Virus record (IMG/VR): IMGVR_UViG_3300045988_159685
Reading direction: 5' to 3' (one strand)
From: a virus
Length of the DNA: 64,000 nucleotides
The notes under the pieces are model-generated. The model was given only the letters and a program-made list of their open reading frames with translations, was not told the origin of the DNA and ran no database searches. Positions within the stretch are counted from its first letter, which is position 1. Each line of letters starts with the position of its first letter. Shown one piece after another: positions 1 through 64,000 of this stretch. Made by a program: the position numbers and the translations under genes.

Positions 1-102
1 AGTTGCTTGCGCAGTTGCAGTTGAAGAGGCTATGAAGTAAGGTTTTAAGCCACTTTACGGATTTTGCAAGAAATTGTAAATTTACTTTTTATGTAAAAAA
101 AC

Positions 103-180
103 TTGTCCACTGTCCACGGATTGTCCACGCTTTTTTAAAATGTGGACAGTTTCGTGGACAAGTTGTATATTTCGTGGACA
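103..180. repeat. Six-copy GTGGACA/TGTCCAC heptamer cluster (3 direct + 3 inverted); att-arm-type or DnaA-box-like sites
   Basis: TTGTCCAC at 103-110, TGTCCAC at 111-117 and TTGTCCAC at 121-128. Inverted GTGGACA at 142-148, 154-160 and 174-180, symmetric around an A/T block. Lies just 3' of the integrase gene. One mismatch from the DnaA box TTATCCACA. Confidence 0.7.
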
Positions 181-215
181 ACGTTAAAGACTAAAAAATT
201 ATTAAGTAAAAAGAA

Positions 216-241
216 GGCGTTAGATTAATTTATCTAACGCC
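216..241 (-). terminator. Hairpin terminator after integrase gene
   Basis: Perfect 10-bp stem GGCGTTAGAT / ATCTAACGCC with loop taattt, T/A-rich on both sides, directly downstream of the int stop codon. Confidence 0.6.
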
Positions 242-259
242 TTAATTTTTTATTAACAA

Positions 260-1465
260 TCAGGCTTCATAGTCAAAAATATCATTAAGAACATCATCGC
301 CCTCTTCTTTCATTTCATTTGTAAGATGCTGGTATATCCCTAATGTGATTTGAATATTTTTATGCCCCAACCTTTCTTGGACATATTTAGGTTTAGCCCC
401 TGCCGACAACAACATCGAGCAGTGCGTATGCCTTAAAGAGTGAAAGGTAAAATTGATACCCAACTTCTTGTGTATAATCATCGAGGTATGTTGCATTGTT
501 CTTGGCTGTATATAACTGCCATCGTTTCTTATACAGACAGGATGTATTTTTTTACCTCTATGTTCGTTGTTCAATATTCCGTCTTTATCTTCAAACCAAT
601 AAATAAATTTGTCTTTTAAAAAACGACGATACTCTTCTTGTCTTTGCTTTTCACGTCGCAAAAGCTCAGCTAATCCGTCGTCTATAGTTATTGTCCTAAA
701 GGAATCATATTTTGGATTTGAGAAATACCAACACCGTTTTCCGCTATCGTCCCATTGTATTTGACGGTTTATTGAAATTGTTTTGTTAATCAGATCCACA
801 TCGTTCCAACATAATCCATAAGCCTCGCCTAATCGAAGCCCGCATTTGTAGCCCAACATCATTGGTATATGAGTAGAAGAGGTCTCTGGGAAACGCTCAA
901 AAATTCGTAACATGTCTTCTTCCGAGATTAGATAATGCGGCTGAGTCTTAGAATTGACCGTTGCCAAACGTTTGCTTGGCAATTGAACATATGCCATGGG
1001 ATTTGAAGAAATATAATTTAGTGGTTCTACGGCATAACTTAAACTGCTTGAAAGGATCGATTTAATAACCGACAAAGTATTTCTGCTCATCTTTGAATCA
1101 TAAAGTTTGTTTATAAATTTTTGTAATAAAGGAGGAGTTAGCGAACTTATTTTATATTTCCCCAATTCAGGCAATATATATAATCTTAGCTTTTTCTGGT
1201 AATTGGCTTTTGTTTGTTTATTAAGTTTTGCTTCACAAATCACATCAAACCAAGTTTTAAGGTAATCGTTAAAACTTGTTTCTGATTGAACAAATACATT
1301 GCCAGTTCTATTATACTCGTTCATGGCTTGCGTACCTGCTTTTTGCGCCGCTTTACGATTAGTAAATCCAGATTTTGTGTACTGTTTTCTTTTGCCGTCA
1401 ATTGCCGCACCTTCAAAACGATACTCCCATTTGCTACCACGCTTACGCACATTTAATCTTGCCAT
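260..1465 (-). CDS. int: Tyrosine site-specific recombinase (phage integrase)
   Basis: 401 aa. N-terminal arm-binding-type start MARLNVRKRGSKWEYRFE. C-terminal catalytic signature GLRLGEA ... HSLRHTHCSMLL ... LGHKNIQITLGIYQH (R..HxxR..H..Y). Confidence 0.92.
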   Translation of the reverse strand: MARLNVRKRGSKWEYRFEGAAIDGKRKQYTKSGFTNRKAAQKAGTQAMNEYNRTGNVFVQSETSFNDYLKTWFDVICEAKLNKQTKANYQKKLRLYILPELGKYKISSLTPPLLQKFINKLYDSKMSRNTLSVIKSILSSSLSYAVEPLNYISSNPMAYVQLPSKRLATVNSKTQPHYLISEEDMLRIFERFPETSSTHIPMMLGYKCGLRLGEAYGLCWNDVDLINKTISINRQIQWDDSGKRCWYFSNPKYDSFRTITIDDGLAELLRREKQRQEEYRRFLKDKFIYWFEDKDGILNNEHRGKKIHPVCIRNDGSYIQPRTMQHTSMIIHKKLGINFTFHSLRHTHCSMLLSAGAKPKYVQERLGHKNIQITLGIYQHLTNEMKEEGDDVLNDIFDYEA

Positions 1466-1520
1466 AATTCTCCTCCTTAGTTAATACGAAAAAAGCACAC
1501 ACATTCGTGCGTGTTCTACG

Positions 1521-1685
1521 TTACGATGATTTTGTATCTATATATCTAAGCAATTCCGACTCAAGTATTTTTAATGAACCTATCTTTACAGCTTTAATTT
1601 TACCCTCGCCTATTTCTCGATATATGTAATTCGTGTTTACTCTAAGAATTTGAGCAGCTTCTTTTATTGTGTAGATCTGTTCCAT
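1521..1685 (-). CDS. Excisionase-like / MerR-type HTH DNA-binding protein
   Basis: YTIKEAAQILRVNTNYIYREIGEGKIKAVKIG is typical of the excisionase-family HTH. Start moved to the ATG at 1685, preceded by GGAGGT. Immediately upstream of int. Confidence 0.75.
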   Translation of the reverse strand: MEQIYTIKEAAQILRVNTNYIYREIGEGKIKAVKIGSLKILESELLRYIDTKSS

Positions 1686-1713
1686 TTGTTGTACCTCCAC
1701 AAAAGCTTTAACA

Positions 1714-2196
1714 CTATCTTCCGGTGCTTCCAAAGCCACCATTTCTTATGCCGTCGGCTTTATCATCAACAGTAATACCATACTTAATAAAAATACCTTG
1801 ACACAATTTATCGCCAGCCTTTAGCTCTAAATCCTTGTCCACTGAGAACTTTGCCATAATATGTCCTTCATTTTCCGAGTGTGAATAATCGCTATCTACT
1901 ACGCCGAAGGTATTTGATAGCCTCATTCCGTATTTGAAGCCCAAACCCGATTTTGGGACAATTGCCAAAAACCAATCTTCGTCTATTTTACAACGTATGC
2001 CCAATGGAACAAGAACGGTTTCGCCCGCCTTGACATTGATTGCTACAGGTGTATGTATATCATAGCCCGCTGAGCCAGACGTTGCTCTTGTTGGTATTAT
2101 AATATTATCATACGAAAAATCTGTATATCCGCTCTTTACCATGTCATATTCAAAACGCTCTTTTGTTACTTTTTCAAATTCTGCAACATAAATCAT
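1714..2196 (-). CDS. dut: dUTP diphosphatase (trimeric dUTPase)
   Basis: Motifs SGSAGYDIHT, PKSGLG, GVVDSDY and C-terminal GGFGSTGR. Confidence 0.9.
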   Translation of the reverse strand: MIYVAEFEKVTKERFEYDMVKSGYTDFSYDNIIIPTRATSGSAGYDIHTPVAINVKAGETVLVPLGIRCKIDEDWFLAIVPKSGLGFKYGMRLSNTFGVVDSDYSHSENEGHIMAKFSVDKDLELKAGDKLCQGIFIKYGITVDDKADGIRNGGFGSTGR

Positions 2197-2316
2197 TAAG
2201 ATACCTCACTTTACTTTTTTGTTTCTATATGTTATAATTAAGATGTGATTAGTCGCTATCATTCGTTGAACATAATATTGAACAAATTATGATTTGTGGC
2301 GACTAATAATCTATTA

Positions 2317-2346
2317 GGGTTTGCTAAAATGCAAACCCTTTTTTTA
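2317..2346. terminator. Intergenic GC hairpin with T8 run (nrdG-dut spacer)
   Basis: GGGTTTGC-taaaat-GCAAACCC followed by TTTTTTTT on the plus strand, which is an A-run before the hairpin on the minus strand. Orientation relative to the minus-strand genes is ambiguous. Confidence 0.4.
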
Positions 2347-2838
2347 TTAATCACACCAAAGAACAACTTTGTTTTGCTTTAAACTTTCTTGTACATTAAT
2401 AACCCTCTGATTACTTGACCCTCGCCATTTTAATGTTATGTCACGTTTGTCATCTTCGTATTGACCATCAACGACTACATCGATGTACTCCATAATAGGC
2501 AAGTCTTTAATTTCTTCCCACCTATAACCTGTGTAAATCCATTGAGTTTTTGTAGGATGACAATCTTTTATTAGTGCAGATATTGCGCATACTATTTCGC
2601 GATTATCAGGAAACAAAGGATCGCCGCCTGAAAATGTTATACCTGAAATATACGACTTGTCTAACTGGTTACATATTTCAAAGATAGTATCAAAATCAAA
2701 TGGTATACCACTATCTTTATTCCATGTCTGAGGGTTTTGGCAGTTTTTACAATGATGATTACAGCCTGATACCCAAAGGACAGTTCTAAGCCCGTCACCA
2801 TTTAACATATCGTCCTTGGTTATATTATGATAGTTCAT
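2347..2838 (-). CDS. nrdG: Anaerobic ribonucleotide reductase activating protein (radical SAM)
   Basis: CNHHCKNCQNPQTW radical-SAM Cys cluster and GITFSGGDPLF. Stop/start coupled to the nrdD 3' exon. Confidence 0.9.
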   Translation of the reverse strand: MNYHNITKDDMLNGDGLRTVLWVSGCNHHCKNCQNPQTWNKDSGIPFDFDTIFEICNQLDKSYISGITFSGGDPLFPDNREIVCAISALIKDCHPTKTQWIYTGYRWEEIKDLPIMEYIDVVVDGQYEDDKRDITLKWRGSSNQRVINVQESLKQNKVVLWCD

Positions 2839-3797
2839 TACATACTCACCCTATCCTTTATCTCTGCAACCTTTGCGGCATTGTATCTACTTTTACCATG
2901 TATTCTAGTAAAGCCTAAATAGCCATTCATTCGATCAATCTGAGTTATATTTTCCGACCCACACTTCGGGCATTTATCCATTTCTAGTTGCTCATAACCG
3001 CAATCCTCACAATATGATAATGCTAAATTTATGCCCTCATAAAATCCGTAATCCATGGCACGTCTTACAAGTGTTTTTATAGCTTCCTTATTATACGATA
3101 TAGGATAACGACAATACTGTATCTTTCCACCATTGAATAAATTCCAAAAACGCTTTTCAGTATCTTGTTTCTGAACTGGAGTAATATGTTCCCATACGCC
3201 ACAATGGAATGAGTTGGAAACGTATGGTCTGTCTGATACGCCCTCTATGATACCATACTTCTTGCGGAATTGTTCAACTTGAAGCCCACACAGGCTCTCG
3301 GCAGGAGTACCGTAAATTGCGTATAGTATACGATCTTGTTCTTTAAATTCATTTGCCTTGTCATTTATGTATTGCATTACTTCATAGGCAAAATCACTAT
3401 CTTCTACAAGTGACTTACCATTATACAAATGCTGTAATTCGTTTAAAGCAGTGATACCAAAACTCATAGTCATAGCTGAAAGTATTGGTTTTATTTTATC
3501 ATTAGGGTTGAGATTGCCACCAAGAAAACCACCTTGAGTAAATCCCATTGGATTTGTCGATGCCTTTTTCTCTCCTAAAAATTCATACGTTCTTTTGTGC
3601 AGGTTTCTTATAAGTTCGAGGTAATAATCAAGAACTTCATAAAAATCTTTATTCTCCTGCCTTGCCTTTGCTAATATCATCGGCAAATGTAATGATATTG
3701 CACCAAGATTAAATCTACCCTCAAAGACAGGGTAATCATTTTCGTCTTTTGGTTTCATGCCACCTTTTACAAACCAAGGTGACAACGAAGCTCTACA
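2838..3797 (-). CDS. nrdD: Anaerobic ribonucleoside-triphosphate reductase NrdD, exon 3 (C-terminal part with Zn ribbon and glycyl-radical region)
   Basis: Begins CRASLSPWF after the splice. Contains CEDCGYE...CPKCGS and the C-terminal RMNGYLGF glycyl-radical-type motif. Confidence 0.85.
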   Translation of the reverse strand, partial: CRASLSPWFVKGGMKPKDENDYPVFEGRFNLGAISLHLPMILAKARQENKDFYEVLDYYLELIRNLHKRTYEFLGEKKASTNPMGFTQGGFLGGNLNPNDKIKPILSAMTMSFGITALNELQHLYNGKSLVEDSDFAYEVMQYINDKANEFKEQDRILYAIYGTPAESLCGLQVEQFRKKYGIIEGVSDRPYVSNSFHCGVWEHITPVQKQDTEKRFWNLFNGGKIQYCRYPISYNKEAIKTLVRRAMDYGFYEGINLALSYCEDCGYEQLEMDKCPKCGSENITQIDRMNGYLGFTRIHGKSRYNAAKVAEIKDRVSM

Positions 3798-4111
3798 CAA
3801 TGGCATAATGCCATTGGACTATATCTTTACACAACATTCTGTTACCAAATGCTGTGTACTTCGCTGTTCCACATAAGGAGTCGCACCTTATGTGTACTCT
3901 ATTCACTTCTTCACACAAGTCTTTCACTTATGCTATGTTTTCGATAGTCTCTTGACGATTATCAAAATAATTTTTGAATTTCGCACAGGATTTTTTTAGT
4001 TCCCTGTTAGCACAATTCCTAATTATCATTTCCTATAATTCCTCAACGTGAATTGTACACCCTACATTTGTAGGTTTACGAAGTTTTAGATGAGCCGTAG
4101 TGTAATTTTTA
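3798..4111 (-). mobile_element. Group I intron 2 in nrdD (ORF-less)
   Basis: Splits ..KVVSLMG | CRASLSPW... The exon ends in U (ATGGGT|) and can pair with the internal GCTCAT (U.G). The intron ends in G (CCATTG|TGT). Core elements: AATTGTGCTAACAGGGAA / AATCCTGTGCGAA (P/Q) and TCAAGAGACTATCG / AAGATATAGTCC (R/S; P7 GACTAT:ATAGTC). Confidence 0.8.
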
Positions 4112-4630
4112 ACCCATCAAACTAACGACTTTTCCATATTTCTTATACATTTCAGGAATATAACCATCCCCTGTCAAGGATAAAAAATCTGGATACATCG
4201 CTTTACTGCTACAATCAATGGCAACATCAAAAAGCCATTCTAACTTTTTACCTTTACCATGTAAATTTCCATCGTACAAAAACGTCAGCTTTGGAAATAG
4301 TACAGGTCTTTTAAAGCCCTCTTTTCCTTGTCCGCCCATTCGTGTTTTTAATGCCACCTCGCTTGCCATGGTTTCCCACTTGCTTGTGCCTATGCCAAAA
4401 CTAATGGCTATGAATGGATAATCGCCTCTTGATGACCCCACGGAATTAAACGCCATTTCCCATGATTGAAAGCCCTGTTCAAAATCCCGATAGACTTTTT
4501 TGGTTGCATATTCGTCGGCTTTATTCTTGTCACCGTTATCACATATGCTTAAATATTCGTCAACATATTTCTGATAACTTTTTTCGGCATATGGGGCTAA
4601 AAGAGTATCAACTCTAGGTATTGTAAAACC
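4112..4630 (-). CDS. nrdD: NrdD exon 2
   Basis: GFTIPRVDTLLAPY... continues exon 1 in frame once the intron is removed. Ends ..YGKVVSLMG. Confidence 0.85.
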
Positions 4631-5499
4631 CAATGCAGATGTATATTTCTATACTGGATACCGCACTGCAACATATCTTCACAACCGCTAATTGTGCCTA
4701 CTGTTTCAATTATGTGCCAATCTCACAATCTACTCTACTCGATTACTTTCATAATAAAAGCTATAATATTATGATATTCTTTCGATGTCCTCTACACTCT
4801 CTAAATTCCATTTATATTAAATTCCATTGATAACCTTGAAGTAATAATTGCTTTTTATTGTTTGTATCCTGATAGAGGTCTTTACCTTTTAATCCAATAT
4901 TTTTTCCCAATTCTTTTCTATCAAATGTTCCAACATAAATATTGTTTTTGTATAATTGATACATAAATCTTTTTGGCGATTTTTTATTTTTTAATGCTTT
5001 TCTCGTATTATTTTCTCTAGTTAATATTTGCAAATTTTCTATTGAATTATTTTGAGGATTTGCATCTATGTGATCGATCGTCAATTCCTGCGGAATATCC
5101 CCCCATCAGTGTTTCATATACCAATCTATGTACTCGGTAATATTTCCTTATATGTCGATTATTTTCTATAAAAGAAAGGCATACTTCTAAATATCCATCT
5201 TTATCCACTTTATAACAATGTTCTCTTGGTTGAAATATATTTATTCGCCCTTGTCCACCTTTAACTTTAGTAGTTATTACTTTGCCACTTTTGGTAACAT
5301 AGTATCCGTCATATTTAGTTTTATAAGCAATTTCATTTTCAAAAATTATTTCCTCCATAATTAAACCTCTCACTAATTTTCTTATGGAAATTAGATAGCA
5401 CGGTATTACCATATCAATTATGACTTAGGTTTCACCGTTAGCAACTTTCGTCACACCCTTTAGCAAGGTTAAGTAGGTTTTATTACGGCAATATTACTT
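4631..5499 (-). mobile_element. Group I intron 1 in nrdD, carrying an HNH homing-endonuclease ORF
   Basis: Splits ..SAASQQYG | GFTIPRVD... The exon end TACGGT pairs with GCCGTA 10 nt into the intron (P1 with U.G at the splice site). The last intron nt is G (GCATTG|GGT). P/Q-like TTGCTAACGGTGAAAC / AATACCGTGC and an S-like AAGATATGTTGC are present. Confidence 0.7.
4812..5358 (-). pseudogene. Intron-encoded HNH (NUMOD4/HNH_3-like) homing endonuclease, split by a +1 frameshift
   Basis: The N-terminal part (YYVTKSGKV..VHRLVYETL) and the HNH core (IDHIDANPQNNSIENLQILTRENN) are in different frames. Removing one G from the G6 run (C6 at 5099-5104 on the plus strand) gives ..YETLMGDIPQELTIDHID.. Confidence 0.75.
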
Positions 5500-6150
5500 A
5501 CCGTATTGTTGACTAGCTGCCGACATTGTTACATCACTTATAACATCGAAGGCAACGTCAAGTGTCTTAGGCTCGTTATAATGAATATTACCCATTTCAA
5601 AGCCACCAGACAAAACATTTGCCATATCGAAAATACAACAGTTTATGCCGTCAAGTCTGTCTTTCTTATCATGAATATAGATATAACCGTCTCTAGCCGC
5701 CTGTCTTTCTTCAACATTCAAGAAGAATTTATCATACAGGTTCTTGTTTAACTCACCATAAATCAAACTGCGCTGTGTGCTAGTCATAGTAGAATCAGTG
5801 TTGGCATTTGAAACGTCGCCAATATAACGAATGCCCTGAGACTTGGTATATACATCGTCCATCATATGAACAAAGTCTTTTTTGTAATTTCTATACTGCC
5901 TATAACATTCACCTGATTTCGGGTAAAGGTCAAGCAAGGTGCGCTCGACTATTGCATGTATCGCCTCAACCGAAATACAATCATTTTCTAAATCTTCTTC
6001 CATTATGTAATCCATAACAGCAGAGCAAATTTTTTCATAATCTTTATCTGAAAGATTTTCCAATGCCCTGTTAGCTGATTTGCTACAGGCATTGATTATT
6101 TTTTGATAATCAAAATCTTCTAATGTTCCGTCCTTTTTTATTACTTTCAT
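5500..6150 (-). CDS. nrdD: NrdD exon 1 (ATP-cone and N-terminal domain)
   Basis: MKVIKKDGTLEDFDYQKI ATP-cone start. The in-frame stop lies 2 codons after the inferred 5' splice site. Confidence 0.85.
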
Positions 6151-6172
6151 TTTATCGCTCCTTCTGTATTTT

Positions 6173-6808
6173 CTACAAATATATTTCTATACCAATTTCA
6201 GTTTCCATAATAGTATTAATTGCCTTGTCAATATCGTTCCAATTCTTACAACGATATTTTTGATACAACGTATGAATATTACTTTCATATGACTCAAAGC
6301 CATGTCTATTCCATGGATAATCAAATAAAATTTTATGGTAATAGCCATCAACTAAATTATCTACACAATCATCAATTAGAATATCAATGCCCCTACCGAG
6401 CATTTGCTTGTTCTTTATGACTATTAGGCTATCATACATATTTAAAAATGGAAGTTGTTCTTGTAACCAAGCCGCCTTACTAGAAATATTCTGTGGGGCT
6501 GTAGCTGTTACTATGTAAATTTCACAACCTAAATCATGGTATTTCTTCAATGTAGCAACACAATTTTCAAGCACTTTTATATTTTTCCATACTCTCTTAT
6601 CCGTGAAATAGTCATAGAACTTATCCTGAGAAACATTTTTAAAGAACTGCCTCATATTATAGGTAGTTATATCGGCAACAGACAAATTGTCATTATAGTC
6701 CTTATTATAAACATCAATAATACTCTCTGCTAGATTATTAATAACATTGTCACAATCCACACCGATTCGCCAAGGTCTAGGTCTTTTCAGATTTGCTTTC
6801 AGTTCCAT
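6173..6808 (-). CDS. 5'(3')-deoxyribonucleotidase-like HAD hydrolase (NT5C family)
   Basis: HAD motif I IGVDCDNVINN. Size and layout fit NT5C. Start chosen at MELKANL, 8 nt after AAAGGGGGA. Confidence 0.6.
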   Translation of the reverse strand: MELKANLKRPRPWRIGVDCDNVINNLAESIIDVYNKDYNDNLSVADITTYNMRQFFKNVSQDKFYDYFTDKRVWKNIKVLENCVATLKKYHDLGCEIYIVTATAPQNISSKAAWLQEQLPFLNMYDSLIVIKNKQMLGRGIDILIDDCVDNLVDGYYHKILFDYPWNRHGFESYESNIHTLYQKYRCKNWNDIDKAINTIMETEIGIEIYL

Positions 6809-6926
6809 TGGCATTTCCCCCTTTATCATTCTCGTCTAATTCATCAAGCATTTCGACCACTGTCCTATAGGCTATCAAAAAGCCAAACGCAAGTCCGACC
6901 AAAATACCAATAATAAAATTAGCCAT
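6777..6926 (-). CDS. Small membrane protein (49 aa, below ORF-track cutoff)
   Basis: MANFIIGILVGLAFGFLIAYRTVVEML.. has one clear TM helix. AAGGAG lies 10 nt upstream of the ATG. Confidence 0.4.
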   Translation of the reverse strand: MANFIIGILVGLAFGFLIAYRTVVEMLDELDENDKGGNANGTESKSEKT

Positions 6927-7314
6927 TCTTGTTATGCTCCTTTATGTATTTTTCATATTCTTTCTTAATCTGGCTAAGTGTTAAATACTTATACGGAATT
7001 CCTCTTTCGCTACAATACGCAATTTCGGTCAGGCAACCTTTAGAATACATATAGCTATCGGAACATATCACCATGCGATCCGCCAGTTCTTCGAGAAGAA
7101 ACAAAGTCATATTTAGCCCTTGCTCATAGCTCGTACAATCATACAAACTCCCGAACATAGCTATAGGGTTTAAATATAAATTTTCAGGATGCATAATCGT
7201 CAACAATCTTTGACACTCATTAACCTCGTCAAGATTATCTTTTTTACCGCCGTATGGATGAGAAAGATACACAACACCATTATAATTGCTCTTGTTAATT
7301 ATTTTCATTGTCAT
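6919..7314 (-). CDS. Nucleoside 2-deoxyribosyltransferase-like (DUF4406-like) protein
   Basis: VYLSHPYGG near the N-terminus and SKGCLTEIAYCSERGIPY near the C-terminus resemble the NDT-fold pattern. Sits in a nucleotide-metabolism context. Confidence 0.35.
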   Translation of the reverse strand: MTMKIINKSNYNGVVYLSHPYGGKKDNLDEVNECQRLLTIMHPENLYLNPIAMFGSLYDCTSYEQGLNMTLFLLEELADRMVICSDSYMYSKGCLTEIAYCSERGIPYKYLTLSQIKKEYEKYIKEHNKNG

Positions 7315-7882
7315 TATCCTGCCTTTTAGTTATCGCCTGAATATAATTTTTCAGTTCGTCATATGCTGTCTCAATATTATCATTGTTAGTAATTACATAA
7401 TCCACTACAAGATTGCAATTTTCAAATTCAATTTCATCTTGTTTAATACGCTCCATTGCACGATTTGTTGCCACGAGGCTATTCTGGTACATTTTAAAAT
7501 AGCGATCAAACAGGCGGTCATACCGATTAATAGGCAGACAATCTATGTATACCGAGTAAATTTTTCTGTCGCCTTTATACTTTTCTTTAAGCTCATTTAA
7601 ACCTGTCTGATCAACAACATAGAGGTCATGAGCTTCGTCGTCAATTTGCTGAGACGTAACACCATAATGATTGTTCAGATAATAATTATATGCCACAATG
7701 TCATTGAGGTTCTGAAACTCTTCCTCGGTTACAAAAGTATGTCCTGCCTCGCCCTCATATCTTGGTGGGCGCGTTGTGTAAGAGGCAATCTGTTTCATGT
7801 TTAACTCAATTTCAAGTTTTTGCACAAGCGTTGATTTGCCGCTTGCCGAAGCTCCGAGAATACAAAATAACGGTTTACTCAT
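7295..7882 (-). CDS. Guanylate kinase-like nucleoside monophosphate kinase
   Basis: P-loop GASASGKSTL followed by SYTTRPPRYEGEAGHTFVTEEEF (guanylate kinase signature). Confidence 0.75.
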   Translation of the reverse strand: MSKPLFCILGASASGKSTLVQKLEIELNMKQIASYTTRPPRYEGEAGHTFVTEEEFQNLNDIVAYNYYLNNHYGVTSQQIDDEAHDLYVVDQTGLNELKEKYKGDRKIYSVYIDCLPINRYDRLFDRYFKMYQNSLVATNRAMERIKQDEIEFENCNLVVDYVITNNDNIETAYDELKNYIQAITKRQDNDNENN

Positions 7883-8453
7883 TATTGCCCTCCTTGAAAT
7901 ATTGGCTCAAACACATCTCTTTGAAATAAGGAAGTTTTTCAATCCACTTGCAAAACTCTCTCCATTCTGGTAATTTATGATTATGACGTTGTTCCCAAAC
8001 GTTTTTCAAACAACGGTAATTTGTCGTCAGTCGTGCGGTAAGTTCAAAGCCACTAGGAACATTGTATAACAAACGAAGATAATCTTCTGTATCCTTTGTC
8101 TGATTATATATATCTTTAAGCTCATCGACTCTCTCGATAATTTTCTCATCGACATATTCATTACACTGTCCGGCTATATCTAATTTGGAAATTCGGTGCA
8201 TGGTAGATTGACTTGAAACGAAAACCAAATATTTGTACCTTTCAGCCTCAATCCACATTTTATTGCTACAGGTCAAATCAAAAGAAACGAGGACACCGCT
8301 CAAAAACTGATCGTGTCCTCCTTTGCTATTGCCAAGACTTTTTATTCTGGAAGTATACTCATTTGTACACTTTTCTGGCTCAACCGTCATAGGATATTTG
8401 CTTGCCTTGAAACTTTCGCCCAAATCGTGAATTTTAACATTTTCTACTCTCAC
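7875..8453 (-). CDS. ThyX-like protein (FAD-dependent thymidylate synthase family, divergent motif)
   Basis: FDLTCSNKMWIEAERYKYLVFVSSQSTMH aligns with ThyX F.i..SR....q..RHR..S...SQRY. VPSGFELTARLTTNYRCLKNVWEQR..EWREF aligns with lP....t.v.tmN.R.l..f..lR..A..EIR. The RHR/SQRY residues are replaced. Confidence 0.45.
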   Translation of the reverse strand: MRVENVKIHDLGESFKASKYPMTVEPEKCTNEYTSRIKSLGNSKGGHDQFLSGVLVSFDLTCSNKMWIEAERYKYLVFVSSQSTMHRISKLDIAGQCNEYVDEKIIERVDELKDIYNQTKDTEDYLRLLYNVPSGFELTARLTTNYRCLKNVWEQRHNHKLPEWREFCKWIEKLPYFKEMCLSQYFKEGNNE

Positions 8454-8689
8454 TTGCTTTCCTCCACGATGAAAGGTGCGAAAAAGCGCGTAACTACGCC
8501 ACTTTTTTCTGCATCAAATTCTAATTTTATTAATTCACCTAAATCGAGGGCAAAAATCCCCATAAGACTTGTCGCAGGCACTCTATAGCGACCCTGCTTA
8601 AGATCGACCTCGAAATCTAGCCTTGATACAATCTTTATAAATTCTTGTACCTCTTTAATTGTCGATAATCTAATAAATGCGCTTTTCAA
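8450..8689 (-). CDS. HPr-like small protein
   Basis: VDLKQGRYRVPATSLMGIFALDLGELIKLEF resembles the HPr core (v.akSimgvmsLg...g..i.l). The N-terminal His15 region is not conserved. Confidence 0.35.
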   Translation of the reverse strand: MKSAFIRLSTIKEVQEFIKIVSRLDFEVDLKQGRYRVPATSLMGIFALDLGELIKLEFDAEKSGVVTRFFAPFIVEESK

Positions 8690-8701
8690 TTATAATCACT
8701 C

Positions 8702-8902
8702 CTATACATGTAATTGATATTTTTGCTTGTGCATTTCTTTTATAAGTTTGCGCTTTTCTCTTATTCTTTTTTCTTCTTCTGTTTCTTTTCTATACACAAG
8801 CTCTTTACACTCAATTGGATAACGTGCAATCATTCGTTGCATTTCTATGTAACCTAAATATTTACGTCTTGCTCCCTTTGGATCCTTCATCTTATTTGTC
8901 AC
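8702..8902 (-). CDS. Hypothetical basic protein
   Basis: Tiling minus-strand ORF with a Lys/Arg-rich coiled C-terminus. Confidence 0.5.
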   Translation of the reverse strand: MTNKMKDPKGARRKYLGYIEMQRMIARYPIECKELVYRKETEEEKRIREKRKLIKEMHKQKYQLHV

Positions 8903-8907
8903 CTCGA

Positions 8908-9165
8908 TTACTTGTCATTATTGCCAACATTGTGGCTTTTGAAAAAGCTTGCAAACGTTGACACTGTTGCTATCAACCACGGAAGCATATCAGTAGCAAA
9001 CCTGTCTGTTCCAAATATTATATTTAGGCTTTCGACAACCATACTGCCGAAAATCCAATTAAGTATCAAACCGCCAAAATAACCAACTATAAATATAAAA
9101 GTTGGCTCCAATAAAAACACAGCAATTAAAGAAATTACTATCATTATTGTTTGAAATTTTTGCAT
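8908..9165 (-). CDS. Hypothetical membrane protein
   Basis: Two or three hydrophobic helices (IMIVISLIAVFLL.., IVGYFGGLILNWIF..). Confidence 0.55.
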   Translation of the reverse strand: MQKFQTIMIVISLIAVFLLEPTFIFIVGYFGGLILNWIFGSMVVESLNIIFGTDRFATDMLPWLIATVSTFASFFKSHNVGNNDK

Positions 9166-9554
9166 TATTTTTCCTCCTTTATCTCTGTCAGGTTAAAGTA
9201 TTTGACTTCACACTGTTTGGCAAAAGTTAAGCATGGCCTTATAACATTACGAATAATTTGTTTGCCGAGGGTGGCATCAATTAGAGCTTTGCCTGGCTTT
9301 ATCCCCTTGCACATAAACGACGGATTAATCCAAACCCATGTTTCAGAGCCTATGCAATAAGAAACATCGTACAATGTATCTCGCAATATTTTGATATCAA
9401 GTACCTGTTCTTTTGCATAAGCCTCAAGTTGTTCTTTGGCACGCTTTCTACTGTTGCAATAAATTGCATTAATCTGCGAAGCCGCATATTTTGACGAAAA
9501 ATTTTGTCCACTGAAAGCACAATTGCTTTCGTCGCAAGTATAACAATCCTTCAT
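9165..9554 (-). CDS. Hypothetical Cys-rich protein
   Basis: Tiling ORF, start/stop-coupled to its neighbours. Confidence 0.55.
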   Translation of the reverse strand: MKDCYTCDESNCAFSGQNFSSKYAASQINAIYCNSRKRAKEQLEAYAKEQVLDIKILRDTLYDVSYCIGSETWVWINPSFMCKGIKPGKALIDATLGKQIIRNVIRPCLTFAKQCEVKYFNLTEIKEEK

Positions 9555-9567
9555 TTGCTATCCCCCA

Positions 9568-10188
9568 TTACAATATATAAACTTCGATATTGATACGTCC
9601 CGACACCAAAAAGCTTTGAGGTACGAACGCTCTATCCCAATAGTAAAAGTCAATAACGTTATTCGACATACCGCCCGTGTCGTCAACACGGTAAGTCCCC
9701 GTAACGCCAGCTCCCTCAATGTAAAGCAAGGTACCGCTCGGAAAATAATTAGACGCCACACTATAACCCGTCTCAAGCGTTCGCCCAGATGAGCCATATG
9801 GTGGCGTCGAGTATCCCATATCTGTACCACAATACCAAGTACCCTCAAACGTTCCAATATAATTATTCGGCTGTTCAATAATGATTTCTGGTTCGCAAGG
9901 TTCATTCATTATATCTTCGGCGATATTATCAATAACAATATCTTCTTCCTCTATGATAAATATATCGGACATTCTTACAATGGTGTCTGAAGCCATAATC
10001 ATTTTATTAATATGTAAATGACCGACTAAAGCTCGAGCCGAAGTGAGGTGGCAATCAATTTCATTTTGCCTCCCAACTTCGGTTCCGTTACTATTAATGA
10101 TTCTTTTTTCTATGGGCGTACCATGCGCGTCGGTTAGTAATATTGTAAACTCGAATATAAACAGCAATATAACAAGTATTTTTAGCAT
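9568..10188 (-). CDS. Secreted 3D-domain (RlpA/MltA-like double-psi barrel) cell-wall protein
   Basis: Signal-like MLKILVILLFIFEFTILL. C-terminal GTWYCGTDMGY..GRTLETGYSVASNYFPSGTLLYIEG..YRVDDTGG..NVIDFYY is the 3D-domain pattern. Confidence 0.7.
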   Translation of the reverse strand: MLKILVILLFIFEFTILLTDAHGTPIEKRIINSNGTEVGRQNEIDCHLTSARALVGHLHINKMIMASDTIVRMSDIFIIEEEDIVIDNIAEDIMNEPCEPEIIIEQPNNYIGTFEGTWYCGTDMGYSTPPYGSSGRTLETGYSVASNYFPSGTLLYIEGAGVTGTYRVDDTGGMSNNVIDFYYWDRAFVPQSFLVSGRINIEVYIL

Positions 10189-10234
10189 TAAAAAAATATA
10201 ATTTACCTTTTCTTGTTTGATAAAACCACCTCGT

Positions 10235-10540
10235 TTATAAGTACATATTCTTGATTGGGTTGCCATCATTATCATAGTCGTCTATAAAATCGTTTATATC
10301 AATTTGTTTATACCCTATGACTGCCATATCGCACAGCTCTTCTACTCTAAAATCACATCCAACTATGTAATCCATGATTTTATCTTTTGCGCACTCTTCG
10401 CACAGCTCTTCTTTCTGGTCTTCGTCTTCGTCGCCCACGATGTATAACTCATCTACATCACAACCGCACTTGTCACACATTAATGCAAGATAATTATACT
10501 GCGGCAAGCCGTCATAACAGTTCCTTATTTCCTTTGCCAT
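10235..10540 (-). CDS. Hypothetical acidic CxxC protein
   Basis: Tiling ORF with CDKCGC...CEEC pairs. Confidence 0.55.
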   Translation of the reverse strand: MAKEIRNCYDGLPQYNYLALMCDKCGCDVDELYIVGDEDEDQKEELCEECAKDKIMDYIVGCDFRVEELCDMAVIGYKQIDINDFIDDYDNDGNPIKNMYL

Positions 10541-10549
10541 TTTTACCTC

Positions 10550-10876
10550 TCATAAAACAATTTTTTGTTTACGCCTTTTACATTCTTCTACAAGTTCTTT
10601 ATAATAGTTGTCAGTCTTTACTACGCTACAAATGCGTGGTCTAAGGAACTGGAATTCGATTTCTGTATCAATTGGTTTGTCTAAGATTATTGCACTCCAT
10701 TTATGACCTCTTACTTGCTCTTTTATAGATTTTACAATGTATATTGAAAACACTTCATTTGCAAAATAGAATTCATTGCTGTAAATATCACGTCGTTTTG
10801 AAGTAAATTTCATACAAGACTGGAACTTATCTTCCCATTCTTTTATATTATCAGTTACTACTAAAACACCTATCAT
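10550..10876 (-). CDS. Hypothetical protein
   Basis: Tiling minus-strand ORF. Confidence 0.55.
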   Translation of the reverse strand: MIGVLVVTDNIKEWEDKFQSCMKFTSKRRDIYSNEFYFANEVFSIYIVKSIKEQVRGHKWSAIILDKPIDTEIEFQFLRPRICSVVKTDNYYKELVEECKRRKQKIVL

Positions 10877-10883
10877 TTAATTT

Positions 10884-11162
10884 TCACTCCCTATAATTGT
10901 CATAAATTTCGATGTAATATTCACCAGTTTTTTTACACTCTTTTTTATACTCTTTACCAATAATTATTTCTACATCATATCTTGAGTCAGCACAAATATC
11001 CTCAAGAAACTGTATAGGATCATTAACTTCAATCGTTCCCATTGGAAGGTTACCATTGGTGCCAATTGGATTAGTAACAAGATGGTATTTATTAATTCTT
11101 GGATATTTTTCTGCTATTTTTCTTATATTATATGTCGATGTACAACATAAATTATAACGCAT
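10884..11162 (-). CDS. Hypothetical protein
   Basis: Tiling minus-strand ORF. Confidence 0.55.
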   Translation of the reverse strand: MRYNLCCTSTYNIRKIAEKYPRINKYHLVTNPIGTNGNLPMGTIEVNDPIQFLEDICADSRYDVEIIIGKEYKKECKKTGEYYIEIYDNYRE

Positions 11163-11178
11163 TTAATCACCTACCCCC

Positions 11179-11391
11179 TCATGCAAATTCGGCCTCCTGC
11201 ATAAGTTCTATTTCTTTATCTGTCATACCCCATGTGTATAGAACTTCCTCAGGCGCATAACATACTACATACCCTTTATCATATATTTGCTGTATCTTAT
11301 ATACCTTGTCTCGATATCCTATACGATTAGTAGCACCTAAATTTAGGTAGCGTTCACATAAGGCGTCAAATACCTTGCAATATACCTTCAT
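11179..11391 (-). CDS. Hypothetical protein
   Basis: Tiling minus-strand ORF. Confidence 0.5.
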   Translation of the reverse strand: MKVYCKVFDALCERYLNLGATNRIGYRDKVYKIQQIYDKGYVVCYAPEEVLYTWGMTDKEIELMQEAEFA

Positions 11392-11406
11392 AAACTTACC
11401 TCCTTT

Positions 11407-11721
11407 TTAAGACAGCCATTTTCTATATTTCCTATCTTGTTTACGTTTACTCTTCCTTATTCGATTGTATATATAGTTCTCATAATACTCAAACTGCATA
11501 GCCTTTGCATAGCAATATAGCCATGTTGCAAAAAAGGTTGAAATCACTATTATACTTACTATAGTTTTGACATGATGTAAGCCGTATTCGTCATAGCAAT
11601 GTGCTATAATTGGCGTTGTCAGAACAAAAGCACAGAAAGAGGCAATACTAACAATCGCCGATATTGTCATTCGTGTTTCACACCATTGTTTGCAATATTT
11701 TGCCGCTTTAATTTCTTTCAT
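11407..11721 (-). CDS. Hypothetical membrane protein
   Basis: Two TM helices and a basic C-terminus (RKSKRKQDRKYRKW). Confidence 0.55.
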   Translation of the reverse strand: MKEIKAAKYCKQWCETRMTISAIVSIASFCAFVLTTPIIAHCYDEYGLHHVKTIVSIIVISTFFATWLYCYAKAMQFEYYENYIYNRIRKSKRKQDRKYRKWLS

Positions 11722-11960
11722 TAATATTTCCTCTTTAATTTTACTTTTGATCCCTTTGCTTCTAACAGGTCAATCTGAGCATTCAAAAGTTCAACTCTTT
11801 GTTCCAAAGACAAAATACATTTCTGCAAATAATTAATTCTGCCCAAACAATATTCATAATCTGCATTAATAAGATAAGTTTTCTGACTCAAATCATTTAA
11901 AAAAGAAGGTTCTGCTGACTCTCCTCTCAGCATTCGTTCCACATCTCTTTCTATTCCCAT
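11721..11960 (-). CDS. Hypothetical coiled-coil protein
   Basis: Tiling ORF, ATGA-type coupling to the next gene. Confidence 0.5.
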   Translation of the reverse strand: MGIERDVERMLRGESAEPSFLNDLSQKTYLINADYEYCLGRINYLQKCILSLEQRVELLNAQIDLLEAKGSKVKLKRKY

Positions 11961-11998
11961 TGTTGTTCACCTCTAATCAAACATAAATTCTATCTTAT

Positions 11999-12379
11999 TT
12001 ACTTTGAACTAAAGAACTTTTTAATTTCCTTTTTAACAATATCTGATATTATTTCTTCGAGACCATTACCAATCTCTTTATCACTCATAATCTCAAATTC
12101 CTTTTTAAGTTCTTTGTAATTTTTAGTTCTTACATATCTATTTATAATTTCGTCTTTGGCTTTTTCCGATATATATTCCTTAGTGTCTTTATCCAAGGTT
12201 GTATTTATCATTTCTATAACAGTATCAGTTAAGTTGTCCCTGAAACTTCTACCATAATGGTCTTGGTTACGCATTACTTCATTGAGTATCTGATTAGCAG
12301 CGGCTTGTATAATTTCATCTTTAATATAATCGGTATCTTCATTAACTGTGACGGTAAATGTCAAGTTCATTTGTGTCAC
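11999..12379 (-). CDS. Hypothetical protein
   Basis: Tiling ORF overlapping the next start by 4 nt. Confidence 0.55.
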   Translation of the reverse strand: MTQMNLTFTVTVNEDTDYIKDEIIQAAANQILNEVMRNQDHYGRSFRDNLTDTVIEMINTTLDKDTKEYISEKAKDEIINRYVRTKNYKELKKEFEIMSDKEIGNGLEEIISDIVKKEIKKFFSSK

Positions 12380-12915
12380 CTCAATCCTAAATCATCTAAT
12401 GTTACCGGCGTGTAATCATGCAACATACAGCCTACGTTTGCACACCTGTAAGGAAAGCCACGTTCTCTCATTTGTTCAGCATATTCATTAAAAGGTCTTG
12501 TATCTCTACCACTGTGAATATGCCCATACAAATGAATGTAACCGTAGTCAGCATTAATCCAATGAGCTATAGGGTAATGGCAAAGCACAACATGTTCTTC
12601 GCCGTCCTTGATAACAGCATAATCTTTAATCCAGACGAAGTGGTTTTTCATTTCCTCGTTTACTCTATCGTGATTGCCCTTGATTAAATATTTGGCCCCA
12701 TTTAATCTCGGAAGAACTATTGGTATTTCTGCGTTGTTCCAAAACATATCTCCCAGAACATACACGCTGTCATTTTTGCTGACAACACTATTCCAATTTG
12801 AGATGATAGTTTCGGTCATTTCTTCAAGGCTGAAAAACGGTCTATTATCAAATGCGAGTATATTTTTATGACCTAAATGTAGGTCAGAAATATAAAATTT
12901 GCTAGGTAATGCCAT
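12376..12915 (-). CDS. Calcineurin-like metallophosphoesterase
   Basis: ISDLHLGH, LGDMFW, GNHD and the GHIH motif series. Confidence 0.8.
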   Translation of the reverse strand: MALPSKFYISDLHLGHKNILAFDNRPFFSLEEMTETIISNWNSVVSKNDSVYVLGDMFWNNAEIPIVLPRLNGAKYLIKGNHDRVNEEMKNHFVWIKDYAVIKDGEEHVVLCHYPIAHWINADYGYIHLYGHIHSGRDTRPFNEYAEQMRERGFPYRCANVGCMLHDYTPVTLDDLGLR

Positions 12916-12922
12916 TAGCGTT

Positions 12923-13198
12923 TCATCTCCTTTTGAATAAACTTAATTTATATTTAATTTCGCTTCTATTGACTACATCCCAACGTGACACTTGCATTTT
13001 CACGTCCATACCAATATAAAAAGGAGGGGTAATTCTCTCAGAAATTAATTGCTTTCGAGTTTTCTTTTTAATGGATGGTTTGTTATAACATTTGAATGGA
13101 TATACTTTTAATTTCACTCTGCCTTTATCGTCAATCTTCAGATAATCAAAACCCATAAAGATCATTGTAACCCTCCAATATTCTCTTTTCTTGCGCAC
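12923..13198 (-). CDS. Hypothetical basic protein
   Basis: Tiling ORF. Confidence 0.45.
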   Translation of the reverse strand: MRKKREYWRVTMIFMGFDYLKIDDKGRVKLKVYPFKCYNKPSIKKKTRKQLISERITPPFYIGMDVKMQVSRWDVVNRSEIKYKLSLFKRR

Positions 13199-13250
13199 AT
13201 CTAATTTGCACCATTCTTTTCTTGGTTAAAAATATTAAAATTTGTTCTTC

Positions 13251-14096
13251 TTAATAATTCGTAATTAAGACCTCTATATCTTTTGTCTTGTCTTTTTTCT
13301 GGTAATTACAATTTCCGTAACTGGTGCTTAGATAGTGGATTTTATAACCGTGGTCTTCTGCCCAATTCTTTAACGTCAGGTTTGTTTTCAGATTATTTGA
13401 TAACGCCCATTTCACGTTTGATGTCACAAGCATATTCCGCAAATCTTCTTCGTCGGTATTAGTCCAACCGCCATTTTCATTATAGGTTGCCGTAGAATTA
13501 AAGTACGGAGGATCGCAATACAGAAAATCATTTTCGCCAAACGCTACGCCGATGAACTCGCGAAAATCAGCATTGGTAAACTTGCAGTCTTTATTGCTGA
13601 TTGCTTCTGAAAATTCTATGAACTTTTCTCTTAATGTAGGGTTAAAGCTACTTCTGTCTTTCCCAAATGGCATATTAAATTCGCCTTTTGAATTAAAACG
13701 AATTTGGTTGTTAAAGGCGTAACAAATTAGCACATATAAAATAACGGACTGTTTAGATTCCGACTCGTTAAAATAGTTGCGGAGTCTCAAATACCCGTCC
13801 CTATTAATCTTTGATAAGTCATATTGCTTGATTATCTTATCTATTTCGCCAAGACTTTTATCGGTTCCATTTCTATGTATGTATTCAAGTATTTGCACTA
13901 CAGGCAAATTCAAATCATTATAAATAACCTCTTTCGCAGGAACATTAATTCCAACATTAAACCCACCGCCAAACAAGTCAATAAAAGTGTCAATATTTTT
14001 CGGAAACAATGGTAATATCTGCGGTAGAAGCTTGTATTTGCCACCCACATAATTGAGTGGCGATTTTATATATTTTTGTTTTATTAGTATCATCAC
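13251..14096 (-). CDS. DNA N6-adenine methyltransferase (D12/Dam class)
   Basis: PLNYVGGKYKLLPQI, FIDLFGGGFNVG (SAM binding), DPPY catalytic motif. Confidence 0.85.
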   Translation of the reverse strand: MMILIKQKYIKSPLNYVGGKYKLLPQILPLFPKNIDTFIDLFGGGFNVGINVPAKEVIYNDLNLPVVQILEYIHRNGTDKSLGEIDKIIKQYDLSKINRDGYLRLRNYFNESESKQSVILYVLICYAFNNQIRFNSKGEFNMPFGKDRSSFNPTLREKFIEFSEAISNKDCKFTNADFREFIGVAFGENDFLYCDPPYFNSTATYNENGGWTNTDEEDLRNMLVTSNVKWALSNNLKTNLTLKNWAEDHGYKIHYLSTSYGNCNYQKKDKTKDIEVLITNY

Positions 14097-14168
14097 CTAA
14101 ATAGAAATTTCTCTTTTATTCAGATTTTAAGTGTCTAAAAGTGCGTATTTACGCTGTTTTAGAATATG

Positions 14169-14705
14169 CTAAAGTAGCGTATTTTCATTAACTTGTAATT
14201 TAAAAAAATTACTTTTCTTTGTCTGTTTTAACAGTTCAGGATTGTCATAAATGTTGCCAACGATAAAAGAGATACGTTCGCCATAGCAAGATTCGACTTC
14301 AAGTTCTGCAAGATCAATCGTATTAAAAATATGATTTATTCCAAATGCTGGAGTACCCACATCCGTCAGTTCCCAAGAAAGTGTTTCATCATTCCACCTT
14401 ACATCCATAAGTCTATTAGTGATATCAGGAGTTACGTTAATTATATCTTCTTCAAAAATCTTCTTATCATACTTGTCTGTTAGCCCTGTGTATTGGCTGA
14501 TAGTCTTAGGGTCTACTACATAAGAAATTGGCATTGTATCAACAAACTGCTTATAGTCATTGTCCTCAATCTCCATATTGTCGTAAATAAGATGTTCAAC
14601 ATTAACCCCTTTGTCCTTAAAGTACGGACGTTTTCTGAGAACGTAATAGCCATATACCCATTCACCATTATCTACACGTTTCCCTCTAAATAGTATTTCT
14701 CGCAT
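14169..14705 (-). CDS. YopX-family protein
   Basis: MREILFRGKRVDNGEWVYGYYV.. is the characteristic YopX N-terminus. Start trimmed to the ATG at 14705. Confidence 0.75.
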   Translation of the reverse strand: MREILFRGKRVDNGEWVYGYYVLRKRPYFKDKGVNVEHLIYDNMEIEDNDYKQFVDTMPISYVVDPKTISQYTGLTDKYDKKIFEEDIINVTPDITNRLMDVRWNDETLSWELTDVGTPAFGINHIFNTIDLAELEVESCYGERISFIVGNIYDNPELLKQTKKSNFFKLQVNENTLL

Positions 14706-15300
14706 TGCCGTCTCTCCTTGTTGCCAAACTTTTAGTGCCATTTTTTTGCACCTGCGCAGGCACTGCCACAAACGACCACTCGTAAACTTCAAGCGGCTCG
14801 TCAAGAATGTGATAACACAGCCTACCGCCGTATTCACACCCCTTTTCATGGTCACAGCCGCCCTTGTGCATATCCTCTCCGCATACAGAGCAAAGCTTCT
14901 CTCCCATGGTGCAGGTAATGGATACTTCTTTCTTTATTCCACTCTGAATCTCGCTTATAAGATCGCCGTTAGAAGCAGTTCGCACCATGTAAGCCTTTGC
15001 CATAAGTCTGCGGTAGACCTCGCCGTCTGTCGTAGTTTTCTCAGGCAGAGTTTCCACCCAAGTGTCGAATATTCTAGCAGTCTGCTTTGAGCTTTTAGGG
15101 TCATGGTCGAAAATACCCGTTCTGCCCTTAAAAAGCTTCGCAAGCTTCCTCAAAGCGCCTGATGAAAACTTTTCACCGCCTCTGTCAATGTTATTGTCAC
15201 AAAGCGCCACCCTGAAAACAAATACCTTGTCCTCCGTGAGCGGCTTTCTTGCATAGTCGTTTATCTTTTCAAGCTCCTCGCCTGATACTGTTTCGCTCAT
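14686..15300 (-). CDS. HK97-type prohead-protease-like (S78-like) protein with Cys/His insert
   Basis: DRGGEKFSSGAL.., GIFDHD.. and the C-terminal EWSFVAVPAQ resemble the Peptidase_S78 layout. Inserted CSVCGEDMHKGGCDHEKGC cluster. AAGGAGG precedes the ATG at 15300. Confidence 0.35.
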   Translation of the reverse strand: MSETVSGEELEKINDYARKPLTEDKVFVFRVALCDNNIDRGGEKFSSGALRKLAKLFKGRTGIFDHDPKSSKQTARIFDTWVETLPEKTTTDGEVYRRLMAKAYMVRTASNGDLISEIQSGIKKEVSITCTMGEKLCSVCGEDMHKGGCDHEKGCEYGGRLCYHILDEPLEVYEWSFVAVPAQVQKNGTKSLATRRDGNARNTI

Positions 15301-15313
15301 TGCATTTCCTCCT

Positions 15314-15583
15314 TTATAGTTCTTTCTGTTCTTTCTCTTTCTCGTCAATATACTGTCCAATAACTTCTAATATTCGACTTTGTAACGCATAAGAAATTTC
15401 AATCTCGCAAACGTCTGGAACGCAAGTCTGCCTTCTTTTAAATTTTAACTTTGGCTTTGTAAAAATCAAAGTTGGACAAGAACTGGAACGAGTGCAAAAT
15501 CCTTTTACAAATGTTTGTATAGGTCTTATTTCTTCCTCAATCTCTTTATATTTTTTGTATTGCTTATCCGTCATTGCTGTCAC
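15314..15583 (-). CDS. Hypothetical protein
   Basis: Tiling ORF. Confidence 0.45.
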   Translation of the reverse strand: MTAMTDKQYKKYKEIEEEIRPIQTFVKGFCTRSSSCPTLIFTKPKLKFKRRQTCVPDVCEIEISYALQSRILEVIGQYIDEKEKEQKEL

Positions 15584-15977
15584 TGCCTTTCAACTTTCTA
15601 AGCATATCTCTTGTGGTGTATATTTTTCCATACGCACCACCAAGGGCAAAAGCTCTACGTTCTCGCTCAGACATTACTTCATAGATTTCAATTATATCTC
15701 CACAGGCTTCATCTATGGTATTATATGCTTGACATATATCCGATTTTGTGCTATCATCAAGGTGTGTTGAATTGGTATCTTTTGATACCACCTCCGAGCT
15801 TGTGCCTGTTGCCGCAGGTGCAGGCTCGGTTTCTTTTAGGTACTCAGCAAAGATAAGCACACAAGCTGCTTTTTCGTTATCTAATGGGCAGTTTGGGCAG
15901 AGTTCACCATGATCGCCACCCATTGTGCAGATTTCTGCCGCCTTTAGGATATCCTCGTCAGTGAATTTCTTATTCAT
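15564..15977 (-). CDS. Hypothetical protein with Cys-rich N-domain (paralogue of 15970-16491)
   Basis: AAEICTMGGDHGELCPNCPLDNEKAACVLIFAEYLKETEPAPA matches the neighbour's AVEVCTNSDMNCEQCPLNKKIYKCGVFFTRYIKENEPAPV. Confidence 0.55.
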   Translation of the reverse strand: MNKKFTDEDILKAAEICTMGGDHGELCPNCPLDNEKAACVLIFAEYLKETEPAPAATGTSSEVVSKDTNSTHLDDSTKSDICQAYNTIDEACGDIIEIYEVMSERERRAFALGGAYGKIYTTRDMLRKLKGSDSNDG

Positions 15978-16491
15978 TTTCAACCTCTTTAAAGAACTCT
16001 CTCGGCTCAAACCATTTATCTTCAATGATATTTCCTATTCCGACAACTAATCTATCTTCCTGTTTTACTCTAACATAATGACCTTTTATATCTTCCCATT
16101 TTGCAACGCCCACAACGTCCATAATTCTTGTAAGTGCTTCAAGTCCCTTTTCAGAACCTTCAAACGATGTTCCATTGAAAAAAGCTAAGTTATAACCGCC
16201 AAAACTAGCTCCCCAGCCTGAGCCTTTAAGAGTTATAGAAAAGGTAAGGCAACAATGGTCGCCTATTCCCAGTGATACATCAGTTATTTTAGCGTTTTCA
16301 TAAATAGTGTTAGTGTTACATTCTGCCGAAGGTGTATTTTTTATTACAGGTGCAGGCTCGTTTTCTTTTATGTAACGGGTAAAAAATACACCGCATTTAT
16401 AGATTTTTTTGTTAAGCGGACATTGTTCACAGTTCATATCTGAATTAGTGCAAACCTCAACCGCCTTTTCAAACTCCTCTTTCGTTATCAT
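15970..16491 (-). CDS. Hypothetical protein with the same Cys-rich N-domain
   Basis: See the paralogue at 15564-15977; its C-terminal domain is distinct. Confidence 0.55.
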   Translation of the reverse strand: MITKEEFEKAVEVCTNSDMNCEQCPLNKKIYKCGVFFTRYIKENEPAPVIKNTPSAECNTNTIYENAKITDVSLGIGDHCCLTFSITLKGSGWGASFGGYNLAFFNGTSFEGSEKGLEALTRIMDVVGVAKWEDIKGHYVRVKQEDRLVVGIGNIIEDKWFEPREFFKEVENE

Positions 16492-16524
16492 ATTCTACCT
16501 CTTTCTATAAATAAAACTAAATTT

Positions 16525-17238
<714 letters not shown>

Positions 17239-17342
17239 CGATTATTACCTCCGAAATTTGCTTTGAAATTCGTGATTTTCCACCTAAGTATTGAATTGCA
17301 ATCACCTCAAAAAAAATAGCGCACCATTAAGGTACGCTATCA

Positions 17343-17534
17343 TTACTTTATAGGTTGCTTCACAACATCACAGATATCTTGAAGCTTTTCTTTTTCATTT
17401 TTACTCTTATCATTAATTATATCATATACAACTTGACATATTGTTTTCACGCCTATACCTATTCCAATCTGGCGTGCTCGTTTGAGTTGTGTTGTATATG
17501 CCTCAATTATTTTGTCCTGCTCTTTTCTTTTCAT
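17343..17534 (-). CDS. Hypothetical small protein
   Basis: Tiling ORF. Confidence 0.45.
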   Translation of the reverse strand: MKRKEQDKIIEAYTTQLKRARQIGIGIGVKTICQVVYDIINDKSKNEKEKLQDICDVVKQPIK

Positions 17535-17573
17535 ATTTGTCCTTTTTATGTAACGGGGCTGAGCCCCGTCTTA

Positions 17574-17852
17574 TCATTCATTGCATCCGTCATCGTCGAA
17601 GTCGTCATAATCTTCGTCATATTCCTCGTCATCAAATGGTTCCTGTTCGTCACTAACTTCACCACATCCAACAAAATTGTTTGGTAAAGGCACATTGGAG
17701 TCTTCCAATGGAAGTTTTAATGTCTTCAACTTTTCGATCATTTCATCGACAACCTTGTTATATGTCGCCCTTTCACTACAAGTGCGGAGACATATGTCTC
17801 CCTTATTCTGACAAGGTGTGATTGAATCGAATTGGCATTTCTTTAATTTCAT
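17574..17852 (-). CDS. Hypothetical protein with extremely acidic C-terminus
   Basis: C-terminal SDEQEPFDDEEYDEDYDDFDDDG and an N-terminal Cys-containing region. Confidence 0.55.
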   Translation of the reverse strand: MKLKKCQFDSITPCQNKGDICLRTCSERATYNKVVDEMIEKLKTLKLPLEDSNVPLPNNFVGCGEVSDEQEPFDDEEYDEDYDDFDDDGCNE

Positions 17853-17876
17853 TGCACAATTCCTCCTTAAATAGAA

Positions 17877-18365
17877 TTATTTTATTAGGTTTTTCAAATA
17901 GTATTGAAAAGTTCCTAATATGTAAATTGGTGTATAACGTTTATCTGGCATGAACACGATTTGCAACCCATACCTATGATTAAAACTGTGCAATGATCCG
18001 AGATAACTTTTTGAATTATATTCAGACCTATAATTGCTATTCACCAAATCAAAGTAATTGGCATTCTCTATAAAAAGATATTTTGTCTTCGCCTTTGAGA
18101 TTGCGAATTCTTCTTCAAAGCGCTTTCGCTCTTTTGTAAAATTAATCGCCAGCTCATCCAAGCTTGCTTTGCGTTCTACATAAATCTGATTATCAAAATA
18201 TAAGTCTCTTGGTATAGCCAACTCTTGATTAGCCTTTATATAAAAGCTATAATCTCCGCAAATTAAAGCACGTCTCTCATATGCAATTTTATGCTTGTCA
18301 AAATACTCGGTTATATGATCGTTCTTTTTTTCTCTTGTATCTATAAGAACGACCATCATTTTCAA
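17877..18365 (-). CDS. ERCC4/XPF-Mus81-type nuclease
   Basis: IDTREKK, ICGDYSF and VERKASLDELA (GDY...ERKxxxD hallmark). Confidence 0.72.
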   Translation of the reverse strand: MKMMVVLIDTREKKNDHITEYFDKHKIAYERRALICGDYSFYIKANQELAIPRDLYFDNQIYVERKASLDELAINFTKERKRFEEEFAISKAKTKYLFIENANYFDLVNSNYRSEYNSKSYLGSLHSFNHRYGLQIVFMPDKRYTPIYILGTFQYYLKNLIK

Positions 18366-18413
18366 AAGTTCTTTTGCCTCTATATCATTGAATTTATAAT
18401 CTTCAATAAGCGT

Positions 18414-21400
18414 CTAAATCACCACCTTTTTATAAGAATTAATCCACCACTCCACGGTACCTGGAATGGCTATATACTTGCCGTCATCAAATCGAGTTTT
18501 ATTTTTCTTTTCAAATCTATCAATTTTAATTAAATCCTTTTCGGCAATTTTGTTGTATTCAAAGATTTTCTTCTTTAGTTTTGCCTGTGTAATCTGCCCT
18601 TTAGAAAGCGAATACATTGTAACCAACGGTGAATAACGTGTATTTATATCTAAAATATAAACCACCTTATCTAGCTTTGGATTTACATAGTCAACATATC
18701 CCAAAAGTTCATACTCGGTATCCATCCTCTCTTTGAGTGTAAACTCACATGGAGTGACAAAATCTGCGGTCTCAATTATAAACTTATTTATGTCTACATT
18801 TGAAAACTGCTTTGCCGTTTCCTTGCCTGCACATGCACTTGCAACTTTTAATTGCTGTTCATTTAGCTCTGCCTTTTTTAGCGTACTTCGTTTTCTTAAA
18901 GAGTAATAATACTCGCAGGTCGCAAGTAGTTTCCCTACTTCTCCAAATTCTTTAAAGTAGTCAAGCTTAATTAATATGTCGATAGCGCCTCTTCCAATTT
19001 TCAATTCGTATAGGTCAACAAGAAGTTCGGCAAAGTTGACATATTTTTTATCTTTAAGAGTGTACAAGTTGTCGCCAATACCTTGACCTAATCCTTTAAC
19101 CGACATTAACCCTTTATAAATTGAATTTGTATCACGGTCGCAGAAATATTTATCTTTTGACTTTCTAAATTTTATGCCGCAGAGCTTAATACCTCTCTTG
19201 CGCACGCAGTTTGTTATTGATATTGTCTTTTCAATATCGTCGTCGAATGCGTTGAGTTCCGCTGTTAGAAATTCTAACGGATAATAATGCCGCAGATATC
19301 CGCAAATATAACCTATCCATGAATATGGTTTTGCATGGTTTTCAGAGAAAAGATATTCCGAAGCATCCTTAATAACTTGTAGAAAGTTTACGATAAGTTC
19401 CTCGCTCTTTTCTTCGGTGGTGTTATATTTTTCTTTCATGGTTTTTATGAATCCTGCTTTGATATCTGGAATAAACTTTTCAGTACCTGTTTTCTTTGCA
19501 AAACCACGTCGAACAATATCGGCTTGACCCATTGAATAACCACAAAATCTATGAAGAAACTCTATAACTTGCTCTTGATAAACTAAGAACCCAAGCGTTG
19601 GATTCAACATTTCATTCAGTGCTTCATGACCATTATCATGGAATATTCCTTTAGCCAAATCATTTCTGTAAGATGCGCCCGCTGGTCTAATAGCTCCATT
19701 GCCAACAGAAAGCAAATCCATATACGTCATATTCGGGTTTACTTCTTTGATTCGTTTAATTGTTTCGTCGCTAAAAAGTTGTTTTAAATACCTAGAAGCC
19801 GACTCAGACTCCCATTGGAATATACAAGTTGTATCATCTCTGATGTCTTTCCAAACCTCGATATCGTCTGGTGTATTGTTAGGGTTTAATCTTTCGATGT
19901 GTGCCAAATCGCAAGCTTCATTAATCGCGCCGATATTATCAAGTCTAAGCAAATCAAGCTTAACAAAGTTTAGCGATTCAACTTCTTTCATATTAATCTG
20001 TGATATAGGATATTCGTCGGTACTACTTGTAAAAGTTCCAAACCAATCATTAAGTGGAAATGGCGAAACCACAACACCTGCTGGATGATTCCCCACGGAT
20101 ACTATAGTACCGCTAATCGACTCCGCCCATCTAAACAACTCTGGATATTCTTCTTTTAGTTTTTCGTAATCAGTATCAAGTCTTTTGCATATGTCAGCCA
20201 CTGTATCAAGAGGTATTTCTAAAGCACGACCAACATCACGAATTGCACCTTTTAAAGCCACGGTGTTAAAAGTAATTATATCACAACAGAATAATTTTTC
20301 TTTGTTGTAGAGGTAATCCTTTACCTTTGGAATATCTTTCTCATAAAAGTCTGTGTCGATATCAGCCAAAGAAACACGTTCGACATTCATAAACCTTGAG
20401 AAGTTTAAATGCTCCTTTATACTATCAATATCGGTAATGTGTAAACAATACGCAACGATACTTCCTGAGACGCTGCCTCTTGCGGGGCCATAACCGATGC
20501 CGATTTCACGACAATGACGTTTGTAGTCTTCGTCAAGCAACATAAAATCTATCGCATTATTATGTTTGAATGTTTCAATTTCTTCCTTAATTCTTTGAAT
20601 GTACTCATCATAGTTGTCATATTTATCAATACCACGTTCTTTGATGCCCTGATAAATTTTTTGTTTAAAAACCTTTTCGGGATCGTCATATAAATCTGGA
20701 TACTTATATCCCTTATCAAGAGTGAACGGTTCAATCATATCGGAGAGAACATTGGTATTTTCAATGGCTTCAAGATAAACATTCGGAGGTAAAGCACCCT
20801 GTTTTTCATAAGCCGCACATAACTCGTCGTATGATTTAAAAACGAGGTCACACTGGTCTTCACTTTCAAAATGCACTTTTTTAGCCTTTTGCAATATGGC
20901 TCTACTTGCCGCATGCTCCTCATCAATACTGTGAGTATCAGTTCCCGCAATGAGCGGAACGCCAATTGTTTTAGACAAAAACGCAAGTTCAACGTTGTAG
21001 TCGCATTGTTCAGCAAATGGATGATGCTGTATTTCCAAAAAGCAACGGTTTTTATTATTCTTTAGAAACCCGATAAATCTATCACGCAAGTCTTCATTAG
21101 TACCATGTAGAATACCACCAAGGCAAGCCGAAGTTACAATAATGTTGTCGCTCGTATTAATAAGCTCGTCCATTGTGATTCTTGGTTTAGAATAAAAGTG
21201 TCCGTCCTTTCTATTAAAGGAACTGGACACCAAAGCGTTTAATTCATTTTTGCCATCAAAATTCTTAGCAATAAGAATAACATGATAATTGTCGTTAATT
21301 TTTTCTTCAATGCCTGCGGTAAGATAACATTCACAACCGTGGATATATTTCATGCCCGCTTCTTCAATTGAATTCTTTTTATGAACCCATTCAAAAACCG

Positions 21401-21542
21401 AGCCGTGTTCTGCAAATCCAAAAGCTTTCATGCCAAGTTCTTTCGCCCGATTTACATAATCAATATACTTTGTTGTGCTGTCAATATTTGTTACGCCATT
21501 TGATAAATCAGAGTGAACATGAAACGGGGTATAATTCTTCAG
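18414..21542 (-). CDS. dnaE: DNA polymerase III alpha subunit (DnaE-type, PHP + polymerase core)
   Basis: More than 1000 aa with the PolIIIalpha layout (GPARGSVSGSIVAYCLHITDID, LADIDTDF, FQWES). The PHP motif FHVHSDLSNG lies upstream of the first ATG (21431). The frame is open back to 21554. Start proposed at CTG 21542 or ATT 21545, behind GAGGAGG. Confidence 0.88.
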   Translation of the reverse strand: MKNYTPFHVHSDLSNGVTNIDSTTKYIDYVNRAKELGMKAFGFAEHGSVFEWVHKKNSIEEAGMKYIHGCECYLTAGIEEKINDNYHVILIAKNFDGKNELNALVSSSFNRKDGHFYSKPRITMDELINTSDNIIVTSACLGGILHGTNEDLRDRFIGFLKNNKNRCFLEIQHHPFAEQCDYNVELAFLSKTIGVPLIAGTDTHSIDEEHAASRAILQKAKKVHFESEDQCDLVFKSYDELCAAYEKQGALPPNVYLEAIENTNVLSDMIEPFTLDKGYKYPDLYDDPEKVFKQKIYQGIKERGIDKYDNYDEYIQRIKEEIETFKHNNAIDFMLLDEDYKRHCREIGIGYGPARGSVSGSIVAYCLHITDIDSIKEHLNFSRFMNVERVSLADIDTDFYEKDIPKVKDYLYNKEKLFCCDIITFNTVALKGAIRDVGRALEIPLDTVADICKRLDTDYEKLKEEYPELFRWAESISGTIVSVGNHPAGVVVSPFPLNDWFGTFTSSTDEYPISQINMKEVESLNFVKLDLLRLDNIGAINEACDLAHIERLNPNNTPDDIEVWKDIRDDTTCIFQWESESASRYLKQLFSDETIKRIKEVNPNMTYMDLLSVGNGAIRPAGASYRNDLAKGIFHDNGHEALNEMLNPTLGFLVYQEQVIEFLHRFCGYSMGQADIVRRGFAKKTGTEKFIPDIKAGFIKTMKEKYNTTEEKSEELIVNFLQVIKDASEYLFSENHAKPYSWIGYICGYLRHYYPLEFLTAELNAFDDDIEKTISITNCVRKRGIKLCGIKFRKSKDKYFCDRDTNSIYKGLMSVKGLGQGIGDNLYTLKDKKYVNFAELLVDLYELKIGRGAIDILIKLDYFKEFGEVGKLLATCEYYYSLRKRSTLKKAELNEQQLKVASACAGKETAKQFSNVDINKFIIETADFVTPCEFTLKERMDTEYELLGYVDYVNPKLDKVVYILDINTRYSPLVTMYSLSKGQITQAKLKKKIFEYNKIAEKDLIKIDRFEKKNKTRFDDGKYIAIPGTVEWWINSYKKVVI

Positions 21543-22333
21543 AATAATTCCTCCTCATCAATCGTATAGCAAATGTTTCTAAAGCGACATAAATTGTTAC
21601 AATAAAAATATTGTTCGTTCTTTTGAAATTTATCGGTATCATAAATATTATCTATAACATTCATAGCCCATTCACAAGACTCTTCATAGTCTTCTTTATT
21701 AAAATCTATGATATGTAAATCACCGCTTCGTATAAAGTTCCAACCGATCTTATCTGGATAACGATTGTATAACTTTTTTATCCCCATGCAATAAATGTAT
21801 AGCTGCTTTTTGTAAAAGTCATAATCCTTAATTTTGGCTTTCTTGATACTGCCATTTTTGTTTAGAGGACTTTCGGCAGTCTTATGGTCAAGAACAACCA
21901 GTCGGTCATCGTTGTCGATATATACGAGGTCGATAAAGCCTATAAATTTTTTGCCATGAAAATCACAATCAATCTTTTTTTCAACGCCAACGACACGTTT
22001 TATAGGGAACATTTGTTTGCTGAAATTAGAAAAGTATAAAATACCGATTTGATGCAGTTTTTCGGCTCTTTCCTCATCTCGTGAGCCGTTTAGTATAACG
22101 GATTTGCGGAAAAGTACCTCAAACTGATTTTTCATATTTTCAACAGAACACTTACCTGTAAAGAAGTTTTCAAGGACTTTGTGACAAACTGTACCAAATT
22201 GCCCATAAATATTCTCAATACCTTCTTCGGCGTCAAGATATTTTAATCTCCACTCAAATGGGCATTGAGTGAATGTTTTTAAATTGCTAAAGCTCCAGTT
22301 TAAATCATCAAGAATAAAATCATATCCGTTCAA
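21539..22333 (-). CDS. PD-(D/E)XK Cas4/RecB-like exonuclease with C-terminal Cys cluster
   Basis: N-terminal CPFEWRLKYL, GFIDLVY..VVLDHKT (D..D/ExK) and C-terminal YCNNLCRFRNIC. Confidence 0.78.
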   Translation of the reverse strand: MNGYDFILDDLNWSFSNLKTFTQCPFEWRLKYLDAEEGIENIYGQFGTVCHKVLENFFTGKCSVENMKNQFEVLFRKSVILNGSRDEERAEKLHQIGILYFSNFSKQMFPIKRVVGVEKKIDCDFHGKKFIGFIDLVYIDNDDRLVVLDHKTAESPLNKNGSIKKAKIKDYDFYKKQLYIYCMGIKKLYNRYPDKIGWNFIRSGDLHIIDFNKEDYEESCEWAMNVIDNIYDTDKFQKNEQYFYCNNLCRFRNICYTIDEEELF

Positions 22334-23334
22334 TCAATCACCCTTTCTCTACTGCTATATAGTTCTTCCCATACTTGCAAGCCATTGTCTATCGGGGATT
22401 TCTTTTCACTAGGATCACCAAGCAAATTTTTTGTGTCATTGATATAATAAAGATTAGTAAATCGTGACAACAACTTCATGTTGTCATTATAATAATCCTC
22501 AAGTTTTTTATCTTTATCAAAAGCAATAACCACATCACAATGAAATCCTAATATTAATTTGATCTGTTCGTATGTTAATGCCGAAGTTTCTGCGGCGACT
22601 TGATTTCGCATTCCTAGTTGAAATGCTTTCATACAGGATTTAATGCCCTCAAATATAATCATTTCGCCTTTTTCTTTTACATACTTTTGTGCCTTATTTA
22701 ATTCCTGCAAATAGTCCATACAGCCAACTTTATAGTAATTAATATACTTCGGAATATTTAATTTTTTATATTCCTCATAAATTGTGCGACCCTTTACGTT
22801 TATGAGGTTGCCGTTCAAATCGTATACTGGATAAACAATCCTATCGCGCAATGTATCGTATCGAATGTTATACGCATCAATTGTTTTTGAATTTATACCC
22901 TCTTCCTCCCATAGTTTAATTGGGCGTTTATCGTACAGATTATAAACGCCCATATCAAGTATAGGATGAACAAATGGTTTCGCATGTTTGATTGGTTTGT
23001 ATTCTTTAAATACTTTAATTGTATCAGAGACTTGTTGTCTCACAACAGAAATATTACCAAAGTCGGCTGCCATGTCTACTGCGGTTTGATATGAAGCCTT
23101 ATGAAACATTTGAATAAAGTCGATAAGATCGCCAGTGGCATCGCAACCGAAACAGTGATAACGGTTTTTAGTTGTGTCAATTTTAAACGAAGGCGTCTTT
23201 TCATCATGAAAAGGGCATAGTCCCACAAGCGTTGTACCGACTTGCTTAAGATCTATATATTGTTTTATATAATCCTCTATCCGTATATTTGACTTTATAT
23301 TTGCAATAGTTTCAGGACTTATATCTTTCTTCAT
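22330..23334 (-). CDS. dnaG: DNA primase (DnaG-type: CHC2 zinc finger + TOPRIM)
   Basis: CPFHDEKTPSFKIDTTKNRYHCFGC zinc finger and a TOPRIM-like EGIKSCM..AFDKD. Confidence 0.88.
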   Translation of the reverse strand: MKKDISPETIANIKSNIRIEDYIKQYIDLKQVGTTLVGLCPFHDEKTPSFKIDTTKNRYHCFGCDATGDLIDFIQMFHKASYQTAVDMAADFGNISVVRQQVSDTIKVFKEYKPIKHAKPFVHPILDMGVYNLYDKRPIKLWEEEGINSKTIDAYNIRYDTLRDRIVYPVYDLNGNLINVKGRTIYEEYKKLNIPKYINYYKVGCMDYLQELNKAQKYVKEKGEMIIFEGIKSCMKAFQLGMRNQVAAETSALTYEQIKLILGFHCDVVIAFDKDKKLEDYYNDNMKLLSRFTNLYYINDTKNLLGDPSEKKSPIDNGLQVWEELYSSRERVID

Positions 23335-23345
23335 AATTTCCTCTA

Positions 23346-24683
23346 TTAAAACGGTTCTATAGCTGTGGCATGCTGCTTTTCTGTTTCGTCTATACGCATC
23401 TTTGAACCGTCAAACACAAAGTCTATGTATTCGCTGTCGTCCATTTGCTCGCCAAGTCTGTTTAAAGATATGTTGAGTCTGTAGTTTCCACACTCTTCAC
23501 CATCCATGATAATTTCATCACTTGTTTTATTACGCCATGACATACTTACCGAAGCGTATCTTTCAAGCTTATCAGAATCGGCAACTTGGTTCTGCCTATT
23601 TAACTGACAGGCCGCAAGAACGGCTAACTCCAAAACTCCTGCAACTTCATTTTTTAAGAAATCACAACGACCGCCTAGTTCGTTATACAATGCTGACGAG
23701 TCAAGTGTGTTGCCTTTCATATAATCAAAAATTACAAATTGTAAGCCAATCTTATATTTAAGGATATTACATATTGCATAGATTTCTTCATTGGTAAACT
23801 GCGGATTATAAATATGCACAAATGGCTGTTCCTGTATCCAAGATTTTGCCTCTTCTATCTTGGCACTTTCCTCTTCACTGTAAAGCCCACTTTTAACTTT
23901 CTTTAATTCTACACCTGAAATGTTAGCTATCATTCGTTCTAGGAATAGTCTGTCTGCCATCTCCGTATCAAAATACACAGTTGGGATTCCCATTCTTAAC
24001 TTGTGAATTGCCTCATTCATCATAAAACAACTTTTGCCCATTTTCATTCTCGCTTTTAGCAAAACCAATTCCGTTGTCTCATAGGTGAAATAATTATTGA
24101 TAGTAGGAAATTTTGACGGCAATCCGAACATACCATTGTCTGTACGTCTTTGGAGCACCTCATCCCACAATTCTCCAATCTTATCACCAAAGATTTCAAC
24201 CGAGTTTGTTGCCAAAAACTTCTCAGTAATATCGCCGATGGACTTATATACCTTATTATTAAGTTGTTCTAAGTCTATTTCGTCATTGTAACATTCCCCA
24301 GATAATTTAGATAACAGTCCGTGAAGTTCACGTTTAAAGGCAAACTCCATTACTTTATTAACAAGCATATTGTATTCCGAAGAAGACGATCGTGATATTG
24401 TAGAACTCAGTTCAATAAATTCTTGCATATCTTTTACGTTAAATTTTTCGGTCATACGTTTAACTGCCTGATTGGTATTAATCATACTCTCAATATTAAA
24501 GGCATCTATCTTGTCAATACCCTTTTTATAAAGCTCCTGAATAGCCCAATAAATACATCCGTTTTCTTTATTGTAAAAATGATTTGGCTTCAAATGGTCG
24601 CTTTGCATAATAAATTCGGGATGATGTACAAGTGTGGCAACAATACCACTTTCTGCTTCTTTGTCATAAAGAGCTGTTCTAAT
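23346..24683 (-). CDS. dnaB: Replicative DNA helicase (DnaB family)
   Basis: Walker A ARMKMGKS and RecA-like C-domain. The conserved N-terminal YDKEAESGIVATLV (EAE motif) is encoded upstream of the first ATG (24608). Start proposed at ATT 24683, 8 nt after AAAGGGGG. Confidence 0.88.
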   Translation of the reverse strand: MRTALYDKEAESGIVATLVHHPEFIMQSDHLKPNHFYNKENGCIYWAIQELYKKGIDKIDAFNIESMINTNQAVKRMTEKFNVKDMQEFIELSSTISRSSSSEYNMLVNKVMEFAFKRELHGLLSKLSGECYNDEIDLEQLNNKVYKSIGDITEKFLATNSVEIFGDKIGELWDEVLQRRTDNGMFGLPSKFPTINNYFTYETTELVLLKARMKMGKSCFMMNEAIHKLRMGIPTVYFDTEMADRLFLERMIANISGVELKKVKSGLYSEEESAKIEEAKSWIQEQPFVHIYNPQFTNEEIYAICNILKYKIGLQFVIFDYMKGNTLDSSALYNELGGRCDFLKNEVAGVLELAVLAACQLNRQNQVADSDKLERYASVSMSWRNKTSDEIIMDGEECGNYRLNISLNRLGEQMDDSEYIDFVFDGSKMRIDETEKQHATAIEPF

Positions 24684-24697
24684 ACTGCATACCCCCT

Positions 24698-25171
24698 TTA
24701 CTTAAGAATTTTATTAAAGCCTTTTTTATTTGGCGGCTTTGATTTAAAGGTGGTAGATGATGTCGAGATATTATCATAAGGCAATTTTATAGAAACAGAA
24801 TTTTTCTCATCTTTATATCTATCATACGCTTCCTTGAATCTTCTATCGTTAATCAGATAGTGTAAACCATAAGGTGATTTTATATTCTTTATTTTCATCT
24901 TGAGGTTATATTGTAAAGCAAATAATAGATATCCACTGTCAACGTTCTTATCAAATACTATATTATTAATTGCCCCACGCAACTGTTTGACAACAACAGA
25001 GGGATCTATTATTTCAATATAGAGCTTAATAATTTTGTTTATATTTTCTCGTTCGGCAAAACATTCTCTGTGATAATATAACCCTTTGCTCAATATCATC
25101 TTGTCTGCTGGAAGTTTTTTATCTGCAAATTTACAGTGAGTATATCTGCAACAATAAACTTTCTCTTTCAT
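24698..25171 (-). CDS. Hypothetical protein (Cys/His N-terminus; possible replication accessory)
   Basis: Tiling ORF between the HD hydrolase and dnaB. CCRYTHC..HREC. Confidence 0.5.
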   Translation of the reverse strand: MKEKVYCCRYTHCKFADKKLPADKMILSKGLYYHRECFAERENINKIIKLYIEIIDPSVVVKQLRGAINNIVFDKNVDSGYLLFALQYNLKMKIKNIKSPYGLHYLINDRRFKEAYDRYKDEKNSVSIKLPYDNISTSSTTFKSKPPNKKGFNKILK

Positions 25172-25767
25172 TATTTTTCAACACCAGATTCAAGTAAATA
25201 CGTTGCTTCTAAATCGGCTTCGTGTAATGCTACGACAATAGGGTAATATTCCATAGCTTTACCCAGAGCATTATAGTTTTCTTTTGGTTCCGAAAAACCC
25301 ATATGCCAACGTATTGCATATTTTTCTTCTGCTGTCAACTTCATAAACTCCATAATCATCATTACCGACTTTTCACCGTGTCCATATGGGTTCTTGTCGT
25401 CAATAATATAAAACGGATATTTCTCCCATACACCATCTTCGTTTTTACGGTTGCGCATTTCAACAGCATAGAAATTCGCCTTACAAATATCGTGGAGCAA
25501 GGATACAATAATTATAGTGTCTTCTCTCGATAGCGTAGATTTCCAAGTCTCTGTTTGGCTTTTTGCCTTCAACATTTTGTATACATTCATAGAATGCTGT
25601 AGCAGACCGCCTGGGCACGAGGAATGAAATCTTGTGCTTGCAGGCGCAGAAAAGAAATCTGTCTTGAGTTTAAGATAAGCGATCAGTTTATCTATTCCCT
25701 CTCTATGGGTCGATAAAAGCAAACTTTCAAACTCTTGTGCAAGCTCATTATTTATTATTTCTGCCAT
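25171..25767 (-). CDS. HD-domain phosphohydrolase
   Basis: LLQHSMNV .. SLLHDICK (H...HD) .. HMGF. Confidence 0.72.
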   Translation of the reverse strand: MAEIINNELAQEFESLLLSTHREGIDKLIAYLKLKTDFFSAPASTRFHSSCPGGLLQHSMNVYKMLKAKSQTETWKSTLSREDTIIIVSLLHDICKANFYAVEMRNRKNEDGVWEKYPFYIIDDKNPYGHGEKSVMMIMEFMKLTAEEKYAIRWHMGFSEPKENYNALGKAMEYYPIVVALHEADLEATYLLESGVEK

Positions 25768-25836
25768 TTTATTACCTCCTAAAAAAGAAATCAGGTAGTC
25801 TAAATTAATAGACTACCTGTAGTAATGATTATTTGA

Positions 25837-26229
25837 TTAGAATGGGAGGTCGTCCTCATCGATCTCTTGTGGCTTATCAGCCTGCTTAGATTTATTGACA
25901 GTCTTGTCGGTAGTGTTATTGTTATTACTCTTCGTTCCGTGTTCTAAAATGTCGAAATCAAAAGCCGTAATCTGCATCCACCATTTTGAATTGCCTTCCT
26001 TGTCTTTATAGGAACGATTAGTAAGCTTTGCCTTATTTATATGAATTCTCTGACGGTCTTTTAACTGCTTTGCTTTTTCAAGAGCACCACCAAGAAAAAC
26101 AATGTTCCATGACGAGTTTATGTAATCACCATTCTGGTTTTTCTCGGAAGTCGAGTACCTTGCCCTAACTACCTTTTCTTCAACTTTTGGCTCGAAAACT
26201 GTTCCATAAGATTCTGTAATAAAAATCAT
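25837..26229 (-). CDS. ssb: Single-stranded DNA-binding protein
   Basis: OB-fold-sized N-domain and the classic acidic tail ..EIDEDDLPF at the C-terminus. Confidence 0.7.
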   Translation of the reverse strand: MIFITESYGTVFEPKVEEKVVRARYSTSEKNQNGDYINSSWNIVFLGGALEKAKQLKDRQRIHINKAKLTNRSYKDKEGNSKWWMQITAFDFDILEHGTKSNNNNTTDKTVNKSKQADKPQEIDEDDLPF

Positions 26230-26280
26230 TTGCTAACACTCCTTTATAAAATGTGTTTATTTATAGACAAATGTGTAATA

Positions 26281-26517
26281 TTATACACATTGTTCTAACC
26301 AATAAATTTTATTGAATTTCCAAAGTAATTTACATTTTCGTGCATTTACTTTCTTACAATGTTTTGTTTTAGATTGAAAATTCAAAGCTAATTGTTCTGG
26401 ATATAAAGCTGTAACATATCCTGTATGTGTTTCTCCATTTTTATATGTATATGAAACTAAATCTCTATGTCTAATTCCTAATACATTATCAGTTTTTGCT
26501 TTGGATTTTCTTCTCAT
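26281..26517 (-). CDS. Hypothetical small basic protein
   Basis: [35 protein letters not shown].. Overlaps the end of the LAGLIDADG ORF. Function not recognised. Confidence 0.35.
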
Positions 26518-27316
26518 TGGCTTTATTATCCATTTTGAATCGTTCTTTTTTTCTATGCAAAAACAAATCATTGTCTGTCATATCTTTATATATAAAATCG
26601 CCAAACTTGGACACTTCATCTTTCCTAGTAACATATAAAGAATGAGGAATGTCACTTTTACTATTTTTATGATTTGTTTGTACTATTGAATGAACTCTAA
26701 TATTATTTTGTTCCAAAATTTCTTTTAAAGATATTAAAAAATGCTTAGTTCCCATAATGTGAACACAATACCCATTTTTATCTACTGAACCATCTCCATC
26801 AAAATATCCTCTAATAAAATCATTCAAATATTGTTTAGAAATCCATAATGGAAATTCTAATGTCAAACTTTTTCTTTCCGTAAATCCTAAATTGATTAAA
26901 CTGTCATATATTTTTTGATTGCAGATATTTATGGAAACAGAAGTTTGATTTTCATATAATTTATGAGTTGATTTCATATCTAATAGAATGTTTTTCAATA
27001 AATATTTATCATCGTTTTTTATATGAATATTAAAACACTTATTTCCACCACTTGAACATATACAACCATCAGCACACCAAAATCCTAAAACATAAAACAT
27101 ATTTCTACTTTTTTCATTGAAATAATTTTCATTAATATTGTATTTTTTATTTGCAATACCATTACTAGCATATCTATCAATCTTTTTTATCCCCATTTCT
27201 TTTGCCTTACAATTAATAGCATCTCTGTTTCGATGAAATATTTCAACTAAATCATTAGTTGGATAATTAGGATATAACTCTTGTAATAATATTACTTCTT
27301 CCTTTGACCATTTCAT
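26489..27316 (-). CDS. LAGLIDADG homing endonuclease (double-motif) with N-terminal Myb/SANT-like HTH
   Basis: Two LAGLIDADG motifs, [11 protein letters not shown] and [12 protein letters not shown]-terminal [15 protein letters not shown]. Confidence 0.8.
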
Positions 27317-27625
27317 TATTTGTCCTCTAATATTTTTAATTATTAATGCTTTCGCATCACCCTCTAGTTAATTAAACAAGGAAATATTGGTTATCTATGC
27401 AGGACATTAGCATAGTTTCTTGATTGGCACTCACAGAGCATCAGACCGACGAGCACATCTGAAGGTGTGTCTTTAACCTTTTCTCTAACGCAGTTCGTAT
27501 CTGCAACATATCTTTCGATAACAGCAGTCACTGAGGCTTGAAACCTGTTGCTAAGCAAGTGTGAACAAGAAATGTAATCATACATTTGTCCACTTATTTA
27601 CACTTTTGTCTATAAAATAAACCGC

Positions 27626-28273
27626 TTAACAATTAGTCCTTTTAAGTTTTTCAAGTTCGTTATGTAAAGCCTCAGACTCTTCTATTGATTTTATGTGATT
27701 TGGATTACCTGAAGCAATAAACTTTCTAACCGTATCACCGACCATGGTTTTTAATTCACCGCTCTGCTTGCTGATATTGCATGCAAGCTCAAAGTTTGCT
27801 CGGTTCATATCGTTAAGCTGGTTTGTAGCTTCTGGCAAATCCTCACCCTCATATAGATAAAGTCCAAGTCCATGTCTACCACAAGCCTTGGTAATAGAAC
27901 GTTGTACAGCCTTATTTGCATCTGTAGATTTAATATTCTCAGCCTCTATCGCTTTGTTTCTATGATCCATAATAGGAAGTCTTTCTATTGCCTCAATTCC
28001 GTTAATTGTTACGCCTGTTTTTACCCAGCCCGTTTTGCCGTCATCGAACCAAAATCTGCCGTCAGGATTTTCATATACGCAATATGTAGCATCGGGAAAT
28101 TTCTTTTTAACCTCTGCCCAAGCACTTGCCCATGACAAATACGAAAGACCGTTCTTATCTGAGACTTTACTAGACACGTCAATGTCATATAAAGTCTTAA
28201 AATAATTAGTCTTTCTTACGGGCCTTTTCTCAACCGGTACCGGTGTTTCAACTTTTACTATTTCATCACTCAA
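27626..28273 (-). CDS. Sak/Rad52-like single-strand annealing protein
   Basis: LSYLSWASAWAEVKKKFP.., LPIMDHRNKAI.., NKAVQRSITKACGRHGLGLYLYEGEDL match the Rad52/Sak (DUF1071) pattern. Confidence 0.7.
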   Translation of the reverse strand: MSDEIVKVETPVPVEKRPVRKTNYFKTLYDIDVSSKVSDKNGLSYLSWASAWAEVKKKFPDATYCVYENPDGRFWFDDGKTGWVKTGVTINGIEAIERLPIMDHRNKAIEAENIKSTDANKAVQRSITKACGRHGLGLYLYEGEDLPEATNQLNDMNRANFELACNISKQSGELKTMVGDTVRKFIASGNPNHIKSIEESEALHNELEKLKRTNC

Positions 28274-28406
28274 TATCGTTCTCTTCCTTTCGTTTTAGTT
28301 TCCATAAGGGGTGCAAAATTTCTTTTTGCACAAAATAAAAAAGCGACGCAAACCACGTTAATTCACGGTTTACATCGCTATTTTGTTATGTTTGTTGTGT
28401 GACATT

Positions 28407-29414
28407 TTATTTTTTACCTATGAATATCTTCTTCCATTGTAGATAGGCATTATAGATAATTTTGGGCGTCCCAATTTTGAAATTAAATTCTTCTTCAAAC
28501 AGTGCTTTTAATTGACTATTTTTGAGAAATTTCATACTCTGAACATTCTGCTCATACTGCCAAAACTTATAAAATAGAGCCGAACGTTTTAGACTTAGCA
28601 CACTGAAATCTTTTTGAATTATATAATTACAATGACTACTGAGATTCGGATATGATAACTTCTTGCAAGACTTCATAACGAAACTATCATCTACCCTATC
28701 ATCACCTGGTTTTGGACGTCCAACATTTTTTCTTTTAATAAGATATTTTGAAGAACAAATATCGTAAACAAAATTGTTCTGCAATACCCGCTTATCTTGA
28801 AAACTTAATTCACATAACTCAAAAAAGCTCTCTGGATATTCATTAAAAGCAATCCCGTCAACGTAAATAACTTTGTTTTTTACATCAACATTTGCAACTT
28901 CAATGATTGGAATATATTCTTCTGGCATGCCTAAATAAATTAGCAGTACGACAAGCATCTCATAAATATACGTTTCTTTAATGTAACTGTCTGACATTAA
29001 ATATTCATATAGGTCTTCATAGCTTGCAAAAAATTTTTCAAAAAACTTTTGTTCAACATCCATCATATTATAACGGATTGATATAAATTCATCCATATAA
29101 GGATAGTCCATAAACGTCAAATAGAGTTTTAGCAATCCTTTCATATTACGAAAACCGTCATAGCTGTTAATACAACTATTTAATACAAATTTAATCTGAT
29201 TGACGTTCATTCTCGAAATGTCTTTTTTATATTCCTTTTCTAATGAAGACATTTTGGAAAAGCTGTAGGCATAGTTCTTTAGCAAAGCTTCTGAGCCTGT
29301 GTCCTCTACAATTTTATTCAAGAATTTGATTTTTGGTTTTGGATTAAAAAAATTTTGATTTGCATAATCTTCAAAACCATTATCAAATGTCCAATGATTT
29401 TGATTGTTAGACAT
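28407..29414 (-). CDS. Hypothetical protein (335 aa)
   Basis: Long tiling ORF. ATG at 29414 follows AAAGGGG. Confidence 0.55.
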   Translation of the reverse strand: MSNNQNHWTFDNGFEDYANQNFFNPKPKIKFLNKIVEDTGSEALLKNYAYSFSKMSSLEKEYKKDISRMNVNQIKFVLNSCINSYDGFRNMKGLLKLYLTFMDYPYMDEFISIRYNMMDVEQKFFEKFFASYEDLYEYLMSDSYIKETYIYEMLVVLLIYLGMPEEYIPIIEVANVDVKNKVIYVDGIAFNEYPESFFELCELSFQDKRVLQNNFVYDICSSKYLIKRKNVGRPKPGDDRVDDSFVMKSCKKLSYPNLSSHCNYIIQKDFSVLSLKRSALFYKFWQYEQNVQSMKFLKNSQLKALFEEEFNFKIGTPKIIYNAYLQWKKIFIGKK

Positions 29415-29489
29415 ACATAACACCCCTTTACACTCTCATTTATTATATCATATATCTTATACGCTGTCAACTTTACAATTGTCCATCGT

Positions 29490-29906
29490 CTAATTTGAAA
29501 TTTTCCTAAAAAGATCTGTGTTATGTACGCCAGCCTGAAACGCCTTTATCACTATGGGCGTTGCGTACACCATAGCCGTAGCTATTTTGTCAAGTTGCTC
29601 GTCATTAAATGTACCGAGCTTTTTTAATATTTGCCACTTGTTAATAACCCATTTACTCTCAGCCTCTACGGTAGAATCACGTTTTAAGCCCTCGACCTCG
29701 GAGGCTTTGAAAGTAACATGAGTTGGAAGCTCTGAATTATTGCGCTTAGTTGTCAAAGGTAAAACCTCAACCATAGGACTTACTGCATTACCCACATTAT
29801 TTGATACTATAACTGCGGGTCTCTTACCACCTTGCTGATGCCCAATATTATTTGATAAATCAACAAGCACTAAATCCCCAGTGTAGTATGCTTCATATTT
29901 TGACAA
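29490..29906 (-). CDS. mazF: MazF/PemK-family endoribonuclease toxin-like protein
   Basis: GDLVLVDLSNNIGHQQGGKRPAVIVSNN...VLPLTTK. TTG start at 29906, 7 nt after AAAGGAG. About 40-aa C-terminal extension. Confidence 0.72.
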   Translation of the reverse strand: MSKYEAYYTGDLVLVDLSNNIGHQQGGKRPAVIVSNNVGNAVSPMVEVLPLTTKRNNSELPTHVTFKASEVEGLKRDSTVEAESKWVINKWQILKKLGTFNDEQLDKIATAMVYATPIVIKAFQAGVHNTDLFRKISN

Positions 29907-29960
29907 TACAATTCTCCTTTCTATTAATATTATGTAATGTGAATAATGCAAAAAAATTGA

Positions 29961-30368
29961 TTACATACGCACCCCTGGAAGTAGACGTGCAATTATGTTC
30001 AACTTTTCTCTTGGTGTAAATTCAACAAACAATTCGTTGTCGTCGTTTTTTTGACAATTAAAAATATCGTCGTATAGCGTGTCGAAATACCAATTTCCAA
30101 GTTCGTCACCATAAATCTCGAATTCAAATATGGTCTTGTCAATAACCAAATGGCTACCCTTTACAGGGACGATAAACATCGCCCCCGTAATATCGTCGCA
30201 GTCACCATTAATTGTCTTATATAACTCTTTAATCTCACAATATTTTTTATAGCCCGATCGCTCAAAATCTATTGCGAAAATAATAAAGCTATGTCTGTTG
30301 TTCACTACAATCCTAATGTTATTCATATGAATCCCATCAAGACTTATTTCCATGTCCTTTATTTTCAT
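29961..30368 (-). CDS. Hypothetical protein
   Basis: Tiling ORF. Confidence 0.5.
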   Translation of the reverse strand: MKIKDMEISLDGIHMNNIRIVVNNRHSFIIFAIDFERSGYKKYCEIKELYKTINGDCDDITGAMFIVPVKGSHLVIDKTIFEFEIYGDELGNWYFDTLYDDIFNCQKNDDNELFVEFTPREKLNIIARLLPGVRM

Positions 30369-30738
30369 TAATTCCCCTTCTTTTTTGTGGTTTCAATGTA
30401 GTTGGAAAAGTATAACCAACTATATACCCCTCTTTGTCAAAGATATAGTTTTCTAAATCGAAGTATGAACCGCTTGCTGACATCCAAGCATAACCCTCTT
30501 TGTTCAACTGACGGCGAGCCTCTTCCTCTTTGTTCACAAGTTTATAATCGTCAGGAAATGGGGTGCCGTCGTAGAATGTGTTGCTGTGATGACACCAATC
30601 CAACAACTCGAGTTGCCTGTCAAGGTTATAAGGCTTAGTTGGTTTCGGCGGAAGCTTTCTGGCAAGCTCGGCTTTTTCATGGACTTTCATGATACCGTAA
30701 ACTATCCAGCAACCTATAAGCATGAATAAATCAAACAT
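30337..30738 (-). CDS. Hypothetical protein with N-terminal TM helix
   Basis: MFDLFMLIGCWIVYGIM.. Confidence 0.5.
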   Translation of the reverse strand: MFDLFMLIGCWIVYGIMKVHEKAELARKLPPKPTKPYNLDRQLELLDWCHHSNTFYDGTPFPDDYKLVNKEEEARRQLNKEGYAWMSASGSYFDLENYIFDKEGYIVGYTFPTTLKPQKRRGINENKGHGNKS

Positions 30739-30749
30739 CTGCGTCCACC

Positions 30750-30953
30750 TTATTTAAGGTTATATTCGCATTCATCAACTATATGCTGAAATAAATCACG
30801 CATAGTTTCAAGCTTTTCAAGCCCTTCACTCCACTTATCATACTTTGCCGAGCATTCATTCTCGGGTTCATTGTCCATATAAAGTTCGATTTGTTCCTCA
30901 AACCTTTCAACTACAGCTTGTGCTTCTTCCATTATGCTACTATAATTAATCAT
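30750..30953 (-). CDS. Hypothetical acidic small protein
   Basis: First gene of the leftward unit, divergent from the XRE gene. Confidence 0.5.
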   Translation of the reverse strand: MINYSSIMEEAQAVVERFEEQIELYMDNEPENECSAKYDKWSEGLEKLETMRDLFQHIVDECEYNLK

Positions 30954-31252
30954 ATCATTCTCTCCTTAATATCCTAGCCTATCTCTATCTCGTCTCGGTA
31001 TATTATTATCTCTTTATAATACGTTTACATTTTTGACCTCCTTATCAACATCACAACATTAGCTTTAATCATATATTTACCCCTTTTTGCAAACAATACA
31101 TACAAAGTATATTCTAAACTTATATGGTTATTATAAGCTTAAAAGCCTTATTCTGTATGTAACTATACCACAAAATCAACTAAATTGCTACAGTTTTTTA
31201 CATTTGTTCACTATTGTAAACACAACATATGTTGCAAAAGGGGGTTATTATC

Positions 31253-31453
31253 ATGCGCATAATAATAAAAATATATGATATAAGAACTCAAAGAGGATAT
31301 ACGCTTCGTAAACTTGAAAAGAAGTCGGGGGTTTCATTTTCTGCTATCAATCTTATCGAGAACGGGCAACGTTCGCCAACCTTAGAAACTCTTCGACTTA
31401 TTGCTGAGGCACTTGGCACATCAGTAAAAGACCTCTTTGATGAAGAAGAATAA
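31253..31453 (+). CDS. XRE-family (Cro/CI-type) HTH transcriptional regulator
   Basis: IRTQRGYTLRKLEKKSGVSFSAINLIENGQRSPTLETLRLIAEALG. ATG follows AAAGGGGG. The only plus-strand gene in the left arm. Confidence 0.85.
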   Translation: MRIIIKIYDIRTQRGYTLRKLEKKSGVSFSAINLIENGQRSPTLETLRLIAEALGTSVKDLFDEEE

Positions 31454-31477
31454 CAGTTTATTTTTCTTCTTATGTGA

Positions 31478-31640
31478 CATCCTCCCCCGACCTATAGAGG
31501 TCGGAGCTTCCTCCTGCAAGATTTGCAGGCAGTCGGTTCTCGTTCGAGCAGTCCATTGACTACAGCATAAGCGAGCTATCCCCGTGTGTCCCACGGTTCT
31601 ATTGGATTTGGCTATGCGAAAGCTATTCGCATGCCTTCAT
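31478..31640 (-). ncRNA. Putative TnpB omega (re)RNA scaffold at the element's right end
   Basis: The GC-rich, hairpin-dense segment overlapping and following the tnpB 3' end (CCGTGGGACACACGG, CTGCAAATCTTGCAG, CCGACCTCTATAGGTCGG on the minus strand) sits where omega RNAs are encoded. Confidence 0.55.
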
Positions 31641-32751
31641 TTCTAATGTTAATAGCGGCATTTACGTCTCTGTCGTGATGAGTACCACATTCAGGGCAAT
31701 CCCATTCACGGATAGACAGATCTTTTGTAGCATTGTTTTTGTAACCGCATACGCTGCAGGTCTGAGAGCTGGCAAAGAATTTATCTACTCGTATAAGTCT
31801 TTTACCCTGTTCTTCAAGCTTGTACTTTAAGAACGCAGTAAACATTCCCCAGCCATTATCAGATACAGATTTACCAAAGTGCAAAGATCTTGACATAGCT
31901 TTCATATTAAGACCTTCTATACATATACAATCATAGGCATTGGATATCTGTCTTGATAGTTTATGCAAGAAGTCTTTCCTTTGGCCAGCTACCTTTTCGT
32001 GCAGCTTGGCTACCTTTATACGCTGCTTGTTTCTATTACTTGAGCCTTTTTGCATATGAGATAGCTTACGTTGTTCTTTAGCAAGTTTCTTTTCTGCACT
32101 GCGATAATATCTTGGATAAGCAGGCTCATTACCGTTACTATCTTTGTACAGCTCGTGCATAGAATAATCAAGACCAAGAAAACTAAGCAATTCTTTGCTT
32201 TGTACTTGTTTTTCGTACTCGAAAAGAATGCTTACATAATACTTTCCTGCAGGTGTTTGTTTTACTGTTACATATTTAAGTATATAGCTGTCAGGTACCT
32301 TTCTATGCTGCTTTATCTTTACTTTACCCATCTTAGGAAGCTTTATATATCTATTAGATAGTTCTATATTTCCATTTACACAGTTTGTTGTGTAGCTGCG
32401 GTCGTTTTCTTTCTTAGACTTATACCTTGGATAACCGTTGCCCTGCAAAGTAAAGAAACTCTGAAAAGCCTCATCAAGGTGACGAAGAGCCTGCTGAAGA
32501 GCAATACTGTCCACTTCTTTCAGAAAAGAATATTCCTCGGCCTTTTTAATATCTGTAAGCTGTTGACTGCACTTATTATATGATACGCTTTCTTTGTTAT
32601 CAGTATATGCTGTTCTTCTTATATACAGCCAATGATTATATACCCACCTTACACAGCCAAATGTCTTTGTAAGAAGGGCTTTCTGCTCTGAAGATGGATA
32701 GATCCTAAATACATAGGCTTTATGACCAAGATCATCGTTCTTTTTAGGCAT
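31612..32751 (-). CDS. tnpB: TnpB (OrfB) RNA-guided nuclease, IS200/IS605 family
   Basis: AYVFRIYPSSEQKALLTKTFGCVRWVYN.., RuvC-like segments, SQTCSVCGYKN..WDCPECGTHHDRDVNAAINI zinc finger/RuvC III. ATG at 32751 follows AGGAGGTGG. Confidence 0.9.
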   Translation of the reverse strand: MPKKNDDLGHKAYVFRIYPSSEQKALLTKTFGCVRWVYNHWLYIRRTAYTDNKESVSYNKCSQQLTDIKKAEEYSFLKEVDSIALQQALRHLDEAFQSFFTLQGNGYPRYKSKKENDRSYTTNCVNGNIELSNRYIKLPKMGKVKIKQHRKVPDSYILKYVTVKQTPAGKYYVSILFEYEKQVQSKELLSFLGLDYSMHELYKDSNGNEPAYPRYYRSAEKKLAKEQRKLSHMQKGSSNRNKQRIKVAKLHEKVAGQRKDFLHKLSRQISNAYDCICIEGLNMKAMSRSLHFGKSVSDNGWGMFTAFLKYKLEEQGKRLIRVDKFFASSQTCSVCGYKNNATKDLSIREWDCPECGTHHDRDVNAAINIRNEGMRIAFA

Positions 32752-32872
32752 TCTTTGCCACCTCCTTATTATGATTATATCATTTTGAACTCTTTTTAGC
32801 AAACTTTAGAGACGCAATCCATCCCTCACCTATAGAGGTGAGGGTATTCTTGCTTCGGTTTGATAAAAGTTA

Positions 32873-33451
32873 TTATGGCTCAAAGTCAAGTGGAACACCA
32901 TATTTCTTATTAGCGATTAGCTTTATTTTATATTTATCTGCAAGTCTTTTTGCTTCCATATCTTCACGCTCTTTCTGCAAACGGCGTTCTTTCTTACGCT
33001 TTATATTTTTAGCCTGTTCTTTCAGCCTTCTCGCTTTTTCTTCTGTTTTTGCTTTTTGCTTTGGAAGTTTGTTTATCCAATAATCTGCCTCATTATTTAC
33101 TTTGTTACTATTACCCATGGCGTATTTGGCTATGGCTGTATAGAAGCCCGTATACTGATTGGCTTCTTCTATAGGGCATGATACCGTTACTTTATCACCA
33201 TTAACAAAAGTAATTACAGTTTCCATCGCATCGTAACGTGTGTTATTACTCTTATTGATTGCCTGCACTTTAGTATAAGAATAATCGCTAATCTTTGGCA
33301 TACAGAATGTTGCACGGTATGGAGTATACAATTCTTCCGTCTTTTGGAGCGTATTTATCGAATTAACTATTGGATTTATCGCAGCCATCCAACTCTCATA
33401 TTTACTTGTTGGCGCATAATCAAACCATTCTTTACTTGTTAGATATTTCAT
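32873..33451 (-). CDS. Hypothetical protein with Lys/Arg-rich coiled C-terminus
   Basis: Tiling ORF; start trimmed to MKYLTSKEW. Confidence 0.5.
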   Translation of the reverse strand: MKYLTSKEWFDYAPTSKYESWMAAINPIVNSINTLQKTEELYTPYRATFCMPKISDYSYTKVQAINKSNNTRYDAMETVITFVNGDKVTVSCPIEEANQYTGFYTAIAKYAMGNSNKVNNEADYWINKLPKQKAKTEEKARRLKEQAKNIKRKKERRLQKEREDMEAKRLADKYKIKLIANKKYGVPLDFEP

Positions 33452-33461
33452 TTTAACAACC

Positions 33462-33686
33462 TCAATCTTTCTGCCATTTTTCTTTATAGTCTTCACGACT
33501 CATATTTCCAACCAAAATACTGCATAAATCATTTAGCTTATCACAGGTGTCATAATATTTACTAACATCTATGTATAACAATCTTGCCCGAATGACCTGT
33601 AACGCAACGATAAGTTCACCCACTCCTTTCATATTAGCCGACGGAGTATTAATGATTTCATTCTCGAAATACTTTACTAACTTCAA
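33462..33686 (-). CDS. Hypothetical protein
   Basis: TTG start 5 nt after GAGGTGG. Confidence 0.5.
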   Translation of the reverse strand: MKLVKYFENEIINTPSANMKGVGELIVALQVIRARLLYIDVSKYYDTCDKLNDLCSILVGNMSREDYKEKWQKD

Positions 33687-33696
33687 CTATACCACC

Positions 33697-33873
33697 TCAC
33701 TTATGATTTAATTTGTACAGCCAGTTTTTAAACCATCTTTTGAAACGATACCACAATTTTATCAGCCTCCCTGTTTCATCATATATGTCAATGATTTCAA
33801 CGTCATATAATAATCTGTTGTGATCTGGCTCACGACCTGCATTAAGAATATCATCTATGCCCTCGAACCACAT
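33697..33873 (-). CDS. Hypothetical 58-aa protein (below ORF-track cutoff)
   Basis: MWFEGIDDILNAGREPDHNRLLYD... ATG lies 9 nt after AAGGAGG. Fills an otherwise empty 170-nt gap. Confidence 0.5.
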   Translation of the reverse strand: MWFEGIDDILNAGREPDHNRLLYDVEIIDIYDETGRLIKLWYRFKRWFKNWLYKLNHK

Positions 33874-34145
33874 AAAGACTTACCTCCTTGTATCTTGCAC
33901 TGTTTTAAATATTCAATCGTATTGAATAGAGCTTCAGTCATATCTGCTGTAAAACTTAATGGTGCATCTTCATCGTAAGTATTTTCACAGCCCTCAAAAC
34001 TGCCATCAGAATAGATAGTTATAAATTGGTTTCCAACCCGATCAAACACTGCGTCTGTTGCTACGTTGATACAATTGTCACTAGAGCGATCGATATAAAA
34101 GAAACCTGCGTCATACCACATTTTTTTTATTTCTAAATCTGTCAT
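33855..34145 (-). CDS. Hypothetical protein
   Basis: Tiling ORF; ATG at 34145. Confidence 0.5.
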   Translation of the reverse strand: MTDLEIKKMWYDAGFFYIDRSSDNCINVATDAVFDRVGNQFITIYSDGSFEGCENTYDEDAPLSFTADMTEALFNTIEYLKQCKIQGGKSLCGSRA

Positions 34146-34147
34146 AT

Positions 34148-34270
34148 TCAAACAAATACCTCCATAATTTTGCCAAAATCCGGAATGTTATCCACTGTTG
34201 CTTTTTCTTCTTGAGTCCTACCAAAAGGCGTAACTTCGATATAGCCTTCACAATATGTCCATTCACTCAT
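34148..34270 (-). CDS. Hypothetical 40-aa protein (below cutoff)
   Basis: MSEWTYCEGYIEVTPFGRTQEEK... Its stop abuts the next gene's start. Confidence 0.35.
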   Translation of the reverse strand: MSEWTYCEGYIEVTPFGRTQEEKATVDNIPDFGKIMEVFV

Positions 34271-34345
34271 AATAATTCGCCTTTCATATAATTGATTCAA
34301 CTTAGCATTACTTAGTTGACATCAATCAGCTGTCATTTTTTATAA

Positions 34346-35146
34346 TTATCTTGCCCTATTAATTCTCTGTCGGGCTACTGTAATAATATAATCAAAAGAC
34401 GGCATTGGTTTGAGTTTAAACTCATTTTTCTTATGAAGATTATCTATCTTCGACTTGATTTCTGCCTTGGGCAGAACCCCATATCGTATATATTTATCCA
34501 AAGTATCGTAACTAAATCCAAGGTTATCTTCATCCGTCTTCCCACACAAACCATCAGAAGGAGTTTTCTCAATAAATTTCTCAGGTAAACCAAGAAAGCG
34601 ACCTATTGATTTTACTTCTTGCACTGTAAACTTCGCAAGCGGTGCCATGTCCCCTGCTCCATCGCCATACCTTGTGGCATAACCAATATAATCCTCAGAA
34701 TAATTGCAAGTATTAATAACACGCCCACCGACTGTCTGCGATACAGCATAAAGTGTAGCCATACGCAAACGTGCTGGCAGATTTATTGTTGTTTGTTCAC
34801 TAAGGGTAGTCTCAAGGGCGTCACTGATTTTTGCTATAGCAGTATCATAAACTGATTCAATATTTATTGTTACATTATTAATACCGAGAAACTCGCAGAG
34901 TTCATTAGCATAGTTGATATCTGCCTGTTCTCCGTTTGGCATAAGCACGCCGAACACTCTTTCTTTACCAAGTGCTTTAACGCAGAGTGCTGCGACAACA
35001 GATGAGTCTTTTCCGCCAGATATTCCAATAACGGCTTTGCAACCATTTCCATTGTTCTCAAACCAATCTCTAATCCATTCAACACACATCTCTGCTGCCA
35101 CGTAAGAATTAAAATCCAGATTATAATTATCGTCATTATAACTCAT
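34346..35146 (-). CDS. nadE: NAD+ synthetase (NadE, ATP-pyrophosphatase family)
   Basis: PP-loop GISGGKDSSVVAALC; size and layout fit ammonia-dependent NadE. Confidence 0.85.
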   Translation of the reverse strand: MSYNDDNYNLDFNSYVAAEMCVEWIRDWFENNGNGCKAVIGISGGKDSSVVAALCVKALGKERVFGVLMPNGEQADINYANELCEFLGINNVTINIESVYDTAIAKISDALETTLSEQTTINLPARLRMATLYAVSQTVGGRVINTCNYSEDYIGYATRYGDGAGDMAPLAKFTVQEVKSIGRFLGLPEKFIEKTPSDGLCGKTDEDNLGFSYDTLDKYIRYGVLPKAEIKSKIDNLHKKNEFKLKPMPSFDYIITVARQRINRAR

Positions 35147-35164
35147 AAAAACACCTCGCTTAGA

Positions 35165-36643
35165 TTAGAAATTATTATTGTGGAGTCTGTTGCGGATATT
35201 AGCAAGTGAGTCATCAATAAGCAATTCGCTATTTCTGAATATTGCCTTTAACTCTTGTTTACTATTACAGGAAACTTCTTTCCAAGTATATTCGTCCTTA
35301 TAACAGAGCTCGCCGTTATCGTCTTTATAAACAAGACAACAACCCTTTTGTGATTTCTTAAATCCACCCTCTTTTGGATTTTTGAATATAGGATATGGCT
35401 TATGATCGATTTCACAGTATGTTGCCTTAATACAAGAACTAAAGGTATCTCTTGTAAATGGTTTAAGTATTCCATCTTCTTCTACGCACTGAAATGAAAA
35501 TGAGCCAACGCCAAGTGCAACATTGCTAGCCGCAAAGCCGTTATCCTTTAAAATTTCATATATCCTTTCACAACGCTGGATAGTAATTGAGTCACCATAA
35601 ATAGCCTTTACATGAGGGTCAAGAACTTTGTATCCCTTACTATTAATTGTGCCACCAAATTCATCCCAAAGTTTAAACACTGTTTTAGTTACAACTTCTA
35701 TGCAATCACCTGAATCGCCACGCATAAGCATGCAACCATTGTGCGCCATAATCTCTGGTTTTATTTGTGGCAAAACGTTATCAATGACATTCCAATAATC
35801 ATATGAATCAAGGACAGCAGAAAAACTTGTATCAGGATAAATCTCGGTCAATAATCTTTTAAGCAACGTAACTTCGTCACCATCAACCGCATAATTTGAA
35901 CACATAACTGCATGTTCGGTAGAGGGCGAACCAAATGCTACAGGCTCTTTGGTACAATCGCAATTATAAAGCTTTTCAAGATATGGTATGACAGGGACTG
36001 TTGCTGTATTTACAAAACTCAGACACCAACCAGCCGCCGCTTTAATAGCAGAATCCGTACATTCTTCACCTCTAAAGTCAAAAGAACCTAGAGCTTTGTT
36101 TCGTGACACACTATCATCACAGGTTTCATCGTAGAACTTATTTACGATATCACGATAAGTTGCACCCACCGTTGCGGCAAGCATTGGATGCCAAGCCTCG
36201 GCTGATATAAGCGATTCAAGAGCCTGCGGTAGCCATGCAAAATCGTCATGCGTATTAGTTATGCAAAACATCGGAACGTGCATTGGAACCTTTGTTCCTT
36301 CTGGTAATGCCCATATCTCAATTGGGAGATAGCCAAGGGCATGCAGGTCTTTTATTTTCTGCAAGCCATATACGCCCTTACCAAGTGAAGCATCCATAAT
36401 ACGCTCATATTCCGAAATGACTTCGTCTATAGGGCGTTCAAAAAATCTTTCATTAAAGTAATCTATCAAATAGGTTTTTACAAAGCCCTGAAGTCCGAAC
36501 ATCACGACTTTGTTCCACATCCTTACACGACTCATTCGTGGCGTAAAATATGAAACGGATTTTGTTATCTTAGTCGGCAACATCTCAGCATGAACCGCTT
36601 TATAAAAATCAATAAGTAGCATTGGGTTTATATTATATAACAT
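35165..36643 (-). CDS. Nicotinamide/nicotinate phosphoribosyltransferase-family protein (NAMPT/NadV-like; possible Namat)
   Basis: N-terminal NPMLLIDFYKAVHAEM. 492 aa, typical of the NAMPT/NAPRT fold family. Adjacent to a Prs-like gene. Confidence 0.8.
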   Translation of the reverse strand: MLYNINPMLLIDFYKAVHAEMLPTKITKSVSYFTPRMSRVRMWNKVVMFGLQGFVKTYLIDYFNERFFERPIDEVISEYERIMDASLGKGVYGLQKIKDLHALGYLPIEIWALPEGTKVPMHVPMFCITNTHDDFAWLPQALESLISAEAWHPMLAATVGATYRDIVNKFYDETCDDSVSRNKALGSFDFRGEECTDSAIKAAAGWCLSFVNTATVPVIPYLEKLYNCDCTKEPVAFGSPSTEHAVMCSNYAVDGDEVTLLKRLLTEIYPDTSFSAVLDSYDYWNVIDNVLPQIKPEIMAHNGCMLMRGDSGDCIEVVTKTVFKLWDEFGGTINSKGYKVLDPHVKAIYGDSITIQRCERIYEILKDNGFAASNVALGVGSFSFQCVEEDGILKPFTRDTFSSCIKATYCEIDHKPYPIFKNPKEGGFKKSQKGCCLVYKDDNGELCYKDEYTWKEVSCNSKQELKAIFRNSELLIDDSLANIRNRLHNNNF

Positions 36644-36660
36644 AACTTGTCACCTCCAAA

Positions 36661-37512
36661 TTAAAACATATCGAAAATCTCAATTTTGTCTGCGTTTACT
36701 TCAAGTCCATCGGCACCAATCTTCTTGCGGTAAATACTATTGGTAGAGAAAACCTTTTTGATAAGCCCGCTCTTAATCATGTCGCCGTCGTGTACCGAAT
36801 TTTCAAGATGTGAAACGTATAAATAAATGTCGCCAACACCATACTCTTTTAGAGCTTTTGCACTATAATAGAAAGTTCCGCCCCTAGAACAAATATCATC
36901 AACAATTAATACGTTTCTACCTTTTAATGTGTCTGTATTACCCATGATGCTTAATCCATTAATGGTTCCAGTTTTCCAATCCCTATTTTTCATACCGAAT
37001 ACATAAGGCACTTCAAGAATACTAGATATGAATGAATAACGTTTCATTGCGCCTTCGTCTGGGAAAAATAAAATAAGATCTTTCCTAGAAATCTTTTCGT
37101 CAATAATATTATCCCTCAAAATGCCAGCCGGTGAAGAATCTCTGATATTGTTTATTAGAGCCGCTCCAACGTTTGAATGAATGTCAAGTGTAAATACTTT
37201 TCTAAACTCCATATTATTGATTAGATTTGCAAATGTTTTGAGCGTAAACATTTCAAACGCTTTTTGTGTACGATCCATGCGAGCATTAGGAACATATGGC
37301 ATATTCAGATTAATGTTACAAAAGCCCTTGCTCTTTAACCAATCGACACAGCAAGCTAACTGAAATATCTCCGAATCATTGTCGTAAAGCCAAGTTATGT
37401 CTATAGGTGCTGAAACCCCATATCCAATGAGTTCCGCAATGCTATAGGTCAGTTTACACGTTCCATCAGGAAATTTAATAATATTAATTGGTTTAGAATC
37501 AATAGAAATCAT
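36661..37512 (-). CDS. Ribose-phosphate pyrophosphokinase-like protein (Prs-like; possible Adps)
   Basis: FTLDIHSNVGA (DxHS-type) and the PRPP-loop NVLIVDDICSRGGTF. Confidence 0.75.
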   Translation of the reverse strand: MISIDSKPINIIKFPDGTCKLTYSIAELIGYGVSAPIDITWLYDNDSEIFQLACCVDWLKSKGFCNINLNMPYVPNARMDRTQKAFEMFTLKTFANLINNMEFRKVFTLDIHSNVGAALINNIRDSSPAGILRDNIIDEKISRKDLILFFPDEGAMKRYSFISSILEVPYVFGMKNRDWKTGTINGLSIMGNTDTLKGRNVLIVDDICSRGGTFYYSAKALKEYGVGDIYLYVSHLENSVHDGDMIKSGLIKKVFSTNSIYRKKIGADGLEVNADKIEIFDMF

Positions 37513-37524
37513 AGAATCCTCCTA

Positions 37525-38049
37525 TTATATAATGTTAATTTGACAACTTTTTGCTACCGTTAAAGCCGCCTGCTTCGCTTCGGGTGTTGTGCCTGCTGTA
37601 GCATTTTCGATTATATTAATCTTCATTTCGGGAAACCGTGTTTTTAGAATTAAGGCATTTGTAATCACGCAGATATCAGTGCAAAGTCCAACCAAATCGA
37701 CTTCGTCGTAGTTATCCTCAACTAACTTAGTGGCAATATTAAATGTACCAAATGTCGGCTTATTAATAACATCACATGGTATATTGCTTTCAATAGAAGC
37801 GACAGCTATATCATCATGTATTTTCCAACCATTGGTGCCTCTTATACAATGTTCGATAGGTAAATTTTTGCCCTCCTGTGTATCAAGATAATCTTTGCTA
37901 TGGGTGTCTCGTGTAAAAAATATCGCCGCATAGTCGGAACTTTGTATAAGCTTTGCAACATTTGGAACAATAGCTTGGGCTTCCCTAGTTCCCAAACTGC
38001 CATTAATAAAATCATTCTGCATATCAATAACTATTAATGCTTTTTTCAT
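37525..38049 (-). CDS. pncA: Nicotinamidase / isochorismatase-family hydrolase
   Basis: ALIVIDMQNDF, TRDTH, LVGLCTDICV (catalytic Cys). Confidence 0.78.
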   Translation of the reverse strand: MKKALIVIDMQNDFINGSLGTREAQAIVPNVAKLIQSSDYAAIFFTRDTHSKDYLDTQEGKNLPIEHCIRGTNGWKIHDDIAVASIESNIPCDVINKPTFGTFNIATKLVEDNYDEVDLVGLCTDICVITNALILKTRFPEMKINIIENATAGTTPEAKQAALTVAKSCQINII

Positions 38050-38186
38050 ATGTAAACCTCTTTTCTCATTCACTTCATATAATATAAAATAAGTCCATCT
38101 AGGTGCTTACAAGGGTTTTCTTCTTGCCTTTAGCGGTACATTCGATCTTATATAGTTTTATCATTTTTTTATTTCTCCTAAAAAAA

Positions 38187-38747
38187 TCAAGCATTGTTAT
38201 CTGCTAAATAGCCTTCCACATCAAAATGAACACCGTCGCCATTACAAATCAAATACTCACTAAACCTAGGATCTATGTCATAATTATTCAATGTAGTTCT
38301 GTCACACTTTTTAAAATATGTTCCTTCCACATCAAACTCTGAATTGGCTCTATCTGTATAACCATATGTATCAAATCCAATACATAATACACTTATATCA
38401 TTGGTATACCAATTACCTCGATATAAAAGTAAATCGTTTACAACACATAAGCAATGCTCGTTAGTAACTCCATAAGGAGCTCCCGATTTTCCAATAATAA
38501 CGTCACCAATTTTAAATGGAAATTTATCGCCATCATCGCAGTCACAGGACTCAAATATATCGACCCATCTATCAGCCAAATAACCATAACAAGTGCCAAA
38601 TACATCATAACAAAACTGTTCTTTCAATCTTTTATATTTCAAAACATCGTCAAAATCTATTATATATTTACGATGCTCAAAATGATCAATATGCTGGTCG
38701 TAGAACTCGCAAAGCAAATCTTTATGTCTTCTAAGTTTCATCCACAT
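38187..38747 (-). CDS. Member of the small RRxKDLxCE paralogue family (longest, N-terminally truncated motif)
   Basis: MWMKLRRHKDLLCEFYDQ.. Confidence 0.55.
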   Translation of the reverse strand: MWMKLRRHKDLLCEFYDQHIDHFEHRKYIIDFDDVLKYKRLKEQFCYDVFGTCYGYLADRWVDIFESCDCDDGDKFPFKIGDVIIGKSGAPYGVTNEHCLCVVNDLLLYRGNWYTNDISVLCIGFDTYGYTDRANSEFDVEGTYFKKCDRTTLNNYDIDPRFSEYLICNGDGVHFDVEGYLADNNA

Positions 38748-39066
38748 TGTCAATACCTCTTAACTTACTCGGTTCTTCAAACAAATCTTTATGCCATCTT
38801 TTATCTGTAATCAAGCGTTTTGAACATTGGTTTTCTGCGGAAAGCTTCCAATAACCAGAAAACGTACTATCATGTATTTTCACAATTTTACCACATAAAA
38901 TATCCATGTCTCCACCTAAAATGCCATAGTCATTCAGATTACGTATATAATCATCTGTATTTCCGTATTCATAGTCATCGTCATATATGTCTGAGTCAAA
39001 ACTATATTCACAACATAAATCCTTAAATCTCCTAATGCGAACTTTGTCACCACTATTTAATATCAT
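38731..39066 (-). CDS. GDKVRIRRxKDLxCE family paralogue
   Basis: MILNSGDKVRIRRFKDLCCEYSF.. Confidence 0.6.
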   Translation of the reverse strand: MILNSGDKVRIRRFKDLCCEYSFDSDIYDDDYEYGNTDDYIRNLNDYGILGGDMDILCGKIVKIHDSTFSGYWKLSAENQCSKRLITDKRWHKDLFEEPSKLRGIDNVDET

Positions 39067-39074
39067 GATATCAC

Positions 39075-40661
39075 CTACTCATTCTCTGTAAGATATTCAG
39101 ATTTATTAATATTTGAACTCCAAATAACTATTTCTTGATTTTCAGCAGTGTTGCCTGTTAATGAATTTGTAGAGGTTAGCCATTCCCCATTAAATAGGCT
39201 TTTCACGCCAGCTCCAATCTTAATCAAAGACAGGTTTGATCCATACCTGTTGCAAGCATTGCGGAAGTTCATATAATCAGGAAAATTAAGATAATGCTCG
39301 CCGCTTATTACAAGACCTGACTCTTTTTTAACTGGCGTATCTGAAATATCTATACCAACTTCAGAAAGTATCGAATTGAAACTTGCATTTACCGATTCAT
39401 CTGTATAAATATTGCATGCAGGATACATTCTTGACTGAACATATTCTGTATGATCCTTATTTATCATAAATAACTGCCTAAATATTTTATCGTTCTTATA
39501 GTAATCATTGTCAGAACAATTTTTATCAAGCCCATATGTAATAACGGTTACATCATCATTTGCATATGATAAACATCCAGCGTGCCAACCACCACGATTT
39601 TTAAAACTGTGACACGATGACCAACTGTTGCCATGTGACATTGTAACAAAATCACATATATTTAGTGATACTACAAATTTAACCTGTAGAGGCCTTAAAG
39701 CCATGGCATCAAAACATTTTGCCGAGGCTTTGTTATACTCCGTCCTATCGGCTAATTTGAATTTTTTCATAATTGCATTTATATTTCTACTAGCCTTTGC
39801 ATTGACATTCATATCATCGTCATTTAAGCCGATTCTATTTAAGTATTCTTTTATATTTCTATATGAGGATTCAACAAAACGAATACAATTGTCAACCGAT
39901 TTGTAACTATACGAACTTGAAACTATAGCTGCTATGTAATCATATACTGACAAGGTTTGACGTGAAAATACAGGTGATTCCGCAGACATTGTTTGGAATA
40001 ATTCGCGAGCCGCAAACGCAACTACGTTATTATCTACATTACGATTGATTGGCAAGTCAATGGCAATACATTTTTCTTTATCATTCCACTGCGGATGTTC
40101 TCTAAACAATGCAATTAAATCCTTTTTGGCTTCATACCAAGTTTTAAATTCGTTATAAATGTATTTATCTTTTGCCTGAGGATAATAGGTCTTTATTAAT
40201 TTGTAGAAACAATCATAATTATACTTAAGATTGGAGTCCATCCAATCGGCGTTTTCTTCAATTGGTTCTTCAACAAATTTATAAGCTTTAAATGAGAGAC
40301 TGCCATCAGAATAAATATACGGACGCCTTTTAAGTACACCGTCCTGATAATATGAAAAAGTCTTTCTGCCAGATCCATATACAACAACTTTTTTATTTGT
40401 TCTACTAAGAATAACTGCGTCACCTGGAAGAAGTAACCTTGTATGCTGACCAGTAATGAAAACATATTTGTCCCCTAATATCTCATGCCCAAATACTTCT
40501 GCATCATACCATCGTCGAGCTACTATTTGTTTAGTTGCATCAATGATAAGTGGTTTTTTAAAGTTTCCAATAAGTTTTGATTCACCAACTGTTACATATT
40601 CATCATTTTCATTTTTTTCAATATCATAGCCATAAACACGTCCACAAAGTCTTATATACAT
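39075..40661 (-). CDS. Large Cys/His-motif protein (paralogue of 43249-45135)
   Basis: Blocks shared with the paralogue: LFREHPQWNDKEKCI / LRKHPNWDEKNLCI, SLNICDFVTMSHGNSWSSCHSF..GGWHAGCLSY / SVNPCDFLKMSYGEGWDSCHHVGHHGCYHAGTQSY, and FPDYMNF / YPDYNYE. Confidence 0.6.
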   Translation of the reverse strand: MYIRLCGRVYGYDIEKNENDEYVTVGESKLIGNFKKPLIIDATKQIVARRWYDAEVFGHEILGDKYVFITGQHTRLLLPGDAVILSRTNKKVVVYGSGRKTFSYYQDGVLKRRPYIYSDGSLSFKAYKFVEEPIEENADWMDSNLKYNYDCFYKLIKTYYPQAKDKYIYNEFKTWYEAKKDLIALFREHPQWNDKEKCIAIDLPINRNVDNNVVAFAARELFQTMSAESPVFSRQTLSVYDYIAAIVSSSYSYKSVDNCIRFVESSYRNIKEYLNRIGLNDDDMNVNAKASRNINAIMKKFKLADRTEYNKASAKCFDAMALRPLQVKFVVSLNICDFVTMSHGNSWSSCHSFKNRGGWHAGCLSYANDDVTVITYGLDKNCSDNDYYKNDKIFRQLFMINKDHTEYVQSRMYPACNIYTDESVNASFNSILSEVGIDISDTPVKKESGLVISGEHYLNFPDYMNFRNACNRYGSNLSLIKIGAGVKSLFNGEWLTSTNSLTGNTAENQEIVIWSSNINKSEYLTENE

Positions 40662-40716
40662 TTTTTATACTTCCTTTCGGTATTATTTACCGCATAGCAT
40701 ATACGGCATTGGCGGA

Positions 40717-41082
40717 TTAAACCGCCCTGCTCGCCTTGATTTTATCATTGGCAATTTTAAATATTTTGAGGTAATATTCCAACCTTGCTTTTTTAATTTC
40801 ATTATCGCCACACCATCGCATCTGCTTTTCAAGCTCAATTATTAATTGAGGTATCGTGTAATTATCTTTTATAGTATTACAGTCGTGGCAGCATACAACT
40901 AAATTACTGACCTCGTCTTTACCACCTTTTGATACAGGTATGATATGGTCAAGCGTTTTATCTGATTTGATATACTTCCCACAATAAAAGCAGAAATCAG
41001 AATCTACCTCTTTGCGTACTTGTTCTGTGTAGTTTCGCATATAATAAAAAAAAAGAGGGCGACTAACGCCGCCCTCGTACAT
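40717..41082 (-). CDS. HNH endonuclease-domain protein
   Basis: CFYCGKYIKSDKTLDHIIPVSKGGKDEVSNLVVCCHDCNTIKDN. Confidence 0.8.
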   Translation of the reverse strand: MYEGGVSRPLFFYYMRNYTEQVRKEVDSDFCFYCGKYIKSDKTLDHIIPVSKGGKDEVSNLVVCCHDCNTIKDNYTIPQLIIELEKQMRWCGDNEIKKARLEYYLKIFKIANDKIKASRAV

Positions 41083-41086
41083 GTTG

Positions 41087-41803
41087 TTATCTAATGCCTC
41101 TGCTGTCGATTTCATGATTGATGAATTTCTGCAAATCATCATATGTCATAGCGGCAATAGTATCATCGAGACCATACTCATCGTCACATGTTGACACTGG
41201 GTAAATCTTGTTTGCCTCGCAGATCATCTGATCAACATTGCAATAATCGTCGCCATACTTTGTAGGATTGTCAACCGCAGTTCTATAAACCTCTACAATA
41301 TCATAGTCGCTATTTGACACATGCTCCAGGGTGTCATTGTCAAACTTGGAAAGCCATGTAAAGCTGTTATTAGCTGTATGATATCTAACAATATCGCCGA
41401 ACTCTGCGCCCTTAAATACTGTAGACCTCTTGCCGTTTCTATGAACAAGCATATCACCTGTTTTAAGGGAGTCGATTGTTATATCGTCGCCGTTAGCCTC
41501 GGCTGTAGCTCTGTCGTAAACAACTGTGCCGTACTCCAGCATCTTAAGTGGATTAAAAACAAGGTCGCCAATCTTATTGCTTGCAACGCCTATAGCACGA
41601 TAAACCTTAACAATTGTCAGTCCATCTGCTCTCTTGTTTGTCATATCTGAATTGTAGTTTACGCCGAGTCTTGAGAATGAATTAAACTCAGTATGGAAGC
41701 GAAGCACATCTTCTCTAGCTGTGCCCTTCATAACTGTTGCCATCTTACCGTTTGCACATATAACGAGGTCGCCTGTCTTAAGATTAGAAATTGTAAATGT
41801 CAT
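41087..41803 (-). CDS. Protein with an internal tandem duplication (two ~95-aa repeats)
   Basis: FTISNLKTGDLVICANGKMATVMKGTAREDVLRFHTEFNSF.. versus ITIDSLKTGDMLVHRNGKRSTVFKGAEFGDIVRYHTANNSF.. ATG at 41803 follows AAAGGAG. Confidence 0.6.
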   Translation of the reverse strand: MTFTISNLKTGDLVICANGKMATVMKGTAREDVLRFHTEFNSFSRLGVNYNSDMTNKRADGLTIVKVYRAIGVASNKIGDLVFNPLKMLEYGTVVYDRATAEANGDDITIDSLKTGDMLVHRNGKRSTVFKGAEFGDIVRYHTANNSFTWLSKFDNDTLEHVSNSDYDIVEVYRTAVDNPTKYGDDYCNVDQMICEANKIYPVSTCDDEYGLDDTIAAMTYDDLQKFINHEIDSRGIR

Positions 41804-41927
41804 AAAAATATCTCCTTTTAAATGTTTTAATATTAGTGTCATTTGAATTGATATGTAGCGCTTTTTATTCTGGTGGACTACGACCATGAATAATCATGTT
41901 TATCACCCCCTCCGTTCGTCGTTAGAC

Positions 41928-43247
41928 TTATTTACATATCGCAACAGAAATTTCACTTTCTGGTTTGAAAGTTTCACAATCTGTCTCGTCGTTTGCTTCT
42001 CCCGGATACATTGCGTCGAGGAGTATCATCATAAAATCATCACTAAGATTTGTGCAATATGTCATATCATAAATTGACAAATTCATTATATAGTCATTTA
42101 TTTTTTCTATATTTTCATAAAACGCCCAAGGCATTTCCATTGAATCCTCTTCGCGATAACTTATTAGATCGCCTTTATCATCAACCAGTTTATACTGTTC
42201 TTGTAAAGGATAATATAGAGCTGTATCTTCATCAAGGCCATATATTGTGCCGTCTTTATCAATCACATATTCATCCAGTGATTCAGTTGGCTTACTATCT
42301 GGCTCATTAAAGTTCTTTAAATAAACCTTGCTGTTTGGCACGCAAAGTTTCTTGTGAAAAATGCTACTATAAAGATCTAAGCCTAGCTGCGGTTCTTCGT
42401 CATAGAAATCGCTGACTGAATTTTTTGCTTTGCCGCCGCCATAATAATCCTCAATTTTAAACTGTCCATCTTTGTCATCGCTTTTTTGTTTTTTAATGTC
42501 ATTACTGGCACTATAAAAATCATAGCCGTAATATCGCCCATAAAGGCCTGAATAATCATACTTGATTTTAACCTTTTCAATGTATTCATATCTTGGCGTT
42601 TCAGTATTGATGAGCACCATTGCACGCTTGATATTATTCTCAACATCTTCAAGGTTAATATATTCGTGCTGGGTATGAGGTGAATAGTACCCACTCGACA
42701 GATTAACGGCTGCAACCTTTAAATGCGGCGCAACGTGGCTTATATCACTACAACTACCCCATGCACTTTTGAAACCAACATCTGGATTTGTAATAAATTT
42801 TTCAAATTCATCATTATCACAATCGTAAAACACGGCGTCGTTTCCACTTTTTCTGTCAAACTCGATAATATAATTGAGTTTTTCTGGTACATATGAGGAT
42901 TTGCAAAATTTTCTGGCTCCAACGCAACCAATTTCTTCATCCTCGGTGAAGATTACTGAGCAATGAACGTCTTTGACAATTTGTAATATCATATAGATAC
43001 CACAACGGTCATCACCTCCGATACCCTGTGGTGACATTATATACTTGCCGTCTTCGGAAACGCACACAATCGTACAGTTATCATGATGTACGGTATCCAT
43101 ATGTGCCATTAGTAATACTGGATGCGTACCCTCTGCATATATGTAGCCGTCTTCATTTACAGGCGAATAACCTAAATTTTGAAGTTCTACAAAAAGCCTT
43201 TCTTTAAGCTTATCCTGTGGTAGTTTGCAAATCTCAATAATATTCAT
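41928..43247 (-). CDS. M20/M28-type metallopeptidase-like protein with ~200-aa C-terminal extension
   Basis: LLMAHMDTVHH, GGDDRCGIYMIL, FTEDEEIGCVGA (metal ligand pattern H/D..D..EE). Confidence 0.55.
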   Translation of the reverse strand: MNIIEICKLPQDKLKERLFVELQNLGYSPVNEDGYIYAEGTHPVLLMAHMDTVHHDNCTIVCVSEDGKYIMSPQGIGGDDRCGIYMILQIVKDVHCSVIFTEDEEIGCVGARKFCKSSYVPEKLNYIIEFDRKSGNDAVFYDCDNDEFEKFITNPDVGFKSAWGSCSDISHVAPHLKVAAVNLSSGYYSPHTQHEYINLEDVENNIKRAMVLINTETPRYEYIEKVKIKYDYSGLYGRYYGYDFYSASNDIKKQKSDDKDGQFKIEDYYGGGKAKNSVSDFYDEEPQLGLDLYSSIFHKKLCVPNSKVYLKNFNEPDSKPTESLDEYVIDKDGTIYGLDEDTALYYPLQEQYKLVDDKGDLISYREEDSMEMPWAFYENIEKINDYIMNLSIYDMTYCTNLSDDFMMILLDAMYPGEANDETDCETFKPESEISVAICK

Positions 43248-43248
43248 A

Positions 43249-45135
43249 TTAGTCCACCTCTTTTATTCCATCAATATCAACTATACATACATACTTGTCG
43301 TCAACATTAAGTGCACATAACGTATGTTCAGCACCATCGTACATCCACTTAAAAGTTTTTATTATTGTTCCAAAAATATTAAGATCATAGTAGCATTCAC
43401 AAGCTTTTCTATCAAAAAGCTGTAATGTTGGAAACATCTCTTTTGCACTAAGAAAACGTATAAAAATTAAACCCTTTTTTGAAACAAAAACTTTTTTGCC
43501 AGCAATAAGTTTCTTTTCACGGCAATCTTTACACAATCCGTCAACTAACGAATTGTTACCATAAAACGCTTGATGACAACAATTACATTTATGAACACGA
43601 TGCGGGGCATATAAAACATCATGTTCTTCGTCGTAACCCGCATAATTATCTACTTCTCTTACATAAAAATACTCATTGGTAATATCGTCAATAAAAAATG
43701 CCTCCTGTGTGCTCCAATCTTCCCCCTCATCACAATCGTCGCATATCATATTTCCTGAATTGCAAAGTTCATCGCCGCATTTCAAACACCAAGAACTATG
43801 CCCAATTGTAATATCATCGCCATCCCATATACTATCAAAAGCGTACAGATTAGTATTGTATTGCTCATAATTATAGTCTGGATAATGCAATGAGTTTTCC
43901 GCCGCGCAGATATGACTATGATCCACTTTTCTATACTCGTTTTTTATACCAAGACAATTGGATATTGCTTGCGAAACAAAATATGTATAAGTTGCGTCGC
44001 GCTGAGGTAACTTATAATTTGGATAGTTACGAGATTGCAATAGAAGCCCGTTCTGAAAACAATAAATCTGTCTTGTCAGCTTGTTGTTTTCCCATGGCTC
44101 GCCTACATATTGGTTTGACAAAGTATAAAAAATCATGCTCGAAGAATCCATTATATAAGACTGCGTTCCTGCATGATAACAACCGTGGTGCCCTACATGG
44201 TGACATGAATCCCATCCCTCACCATATGACATTTTTAGGAAGTCGCATGGATTTACTGAGAGTATTGCCACCTGCGTGTTTTTTAATGGGTTTACGGCAT
44301 CGGCAATCACCGCAAAATCGTGATTGTAGTTTGGGTATTTATCAAGTCCCATATCTACAAAAATCTTGTTAAGTTCACGAGAATACTTGGCCCCAACGGT
44401 CATATGTACGCCAACCGCCTCATACCTTTCTTTTATCTCCTTAGTAACAAACTGCTGTGGTTGGGTACACTGCACACCATCCCACATTATGTCTAATTGT
44501 TTGTCTGTCAGATACATACCGTTTTCACGGCAATTATGGTAAAATTCTTTACAAGCTTTAAGAAAGTCGTTACCGTCCTTTACACGAGTTTCTTCTACCT
44601 CACCTTTAATGCAAAGATTTTTTTCATCCCAATTAGGATGTTTCCTCAATATAGAAAGCAGTTCTGCTTTGTTTGTAAAGAATTCATTAACGATATCGAC
44701 AATAACGTCTTTATTATACTCGTAGCTTGCATCGTCAAGAATACTGCACATATTATTTACAATATCCATGCGTTCACAAGAACCCTGTGGTTCTTTTTCA
44801 TGAGGCTTCATTGGAGCAAAAAACGTAAGCTCATCAGCTTCAGGTGAAATATAATGATATAAAGCCGATTCACCATTATTTTTTTCATATGTAAATGTTG
44901 CCGTAGAATCAATAACGTGTTTGGCTATTTTACATACCTTAACTTTTCTGCCGTTCTTACGCAGAACGATAGTGTCACCAATCTCAAAGAGGTTTTCACT
45001 AAGTTCACTGCGGTTATAGATTTCTCCCGACATCATATAAACTTCGTCGCCTGCTATCTTCCTTATTCTGCCGATATACTCTCCACAACGAACAAGCTCA
45101 AATCTTCTTAATGTTTTAAATTTTTCTTCCGTCAT
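43249..45135 (-). CDS. Large Cys/His-motif protein (paralogue of 39075-40661) with extra CxxC-rich C-terminal region
   Basis: See 39075-40661. The C-terminal part adds CLKCGDELCNSGNMICDDCDEG and CNCCHQ..CKDC. Confidence 0.6.
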   Translation of the reverse strand: MTEEKFKTLRRFELVRCGEYIGRIRKIAGDEVYMMSGEIYNRSELSENLFEIGDTIVLRKNGRKVKVCKIAKHVIDSTATFTYEKNNGESALYHYISPEADELTFFAPMKPHEKEPQGSCERMDIVNNMCSILDDASYEYNKDVIVDIVNEFFTNKAELLSILRKHPNWDEKNLCIKGEVEETRVKDGNDFLKACKEFYHNCRENGMYLTDKQLDIMWDGVQCTQPQQFVTKEIKERYEAVGVHMTVGAKYSRELNKIFVDMGLDKYPNYNHDFAVIADAVNPLKNTQVAILSVNPCDFLKMSYGEGWDSCHHVGHHGCYHAGTQSYIMDSSSMIFYTLSNQYVGEPWENNKLTRQIYCFQNGLLLQSRNYPNYKLPQRDATYTYFVSQAISNCLGIKNEYRKVDHSHICAAENSLHYPDYNYEQYNTNLYAFDSIWDGDDITIGHSSWCLKCGDELCNSGNMICDDCDEGEDWSTQEAFFIDDITNEYFYVREVDNYAGYDEEHDVLYAPHRVHKCNCCHQAFYGNNSLVDGLCKDCREKKLIAGKKVFVSKKGLIFIRFLSAKEMFPTLQLFDRKACECYYDLNIFGTIIKTFKWMYDGAEHTLCALNVDDKYVCIVDIDGIKEVD

Positions 45136-45153
45136 TTTAAGACACTCCTTTTT

Positions 45154-45384
45154 TTATTTACCCATTAGAGGCATTACAAATTTAATAAATGTTATAGGAT
45201 TAACATTTTGTCTTTCACATTCAGATATGATATCTTCCATGTGCGTTGTTTTTGGTCTACATTTCGCTATTCGTTTCATAATGTAACGAAAAAGCAAATA
45301 GGTATGCGGGCTATTAATTTCCTTTATTTTTTCAAGCAAATCCAGGTATCGCTTAAAAAAGAAAACACTTTTTTCCAACCTCAT
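45154..45384 (-). CDS. Hypothetical protein
   Basis: Tiling ORF. Confidence 0.45.
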   Translation of the reverse strand: MRLEKSVFFFKRYLDLLEKIKEINSPHTYLLFRYIMKRIAKCRPKTTHMEDIISECERQNVNPITFIKFVMPLMGK

Positions 45385-45402
45385 ATATTCACCTCCTAAA
45401 AA

Positions 45403-45663
45403 TTAAAGCGCTCTGCCGTCAAGGGATTCAAGCATGTATAAATCAAAGACATAGTCATAATTAATGCCGAGTAAGTATCCATCATAACCATCAAAATCGT
45501 CTTCAAAAGCATCTATCGTGGTTTCTTCGCCACAAAAATTATACATGTAACCAGCAAATGTATGTCCTACCTCAATTGCCCCATTTTTATCGTGTGGTTC
45601 TACAAACTCACACAATAAATCTTTGCACCGCCTAATCCGAACCCTATCTCCAATTTTAGTCAT
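45403..45663 (-). CDS. GDKVRIRRxKDLxCE family paralogue
   Basis: MTKIGDRVRIRRCKDLLCEF...YMLESLDGRAL. Confidence 0.6.
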   Translation of the reverse strand: MTKIGDRVRIRRCKDLLCEFVEPHDKNGAIEVGHTFAGYMYNFCGEETTIDAFEDDFDGYDGYLLGINYDYVFDLYMLESLDGRAL

Positions 45664-45678
45664 ATCATCATCTCCTAT

Positions 45679-45975
45679 TTAATTTTCAGCAATAAGGCTA
45701 CCGTCAAGGCGTTCTAACATATATGCGTTAAAATTGAAACTGCACGCTTCATCTATACGAAAAATGTCATAACTTCCATCTATCAGAAACAGATTAATTA
45801 TTTTGTGTTCCTCTCCACAGTATTTGCACATGGCGTCAACAAAAGAACTATCCTTCTCAATTAAGATACCCCAATTACCAAACATTTCAACGCCGTCATA
45901 CATTTCGATGTCTATATATTCACAGGCTAAATCTTTTAGTCGTCTAACCCTGATTTTGTCTCCAACTTGCAACAT
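45679..45975 (-). CDS. GDKVRIRRxKDLxCE family paralogue
   Basis: MLQVGDKIRVRRLKDLACEY...YMLERLDGSLIAEN. Confidence 0.6.
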   Translation of the reverse strand: MLQVGDKIRVRRLKDLACEYIDIEMYDGVEMFGNWGILIEKDSSFVDAMCKYCGEEHKIINLFLIDGSYDIFRIDEACSFNFNAYMLERLDGSLIAEN

Positions 45976-45990
45976 ATCACCGCCTCCTAT

Positions 45991-46290
45991 TTAATTTTCA
46001 GCAATAAGACTGCCATCGAGATGTTCTAACATATACGCGTTCAAATTGAAAGGACATTTATACGCAGAAAAAACGGCACAACCTCTATATGGAGAATGGC
46101 GCGAATTTATTACGAGCTCCTGCCCACAAAAGACACACATGCTATCAATAAAAAAGCTTCCTTTGTCAATCAGAGCTATACATTCGCTACCAGTTCCGGA
46201 TCCGATTAGTTTATACCTTTCAATATTCATGTGTTCACAGGCTAAATCTTTTAGTCTTCTAACTCGAACTTTGTCACCCACCTGTATCAA
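45991..46290 (-). CDS. GDKVRIRRxKDLxCE family paralogue
   Basis: (TTG)IQVGDKVRVRRLKDLACEH...YMLEHLDGSLIAEN. TTG lies 8 nt after GGAGGTGG. Confidence 0.6.
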   Translation of the reverse strand: MIQVGDKVRVRRLKDLACEHMNIERYKLIGSGTGSECIALIDKGSFFIDSMCVFCGQELVINSRHSPYRGCAVFSAYKCPFNLNAYMLEHLDGSLIAEN

Positions 46291-46322
46291 AACAGTACCA
46301 CCTCCTATCAAATAAATAATTG

Positions 46323-46805
46323 TTAAAGATTAAAGTTAAACTTAATCATTTTATCATTAAACCAATTACATAATTTTATATATTTAGTTATGTCATAAAG
46401 CATAATCTGATTATATTCACAATTATAATGGTCAATAAAATCAGGAATATATCTTAGCCTAAAATCATCTGGGGTAATTTGATATAAGCCTCTGCCATAA
46501 AAATCATTGCCCTTTATCTTATACCCACAAAGCATACTTATAAAAGAGTAAGTATCTTCATTATTAATCCATACGACCTTTTCTGTTGAAAGCCTATCTT
46601 TTATAGTGTGAAGTGCAAGTGTTTTATGCCAAGTCAAAACGGCTCCTACATTAACTGTATTATCTGTTATTGTAGGAGTGAATATAAGGAATTCTCTACA
46701 AGCGGGGTTTGTTTTATATTCTTCTTGTATAGCTCTTTCACGATTGGTATATGTAGTTCCGTTTGTAATTGTATAGGCATGGGTTTCTTTTAGCATATAA
46801 TACAA
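46323..46805 (-). CDS. Hypothetical protein
   Basis: Tiling ORF inside the paralogue array. Confidence 0.5.
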   Translation of the reverse strand: MYYMLKETHAYTITNGTTYTNRERAIQEEYKTNPACREFLIFTPTITDNTVNVGAVLTWHKTLALHTIKDRLSTEKVVWINNEDTYSFISMLCGYKIKGNDFYGRGLYQITPDDFRLRYIPDFIDHYNCEYNQIMLYDITKYIKLCNWFNDKMIKFNFNL

Positions 46806-46826
46806 CCTCCCTTATAGTTTTATCAT

Positions 46827-47150
46827 CTACACCCATAATTGATTATCCAACTCTTCCAAATCTTCTTCAGTATATTCTCTAACGTTTTTTCCACATCTTT
46901 CAAACATATATTCTGCAAAGGCAAAAGGCAATTCTCGACCACAATTAGTTTCAAGCCTATAAATATTATGATTGCAGAAGTAAAAATCCTTTATAAAGAA
47001 TTCTTTTCCGCAATATGGAATCATGCTTTTGATGAAATGAATATATCCGAAAATCAATGCGTTACCACAATACTGTGGAGACGGAGTTTCAAACTCGCAC
47101 CGCATATCCTTAAGAGATCTTATTCGCACTTTGTCGCCTATCTGATACAT
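46827..47150 (-). CDS. GDKVRIRRxKDLxCE family paralogue
   Basis: MYQIGDKVRIRSLKDMRCEF...EYMFERCG.. Confidence 0.6.
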   Translation of the reverse strand: MYQIGDKVRIRSLKDMRCEFETPSPQYCGNALIFGYIHFIKSMIPYCGKEFFIKDFYFCNHNIYRLETNCGRELPFAFAEYMFERCGKNVREYTEEDLEELDNQLWV

Positions 47151-47170
47151 TAAAAATCACCTCTTTTCAA
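47126..47170. repeat. 45-bp perfect direct repeat, copy 1 (RBS + first codons of paralogue)
   Basis: gcactttgtcgcctatctgatacattaaaaatcacctcttttcaa, identical to 47396-47440. Confidence 0.9.
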
Positions 47171-47420
47171 ACATATATTCCTCAAAAGTAGATAAAAGAG
47201 GGGCTCTATTTATGGTTTCAAGTAGATAACATTTACGCCCATCCACATATCTTAGTTGACGAATATGATATTGCTGCCCACAAAAAATAACCATGTACTT
47301 TAAAAAACCTGTCCCTTTTCTTATTAATAAATTCCCAACATAGTACGGCGGCATCGTTTCATATTCACACAGCATATCTTTTAAACGCCTCATTTGCACT
47401 TTGTCGCCTATCTGATACAT
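47157..47420 (-). CDS. GDKVRIRRxKDLxCE family paralogue
   Basis: MYQIGDKVQMRRLKDMLCEY...EEYMFEKR. Confidence 0.6.
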   Translation of the reverse strand: MYQIGDKVQMRRLKDMLCEYETMPPYYVGNLLIRKGTGFLKYMVIFCGQQYHIRQLRYVDGRKCYLLETINRAPLLSTFEEYMFEKR

Positions 47421-47440
47421 TAAAAATCACCTCTTTTCAA
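47396..47440. repeat. 45-bp perfect direct repeat, copy 2
   Basis: Identical to 47126-47170. Confidence 0.9.
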
Positions 47441-48010
47441 TAGGTCATTTACGATGTCCTTAAAGAGTTTGCGTAATTTCGGGTTATTTTCTATAACCTC
47501 ATGTTTTGAGGTTACATTTGCCCTCTTCATACGATTACTCCATACGATGCCATATCTTGCAGACATTTCACCATAAATACGCCGCAATGTGGCATTATAC
47601 CCCAGAGAGTTATCGTCACGCCTTTGCGCAAGAGGAGCCGCCACCATTGAACAAGTGACATCGATTAGTTCTACCGGTGTAAGATCTAATTTTCTTACAT
47701 TCATATTATCCATAATGTGGTATGTAAATGTTGTTCTTTCAACAATTCTGAATTTTAAAAAGTCAAGAAAATCTTTGCCATCACAATGTCTTGTTTCGTA
47801 TTTGCGACTAAAGCCCCATACACGGCAAAACTCATTAATAGTTTCATTGATAAGTTGTTCTGTTTTTCTACGTGCTGTCGTTTCTTTCCCAAATGTTTTT
47901 ATTAAAAAATGGTTATATACATTAGTAAGCAAAACGCTTTTCCATTCATCCGCGCCGAGCACTCTCCCAAGAATTTGTTCGTCGCGTGTAGCCCTTTCAA
48001 TCTTTTTCAT
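47420..48010 (-). CDS. Hypothetical protein
   Basis: Tiling ORF, ATGA-type overlap with the downstream paralogue. Confidence 0.5.
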   Translation of the reverse strand: MKKIERATRDEQILGRVLGADEWKSVLLTNVYNHFLIKTFGKETTARRKTEQLINETINEFCRVWGFSRKYETRHCDGKDFLDFLKFRIVERTTFTYHIMDNMNVRKLDLTPVELIDVTCSMVAAPLAQRRDDNSLGYNATLRRIYGEMSARYGIVWSNRMKRANVTSKHEVIENNPKLRKLFKDIVNDLLKRGDF

Positions 48011-48085
48011 GTAAATCTATCCCTTCTTTTTTTATTATGTAGTTATATGAAACTACATATCAGTAATACTATTGGTTGCATTATT

Positions 48086-48160
48086 TGGTGACTCGTGCAG
48101 GAATTGCACCTACGATTCCATCCTGAGAAGATAGCGTCTTAACTACTTGACCAACGAGCC
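48086..48160 (-). tRNA. tRNA-Glu-like, anticodon CUC (copy A; atypical T-loop UGCAAUU)
   Basis: Minus strand: GGCTCGT TG GTC AAGTAGTTAA GAC G CTATC TTCTCAG GATGG AATC GTAGG TGCAATT CCTGC ACGAGTC A CCA. Same architecture as Firmicutes tRNA-Glu (3-bp D stem). Confidence 0.7.
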
Positions 48161-48243
48161 ATAAGCCCATAAGGGCTTTTTAATACTATGGGATTATTGG
48201 AGGTGAAGAACCATAGTATGTATCAGGAATTACCCTCGCGCTG

Positions 48244-48319
48244 TGGCTGGAGTGGCTGGACTCGAACCAGCGGAATGACGGAGTCAAAGTCCGTTGCCTT
48301 ACCTCTTGGCTACACTCCA
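48244..48319 (-). tRNA. tRNA-Gln (UUG)
   Basis: TGGAGTG TA GCC AAGAGGTAA GGC A ACGGA CTTTGAC TCCGT .. GCTGG TTCGAGT CCAGC CACTCCA G CCA. Close to Bacillus tRNA-Gln. Confidence 0.85.
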
Positions 48320-48345
48320 ATATAGCCCGTAAAAGCGGGCATTTT

Positions 48346-48618
48346 TTACAACTTTTTACCATCAAGGGTTTCGAACATATATTCCGTCCAAGCCCAACAC
48401 GTGATTTCATTCAACGTATATTCGCCTGTATCTCCATATCCTCTATCCTGAATCTCCGTTATACTGTGAATTTCTCCACAATATATATACATTGATGGGT
48501 TAAAACTTAAATATGAATTTTTGGGGCGTAATGGTTCATCTTCTTGATTGTTGTAACTATATTCGCAAAGCAGGTCTTTTTTACGCCTTATTCTGACTTC
48601 ATTGCCGATTTTTAGCAT
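48346..48618 (-). CDS. GDKVRIRRxKDLxCE family paralogue
   Basis: MLKIGNEVRIRRKKDLLCEY...EYMFETLDGKKL. ATG at 48618 follows GGAGGTG. Confidence 0.6.
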   Translation of the reverse strand: MLKIGNEVRIRRKKDLLCEYSYNNQEDEPLRPKNSYLSFNPSMYIYCGEIHSITEIQDRGYGDTGEYTLNEITCWAWTEYMFETLDGKKL

Positions 48619-49150
48619 TATGCACACCTCCAATTTTGTATGGAATCTGAGTTACTCCAAGTTTTTTTGCGGCAATGTATCTGGCATAGCCGTCTTTCAA
48701 AATTTTGTTGCCCTTAGCATCAAGCTTTATAGTTATGGGGTTATCGAAAATTCCATAATATTTATAGAAACAGATAGCCCTGTCCACCTTTTCTTTCTTT
48801 GGCGGATGATTCATAAAGTCTCTGGGTATGTACACTTTATCTACATCTATGAGCTTTTTGAAGTTGCTCATAAAAGCGGGGCGACTAATGTTTACAACTA
48901 TCGCATTTATAGTTGCTACGCCATCACGCTTGGAGATTTCGTAATCTCTTCGACCTGTAATCAAAGAATATGTATCACGGGAATTTCGCCGCACAATTAC
49001 AACGAGGTTGTCTTTTGTGCCGAGTTTTTCAGTGTCGATACTCTTCTTGTGTACACTATCTGTCAGCATGATGTTCCTAACTGGTATAGGAATCGCCTGC
49101 GCCGCCATTCTTGACCTGAAATTTTTTATATTGTTAAAACAGTACGCCAT
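48599..49150 (-). CDS. ParB/Sulfiredoxin-like nuclease-domain protein
   Basis: C-terminal KILKDGYARYIAAKKLGVTQIPYKI (DGxxR-type ParB N-domain motif). An N-terminal segment YSLITGRRDYEISKRDGVATINAIVV looks like a second copy. Confidence 0.55.
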   Translation of the reverse strand: MAYCFNNIKNFRSRMAAQAIPIPVRNIMLTDSVHKKSIDTEKLGTKDNLVVIVRRNSRDTYSLITGRRDYEISKRDGVATINAIVVNISRPAFMSNFKKLIDVDKVYIPRDFMNHPPKKEKVDRAICFYKYYGIFDNPITIKLDAKGNKILKDGYARYIAAKKLGVTQIPYKIGGVHNAKNRQ

Positions 49151-49179
49151 AATTTCTACCTCCTATTTTTTATAATGGC

Positions 49180-49255
49180 TGGTGTGCCATTCGGGATTTG
49201 AACCCGAGACCTTTCGATTAAAAGTCGAATGCTCTACCAATTGAGCTAATGGCAC
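49180..49255 (-). tRNA. tRNA-Lys (UUU), copy 1
   Basis: GTGCCAT TA GCTC AATTGGTA GAGC A TTCGA CTTTTAA TCGAA AGGTC TCGGG TTCAAAT CCCGA ATGGCAC A CCA. Confidence 0.88.
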
Positions 49256-49615
49256 ATAGACCGCCGTGGCGGTCAGCATTGTAACCCATGGTTACACAGA
49301 TTACAATTTAATTACAAAGTGGTGACATAATTCAATCGACCGTGTTACTTAAATGTAACTCGCAAGCTTTTTAGCTTGCATTTGAATAAAAAAAATAACG
49401 ACGGATTAACCAAAGTTGACCCGTCGTTAAATATATAAAATGGACACTTTTCAGCCTTGTGGATAACCTACGGTCAAGTTATGACGCACCTTAACCAAAC
49501 TCAAGGGTTTTGTAAAATCTTAATTGTTGTGCTTTAAGATTTAAGCTTTAGACGATTATAAGCTTTGAACTTTCGTAATTAAATTTTCAGCTTTATGCCT
49601 TAAGCTTTATCTTAT

Positions 49616-49657
49616 TACTCGTACAGGAATTGAACCTGTAATGCAACCAGTCGAGCA
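49616..49657 (-). other. tRNA-derived acceptor/T-arm minihelix-like fragment (no D or anticodon arm, no CCA)
   Basis: Minus strand: TGCTCG-ACTGGTTGCATT-ACAGG TTCAATT CCTGT-A-CGAGTA. The 3' half resembles the tRNA-Glu-like copies. Confidence 0.4.
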
Positions 49658-49819
49658 ACAAAACATTCCCACAAAAAAGGAATATCATATATCTTCGTAT
49701 AGACTACGATAGCTATTACTTATATTTGAGGCCAGATTTTTATTATTTTACTTTGTGAATATAGCCTAAAACACAAAGGTCATAAAATTAAAGGTTTTCA
49801 AAAAGCACCCATTTTTTGC

Positions 49820-50461
49820 TTAGTACGAAATTTCGATTTCGGTTATAGCGTTCGATACGCTGATAGCCGAGTCAAAATCAATCTTAAACTTGTCTATACG
49901 ATCGACAAGGTCAGAAATGATTTCGGCAGTGTCAAAACCCTCGATAATTTCAAAAGTGTTCGCCTTTATGAAATTGGTTTTCGCCTCCTCTATTTCCTTT
50001 GTAACAGCTTTACCGTCTTTTGAACCAAACATTCCAAGTACATACTCATCGGCACGCCCCTGTAATGTTTCGCCGTTCTCATAATTACATCTGTCCTGTG
50101 CAGCTTTAAGCTGTTTAGACATATGCTTCAAAAGATCTTCCTCAAATTCAATGCCGTGATTCTTATACTCTATAGCCTCGGCAATAGTCAGTTTCATACC
50201 CTGTATTGTGACTTCGGTCTCGGCATTTGAAAGCGTAACGGCACGCTTAATTGCCTTACGCCTTTTTATAAGGTCGGCTATTTTGTCATAGCTCGCCTTG
50301 AAGCCATTCTTAGCTTCTTCAATAGAGACGCCATTTATCTTTGTGTTGCTATGTTTGTTCTCAACCACAAATTTTGCATCTTTGATAAGGGCGGGTATCC
50401 TCTTATCGAGAATCTTAAGCTCACAAAGTGCCTGATGAATCGTCATTTTTTCGTTAGTCAT
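49820..50461 (-). CDS. Hypothetical protein (213 aa, helical)
   Basis: Clean ORF between tRNA-like elements. Confidence 0.55.
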   Translation of the reverse strand: MTNEKMTIHQALCELKILDKRIPALIKDAKFVVENKHSNTKINGVSIEEAKNGFKASYDKIADLIKRRKAIKRAVTLSNAETEVTIQGMKLTIAEAIEYKNHGIEFEEDLLKHMSKQLKAAQDRCNYENGETLQGRADEYVLGMFGSKDGKAVTKEIEEAKTNFIKANTFEIIEGFDTAEIISDLVDRIDKFKIDFDSAISVSNAITEIEISY

Positions 50462-50515
50462 TTCAAAAACTCCTTTGAATTTTAAAATTTACAGACCTGA
50501 TTATGCCTGTATTGA

Positions 50516-50575
50516 TGGTGGCTCACACAGGATTTACACCTGTACTCTCACTGGGGATAAGAGTCTATTTGAGCC
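50516..50575 (-). pseudogene. 60-nt truncated tRNA-like element ending in CCA (D arm absent)
   Basis: GGCTCAA ATAG ACTCTTA TCCCCAG TGAGAGT ACAGG TGTAAAT CCTGT GTGAGCC A CCA. The acceptor pairs at 6 of 7 positions. The loop has C at position 33. Confidence 0.45.
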
Positions 50576-50628
50576 ATAGCGATGCAAAGCATCGCACTCA
50601 GAAAAAGAAGGGAATGCCCAAAACGGGC

Positions 50629-50704
50629 TGGTGACTCACGCAGGATTTGAACCATGCAATTCCGCCCTGAGAAGGCGGCGTCTTAACCGTTTGACCAGTG
50701 AGCC
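50629..50704 (-). tRNA. tRNA-Glu-like, anticodon CUC (copy B; one unpaired base in the T stem)
   Basis: GGCTCAC TG GTC AAACGGTTAA GAC G CCGCC TTCTCAG GGCGG AATT GCA(T)GG TTCAAAT CCTGC GTGAGTC A CCA. Confidence 0.6.
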
Positions 50705-50728
50705 ATAAGGCGGAGAACTCCGCCTATA

Positions 50729-51673
50729 TTACTTTTCTTTAAAGGTTGGCGAACAGCTCTCAAAGAATTCTTTTACGTTGACATTGTATTTCTCAAGAAT
50801 CGCAACGATAACTTTTTGTACCTTGTCCCATTCGTCATCTTTGATATACTGAATATACGGTGTCTTGCGATTGCCACGCTTTTTGAGGTCAATCCCGTAG
50901 CGATAACTAAGCTGCTTATATAGCATACTGAAAGCCACGCCGAAACTGATATGCAAAGTCGAAGCAAACTTACGCATAACTCTGTTGAACATTTTGCGGT
51001 CTGAAATATGTAAGACCTCGGCTGTTAAAAGCTTGTTTGACGTTTCAATTCTGTCGATATGACGCCGCTGAAACGCCGTGTAAGCCTGGGCGGCTGTCGC
51101 AAATTCCATGATATCACCCGTGGCAAAAGCCTTGCCGATTGCCGCTTGGAGCTTTTCTTCGTCGTCGATATCTTGCGTGAGAAGTTCGGGCTTTTCCTCG
51201 GCGGTGTGTTCGACAATGTTTAGGAGCTGTGTCCTGACCTCTTGGGCTATCTTGCTATCACGAAGAAGCATGCCTATTCTGAGGATGGCACGCTTTGAGA
51301 AACACTTGATGCCTCGGTTTGGGATTTCAAGGTGGGTATTATCGTCGATTTGGATAACAAGTTTGCCGTTTTGTTGCTCAAAATTCTTAAAGGTACAACT
51401 TGTACCTTTAAGAATTTCTTTAAAGATTGTAGGCGTTTTAGTTGCAACGCCATCACCCTCAATCTCAGTGCGGTTTCGCTGACAACAACGCTTTATAGTA
51501 TCAATATCAACCTCATAATAATCCGCCACCTGCCTAATAGTCATACAGTTCATCTCAGGTATCAAAAGCAGCTTCTTAACCTTATCAAGAACCTCAGTTC
51601 TGGCAATAAGCTCGTTTCTGAGGTCATGGTTGTCTACCATGCTTTCGCTCGTGATGATTTTACTTTCTGGCAT
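50729..51673 (-). CDS. HTH DNA-binding regulatory protein (phage antirepressor/Rha-like layout)
   Basis: N-terminal MTIRQVADYYEVDIDTIKRCCQRNRTEI HTH. The C-terminal helical domain resembles phage regulatory/antirepressor C-domains. Its own palindromic motif recurs upstream. Confidence 0.5.
   Translation of the reverse strand: MPESKIITSESMVDNHDLRNELIARTEVLDKVKKLLLIPEMNCMTIRQVADYYEVDIDTIKRCCQRNRTEIEGDGVATKTPTIFKEILKGTSCTFKNFEQQNGKLVIQIDDNTHLEIPNRGIKCFSKRAILRIGMLLRDSKIAQEVRTQLLNIVEHTAEEKPELLTQDIDDEEKLQAAIGKAFATGDIMEFATAAQAYTAFQRRHIDRIETSNKLLTAEVLHISDRKMFNRVMRKFASTLHISFGVAFSMLYKQLSYRYGIDLKKRGNRKTPYIQYIKDDEWDKVQKVIVAILEKYNVNVKEFFESCSPTFKEK
51381..51417. promoter_or_regulatory. 37-bp perfect palindrome (operator-like O1) inside the HTH gene
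   Basis: AAATTCTTAAAGGTACAA-C-TTGTACCTTTAAGAATTT. Confidence 0.7.
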
Positions 51674-51729
51674 AATTTCACCTCCTCTTGTAAAACAAAT
51701 TGAACATCTTGCTTAGTTAGTAACCTAAA

Positions 51730-51760
51730 TTCTTAACGGAACAAGTTGTTCCTTTAAGAA
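51730..51760. promoter_or_regulatory. Operator-like palindrome O2 upstream of the HTH gene
   Basis: TTCTTAACGGAACA-AGT-TGTTCCTTTAAGAA, one mismatch from perfect symmetry and the same consensus as O1. Confidence 0.65.
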
Positions 51761-51775
51761 ATATCCATCTTTAAT

Positions 51776-51798
51776 GGGATAAGTTGTTCCTTTAAAAG
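51776..51798. promoter_or_regulatory. Degenerate operator-like site O3 (good right half only)
   Basis: GGGATA-AGT-TGTTCCTTTAAAAG. Confidence 0.4.
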
Positions 51799-51842
51799 CA
51801 CTTGAATAGAGTTTAGACTTTTTTGCTATAATGCCATTTGAA

Positions 51843-51867
51843 CTAACGGAACATCTTGTTCCTTTAG
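51843..51867. promoter_or_regulatory. Operator-like palindrome O4
   Basis: CTAACGGAACA-TCT-TGTTCCTTTAG. Confidence 0.6.
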
Positions 51868-52074
51868 TAATTTTTAAAGATATTAAACTTACCTCTGCCT
51901 AACATTTAAGACTTATAATAACCGCAATCACCGTTATAATCAGATTAAGCAGTGCGCCGATCCACAGTGGTGATACCACCCAAAGCCAACTCCAGCATAT
52001 AACTTTAGTCAGTTTCAGTATGATAAATACGATAGTAAGCAGTCCGCAAAAACCAATTCCGCCGCTCTTCATAA

Positions 52075-52308
52075 TTATTCTCCCTCCCTTACAATATGAA
52101 ATTTATCCACGCCGTAAATAACGCCAAGTGAGCGCCCATTGTCAAAATTGCAATGAATCGTACCAGCGTCATCGACATGATCAACCGTTCCAAGCGTATT
52201 CGGCTCAACTGGGTATGGATCATCAACCATTTTCTCAAGGCATATTCTTGTACCCTCGGGGAAAACTCTTTTGAGCCAAGATATCCTCTTGTCATTGTAT
52301 AAACTCAT
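52075..52308 (-). CDS. DUF4314-like protein
   Basis: FPEGTRICLEKMVDDPYPVEPNTLGTVDHVDDAGTIHCNFDNGRSLGV matches the remembered DUF4314 pattern (G..v.l..M.Dp.p...G..GtV..vDd.GtihV.wDnG..L). Confidence 0.55.
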   Translation of the reverse strand: MSLYNDKRISWLKRVFPEGTRICLEKMVDDPYPVEPNTLGTVDHVDDAGTIHCNFDNGRSLGVIYGVDKFHIVREGE

Positions 52309-52646
52309 ACCTTGCCTCTTTCAAACTCAATAACACCGCCATCGGCATCAACGACAACTGGGCGAATTGATAGGATATTTCTTGTGAATAAAAACGCACA
52401 GGCTAATGGCACGGCAATAACCGCACTCTCGGGCATAGCTATAGCCATAACGCCCATAGCAAAGCCGAGAACTTTCTGCATAATCCACAACACTTTGGCT
52501 GCTTTTCTTTCAAGTCTGCGGCTTTTATAGCTTTCTATGCGCTTTTTAAGCTCTCTTTCTTCTTTGTCACGTTCTTCTGCGTGTTTCATAGATCTGATTA
52601 ACTTTGTCAGGTCGTATGTATTATGTACGTTTTCAAAAGCGTCCAT
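52305..52646 (-). CDS. Hypothetical membrane protein
   Basis: Charged helical N-terminus, then two TM helices. Confidence 0.5.
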   Translation of the reverse strand: MDAFENVHNTYDLTKLIRSMKHAEERDKEERELKKRIESYKSRRLERKAAKVLWIMQKVLGFAMGVMAIAMPESAVIAVPLACAFLFTRNILSIRPVVVDADGGVIEFERGKV

Positions 52647-52719
52647 AAAAACACCTCCATTTTAAAATAATAATAATGATTTTCTGATTACGCCTGAAAA
52701 TCACCATAAAATCTGGCGT

Positions 52720-52795
52720 TGGTGCGACTTATGGGGCTTGAACCCATGACCTCCGCATTAAAAGTGCGTTGCTCTACTAACTGAGCTAAAGCCGC
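52720..52795 (-). tRNA. tRNA-Lys (UUU), copy 2 (sequence-divergent from copy 1)
   Basis: GCGGCTT TA GCTC AGTTAGTA GAGC A ACGCA CTTTTAA TGCGG AGGTC ATGGG TTCAAGC CCCAT AAGTCGC A CCA. Confidence 0.85.
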
Positions 52796-52888
52796 AAGCG
52801 CAGGCATCACACTACATTCCCATATGGTGGGATAAGCACTGTACCTGCTATGCCAATTTTCTTTTTGTGTAGCATTGGCAAACTACAC

Positions 52889-52975
52889 TGGTGCCGCTGA
52901 CGAGACTTGAACTCGTAAGGATTTTACTCCGAGGGTTTTTAAGACCCTTGTGTATGCCTATTCCACCACAGCGGC
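52889..52975 (-). tRNA. tRNA-Leu (UAA), type II with long variable arm
   Basis: GCCGCTG TG GTGGAATAGGCATACAC A AGGGT CTTAAAA ACCCT (long variable arm) ACGAG TTCAAGT CTCGT CAGCGGC A CCA. Confidence 0.85.
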
Positions 52976-53085
52976 TTGTCTTGCCCACAACCCACAGAAG
53001 GCAAGTAATGTACGGCTCATCCGTACTTCCCTACGTATTCAGCGACTGATGCCACCGATGCGCGTCTAAGGACTGCGACGTCCTT

Positions 53086-53160
53086 TGGTGACTCGTGCAG
53101 GATTCAAACCTACGACTCCGCTCTGAGAAAGCGGTATCTTAATCACTTGACCAACGAGCC
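53086..53160 (-). tRNA. tRNA-Glu-like, anticodon CUC (copy C; T-loop UUUGAAU)
   Basis: GGCTCGT TG GTC AAGTGATTAA GAT A CCGCT TTCTCAG AGCGG AGTC GTAGG TTTGAAT CCTGC ACGAGTC A CCA. Confidence 0.7.
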
Positions 53161-53458
53161 ATAAGGCGGCTTTTGACCGCCTACTGAATAAAAAGAAAGG
53201 AATTTTAAATCAATGCTAATATCTAACTTATGTAACCCTCTACACGAGGGCTGGCACAATAAGCATAATTCACCACCTCCGTTCCTACTCATACCAGCCG
53301 AGCCCAATATTTCAATATCACCTAAGCCTTGCAATAAACCGCAGTAATAGACTTTTAGCGGGTTATGCCGTACTTAGACGCCGCAAATTATTTAACGTGG
53401 CTTGCGGTTACCACTTACTCAAATGAGCATATCAACTACCTCTTTTCAAAAAAACTTG

Positions 53459-53935
53459 TTAGGTCTCTTTATTAATTTGTGATTCTACAACGAAATACTC
53501 TCTTGCGTCTTCGTAGTTCTTGGCCATTTTTATAATTTCATCGTCTCGCTTCTGAAGTAACGCTCTTCTTTTTTCAGCAAGTTCTTTGTCATTGTAGTAA
53601 CCAAGAAGGGAATATTCCCCATACTTGCCAAGAGAGAACAGCACATAGGCTGTCGTGGCGCTATCATCTACTTCGATTTCGTCAAAGTGGATGGCTGTGT
53701 TTTCATAGTCATCACTGTCAAACAGGTCATTTTCGATAATCCAATTATTGGTTTTTTCGATACTTTCGACCTGCTCTCTTGCCACCTTGATAGCTACTTC
53801 TTTTGAAGTATATATGCCAATCAAGGCATATTCGGGGTATAAATGCCATGAAGAATCAACCTTCATAACAACATATAACTTTTGACTTTCTTGGTTGCTT
53901 TCGCAAGAAGTTTCGATTGTAAATTTTGTCAACAT
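53459..53935 (-). CDS. Hypothetical protein
   Basis: Clean ORF; GGAGGTA upstream of the ATG. Confidence 0.55.
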   Translation of the reverse strand: MLTKFTIETSCESNQESQKLYVVMKVDSSWHLYPEYALIGIYTSKEVAIKVAREQVESIEKTNNWIIENDLFDSDDYENTAIHFDEIEVDDSATTAYVLFSLGKYGEYSLLGYYNDKELAEKRRALLQKRDDEIIKMAKNYEDAREYFVVESQINKET

Positions 53936-53962
53936 AAAATTACCTCCTCATTTTTCATAAAA

Positions 53963-54064
53963 TTAAAGTATAATACCATACTTACGGCAATATTCGACGG
54001 CTTCGCCTTTTGTGACAACTCCGTCATGCAATGCCTTCAATATGGCAATAGCAAGCTTATTCAT
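53963..54064 (-). CDS. Hypothetical 33-aa protein (below cutoff)
   Basis: MNKLAIAILKALHDGVVTKGEAVEYCRKYGIIL. ATG lies 7 nt after AAGGAGG. Confidence 0.45.
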   Translation of the reverse strand: MNKLAIAILKALHDGVVTKGEAVEYCRKYGIIL

Positions 54065-54076
54065 AAAACTACCTCC

Positions 54077-54472
54077 TTACCTGTACCTAGAAAAGTGCAT
54101 TGATATACACTGGACAGCAAACTTTTCCGCCGCTGATTTACCGCCATGGCGTGGAACCTCGGCAAGTATTGACCGAGGACCCTGCTTGCCTACTTTTGGC
54201 GGATATTCTGCGGAAATATGCCTTTTTGCACACTCTTGTGCTATTTCAGAAGAATCTGGCTCAAATTTATCTTTGAACCATATTTTTGTATCGTCGTAAT
54301 ATGTATAAAAAATTACGACTCTATCTTTGTGTTTTTGCCCATGATAGACAAAATAAACGGGGCGTTTTACCCCGTCAATAATGAGTTGCCCTTGCCCATA
54401 AGCACCGCCCTTTAGGACGTGAAAACCATGAAATTTTAGCGGTTTTTGTGCTATATTTAGTGAAAATCTCAC
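54077..54472 (-). CDS. Hypothetical protein
   Basis: GTG start 7 nt after AAGGGAGG. Confidence 0.5.
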   Translation of the reverse strand: MRFSLNIAQKPLKFHGFHVLKGGAYGQGQLIIDGVKRPVYFVYHGQKHKDRVVIFYTYYDDTKIWFKDKFEPDSSEIAQECAKRHISAEYPPKVGKQGPRSILAEVPRHGGKSAAEKFAVQCISMHFSRYR

Positions 54473-54604
54473 CGTAAAACCTCCCTTTTCTGATTTTAAA
54501 GACAGATTGACCCTCAAGGGCTTTTACTAAGTGACGCCTTTTAGGTCGTTTTGAGTAAAAAGAAATTCCGCAAGGGTCAAAAAAATCCGCCTTAAAATTT
54601 GCAC

Positions 54605-54635
54605 AAAAAAAAGAGCGACAGAATAACTGTCACTC
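54605..54635 (-). terminator. Rho-independent terminator after the 54686-55435 gene
   Basis: Minus strand: GAGTGACAG-TTATT-CTGTCGCTC (9-bp stem) followed by T8. Confidence 0.8.
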
Positions 54636-54685
54636 AATGTGCGTTGGTGAGGGGCTTTTACAGATACCCCTCAGAACTGTTTAAA

Positions 54686-55435
54686 CTAAGCCTTTACTGG
54701 CTCAGCTTTTGTTGCTTCTGGCTCGGCTTTTGCCGTCTTTTTAGCTGTCTTTTTGGCCGGCTTTTTGGCTGGCTCGGCTGGCTTATCAGCCTGTGAGTCT
54801 GCAAGTTTCTTATATGTTTCAGTGGCGTCATCAAGAACCGCCTGTTTGATGGAGTTTTTGGCATAACCGAGAGCACACTCTGTCTTGCTCTCACCAAAAT
54901 TCAACTCCTTAAAGCAGAAGTTAATAAACTGATATACGCTTACAGGCTTGACAGTCCAGCCCTCAGCAATAGCCTCTCTGTTGGATCTGGCGTATTTAAA
55001 GCAGTGTGCCTCTAATGTATCTATATCTGTAGACTTGCAGTTGACTTTTACACCGAGCCATGTTTTGAGGGCTTTAAGCTCATCAAAACACTCAGACTTT
55101 GAGTCTGTCATAGCCTTAATATCGTCAGCATCTCCAGACTCCGCAGCACGGCGCTTGCAAAGTCCATAGATGGCAAGTCGTGTCTGTAGAGCTTTGAACG
55201 GTTTAAGCCAGCCCTTAAAAGTATCACTGTCGATGTCAGGTGAAAAAAGCGACTTTGAAAATGATATAGCAAAACCAAAGCCCTCAAGTACAGAGTACAT
55301 TGTGCGTATAGACTTAATATTAAGCCTCTTAATGTAGCTCTTGATGTTGTCGATCTGCTCACTTGTTGTTGCTATGACCTCTACACCGTCGCCTGTTTTT
55401 GACTCCACGAGTCTGTAATTTTCCAAAATGTTCAT
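54686..55435 (-). CDS. Hypothetical protein with histone-H1-like Lys/Ala/Pro-rich tail
   Basis: C-terminal ..DKPAEPAKKPAKKTAKKTAKAEPEATKAEPVKA. ATG at 55435 follows GGAGGG. Confidence 0.55.
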   Translation of the reverse strand: MNILENYRLVESKTGDGVEVIATTSEQIDNIKSYIKRLNIKSIRTMYSVLEGFGFAISFSKSLFSPDIDSDTFKGWLKPFKALQTRLAIYGLCKRRAAESGDADDIKAMTDSKSECFDELKALKTWLGVKVNCKSTDIDTLEAHCFKYARSNREAIAEGWTVKPVSVYQFINFCFKELNFGESKTECALGYAKNSIKQAVLDDATETYKKLADSQADKPAEPAKKPAKKTAKKTAKAEPEATKAEPVKA

Positions 55436-55634
55436 AATAGAACCCTCCAATAAAATTTAATTTTTGAGCTTTAAAGCCCTATTCAAGCCCACGAGCGACT
55501 ACTCATGAGCTTTATATAAAGCTTTAAACCGCCTTGCTTAATTCAAGACAGCTCAAAGAATTAGCCTACTTTTTTTGTGATTGAATTGTACGGCAAGCTT
55601 GCGTACTGCAAAGGCATACAGTTACCTTTACTCC

Positions 55635-55658
55635 ACGGGGCATCACGCCCGTTTTTTT
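55635..55658 (+). terminator. Plus-strand terminator-like hairpin inside the ORF-free region
   Basis: ACGGGGCATCACGCCCGT followed by T7. No annotated plus-strand gene lies upstream. Confidence 0.45.
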
Positions 55659-56603
55659 GCTCAGTCGGCTCTTGCTATTCCAACACCCTAGGGGATGCGA
55701 CTTTACTGCGCTGTCGTCAGGGTATAGCTCGCCCGTAAAAATACAGGGTCATCGCCGATACTCGCTGAAATTTCAAGCAAGGTCTGAGCTAATTCAATCT
55801 ATGCTACACTTTTAACCATGAACGGCTCAGCGGTCTGTTCTCACAGCTCACGGCTCTATCATCTCTGATAGGCATATGTGAGTGCTTTACTGCTCGAATG
55901 ATATAGTTATAGTTTTTTCAAGATACTGGAGTTTAAAGAGTTCACGCTCTATGCTACTACATATCACAGGGCTTGATATTTGCTGTGGGTCACTGTATTG
56001 TGTAACCCCTTGCCCTGTTGACAATGATAGTATAAGCTATATTGAATTAAAAGTCAATAGCTTTTTTGAAAATATTTAAAATGCAAAAATGACTTTTTAT
56101 TATAAAAAGGAAGCAAGGACTAAATGCAAGCTATTTCGATAAGCTTGCATGAGGGGGTTAATAAAAAATATTTTTGTGCCCAGAACGCCGAAGAATCAAA
56201 GAGTAACACCATCTTTCACATCCGCCCTATTTTCGCAATCTTTTCTTCCGCTCCCCTCCCCTTTTTCATCCACGCATCGTCACTTTTGCAAAAAATGCGA
56301 TTCTTTGTAATGCAAGCTTTTAGGCTTATGAACGCAAGGTTTTTTGGTGACGCCCCCGAAAGAAAGCTTGTATTTCGCACATTTGTAAACTTTTTGTGAA
56401 CGCATTTCTCAAAGGCATAAGCATTTAACGCCGACTTAATCCGCCGCCAGAAAGCGACACGCAACCGTGGCGCCGTTTCAGCCCCAACGATCAATCTGAG
56501 TCCCATCCTGCAATCGTGCGCTCAGCACGCTTCGTACTTGCGCTTAATAGATTTATGCCTTAAATATAATTGTCAAAAAACGCATAGATATTTTCTAAAA
56601 AGC

Positions 56604-56632
56604 TTGACATTTAGCCAAAAATGGTGTATAAT
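56604..56632 (+). promoter_or_regulatory. Consensus sigma-A-type promoter for the small recombinase gene
   Basis: TTGACA - 17 nt - TATAAT, about 50 nt upstream of the AAAGGAG RBS and the ATG at 56685. Confidence 0.75.
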
Positions 56633-56684
56633 ATGTATATAAGGATAAGGGTGATAAACCCCGTAGATAAAAGGAGATAGACAT

Positions 56685-57473
56685 ATGAGACATTACAAAA
56701 TCAAGCACGCCCAGCAGGTATTCAGTGGTTCGACCGCCCCAAAACTTAAGTGCAACGTTATCGACATTGGCGACGCTGTAAAACCAAAGCGACCCGAAAT
56801 TGAGAAGCGTCCACGCAACAATTCACCGTACACCTCACATGGCAAACCCAAGGCAACCCCTGGCGATCCAATTCGAGACATGGCGGATATTCAAAAGGCA
56901 AAAGAGTTCTTGCTCAACAACGGTAAGACTAGACGCATCAGACTTCGTAACTACATGTTCTTCACCCTTGGCATTTCAACGGGACTCCGTGGTGGCGACT
57001 TAGTTAAAATCAAGATTGGCGATGTGATTACTGAGGGCGGTAGATTTAAAAGCTATATCAGCTTGTTCGAGGAAAAGACCTCTAAACACAACAATCCAAA
57101 GCTTAATTCATCATGCCGTGAAGCAATCAAGACATATCTCGACTACATCGGCGACTACTCCCTTGAAGACTATCTGTTCAAATCCGAGAAAGGCGGTTGT
57201 CTTGACCAATCACAAATCTATAGAATCATTCATTCGCTTCAAACCGACCTTGGGCTACCATACCACTTGAGCGCACATAGCCTCAGAAAGACCTTTGGCT
57301 ACTGGACAATAAAGATGCACCCCGACGATTCAAGAGCTCTTGTGACACTCCAGAGAATGTTAAATCACGATTCACCCGAGACTACACTGATTTACTGCGG
57401 AATAACTCAAGACGACAAAGACGCATTCTACGATGACATGGATACACTGTTCGATGAGGCTACAACCATATAA
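56685..57473 (+). CDS. Small tyrosine recombinase (XerC/D- or invertase-sized, 262 aa)
   Basis: GLRGGDLVKIKIGDV (Arg I), HSLRKTFGYW (HxxR), LNHDSPETTLIYCG (H...Y). Confidence 0.85.
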   Translation: MRHYKIKHAQQVFSGSTAPKLKCNVIDIGDAVKPKRPEIEKRPRNNSPYTSHGKPKATPGDPIRDMADIQKAKEFLLNNGKTRRIRLRNYMFFTLGISTGLRGGDLVKIKIGDVITEGGRFKSYISLFEEKTSKHNNPKLNSSCREAIKTYLDYIGDYSLEDYLFKSEKGGCLDQSQIYRIIHSLQTDLGLPYHLSAHSLRKTFGYWTIKMHPDDSRALVTLQRMLNHDSPETTLIYCGITQDDKDAFYDDMDTLFDEATTI

Positions 57474-57833
57474 CTTCTCGCTACAGGTCTAAGACGTTTA
57501 TACGAAAGCCGACATAAGCCGGCATAAGCAACTTGACAAATCACAGTACGCTGTGCATAAAATGGGCACAAATCTCAAGCCTTGCCAAATCAAGGTTCAA
57601 TGCAGTTCTAGCCGACAGTAATTAAGCAAAGAAAATCCTGCCGCATTGAATTGGCAACAAACTTGAGTGCGTTTGTCCGAAGTGACAGGTCACTGGAGAT
57701 TAAACTCTGTCACTGGTCTTGTGAATGCAGGTACATCCATAGGTGAAAATTTGCAAGCCCCGATTTATTTGGCATAAGAAAAAAAGAAAAGAAAGAAGCA
57801 AAGAAAAGAAATAAAAGAATTATTATATATTAT

Positions 57834-57853
57834 AATATATATATATATATATA
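57834..57853. repeat. (AT)10 microsatellite within a ~50-bp pure A/T block
   Basis: Read directly. Confidence 0.9.
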
Positions 57854-57858
57854 TTAAT

Positions 57859-57890
57859 TCTTAAATCACTAGATTTATCTAGTGATTTAA
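57859..57890. repeat. Perfect inverted repeat IR-A (15-bp arms, 2-nt spacer)
   Basis: CTTAAATCACTAGAT-TT-ATCTAGTGATTTAAG. Confidence 0.9.
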
Positions 57891-57891
57891 G

Positions 57892-57951
57892 AAGAGACAA
57901 TAATCTAGTATTATAACTATTCTTGAATAATAAATATAAGATTATTGTCTC
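57892..57951. repeat. Perfect inverted repeat IR-B (14-bp arms, 32-nt AT-rich loop)
   Basis: AGAGACAATAATCT ... AGATTATTGTCTCT. Confidence 0.9.
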
Positions 57952-58044
57952 TAAAAGAAAGAATAAATAAGAAAGAAAAGAATTGAATCAATGCCAATAT
58001 CTTTCAAACCCATTTGACGGTTAAGACCAATAAAGGAGAAAGAT

Positions 58045-60768
58045 ATGGCATTAAACAAATTATACTATGTGTACGGACTTGATACTGCGTGCCTTTATAC
58101 ACCAGAGGAAAGTGCTATTGAACAAAAAATTATCAAGGCACGTTGCCTTCGAGCTACGCTCAAAGACAGAATTGCCAAACAAAAGATAACCCCTTGTCTT
58201 TGTAAAGGTAAAAAAACTATAGCAAACAAAGACAACAAAGCCCCATACGTTGGAAAACATCAGAAGCGTCTGCGTTTTCTCAACGATTACATAGCCAGTC
58301 ATAAAGCATTACTTAAGCAGGAGCTTGCCAAAAATGTATCACTCACACGAACCGTGATACCTGACAAGCTCAATATACGTCGCCAGATTTCAATATTTGG
58401 CTCTTCCCTTACAAGATATTTCAACCTAAAGGAAAGAGAGCTTAATGAAGAAATCGTGATTGTAAAAGTTTACTTCTTCGATGTCGCCAAGAGCATTGTG
58501 AAGAACGGCTTTTACATGAATGGTCACAAATACGTTTTCTTCTCAAGTAGTGCGGGGCAAATCAGAACCAAAAAGCTCGTGGCCGTTCGTGAAGATTTAC
58601 TCAACAAGTATTGGAACGCATTGACGGCAGGCTTGACAATTGAAAAGATTAATGAGCAAGGCGGCATGAATGTAAATAAATTTCTTGCCTACCTTGCTCT
58701 TTGTAATTCAGCTACTGATTTATGGTGTGACTTCAACATTGACGAGTGTATTGTAGTTGACGACTTTGAAACGCTTGTGCATGGTACGGTTGACTTTATA
58801 GACGATAAGACCTATAGGATTGAAAGACAAGAAATGAATATACCGATCACGCACACCGATGGCTGTGGAATGATACTTCCAGAACTGAGTACAAAAAATT
58901 TCATGACAAGATTGCCATGGGTCAAAGGTCTGCTAGCAAGTTTTGACTTTGTGAAGTTTATCAAGGATAATAATTGCGACCCCGTGATTACTGACGTCTA
59001 CGGCGATAAGCATAATATCCTTGAGGAAAATATCAAAATCATATTTACCAAGAGTCAGTTCAAAATGTGGAAATATTATTCAAACTGGGGTGAATATAAA
59101 AACAACTTCAAGAAATATGGAAGCACCGCAGGCAAGTGTAACATAGAAGAAGGATATATCCCATATGCAACGATCAACTACCAAATGATACAGACACTAA
59201 TTGATACCACTGACAATGAGATAGCCGCACTTGCTCGTAAGAGCATGAACGATATTCGCAATCTCGCAACCGATAAAGCAACAATGCTCAAGGTTTTCGG
59301 AGCTACAAGCTACAACAAAAATATGAACGGCTTTCAAAAATGTCTTAAGTTATATCCCGAGCTTTTATCAGACCCATATTCTCGTGCCGCCCTTAAAGAC
59401 ATCAAACATAGCCTTGAGACAGATCAGTGGGCGGCCAAATTCAAAACAAGCGGTAAATACACGTTTGTTGTTCCAGACCTTTATGCGTTCTGTGAATATT
59501 TATTCTTACATATATCAAATCCTAAAGGACTTTTAAGCAACGGTGAAGTAAGTTGCAAACTGTTCAAAGATAATATTGAGCTTGATTGTTTACGTTCGCC
59601 GCACCTCTACATCGAACATGCCATAAGAACAAATCGTCATGTTGACAGTTGGTTTAATACAGATGCAATCTATACAAGTTGTGCCGACTGTATATCGAAA
59701 GTTTTGCAGTTCGACAACGACGGTGATAAACTATTGGTGATTCCAGATGAAACACTAATAAACCTTGCTAAACGAAACTTGCAAAAGTATGACATAGTAC
59801 CGCTCTTCTATAACATGGCTAAGGCGGGGGCAAAAGAACTTACTCCCGATAGCCTGTATGATGGATTAATATGTGCCTACACTGGTGGCAATATTGGCGA
59901 AATAAGCAACGCCATTACCAAGGTTTGGAATAGCGGAGTAATCGACCAAGAAAAAATCAATGTTGTTAAATGGCTTTGTATGGAAAATAACTTCGTCATA
60001 GACTACGCCAAGACCTTGTATAAACCCGTTCGTCCTGATTGGGTAAACGAAATTATTTCTAAGCACGTCAAGAGCAGAGTTCCACATTTCTTTCAATATG
60101 CTAAAGGCAAAGAAACCAATCAAGTAGAAGAAAGAGGTTTAAACACGGTTGACAGAATTAAGTCGTTGACCCCTATACAAAAGCTTAACTTTAATTTTAA
60201 GAACGACAATGTTGGAAAGTTTGATTATAGATTTCTGCTAAAAAACAAAGAAATTGAAGTCGATGAGAATGTGCTTCAACGCTTTAGGGATATATCAAGC
60301 AATCTAAGGTTTTGTGACTCAGATGGAACGGCACTTAACTACCAAGCCGTATACGATCAAGCGAAAGAAGAAATGCTTATGCTCGGTCATAACATTGACG
60401 ATGTTGTAGATATGCTTGTAGAGGATTTATTTCACAGTAGACGTGTTGAAAAGAAAAAAGCATTTTGGGAAATGTTTGGCGAAGTTGTGTACGAACATTT
60501 GTCGAACAATTTATCACAAAATTATATCCAGTGTGCTCACTGTCAGAAAAGATTTTATCGTGAAAACTCGAAACAAATTTACTGCAACAAATGTCAAAAC
60601 AAGAAGTCCATCAAAGCAAATACCAAGATTCTTCAATGTGCAGGTTGCGGCAAAACCATAACAGTAAGTACAAGATGTCATCGTGAAGCCTACTGCCCTG
60701 AGTGTAAAATTCATGCAAGAAATGCGGCAAGACTGAGGGCGTATTATAAAAATAAGCATCTTGTGTAG
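58045..60768 (+). CDS. YonO-like single-subunit two-barrel RNA polymerase candidate (RdRP-related family) with C-terminal zinc ribbons
   Basis: 907 aa. YVFFSSSAGQIRTKKL (RdRP/YonO-type SxxQxR block), LRSPHLYIEH, QFDNDGDKLLVIPD (DxDGD metal loop). C-terminal CAHC..CNKC..CAGC..CPEC. An HU gene lies nearby, as with yonN-yonO in SPbeta. Confidence 0.55.
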   Translation: MALNKLYYVYGLDTACLYTPEESAIEQKIIKARCLRATLKDRIAKQKITPCLCKGKKTIANKDNKAPYVGKHQKRLRFLNDYIASHKALLKQELAKNVSLTRTVIPDKLNIRRQISIFGSSLTRYFNLKERELNEEIVIVKVYFFDVAKSIVKNGFYMNGHKYVFFSSSAGQIRTKKLVAVREDLLNKYWNALTAGLTIEKINEQGGMNVNKFLAYLALCNSATDLWCDFNIDECIVVDDFETLVHGTVDFIDDKTYRIERQEMNIPITHTDGCGMILPELSTKNFMTRLPWVKGLLASFDFVKFIKDNNCDPVITDVYGDKHNILEENIKIIFTKSQFKMWKYYSNWGEYKNNFKKYGSTAGKCNIEEGYIPYATINYQMIQTLIDTTDNEIAALARKSMNDIRNLATDKATMLKVFGATSYNKNMNGFQKCLKLYPELLSDPYSRAALKDIKHSLETDQWAAKFKTSGKYTFVVPDLYAFCEYLFLHISNPKGLLSNGEVSCKLFKDNIELDCLRSPHLYIEHAIRTNRHVDSWFNTDAIYTSCADCISKVLQFDNDGDKLLVIPDETLINLAKRNLQKYDIVPLFYNMAKAGAKELTPDSLYDGLICAYTGGNIGEISNAITKVWNSGVIDQEKINVVKWLCMENNFVIDYAKTLYKPVRPDWVNEIISKHVKSRVPHFFQYAKGKETNQVEERGLNTVDRIKSLTPIQKLNFNFKNDNVGKFDYRFLLKNKEIEVDENVLQRFRDISSNLRFCDSDGTALNYQAVYDQAKEEMLMLGHNIDDVVDMLVEDLFHSRRVEKKKAFWEMFGEVVYEHLSNNLSQNYIQCAHCQKRFYRENSKQIYCNKCQNKKSIKANTKILQCAGCGKTITVSTRCHREAYCPECKIHARNAARLRAYYKNKHLV

Positions 60769-60786
60769 TACAACAAAACTAAAACG

Positions 60787-60832
60787 AAATCCCCGTAAAC
60801 GACGTATCTACGTTGTTTGCGGGATTTTTTTG
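60787..60832 (+). terminator. Rho-independent terminator after the polymerase-like gene
   Basis: Long imperfect hairpin AAATCCCCGTAAACGACGTA / TACGTTGTTTGCGGGATTT followed by a T-run. Confidence 0.75.
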
Positions 60833-60983
60833 TATATAAATTTCAAAAAATTACACCCCTTATGGAGAGGAAAAGTCAATATACAAAGAACGGGCTGTCC
60901 TACGCTAGCGTTATAATCTTATCAAGTGCGCAGTTATAAGTTAGGATATATCTCCAAAAATATAGAACAAAAGGATTAGATAA

Positions 60984-61157
60984 ATGATTGAAATTAACAA
61001 GTGGGAAGAAAAACAATTAAGAAAGACCATACCGAACCTGTGCGTTGCAAGAACTGGTAAAAGTAAAAAAGCAAAGCGTGGTAAAATATATGCTGAGCCT
61101 ACACGCAAGGTGTTATCTACGCTAAAACGGATTCGTGAAGTTGACTACATCAACTAA
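60984..61157 (+). CDS. Hypothetical 57-aa basic protein (below cutoff)
   Basis: MIEINKWEEKQLRKTIPNLCVARTGKSKKAKRGK.. with a weak AAGGA RBS. Confidence 0.4.
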   Translation: MIEINKWEEKQLRKTIPNLCVARTGKSKKAKRGKIYAEPTRKVLSTLKRIREVDYIN

Positions 61158-61174
61158 GGGCAAATGGTGGATAT

Positions 61175-62362
61175 ATGAGTTATAAATATCAACGTTATGA
61201 AAATGAAAGCCCCGAAGAATTGATATTCAGGATCTGTAGTCACAAAAATGAAATTGGTACATGGAGCGACGTAGGTAGGGTGTTGAACGAATTACTTGGT
61301 GAAAACTATACCGAGTCTGCTTACCGCAAAAAATATCAGAGCTTTGAAAAAATGTTCTCAGGCAATCAGAAACTGTTTTCTGATAATGAAGAAGTCTTAT
61401 CGGAAATATCAGAGCAAAGACGTGAGCTTGAAAAAGAAAAGATTAAATTCCGTGATGAAAGAAACGCTTGGAACAAACAGAACCGCATTGCGGCAAGAAC
61501 TGAACAAAAATTAGATTATCTTGAAGAACAGCTTGTCTCCATGGGTAAAGTGAATTTTAGCAATCATACCACACCTGTAACAGTTAGAGGTAATTCAGAT
61601 TTGCTTATTACAATTAGTGATATTCACTATGGACTTAATTACAACAATTACTTTGGGACGTATAATTCTGACATATGCAAAAACTATCTTGCTAAATATC
61701 TCGAAAAGATTATAAGCATTGGATCACGTCATAAGGCAAGAAATATTCACGTCGTAATGTTAGGCGATATAATTTCTGGCTCAATACATAAGTCGATTCA
61801 AATTGCTAACCGCGAAAATGTCATAGAGCAGATTAAAGGCGTGTCTGAGTTATTGAGTTCATTCGTATATGAACTGTCGAATCATTTTGCAAAAGTCACA
61901 GTCACAAGCGTATCAGGAAATCATTCGCGTCTTGACAAAAAAGATGAAGCACTTCATGACGAAAGACTCGACGACATCGTTTCGTTCATAATGGAAAAGT
62001 CATTAAGCAATGTTGACAATATCAGTTTTCAAACTTACTACAATTTTGATACAAGCATAGCAAGTATTAAGATATGCGGCAAATTGTATTTCCTTGTACA
62101 CGGTGACTATGATACACCAAATGAGACAGGCGTAATGCGCCTATGTAGTATGGTTGGAAACATCCCGTATGCAATAATCATGGGTCATAGACATTCGGCG
62201 GCGTACAATGAAATCAACGGGATTGTTATTGTGCAAAGCGGTTGTTTGTGCGGAAGTGGCGATGACTATACGATACAAAAGCGTCTTAGTGGTTTGCCGA
62301 GTCAGACAATTTGTGTATGCTCCGAACATGGCATAGATTGTATGTACCCAGTGAAATTTTAG
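61175..62362 (+). CDS. Metallophosphoesterase with N-terminal coiled-coil region
   Basis: ISDIHYG, MLGDIISG, GNHSR, VHGD, GHRH motif series. Confidence 0.7.
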   Translation: MSYKYQRYENESPEELIFRICSHKNEIGTWSDVGRVLNELLGENYTESAYRKKYQSFEKMFSGNQKLFSDNEEVLSEISEQRRELEKEKIKFRDERNAWNKQNRIAARTEQKLDYLEEQLVSMGKVNFSNHTTPVTVRGNSDLLITISDIHYGLNYNNYFGTYNSDICKNYLAKYLEKIISIGSRHKARNIHVVMLGDIISGSIHKSIQIANRENVIEQIKGVSELLSSFVYELSNHFAKVTVTSVSGNHSRLDKKDEALHDERLDDIVSFIMEKSLSNVDNISFQTYYNFDTSIASIKICGKLYFLVHGDYDTPNETGVMRLCSMVGNIPYAIIMGHRHSAAYNEINGIVIVQSGCLCGSGDDYTIQKRLSGLPSQTICVCSEHGIDCMYPVKF

Positions 62363-62512
62363 CACACTCAATAATCTGTATGGGCAATCAAAAAAATAAA
62401 TATTCATTGAAGACTTATAATCTTCATGATTACACCAGGAACCCAACACGCCTCCTAGCAGTGCGTACCACGTTGGGTCTTTAAATTAATTTAGAATGTG
62501 AGGAAAAATAAA

Positions 62513-62791
62513 ATGGTAAAGAAAGATATTATAACAGCCGTATCAAAGAGAACTGGCTTTACAAGAGAAAATTCTGAGGCTGCTATTAATGCAGCAATTG
62601 CGGCAATCGTTGACGCTATCAAATCAAATGAGGAAGTAAGAATTATGGAGCTTGGAAAACTTGAGCCAGTTGTTAGAGCGGCACGCAATAGACATAATCC
62701 AAAGACTGGTGAGAAGATATTTGCTCCAGCCTACAAGAGTTACAGATTCAAGATGAATTCTGTGCTCAAGGATTTTGTCAGAAACAACTAA
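62513..62791 (+). CDS. hup: HU/IHF-family DNA-binding protein
   Basis: MVKKDIITAVSKRTGFTRENSEAAINAAI..RNRHNPKTGEKIFAPAYKSYRFK (beta-arm RNPxTGE). Confidence 0.85.
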   Translation: MVKKDIITAVSKRTGFTRENSEAAINAAIAAIVDAIKSNEEVRIMELGKLEPVVRAARNRHNPKTGEKIFAPAYKSYRFKMNSVLKDFVRNN

Positions 62792-62866
62792 TTATAGCAT
62801 ATTCAAATCTCCTTTTCAGTGTCTTAATATTGACAGATAGAGGACGGCAATAGTCGTCCTTTACAT

Positions 62867-62942
62867 TGCGGAGTAGAGAAAAGGTATCTCGCTTGTTTCA
62901 TAGGCAAGAGATTATTGGTTCGAGTCCAATCTCACGCAACCA
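62867..62942 (+). tRNA. tRNA-Met(CAU)-like gene with a bulged acceptor stem (possible pseudogene or att-associated copy)
   Basis: TGCGGAG TA GAGA AAAGGTA TCTC G CTTGT TTCATAG GCAAG AGATT ATTGG TTCGAGT CCAAT CTC(A)CGCA A CCA. D, anticodon and T arms fold. The acceptor needs one bulged A. Confidence 0.45.
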
Positions 62943-63012
62943 ATTGGGGTACGGTTTATGAGGTTTTGTAGACCCATAAAAACAAAACCTAAAATGAAAG
63001 AAAGGAGACGCT

Positions 63013-64000
63013 ATGTCAAAGGTATCAAAACTTCCGCCTGTTACGCAGGAAGAGTGGAACAAAGTAAACGACTTTAACAAATTTATATTTGAAGATTTTA
63101 TAACGAACAGCACAGAGCTATCGCCTAAAACAAAAATTGCTTATGAGTCAAATTTAAAAATTTGGTTTATTTGGGTCAAAGATAATCTTAATAACAAATC
63201 TCAGATCGACATTAAACCTTTAGACTTTAAGCGTTTTCAAAACTGGATGGTCAACCGTGGTTGTTCAAGTGCAGATTGTGCAAACAAAAGAGCGGCAATT
63301 AGCTCGCTTAATAATTACATAGATGTTTACTATAGGGACGATTATCCACAATTTCGCAATTTTATTAATAAGAGTATAGCACGACCGCCAAAGGCTTTTG
63401 TAAATGAGAAGCAACCACTGACGAAAGAGGAATTTGCAAATCTTATTTCTGTTCTCGAAAAACGTGGTGATTGGCAAAAGGTTGCCTATCTTAAATTTAC
63501 ATTAGATACAGGATGTCGCCGTGCTGAGAGCATACAAGTGAAAAAGGATTTTGTAAACATCAAGCCGACCATAAAACACAAAACCCATATTGACGAAAAT
63601 GGTAACGAAGTAACAAAAGAGATTAAGTATTATGTTACCCCTACTATTCGTTGTAAAGGAAAGGGTACGGTTGGTAAAGAAAGAAAGTTTAAATTCTCAC
63701 AGGATACAATGGATGCATTTAAGAAGTGGATTGAAGTTAGAGGTGAAGACGATTGCCCAGACATGTTTATTTCTAAATATGCCGGAAAAGTAAAAGGCAT
63801 AGCAGAGAACACGTTAAACAATTGGGCTACTCATGTATTTACACCTATCGTCGGCAGACGCTTTCATCCGCATCTTCTAAGAGAGTCTAAGGCAACTCAG
63901 CTTGCAGTCGAAGAAGGAAAAGACATTTCTGTAATCCAAAGTCTATTAGGCCACGAGTCATCAGAAACTACACAAATTTATATAATCCGTGACGAAACCG
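63013..64000 (+). CDS. int: Tyrosine recombinase / integrase, 3'-partial (runs off window)
   Basis: Open frame from the ATG at 63013 (after AAAGGAG) to the window end. LDTGCRRAES (Arg I), FHPHLLRESKAT (HxxR), LLGHESSETTQIYI (H...Y). Absent from the ORF track because it has no stop. Confidence 0.85.
   Translation, partial: MSKVSKLPPVTQEEWNKVNDFNKFIFEDFITNSTELSPKTKIAYESNLKIWFIWVKDNLNNKSQIDIKPLDFKRFQNWMVNRGCSSADCANKRAAISSLNNYIDVYYRDDYPQFRNFINKSIARPPKAFVNEKQPLTKEEFANLISVLEKRGDWQKVAYLKFTLDTGCRRAESIQVKKDFVNIKPTIKHKTHIDENGNEVTKEIKYYVTPTIRCKGKGTVGKERKFKFSQDTMDAFKKWIEVRGEDDCPDMFISKYAGKVKGIAENTLNNWATHVFTPIVGRRFHPHLLRESKATQLAVEEGKDISVIQSLLGHESSETTQIYIIRDET

Follow-up and report, generated by a model that had tools for sequence, protein, structure and literature searches.

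The prophage DNA analysed here raises the question of why a bacterial virus should keep three tRNA-Glu genes that all carry the anticodon CUC and deviate, each in its own manner, in the T arm or at the elbow. The window (the whole stretch of DNA analysed, 64,000 nucleotides) covers the left-hand 64 kb of a large, temperate, SPbeta-like prophage integrated in Ruminococcus bicirculans, a human gut bacterium; its integration is indicated by host DNA beyond the integrase. The prophage resembles large temperate phages of the SPbeta type (DnaE-type polymerase, YonO-like RdRP-fold RNA polymerase, YopX) in having a PF05183 RNA polymerase, YopX and an integrase, and its relatives have genomes of 130–200 kb. 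No close relative was found among 50,697 deposited phage records; the prophage DnaE shares 53% identity with its counterpart in the nearest isolate, Clostridioides phage pCD1602_4, and the host, Ruminococcus bicirculans, sets it apart from this isolate and from the SPbeta-like phages. The prophage also carries an NAD+ salvage module (NadE, NAMPT, a Prs-like protein and an isochorismatase-family protein), likely serving counter-defence.

The three Glu genes are housed in an eight-tRNA island (Table 1). Both ARAGORN and Rfam RF00005 called tRNA-Glu(CUC) at all three sites, with RF00005 scores above the gathering score of 29, and the anticodon loop, read from the reverse complement and from covariance-model alignments, is U32-U33-C34-U35-C36-A37-G38 in every copy. 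The original prediction of three CUC copies with an identical UUCUCAG loop was therefore upheld, as was the Firmicutes tRNA-Glu body with a 3-bp D stem (G10-U11-C12). All copies have the Glu-type augmented D helix (3-bp D stem, U11-A24, A13/A22) and a 4-nt variable region lacking position 47, and they keep the CUC loop, augmented D helix and variable-region columns that are invariant in 22 cellular genes. Covariance-model and isotype scoring, proposed earlier as checks, gave 49–54 bits with RF00005 (cellular tRNA-Glu(CUC), same model: 54–67 bits) and 75.9–78.6 bits with the isotype model R1 (next-best tRNA in the window: 39.7 bits), which was built solely from 22 cellular Glu(CUC) genes, the cellular set having been fetched with a D-arm and loop pattern derived from the phage genes themselves. 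The cellular-invariant columns are all retained, barring A18 in copy A and A19 and U56 in copy C; G55 of copy A is a change at a near-invariant column. Standard pairs occupied 98.9% of pair cells, and the observed values were reached by none of 500 shuffles. The copies are thus folded as tRNAs with a Glu-type body, and are presumably expressed and charged by GluRS.

Table 1. Features of the tRNA island, with positions in the window.
Feature	Position	Strand	Characteristics	Support
tRNA-Glu(CUC) copy A	48086..48160	(-)	loop UUCUCAG; A18/G55; T loop UGCAAUU; CCA encoded	ARAGORN; Rfam 49.1 bits; R1 77.0 bits; mismatch 0.0056
GC-rich hairpin	48163..48178	(-)	2 nt upstream of copy A 5' end	-10.0 kcal/mol; z -3.8
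tRNA-Gln(UUG)	48244..48319	(-)	same island	ARAGORN; Rfam 62.9 bits
tRNA-Lys(UUU) copy 1	49180..49255	(-)		ARAGORN; Rfam 78.5 bits
Second tRNA-Glu-like remnant	49615..49657	(-)	acceptor stem and T arm only	R1 16.9 bits, E 0.0035; mismatch 0.093
Decayed tRNA-Glu-like remnant	50518..50577	(-)	directly downstream of copy B	fold; R1 13.4 bits, E 0.05; mismatch 0.033
tRNA-Glu(CUC) copy B	50629..50704	(-)	loop UUCUCAG; canonical elbow; A15:U48; bulged U in T-stem 5' strand; CCA encoded	ARAGORN; Rfam 53.4 bits (T-stem insert); R1 75.9 bits; mismatch 0.0038
Hairpin	50708..50725	(-)	3 nt upstream of copy B	-11.8 kcal/mol; z -2.8
tRNA-Lys(UUU) copy 2	52720..52795	(-)	A18 here (D loop AGUUAGUA), G18 in orthologs	ARAGORN; Rfam 68.3 bits
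tRNA-Leu(UAA)	52889..52975	(-)		ARAGORN; Rfam 55.4 bits
tRNA-Glu(CUC) copy C	53086..53160	(-)	loop UUCUCAG; A19:U56; T loop UUUGAAU; CCA encoded	ARAGORN; Rfam 53.7 bits; R1 78.6 bits; mismatch 0.0078
Hairpin	53164..53182	(-)	3 nt upstream of copy C	-11.5 kcal/mol; z -3.3

The loop had been taken as a departure from the usual CUUUCAC, and nuclease-evading anticodon-loop variants had been suggested. The former claim is contradicted by 102 chromosomal tRNA-Glu(CUC) genes (89 loci) with exactly this loop and, without exception, canonical elbows, carried by Leuconostoc, Weissella, Fructobacillus, Lacticaseibacillus, some Enterococcus and Streptococcaceae, and Lachnoclostridium/Clostridiales: UUCUCAG is the standard loop of the Bacillota CUC isoacceptor. 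Since the phage loop is identical to that of these cellular genes, it provides no evidence for an evasive anticodon loop. A search among related phages, which had also been advised, revealed tRNA-Glu(CUC) in further members of the same broad family; isoacceptor, loop and occurrence in phage all have precedents, and phage-encoded tRNAs are well known. With the chromosomal genes (Leuconostoc, Weissella, Lacticaseibacillus, Lachnoclostridium) the phage copies have in common, beside the loop, the D arm GGUCAA..UUAAGAY, the 3-bp D stem with U11-A24, the 4-nt variable region and the 72-nt body. Identity to any of them is only 75–80%, however, and the cellular genes differ in having G18 G19 throughout and a UUCRA T loop nearly always, in mostly lacking an encoded CCA, and in a first acceptor pair that is G:U or U:G.

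The predicted T-loop, T-stem and D-loop deviations, on the contrary, were all recovered from the sequence and the covariance-model alignment, and they are phage-specific, the D-loop GG being present in 63/63 unique cellular tRNAs compared and the UUCRA T loop in 61/63. The canonical elbow (G18-U55 plus G19-C56) is found in copy B, which has an extra U between T-stem positions 51 and 52, and is absent from copies A and C. Copy A combines the D loop AAGUAGUUAA (A18 G19) with the T loop UGCAAUU (G55), the A18 that accompanies G55 having been missing from the original prediction. Copy C combines the D loop AAGUGAUUAA (G18 A19) with UUUGAAU (U56), so that A19:U56 preserves Watson-Crick pairing; the 19:56 A-U covariation considered possible for this copy stands, with G:C in 26 rows and A:U in 2. 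The Levitt pair 15:48, also previously unremarked, covaries as well (G15:C48 in A and C, A15:U48 in B). The A18:G55 combination was seen in three other phage tRNAs; it occurs in Ser and Tyr tRNAs of related phages and arose repeatedly within the phage family, while in another Tyr tRNA of a related phage U56 is probably paired with A19. We interpret G18:U55 to A18:G55 in copy A and G19:C56 to A19:U56 in copy C as compensated tertiary-pair swaps, and the T-stem bulge of copy B would be tolerated, so that the L-shape may be preserved in all three. The swaps are a structural curiosity and not a new kind of system; as conserved, compensated natural replacements of the near-universal G19:C56 and G18:U55 pairs, they are useful for tRNA structural biology.

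The three paralogs recur with their order kept (Glu-Leu-Lys ... Glu ... Lys-Gln-Glu) in about 14 related viral contigs, and are thus not a product of chance. Measured against these relatives, the Glu genes mismatched at a rate of 0.0038–0.0078, intergenic sequence at 0.059 and third codon positions at 0.09–0.27; conservation within the island is highest in the Glu genes, and the rare stem substitutions among orthologs maintain pairing (U:G to C:G, G:U to A:U, C:G to U:G). Purifying selection relative to neutral sites, the mark of a functional gene, was found in copies A, B and C alike. The earlier concern that they might be pseudogenes is answered by the gap between genic and intergenic mismatch, and on this comparative ground the copies are to be regarded as functional.

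Codon usage bears on what they are for. In bulk phage genes GAG makes up 33% and GAA 67% of Glu codons (host flank genes: GAG 49%), so that simple codon compensation predicts a UUC tRNA, not CUC. No tRNA-Glu with a UUC anticodon was found by ARAGORN, Rfam or R1 from the prophage left end to about 82 kb, as already claimed. The phage uses the codons matched by its Lys(UUU), Gln(UUG) and Leu(UAA) tRNAs 1.9 to 7 times more often than the host flank does. The supposed oddity of a CUC-only set therefore holds in part: CUC reads the minority codon of the bulk genes, unlike the Lys, Gln and Leu tRNAs, but the CUC loop itself is ordinary in Bacillota. In the putative scaffold/decoration, major capsid and major tail genes (the last two labelled from gene order alone) the ratio is instead GAG 34 : GAA 12, against 125 : 315 in fifteen other late genes (Fisher p = 2e-9). 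The same three genes are equally biased to AAG and CAG, and the phage has no Lys(CUU) or Gln(CUG). Some relatives hold an orthologous Asn-Glu-Tyr-Met array; in a comparison covering four loci of one clade, the putative capsid gene has GAG 18 : GAA 3 in the single such relative with Glu(CUC), and 10:10 and 7:13 in those with Glu(UUC). Bulk GAG use did not track the Glu anticodon across relatives.

We consider as best explanation, with a probability of roughly 0.6, that the phage encodes three functional isodecoders of a tRNA-Glu(CUC) that is ordinary for Bacillota, and that these form a dosage trio which decodes GAG and whose tertiary swaps are compensated. Their role would likely be to raise the supply of GAG-decoding Glu-tRNA, chiefly to serve virion genes that are GAG-rich and expressed at very high levels, with a presumed benefit for late-gene translation. 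As in the tRNA clusters of T4, T5, mycobacteriophages and large Bacillota siphophages (codon compensation/late-gene tuning), several tRNAs lie amid early-region ORFs, and Lys(UUU), Gln(UUG) and Leu(UAA) fit phage-enriched codons; what differs is the presence of three isodecoders with a single anticodon for the minority Glu codon of the bulk genes. The locus offers a clean case: in a prophage that is common across human gut metagenomes, strong purifying selection maintains three same-anticodon isodecoders that read the codon preferred by the phage's most highly expressed (putative) virion genes and not by the genome at large.

An alternative we hold to be unlikely is that the copies are Glu isodecoders resistant to a tRNA-cleaving immune nuclease by virtue of the T arm and elbow, not the anticodon loop. 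Replacement of cleaved host tRNAs by phage tRNAs is established (PMC10264068, PMC11464382 and PMC11555353). As in the nuclease-evading phage tRNAs of van den Berg et al. 2023 (PMC10264068) and those reported for T5 tRNA-Lys versus PARIS (PMC11464382) and T5 tRNA-Tyr versus Retron-Eco7 (PMC11555353), the phage copies differ from cellular tRNAs at conserved positions; in those systems it is the anticodon loop or stem that is altered, whereas here T arm and elbow are altered and the anticodon loop is unchanged. For the T loop a precedent exists in CbCash, a type III CRISPR-associated Schlafen nuclease, which cleaves just 5' of U55 at a UUC motif and whose cleavage is abolished by single U54 or U55 mutations (PMC13462974). 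U55 is absent from copy A and C56 from copy C, each deviation is conserved and differs copy by copy, and the NAD+ salvage genes of the prophage form a further likely counter-defence module. T-loop variants at positions 54–56 occur in 18/206 unique tRNAs of the phage family, an excess that is not significant over a small bacterial baseline (2/63). Moreover, the anticodon loop is the cellular one, no defence or anti-defence protein was recognised beside the tRNAs, and Lys1, Lys2, Gln, Leu and copy B have a canonical UUC T loop, so that a broad T-loop nuclease would still halt translation. Nor could a CUC-only set, with no UUC copy found up to about 82 kb, rescue a cell depleted of Glu-tRNA, as it cannot read GAA, the major phage Glu codon. 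The stronger proposal, that A18:G55, A19:U56, the T-stem bulge and the recurrent Ser/Tyr A18:G55 are adaptive escapes from immune tRNases of the Schlafen/Cash type cutting at U54-U55-C56, with D-loop changes restoring the L-shape, is by analogy conceivable and yet improbable. If true, it would define a second tRNA-based counter-defence route, with the T loop in place of the anticodon loop as its site and three differently altered isodecoders as a hedge against several nucleases; the altered positions being those required by a recently described T-loop-cleaving nuclease, the hypothesis is cheap and testable.

It seems similarly improbable that the prophage tRNAs serve lysogenic conversion or complementation, giving GAG decoding to a host without, low in, or having lost tRNA-Glu(CUC). 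The element is integrated, GAG is about half of the Glu codons in host flank genes, no other island features are as conserved as the Glu genes, and tRNA-dependent lysogeny, in which integration would disrupt a host tRNA gene of matching isotype, has been documented in mycobacteriophages (PMC10865867). Against this, no tRNA or tRNA fragment was found at the integrase-proximal junction, the one junction examined (window 1–259 plus the host flank), and no strong sigma-70-like promoter adjoins individual island tRNAs.

That the copies are non-translational or non-functional (pseudogenes, processing signals in polycistronic transcripts, or tRNA-like decoys) is very unlikely: non-canonical elbows, a hairpin 2–7 nt upstream of each tRNA that would suit transcript punctuation, and two true Glu remnants in the island speak for it, but mismatch in the Glu genes is 10 to 30 times below neutral sites and this constraint spans the anticodon loop and all stems, beyond RNase P/RNase Z determinants, the mismatch of the genuine remnants is 0.033 and 0.093, and Glu identity architecture and encoded CCA are intact.

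The remnant next to copy B has kept the acceptor stem, T arm and ACCA, has lost the D arm and has the loop UCCCCAG; the other is partial or missing in some relatives. A history of duplication is visible in two features common to the copies: a 3' acceptor strand GAGUC that leads into ACCA and, upstream, a hairpin that leads into UUAU. The three copies arose by repeated duplication within the phage lineage, the two decayed extras remaining visible, and the ~20% divergence among copies might stop direct repeats 2.5 kb apart from recombining.

Between positions 48086 and 53160, ARAGORN called seven tRNA genes, all of them minus-strand, and each was recovered by the Rfam tRNA model (gathering score 29 bits), which added an eighth one, with anticodon CAU, missed by ARAGORN (see table). 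Reverse complements and model alignments showed that the three Glu genes, copies A, B and C, have in common the anticodon loop UUCUCAG, a 3-bp D stem, a 4-nt variable region and an encoded CCA, thus confirming both the shared loop and the elbow and T-stem deviations described in the original prediction. In copy A the D loop carries A18 and G19, and the T loop U54-G55-C56; copy C has G18 and A19 with U54-U55-U56; copy B has a canonical elbow (the D-loop/T-loop contacts, chiefly 18:55 and 19:56), but its T stem is enlarged by one additional U on the 5' side. The eighth tRNA, which may be Met, fMet or Ile2, has a bulged A in the acceptor-stem 3' strand; this tRNA is conserved in relatives.

Features of the tRNA island, its surroundings and the related contigs (L-numbers); mismatch rates refer to comparison with about 14 related contigs
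Feature	Position	Strand	Evidence or remark	Mismatch rate
tRNA-Glu(CUC) copy A	48086-48160	-	ARAGORN; Rfam 49.1 bits	0.0056
tRNA-Gln(UUG)	48244-48319	-	ARAGORN; Rfam	
tRNA-Lys(UUU) copy 1	49180-49255	-	ARAGORN; Rfam	
Decayed tRNA-Glu-like remnant 2	49615-49657	-	only acceptor stem and T arm kept; partly absent in some relatives	0.093
Decayed tRNA-Glu-like remnant 1	50518-50577	-	acceptor stem, T arm and ACCA kept; D arm lost; loop UCCCCAG	0.033
tRNA-Glu(CUC) copy B	50629-50704	-	ARAGORN; Rfam 53.4 bits	0.0038
tRNA-Lys(UUU) copy 2	52720-52795	-	ARAGORN; Rfam	
tRNA-Leu(UAA)	52889-52975	-	ARAGORN; Rfam	
tRNA-Glu(CUC) copy C	53086-53160	-	ARAGORN; Rfam 53.7 bits	0.0078
Eighth tRNA, anticodon CAU	62867-62942	+	Rfam 48.8 bits; loop UUCAUAG; CCA encoded	
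tRNA-upstream hairpins	48163-48178, 48325-48340, 49259-49274, 50708-50725, 53164-53182, about 62841-62860			
Arm-type tyrosine integrase	260-1465	-	last phage gene at left end	
NAD+ salvage cluster	34346-38073	-	NadE (NAD synthase), NAMPT, PRPP-synthetase (Prs)-like, isochorismatase-family nicotinamidase-like	
Second integrase-family gene, 262 aa	56685-57473		perfect TTGACA-17-TATAAT promoter ahead (56604-56632)	
YonO-like RNA polymerase, 907 aa	58045-60768	+	PF05183; eukaryotic-type RdRP fold	
Ser(UGA) with G55 and A18	L148 15702-15787			
Ser(UGA) with G55 and A18	L149 14853-14938			
Tyr(GUA) with G55 and A18	L179 9260-9345			
Tyr(GUA) with G55 and A18	L147 14364-14446			
Tyr with U56	L201 11283-11369		A19 probable	
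Putative scaffold or decoration protein gene	L219 9483-9977		gene order	
Putative major capsid protein gene	L219 10001-10996		gene order	
Putative major tail protein gene	L219 14667-15479		gene order	

To compare the phage genes with cellular ones, one representative genome per bacterial species was scanned for the D arm and loop, retrieving 102 chromosomal tRNA-Glu(CUC) genes in 89 loci with the exact UUCUCAG, from Leuconostoc, Weissella, Fructobacillus, Lacticaseibacillus, some Enterococcus and Streptococcaceae and a few Clostridia (Lachnoclostridium, Clostridiales); no Ruminococcus locus was among the matches to this pattern. The original view of loop and CUC anticodon as abnormal is therefore wrong, both being found in ordinary bacterial genes, and evasion of an anticodon-loop nuclease is ruled out, the phage loop being the cellular one. 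Every cellular gene has a D-loop GG, and the T loop is of UUCRA type in 61 of the 63 unique sequences. With the general Rfam model the cellular genes score 54-67 bits, the phage copies only slightly below. A Glu-specific covariance model built solely from 22 cellular genes gave 78.6 bits to copy C, 77.0 to copy A and 75.9 to copy B, versus 39.7 for the next best tRNA of the window, Gln. Since the retrieval pattern derived from the phage genes themselves, agreement in D arm and loop carries no independent weight here; agreement in the acceptor, anticodon and T stems does.

When viral contigs were scanned, the three paralogs reappeared in about 14 related ones, with their gene order preserved. 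Mismatch rates against these were 0.0038-0.0078 for the Glu genes, 0.011-0.046 for the other four tRNAs of the island, 0.059 for intergenic DNA and 0.09-0.27 for third codon positions of neighbouring ORFs, and the few stem substitutions between orthologs preserve pairing; the three Glu genes, odd elbow nucleotides included, are thus the most constrained features of the island. The possibility that they are pseudogenes, raised initially, is ruled out on evolutionary grounds by these conservation data. Copies A, B and C are thus very probably three functional tRNA-Glu(CUC) isodecoders, encoded by the phage within the tRNA island of its prophage. The sole anticodon-loop change among about 40 orthologs is C32 for U32 in copy B of two contigs (L008, 9885-9960; L015, 2241-2316), giving CUCUCAG.

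As originally noted, no tRNA-Glu(UUC) accompanies the trio: neither ARAGORN nor Rfam nor an unfiltered run of the Glu-specific model detected one in the window, and none was found in the following ~18 kb of near-identical contigs. Codon counts in the phage genes of the window versus a host flank of 2,980 codons (AAA/AAG 995/519 versus 90/129; CAA/CAG 249/206 versus 10/56; TTA 19 versus 2.7 per 1000) make Lys(UUU), Gln(UUG) and Leu(UAA) fit classical codon compensation. Bulk compensation is ruled out for Glu, with GAA/GAG at 801/390 versus 99/96, that is GAG at 33% in the phage, uniformly along the window, versus 49% in the host flank; among relatives, too, the Glu anticodon is no guide to bulk GAG use.

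A different picture was obtained for three of the late genes, which run in the order terminase, portal, ..., 164 aa, 331 aa, ..., 270 aa, chaperones, tape measure. The genes for the 164-, 331- and 270-aa products, by their place in this order the putative scaffold or decoration, major capsid and major tail genes, have GAG 34 : GAA 12, AAG 43 : AAA 10, CAG 21 : CAA 0 and no TTA, versus GAG 125 : GAA 315 in fifteen other late genes (Fisher p = 2e-9). These host-like G-ending codons are unlike the rest of the AT-rich phage. One related clade has an orthologous Asn-Glu-Tyr-Met array, and its capsid gene shows GAG 18 : GAA 3 in the member with Glu(CUC), versus 10:10 and 7:13 in members with Glu(UUC). 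Small as this sample is (n = 4 loci), it points to a Glu tRNA co-adapted with the most highly expressed genes of the phage, and the most likely role of the trio would be to strengthen GAG decoding while virions are made. This explanation is incomplete, as the virion genes also favour AAG and CAG, yet C34 tRNAs for these two codons are absent from the phage.

The elbow nucleotides were analysed in a joint alignment of phage and cellular sequences, in which the cloverleaf and three tertiary pairs are 98.9% paired. At the Levitt pair 15:48, 24 rows have G:C and 4 have A:U, copy B among these. Pair 19:56 is G:C in 26 rows and A:U in 2, both copy C, so that the covariation proposed for this copy holds and the swap preserves Watson-Crick pairing. 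Pair 18:55 is G:U in 22 rows, G:C in 1 and A:G in the 5 copy A rows. A18:G55 is a non-standard pair; yet related-phage tRNAs with G55 always have A18, and the occurrence of this combination in Ser and Tyr tRNAs indicates that the swap from G:U to A:G arose repeatedly. Such compensation demonstrates selection on the tertiary fold but does not reveal the driver of the first change. Several related-phage tRNAs have A54, some also with U58. The second tRNA-Lys has an uncompensated singleton A18 in its D loop (AGUUAGUA) with a canonical U55, while all orthologs in relatives have G18.

One candidate driver is a nuclease cutting the T loop. CbCash, a CRISPR-associated Schlafen nuclease, cuts tRNA in the T loop 5' of U55, within the UUC motif, and is blocked when either U54 or U55 alone is mutated (PMC13462974); evasion is conceivable because U55 is missing from copy A and C56 from copy C. 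We consider this minority reading improbable, as UUC is kept in the other five tRNAs of the island (Lys1, Lys2, Gln, Leu and copy B), a CUC-only set could not read GAA, 67% of Glu codons, and no such nuclease is known in the R. bicirculans host. Beside the tRNAs, the search for defence or anti-defence proteins gave only a weak PADLOC match (PDC-M59A, 50729-51673), Pfam and PHROGs being uninformative. The conserved, compensated swaps are of structural interest and offer a testable counter-defence lead.

Returning to the trio, the copies are 78-85% identical pairwise. In each, the 3' acceptor strand is GAGUC, with ACCA after it, and a hairpin followed by UUAU lies upstream. Two further, decayed copies are weakly matched by the Glu model. 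The island thus has a birth-and-death history with repeated duplication of Glu genes, which argues for selection on dosage. Divergence between copies may also prevent recombination from deleting the intervening genes.

Most of the eight tRNAs are preceded, at 2-7 nt, by a GC-rich hairpin without a U tract, with weaker folds at Lys2 (z -1.6) and Leu (z -0.6). Once RNase P has cut, such a hairpin could shield the new 3' end of the mRNA ahead of the tRNA, which suggests that the tRNAs punctuate polycistronic transcripts. No convincing individual tRNA promoter was found, the best minus-strand promoter being at 56057-56029.

The window exactly matches part of a 364,959-bp human gut contig, its left end carries an integrase as last phage gene, and host genes (GGGtGRT, GlgB, TetR, YfhO and others) lie past the junction (L215, 11207-21206); the element is therefore an integrated SPbeta-like prophage, of which the window covers the left 64 kb. 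No tRNA was found at the integrase-side junction when tRNA-dependent lysogeny was checked. Repeated GTCCAC(GAAA)-type motifs occupy positions 1-259. Near-identical NCBI proteins are named Ruminococcus bicirculans and are located on 0.3-0.7 Mb contigs. The phage DnaE-type polymerase is 53% identical to that of Clostridioides phage pCD1602_4, and primase, DnaB, Sak annealing protein, YopX, split NrdD and Dam methylases were also identified. The predicted RNA polymerase resembles YonO of SPbeta and belongs to a cluster of 901 members in public data, and the NAD+ salvage cluster seems to counter defence systems that deplete NAD. Mobile elements have heavily invaded the replication module (2838-6150, 26489-27316 and 31612-32802): NrdD is broken up by insertions, at a place where a relative has an HNH gene, and the module also contains a LAGLIDADG gene standing on its own and a transposase of IS type (phrog_506).

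A near-identity search of deposited phages retrieved only tRNA-Gln-sized matches and no relative. More distant relatives, with genomes of 130-200 kb, have different tRNA sets at the same places; their Glu tRNAs are Glu(UUC), or Glu(CUC) with loop CUCUCAA, and the elbows are always canonical. In related phages, the Rfam RNAs FuFi-1, drum and DUF3800-XI adjoin tRNA genes (L163, 13738-13907 and 15023-15130; L203, 6430-6477).

Follow-up and report, generated by a model that had tools for sequence, protein, structure and literature searches.

A probable orthologue of SPbeta YonO with a zinc-ribbon tail and a candidate promoter element in a prophage of Ruminococcus bicirculans

The polymerase gene and its neighbourhood

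The window, a 64,000-nt stretch of viral DNA (IMG/VR record IMGVR_UViG_3300045988_159685), carries on its plus strand a 907-residue open reading frame (positions 58045..60768) that begins with ATG and is preceded, 6 nt upstream, by the ribosome-binding site AAGGAG (58033..58038, plus strand), as read from the sequence. This frame, present exactly as an earlier sequence-only reading had described it, encodes a yonO-like, single-chain two-barrel RNA polymerase. An intrinsic terminator with a 14-bp stem and a T-run, identified by terminator scan (60792..60833, plus strand), closes the gene; SPbeta has a stem-loop annotated at the matching place after yonO, and a hairpin followed by a T-run is visible 3' of the polymerase gene in most of 10 clade loci. 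On the upstream side, promoter scan revealed a sigma-A/sigma-70 consensus promoter (TTGACA, 17 nt, TATAAT; 12/12 matches; 56604..56632, plus strand) that is followed by an integrase-fold gene (56685-57473; Pfam Phage_integrase) and then by the polymerase gene. The terminator scan detected no plus-strand terminator between this promoter and position 58045, and the promoter is the likely entry point of the host RNA polymerase for expression of the phage enzyme.

The region downstream of the polymerase gene encodes a YonK-like protein, YonJ_N, HU, YonG, the terminase, YonD and YonB. The first late-operon frame, of 57 residues (60984..61157, plus strand), occupies the position of YonK, where a small frame is conserved in the relatives; some of the relatives' copies match Pfam YonK, and the frame of the window has no Pfam match. 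It is followed by a YonJ-like metallophosphoesterase (61175..62362, plus strand; Pfam Metallophos; the identical gene on contig L002 carries a YonJ_N record) and, 1.73 kb 3' of the polymerase gene, by an HU-like DNA-binding protein (62498..62791, plus strand; Pfam Bac_DNA_binding, E=1.6e-22), the counterpart of SPbeta YonN. An HU gene lies near yonO in most of the relatives fetched, and the order of small frame, YonJ, HU and YonG is largely repeated in most of the nine fetched at 55-60% identity. The replication module of the window is SPbeta-like as well, with genes for PolIII alpha (18414-21431), DnaG (22330-23334) and DnaB (23346-24608), in agreement with the surroundings claimed beforehand. 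An intron-containing ribonucleotide reductase had also been claimed; the reductase, an anaerobic NrdD, is indeed interrupted and lies in three consecutive pieces, but a search of the gaps with Rfam intron models gave no match at the gathering thresholds or at E≤1, which leaves the label "intron" unsupported.

Exact-sequence clusters of the flanking genes and of the polymerase protein identify Ruminococcus bicirculans as the host, with the phage residing as a prophage in the bacterial chromosome. Near-identity matches to deposited phages are limited to tRNA-sized stretches, and the window is therefore not a deposited phage; among species-representative genomes the closest relative of the polymerase shares 52% identity. 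The protein has more than 3,700 homologues in a large protein collection, and its 90% cluster contains 901 near-identical members from many samples, indicating that a prevalent anaerobe of the human gut commonly harbours SPbeta-type phages that encode a two-barrel RNA polymerase of their own. A gene that sits in a prophage within a bacterial chromosome might be a decaying or domesticated remnant whose product no longer polymerises, the more so as Forrest et al. raise the possibility that YonO-like genes in chromosomes have a function for the host (PMC5467207). We regard this as extremely improbable, given an intact, full-length frame that retains all invariant catalytic residues, the many near-identical copies across samples, and flanking phage modules (integrase, replication, terminase and structural genes) that look complete.

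Conserved motifs, predicted fold and zinc-ribbon tail

BLASTP aligned residues 2-850 of the window polymerase, 94% of its length, to SPbeta YonO with 44% identity (669 bits, E=0), and tblastn with the same query found matches in all SPbeta-like phages. Profile searches assigned the protein to PHROG 8308 (E=1e-236) and to the Pfam family RdRP (PF05183), the latter with 49.9 bits against a gathering cut-off of 23.8 (E=2.7e-13) over three stretches. No primase-polymerase or other unrelated polymerase family was matched in the Pfam, PHROG or PDB searches. The profile search had been set beforehand as a possible refutation of the YonO assignment; it returned RdRP and not primase-polymerase, and together with the fold search it rules out an identity of the latter kind.

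The three polymerase-family blocks that the sequence-only reading had singled out are all found in the protein. Block 1 (YVFFSSSAGQIRTKKL, residues 163-178; 58531..58578, plus strand) falls within residues 133-282, the stretch that Pfam RdRP matches best, and bears the signature of the N-terminal barrel, in which the basic residues R174, K176 and K177 are invariant; the core of the block is identical in SPbeta YonO. Block 2 (LRSPHLYIEH, residues 516-525; 59590..59619, plus strand) holds the R-x-P motif, whereas block 3 (QFDNDGDKLLVIPD, residues 555-568; 59707..59748, plus strand) holds the catalytic aspartate triad D557, D559 and D561, embedded in QFDNDGDK as in SPbeta YonO. In an alignment of 54 relatives, which are 46-60% identical to the window polymerase, the triad is invariant in 54/54 sequences, as are G560, R517, S518 and P519 as well as S169, G171, Q172, I173, R174, K176 and K177. 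Judged from this alignment, the conservation of motifs and cysteines in the polymerase family is far above chance expectation. The R-x-P motif (R446/P448 of Rpb1) belongs to the eight residues listed as invariant across two-barrel RNA polymerases (PMC2919709). Both R517-S-P519 and the basic residues R174/K176/K177 (within SSSAGQIRTKK) are invariantly kept, which at the sequence level places the protein in this superfamily.

The AlphaFold2 model of the polymerase (pLDDT 89.7, pTM 0.83) has two beta-rich regions, at residues 133-300 and 470-566, and is consistent with two double-psi beta-barrels within one chain. Structural similarity search using Foldseek against the PDB gave eight significant matches, all to RDR2 or QDE-1 (E 1e-17 to 1e-10, TM ~0.4-0.5), and showed no significant similarity of the model to chains of multi-subunit polymerases (E above 2). 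The proposed relation to RdRP-type enzymes is thus borne out, as the model resembles only the two-barrel enzymes RDR2 and QDE-1 among PDB entries, and sequence identity to YonO, the Pfam score, the fold and the operon position all agree.

The same likeness raises the question of whether the enzyme is an RNA-dependent RNA polymerase in the proper sense, copying or amplifying RNA such as antisense or regulatory RNAs of the phage, rather than transcribing DNA. The only Pfam family matched is RdRP, the nearest solved structures are enzymes of RNA silencing, and the protein bears the automatic RefSeq name "RNA dependent RNA polymerase", a name that was taken from that of the Pfam family. However, SPbeta YonO is far closer in sequence (44% identity, compared to 11-14% for RDR2 and QDE-1), and YonO prefers DNA and drives the late genes (PMC5467207). 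Moreover, the gene stands first in the late operon, as it does in SPbeta, and is followed by a terminator and a conserved DNA element. A role in copying RNA is accordingly very unlikely in our view, and the database name is probably wrong for the clade of the window polymerase, which we continue to read as a DNA-dependent enzyme.

Beyond the barrels, the C-terminal tail is made up of a pair of Cys4 zinc ribbons together with a basic helix. Ribbon 1 (C830, C833, C847 and C850; 60532..60594, plus strand) has cysteines that are invariant in 54/54 relatives and is already present in SPbeta YonO as C-x2-C ... C-x2-C (residues 799-819), whereas ribbon 2 (C865, C868, C884 and C887; 60637..60705, plus strand) occurs in 47-48/54 aligned relatives and is absent from SPbeta YonO. 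The four C-terminal CxxC pairs noticed earlier (C830/C833, C847/C850, C865/C868 and C884/C887) are therefore real. The basic helix (residues 885-907; 60697..60765, plus strand) is modelled as helical over residues 885-906, and a Lys/Arg-rich tail after the last ribbon is found in all relatives, SPbeta included. The number of ribbons among the relatives is one, two or three, and the two-ribbon tail is the majority state, occurring in 97 of the 120 best matches to the window polymerase.

The tail scored above the cut-off of no Pfam family, including named zinc-ribbon families such as Rpb12/RpoP, S27e and DZR. Its best profile matches in the PDB, to C2H2 arrays (2e-6), S27e (5e-4) and RpoP (6e-4), are weak and driven by the cysteine pattern; homology to Rpb12/RpoP was rejected, as such matches reflect a generic zinc-finger likeness. 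The literature searched contains no mention of zinc ribbons in YonO-type polymerases, and a search for work on the structure, promoter or zinc ribbons of YonO gave nothing beyond the 2017 study of Forrest et al. and comparative papers. The earlier view of the extension as an undescribed variant consequently holds in that it has gone unremarked in that literature, but not in that it would be peculiar to this phage, since ribbon 1 is shared with SPbeta YonO and the two-ribbon tail with most of the best matches. The two ribbons and the basic helix form a family-wide appendage, and we propose that it binds nucleic acid and takes part in promoter recognition.

A conserved element behind the terminator

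A promoter-like element of ~20 nt, TACACCCCTTATGGAGAGGAA, lies shortly after the terminator (60852..60872, plus strand) and contains the stretch CCCCTTATGGAGAGG; it is a candidate late promoter. An element of this kind is present after the terminator in most of the 10 clade loci. With a clade-specific matrix trained solely on the nine other clade members, a leave-out test ranked 60852..60872 first among ~128,000 window positions. A naive k-mer enrichment downstream of yonO had yielded nothing but low-complexity A/T-rich words, which did no better than shuffles, and a seeded matrix with controls was used in its place. Split-half cross-validation of the family-wide element placed 6-23 of 35 held-out loci above the 95th percentile of the controls, and among 46 unseen IMG/VR loci 20 exceeded this percentile, compared to 2.3 expected (Mann-Whitney p=3e-14), with the element located 60-150 nt past the stop codon. 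Reverse-strand controls gave background scores.

The family-wide matrix scores the window's own site at 9.4 bits, level with about 17 background matches, and this score is therefore not counted as support, the clade-specific leave-out matrix alone being informative for the window. The purine half of the element looks like a Shine-Dalgarno sequence, and strong ribosome-binding sites are therefore also among the matches of the family matrix, with that of yorL as the top match in SPbeta.

A second copy of the promoter-like element, sharing the exact 13-mer CACCCCTTATGGA, lies on the minus strand at 28295..28315, after a hairpin and T-run and upstream of the Sak single-strand-annealing gene (27626-28273, minus strand). 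An exact repeat of the 13-mer within 64 kb is estimated to arise by chance with a probability of about 1e-3. At both places a terminator comes first, then the element, a ribosome-binding site and an open reading frame.

In the 134 kb of SPbeta, GATAATNGTCAT occurs only twice, both times on the late strand: once 115 nt after yonO, and once in the middle of the primer-extension amplicon with which the YonO start was mapped. The element sites in the SPbeta record are GATAATAGTCAT at 60454-60443 and GATAATCGTCAT at 61244-61233. An initial SPbeta candidate chosen by eye, GGTCAGAGAAAACTGTGCAAAATAAATGGCGAGAG at about L001 9860-9900, was dropped, as it lies outside this amplicon. The published YonO-dependent start of SPbeta is upstream of yonK (PMC5467207). 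The element is linked to this start (B. subtilis 168 coordinate 2225998) by the positions of the primers only. The strongest SPbeta copy, which sits after yonO and upstream of yonN, is at a different site from the published start.

From its placement and recurrence we infer that the conserved element is the late promoter of the YonO-type polymerase family, and that the zinc-ribbon tail may be the part of the enzyme that reads it. Alternatively, the polymerase assignment may be right while the element is bound by a regulatory protein (such as the HU-like or the integrase-fold protein nearby), or is a 5'-leader or processing signal, or the leftover ribosome-binding site of a lost small frame, with a tail that is merely structural. 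The purine-rich, Shine-Dalgarno-like character of the element and the cross-matching of ribosome-binding sites would fit this alternative, as would the partial dyad symmetry of several copies (for example CTCCCTTTAAGGGAG in L160), the distance of the published SPbeta start from the strongest copy, and the resemblance of the tail to generic zinc ribbons only. By contrast, the window and SPbeta copies have no start codon 5-12 nt downstream, the element is strand-specific, it lies between the polymerase-gene terminator and the late operon in most of the clade loci, the window holds a second exact copy in the same layout, and one SPbeta copy is centred in the amplicon of the mapped start. On balance a non-promoter role seems unlikely, albeit a serious contender, and the element is treated below as a candidate promoter.

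Proposed mechanism and comparison with known systems

Taken together, the window gene is, with a probability of roughly 80%, an orthologue of SPbeta YonO, that is, a single-chain, two-barrel, Mg-dependent and DNA-dependent RNA polymerase of an SPbeta-like temperate phage, which would act on the late operon as follows with the conserved element as its candidate promoter. After induction, the host RNA polymerase would transcribe the polymerase gene, probably from the sigma-A promoter at 56604-56632, and this transcript would stop at the strong terminator at 60792-60833. The newly made polymerase would then start at its own promoter just downstream, for which the element at 60852-60872 is the candidate, probably initiating at the G-run of the element, and would transcribe the late operon, comprising the YonK-like frame, YonJ, HU, YonG, terminase, portal and structural genes. 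Catalysis would proceed via the D557-x-D559-G-D561 loop of the C-terminal barrel, to which R174, K176 and K177 of the N-terminal barrel may also contribute.

A wider reading joins these proposals: the ~20-nt element would be the promoter of the YonO-type family, the tail of one to three ribbons with its basic helix would be a built-in, sigma-like reader, and the ribbon number would co-evolve with the promoter variant (...TAAGGGAGA for one ribbon, ...TWTGGARAG for two or three), a link between ribbon number and element type that is confounded by phylogeny. In addition, the polymerase of the Ruminococcus phage would drive the Sak/replication operon from 28295-28315, which, if true, extends its role past the late-genes-only role seen in SPbeta. 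As a whole this reading is speculative and rather doubtful.

The characterised relative, SPbeta YonO, is a strict DNA-dependent RNA polymerase with a strong preference for DNA templates; the 3D>3N exchange abolishes its activity, and deletion of yonO silences 37 late genes (PMC5467207). For the window polymerase, DNA-dependent activity, the late-gene role and the need for the aspartate triad are carried over from these experiments on YonO. It does without a trigger loop and most conserved domains of multi-subunit polymerases, such as the flap and clamp, and Forrest et al. do not settle which signal YonO recognises, or whether it needs help in doing so (PMC5467207). As YonO was characterised in 2017 and the window protein has an automatic annotation in RefSeq, the gene does not represent a novel type of system; the comparative analysis instead supplies a testable promoter candidate for the YonO family and, in the ribbon tail, a candidate recognition module.

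The window protein shares with SPbeta YonO the blocks SSSAGQIRTKK, LRSPHL and QFDNDGDK, the first Cys4 ribbon and the basic C-terminus. Both genes follow a divergent regulatory region, are closed by a terminator, lie beside an HU gene and head the late structural operon. However, the second Cys4 ribbon (residues 865-887) and a disordered 25-residue insert (about residues 45-70) are found in the window protein and not in SPbeta YonO. The hosts differ as well, Bacillus for SPbeta and the strictly anaerobic gut Clostridia member R. bicirculans for the window phage. SPbeta has a 1.7-kb non-coding spacer, which is missing from the order of YonK-like frame, YonJ and HU in the window; the element core is GTCATAAGGGAGA in SPbeta and CCTTATGGAGAGG in the window, and only the window has a second element copy ahead of Sak/replication genes.

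The silencing polymerases QDE-1 and RDR2 (PF05183) have in common with the window polymerase the two-barrel core, the DxDGD loop, R-x-P and a signature of the FSxSQ(L/I)R type, and among PDB structures they match its model best (E as low as 9.5e-18, TM ~0.5). They differ in sequence (11-14% identity), in copying RNA in silencing pathways, in having no Cys4 ribbon tail in the matched region, and in lacking the setting of a phage late operon. Multi-subunit RNA polymerases (beta/beta', Rpb2/Rpb1) likewise have two double-psi beta-barrels, the aspartate triad, R-x-P and the basic residues (PMC2919709), whereas the window enzyme consists of just one chain of about 105 kDa.

In its logic, a phage-encoded single chain that would serve late genes from a short specific promoter, the proposed system resembles the T7-type RNA polymerases. 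The T7 promoter ends in a purine/G-rich start region, ...TATAGGGAGA, comparable to the conserved element. T7-type enzymes have a Pol I-like right hand in place of two barrels, and since the folds are unrelated, any likeness between the promoters would have arisen by convergence. Synthetic biologists, too, would have an interest in a promoter of short, defined sequence that serves a single-chain polymerase which is compact, processive and pause-resistant.

Identity of the polymerase and its zinc-ribbon tail

The 907-aa open reading frame at 58045-60768 (+) starts with ATG, and the canonical ribosome-binding site AAGGAG lies just upstream (58033-58038, +). The sequence-only reading had proposed a YonO-like single-subunit RNA polymerase here. 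The three motif blocks it cited are all present, YVFFSSSAGQIRTKKL (residues 163-178), LRSPHLYIEH (residues 516-525) and QFDNDGDKLLVIPD (residues 555-568), as are four C-terminal CxxC pairs (C830/C833, C847/C850, C865/C868 and C884/C887). The neighbors it named were also located: HU (62498-62791), PolIII alpha (18414-21431), DnaG (22330-23334), DnaB (23346-24608) and an interrupted ribonucleotide reductase.

Profile searches revealed that the protein scores 49.9 bits against the Pfam RdRP family PF05183 (cut-off 23.8) and aligns end to end with PHROG 8308 (E=1e-236). A tblastn search against deposited phages returned SPbeta yonO and all its relatives, which align across 94% of the query at ~44% identity; BLASTP against SPbeta YonO gave 669 bits, with SSSAGQIRTKK, LRSPHL and QFDNDGDK conserved. 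A large protein collection contains >3,700 homologues, and the three motif cores are invariant in an alignment of 54 sequences. The AlphaFold2 model derived from this alignment has a pLDDT of 89.7 and a pTM of 0.83, with disorder limited to residues 49-64. All eight significant matches in the PDB are to RDR2 and QDE-1, cellular RdRPs of the two-barrel type (E 9.5e-18 to 9.4e-11, TM ~0.4-0.5), with no other match at E<0.5; the PDB copy compared contains no YonO structure. Profiles, direct homology, conservation and predicted structure, four independent lines, agree on the identity of the protein. Profile and fold searches thus indicated neither a lack of barrels nor an unrelated family, the outcomes that the sequence-only reading had named as refuting it. 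All the testable features of the family were found, namely homology, the aspartate triad, R-x-P, basic residues, a predicted two-barrel fold and a late-operon position, and on sequence and modeled structure the polymerase belongs to the already known YonO family.

The gene has already been annotated automatically. It shares a 90% cluster (901 members) with WP_186489133.1 and WP_270760223.1, both titled "RNA dependent RNA polymerase [Ruminococcus bicirculans]" in RefSeq, a name inherited from PF05183; IMG/VR holds six copies at 99-100%. This name is probably wrong for the clade, because the polymerase is 44% identical to SPbeta YonO, which is strictly DNA-dependent (PMC5467207).

In SPbeta YonO, a single C-x2-C ... 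C-x2-C ribbon (residues 799-819) precedes a Lys/Arg-rich end, whereas the tail of the present polymerase has two ribbons. The cysteines of the first ribbon are invariant in 54/54 aligned relatives, and in the same alignment the additional ribbons come after ribbon 1 and before the terminal basic helix (residues 885-906 in the model). Among the best 120 hits, 97 have four CxxC pairs, nine have two and six have six; the other eight, several of them truncated sequences, have zero, one, three or five. The matches to the tail profile are all zinc fingers and ribbons of a generic kind (C2H2 arrays, S27e and Rpb12/RpoP), with no Pfam family reaching the cut-off, and the searchable literature nowhere mentions zinc in YonO. 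Because SPbeta YonO carries ribbon 1, its cysteines are invariant and the two-ribbon state is the commonest among the best 120 hits, the predicted tail is a family-wide, modular and unremarked feature. Thus the ribbons themselves were read correctly, but they are not an undescribed variant of this one protein.

In several SPbeta-like phages of Bacillus (SPR, phi3T, SPbetaL3-L7, Goe11, Goe14 and BUCT083; records H2-H8, H24 and H25), yonO matches in two pieces separated by an inserted ORF, annotated in one record as a GIY-YIG nuclease; a mobile intron or homing element appears to interrupt yonO there. Moreover, some relatives of ~970 aa (P0072, P0080 and P0081) carry Pfam PF18551 beside RdRP, a sign that part of the family has gained domains at the N-terminus.

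Expression and prophage setting

By homology, the polymerase would be DNA-dependent, require Mg and transcribe the late operon. Mutating the aspartate triad of SPbeta YonO abolishes its activity, and 37 late genes of SPbeta stay silent when yonO is missing (PMC5467207). A sigma-70/sigma-A-type consensus promoter (56604-56632, 12/12 matches) precedes a short integrase-fold gene (56685-57473, 262 aa) and the polymerase gene, with no plus-strand terminator found between promoter and polymerase gene. A strong intrinsic terminator (60792-60833) directly follows the polymerase stop codon, similar to the annotated stem-loop directly after SPbeta yonO. Similar short integrase-fold genes lie upstream of yonO at two related loci (L078 and L158), and the SPbeta-type repressors MrpR/YopR and SroF have integrase folds. 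The polymerase gene is preceded by 570 nt of non-coding DNA with a (TA)n tract and inverted repeats (57815-57952), including a perfect 17-nt repeat (57858-57874/57877-57893) and a 20-nt repeat (57893-57912/57933-57952). The repeats may serve as operators or for packaging; the SPbeta pac site has reportedly been proposed in the equivalent yonR-yonP region.

The window was not found among deposited phages. An identical contig runs past its end; on it, downstream of the polymerase gene, a 57-aa ORF, YonJ_N/metallophosphatase, HU, an integrase-fold protein, YonG, terminase, a 491-aa protein, YonD and YonB follow in order; this predicted gene set is that of the SPbeta late operon. The integrase at the left end (260-1465) adjoins the host genes GlgB, GalT and YfhO on a 365-kb human-gut metagenome contig, the host proteins of which led to Ruminococcus in exact-sequence look-ups. 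Together, these matches show the source to be a prophage of the SPbeta type, carried by a common gut anaerobe.

NrdD, the anaerobic ribonucleotide reductase, is encoded in three separate ORFs (2838-3806, 4109-4633 and 5494-6150, all on the minus strand) that cover consecutive Pfam profile positions 264-560, 105-256 and 2-104. The gaps hold ORFs, among them one with HNH_3 that was called on a sister contig. The gene is indeed interrupted, but Rfam intron models gave no match, even with the threshold relaxed to E<=1, and so no support for the proposed intron. In addition, seven phage tRNAs (ARAGORN and Rfam; three Glu-CTC, two Lys-TTT, Gln-TTG and Leu-TAA) lie at 48086-53160 (-), and an eighth, detected by Rfam only, lies at 62868-62938 (+), within the late operon and directly behind the HU gene. 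NAD-salvage genes clustered at 34346-37512 (-) encode NAD synthase, a nicotinamide/nicotinate phosphoribosyltransferase and a PRPP-synthetase-like protein; the cluster recalls the NAD-reconstitution pathways that phages use in counter-defence. The prophage also contains a TnpB/IS605 OrfB (Cas12f-like) gene (31612-32802, -); a related TnpB gene lies near yonO in relative L076 (1782-2900).

A conserved element downstream of yonO-type genes

At ten loci, that of the window and those of nine 55-60% relatives, the gene is followed by a hairpin with a T-run, an A-rich stretch TCAAAAAT and the motif CC(C)TTAWTGGARAG, which lies at most ~100 nt from the stop codon, the hairpin and A-rich stretch not being evident at every locus. 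With a clade-specific matrix trained on the nine other loci, the window left out, the site at 60852-60872 (TACACCCCTTATGGAGAGGAA) ranks first of ~128,000 positions (16.5 bits vs 13.7 for the next); the family-wide matrix does not single it out. The wider family has a related element, with a consensus of about ATCGyCTTTAAGGGAGA, 50-200 nt after the stop codon. Ten split-half cross-validations placed 6-23 of 35 held-out loci above the 95th percentile of controls (reverse strand, coding DNA and shuffles). On 46 unseen non-redundant IMG/VR loci, the frozen matrix gave a median of 10.0 bits vs 3.8 for controls, with 20 loci above the 95th percentile vs 2.3 expected (Mann-Whitney p=3e-14).

The complete SPbeta genome contains GATAATNGTCAT just twice, both on the late strand. 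One copy (GATAATCGTCATAAGGGAGAC) lies 115 nt after yonO; the other (GATAATAGTCATTTATGAGGG, record 60454) lies midway along the 60573-60331 amplicon of the primer pair with which Forrest et al. mapped the YonO-dependent start. This placement relies on the primer positions, as the exact published start coordinate could not be converted. The purine half of the element resembles a ribosome-binding site, and the matrix cross-hits such sites; no start codon follows at ribosome-binding distance in the window or SPbeta copies. We infer from these sequence patterns that the element is the promoter of YonO-type polymerases, which Forrest et al. left open (PMC5467207) and on which no later paper was found. 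The strongest SPbeta copy (8618-8637 of the SPbeta locus L001, record about 61221-61240) sits between yonO and the HU gene yonN, away from the published start site, which lies upstream of yonK. This position suggests that SPbeta may have a second, unreported YonO-dependent start, placing yonN under YonO control.

The exact 13-mer CACCCCTTATGGA recurs in the window at 28301-28313 (-), within an element copy at 28295-28315 (-). The layout is the same as at the polymerase gene: a hairpin and T-run following an MrpR-like gene (28407-29423), an A-rich stretch, the element, a ribosome-binding site 20 nt further on, and an ORF, here the Sak single-strand-annealing gene (27626-28273) that heads a recombination and replication block. 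If the element is a promoter, the polymerase may drive more than late genes. Among one-ribbon proteins, 52 of 69 sites of at least 9 bits are AAGGG-type and none WTGGA-type, and two- and three-ribbon proteins have mostly WTGGA-type elements (9 vs 3); as these counts include near-duplicates and follow phylogeny, the association gives only a lead that the tail might read the promoter.

Comparison with known systems

What this locus adds to a known family is a candidate for its promoter and a modular tail, both directly testable. Compared to the interrupted genes of the Bacillus SPbeta-like phages, the present yonO-like copy is uninterrupted. Compared to SPbeta YonO, the polymerase possesses a second ribbon and a disordered N-terminal insert, and its phage differs from SPbeta in host, in local gene order and in the core of the promoter-like element.
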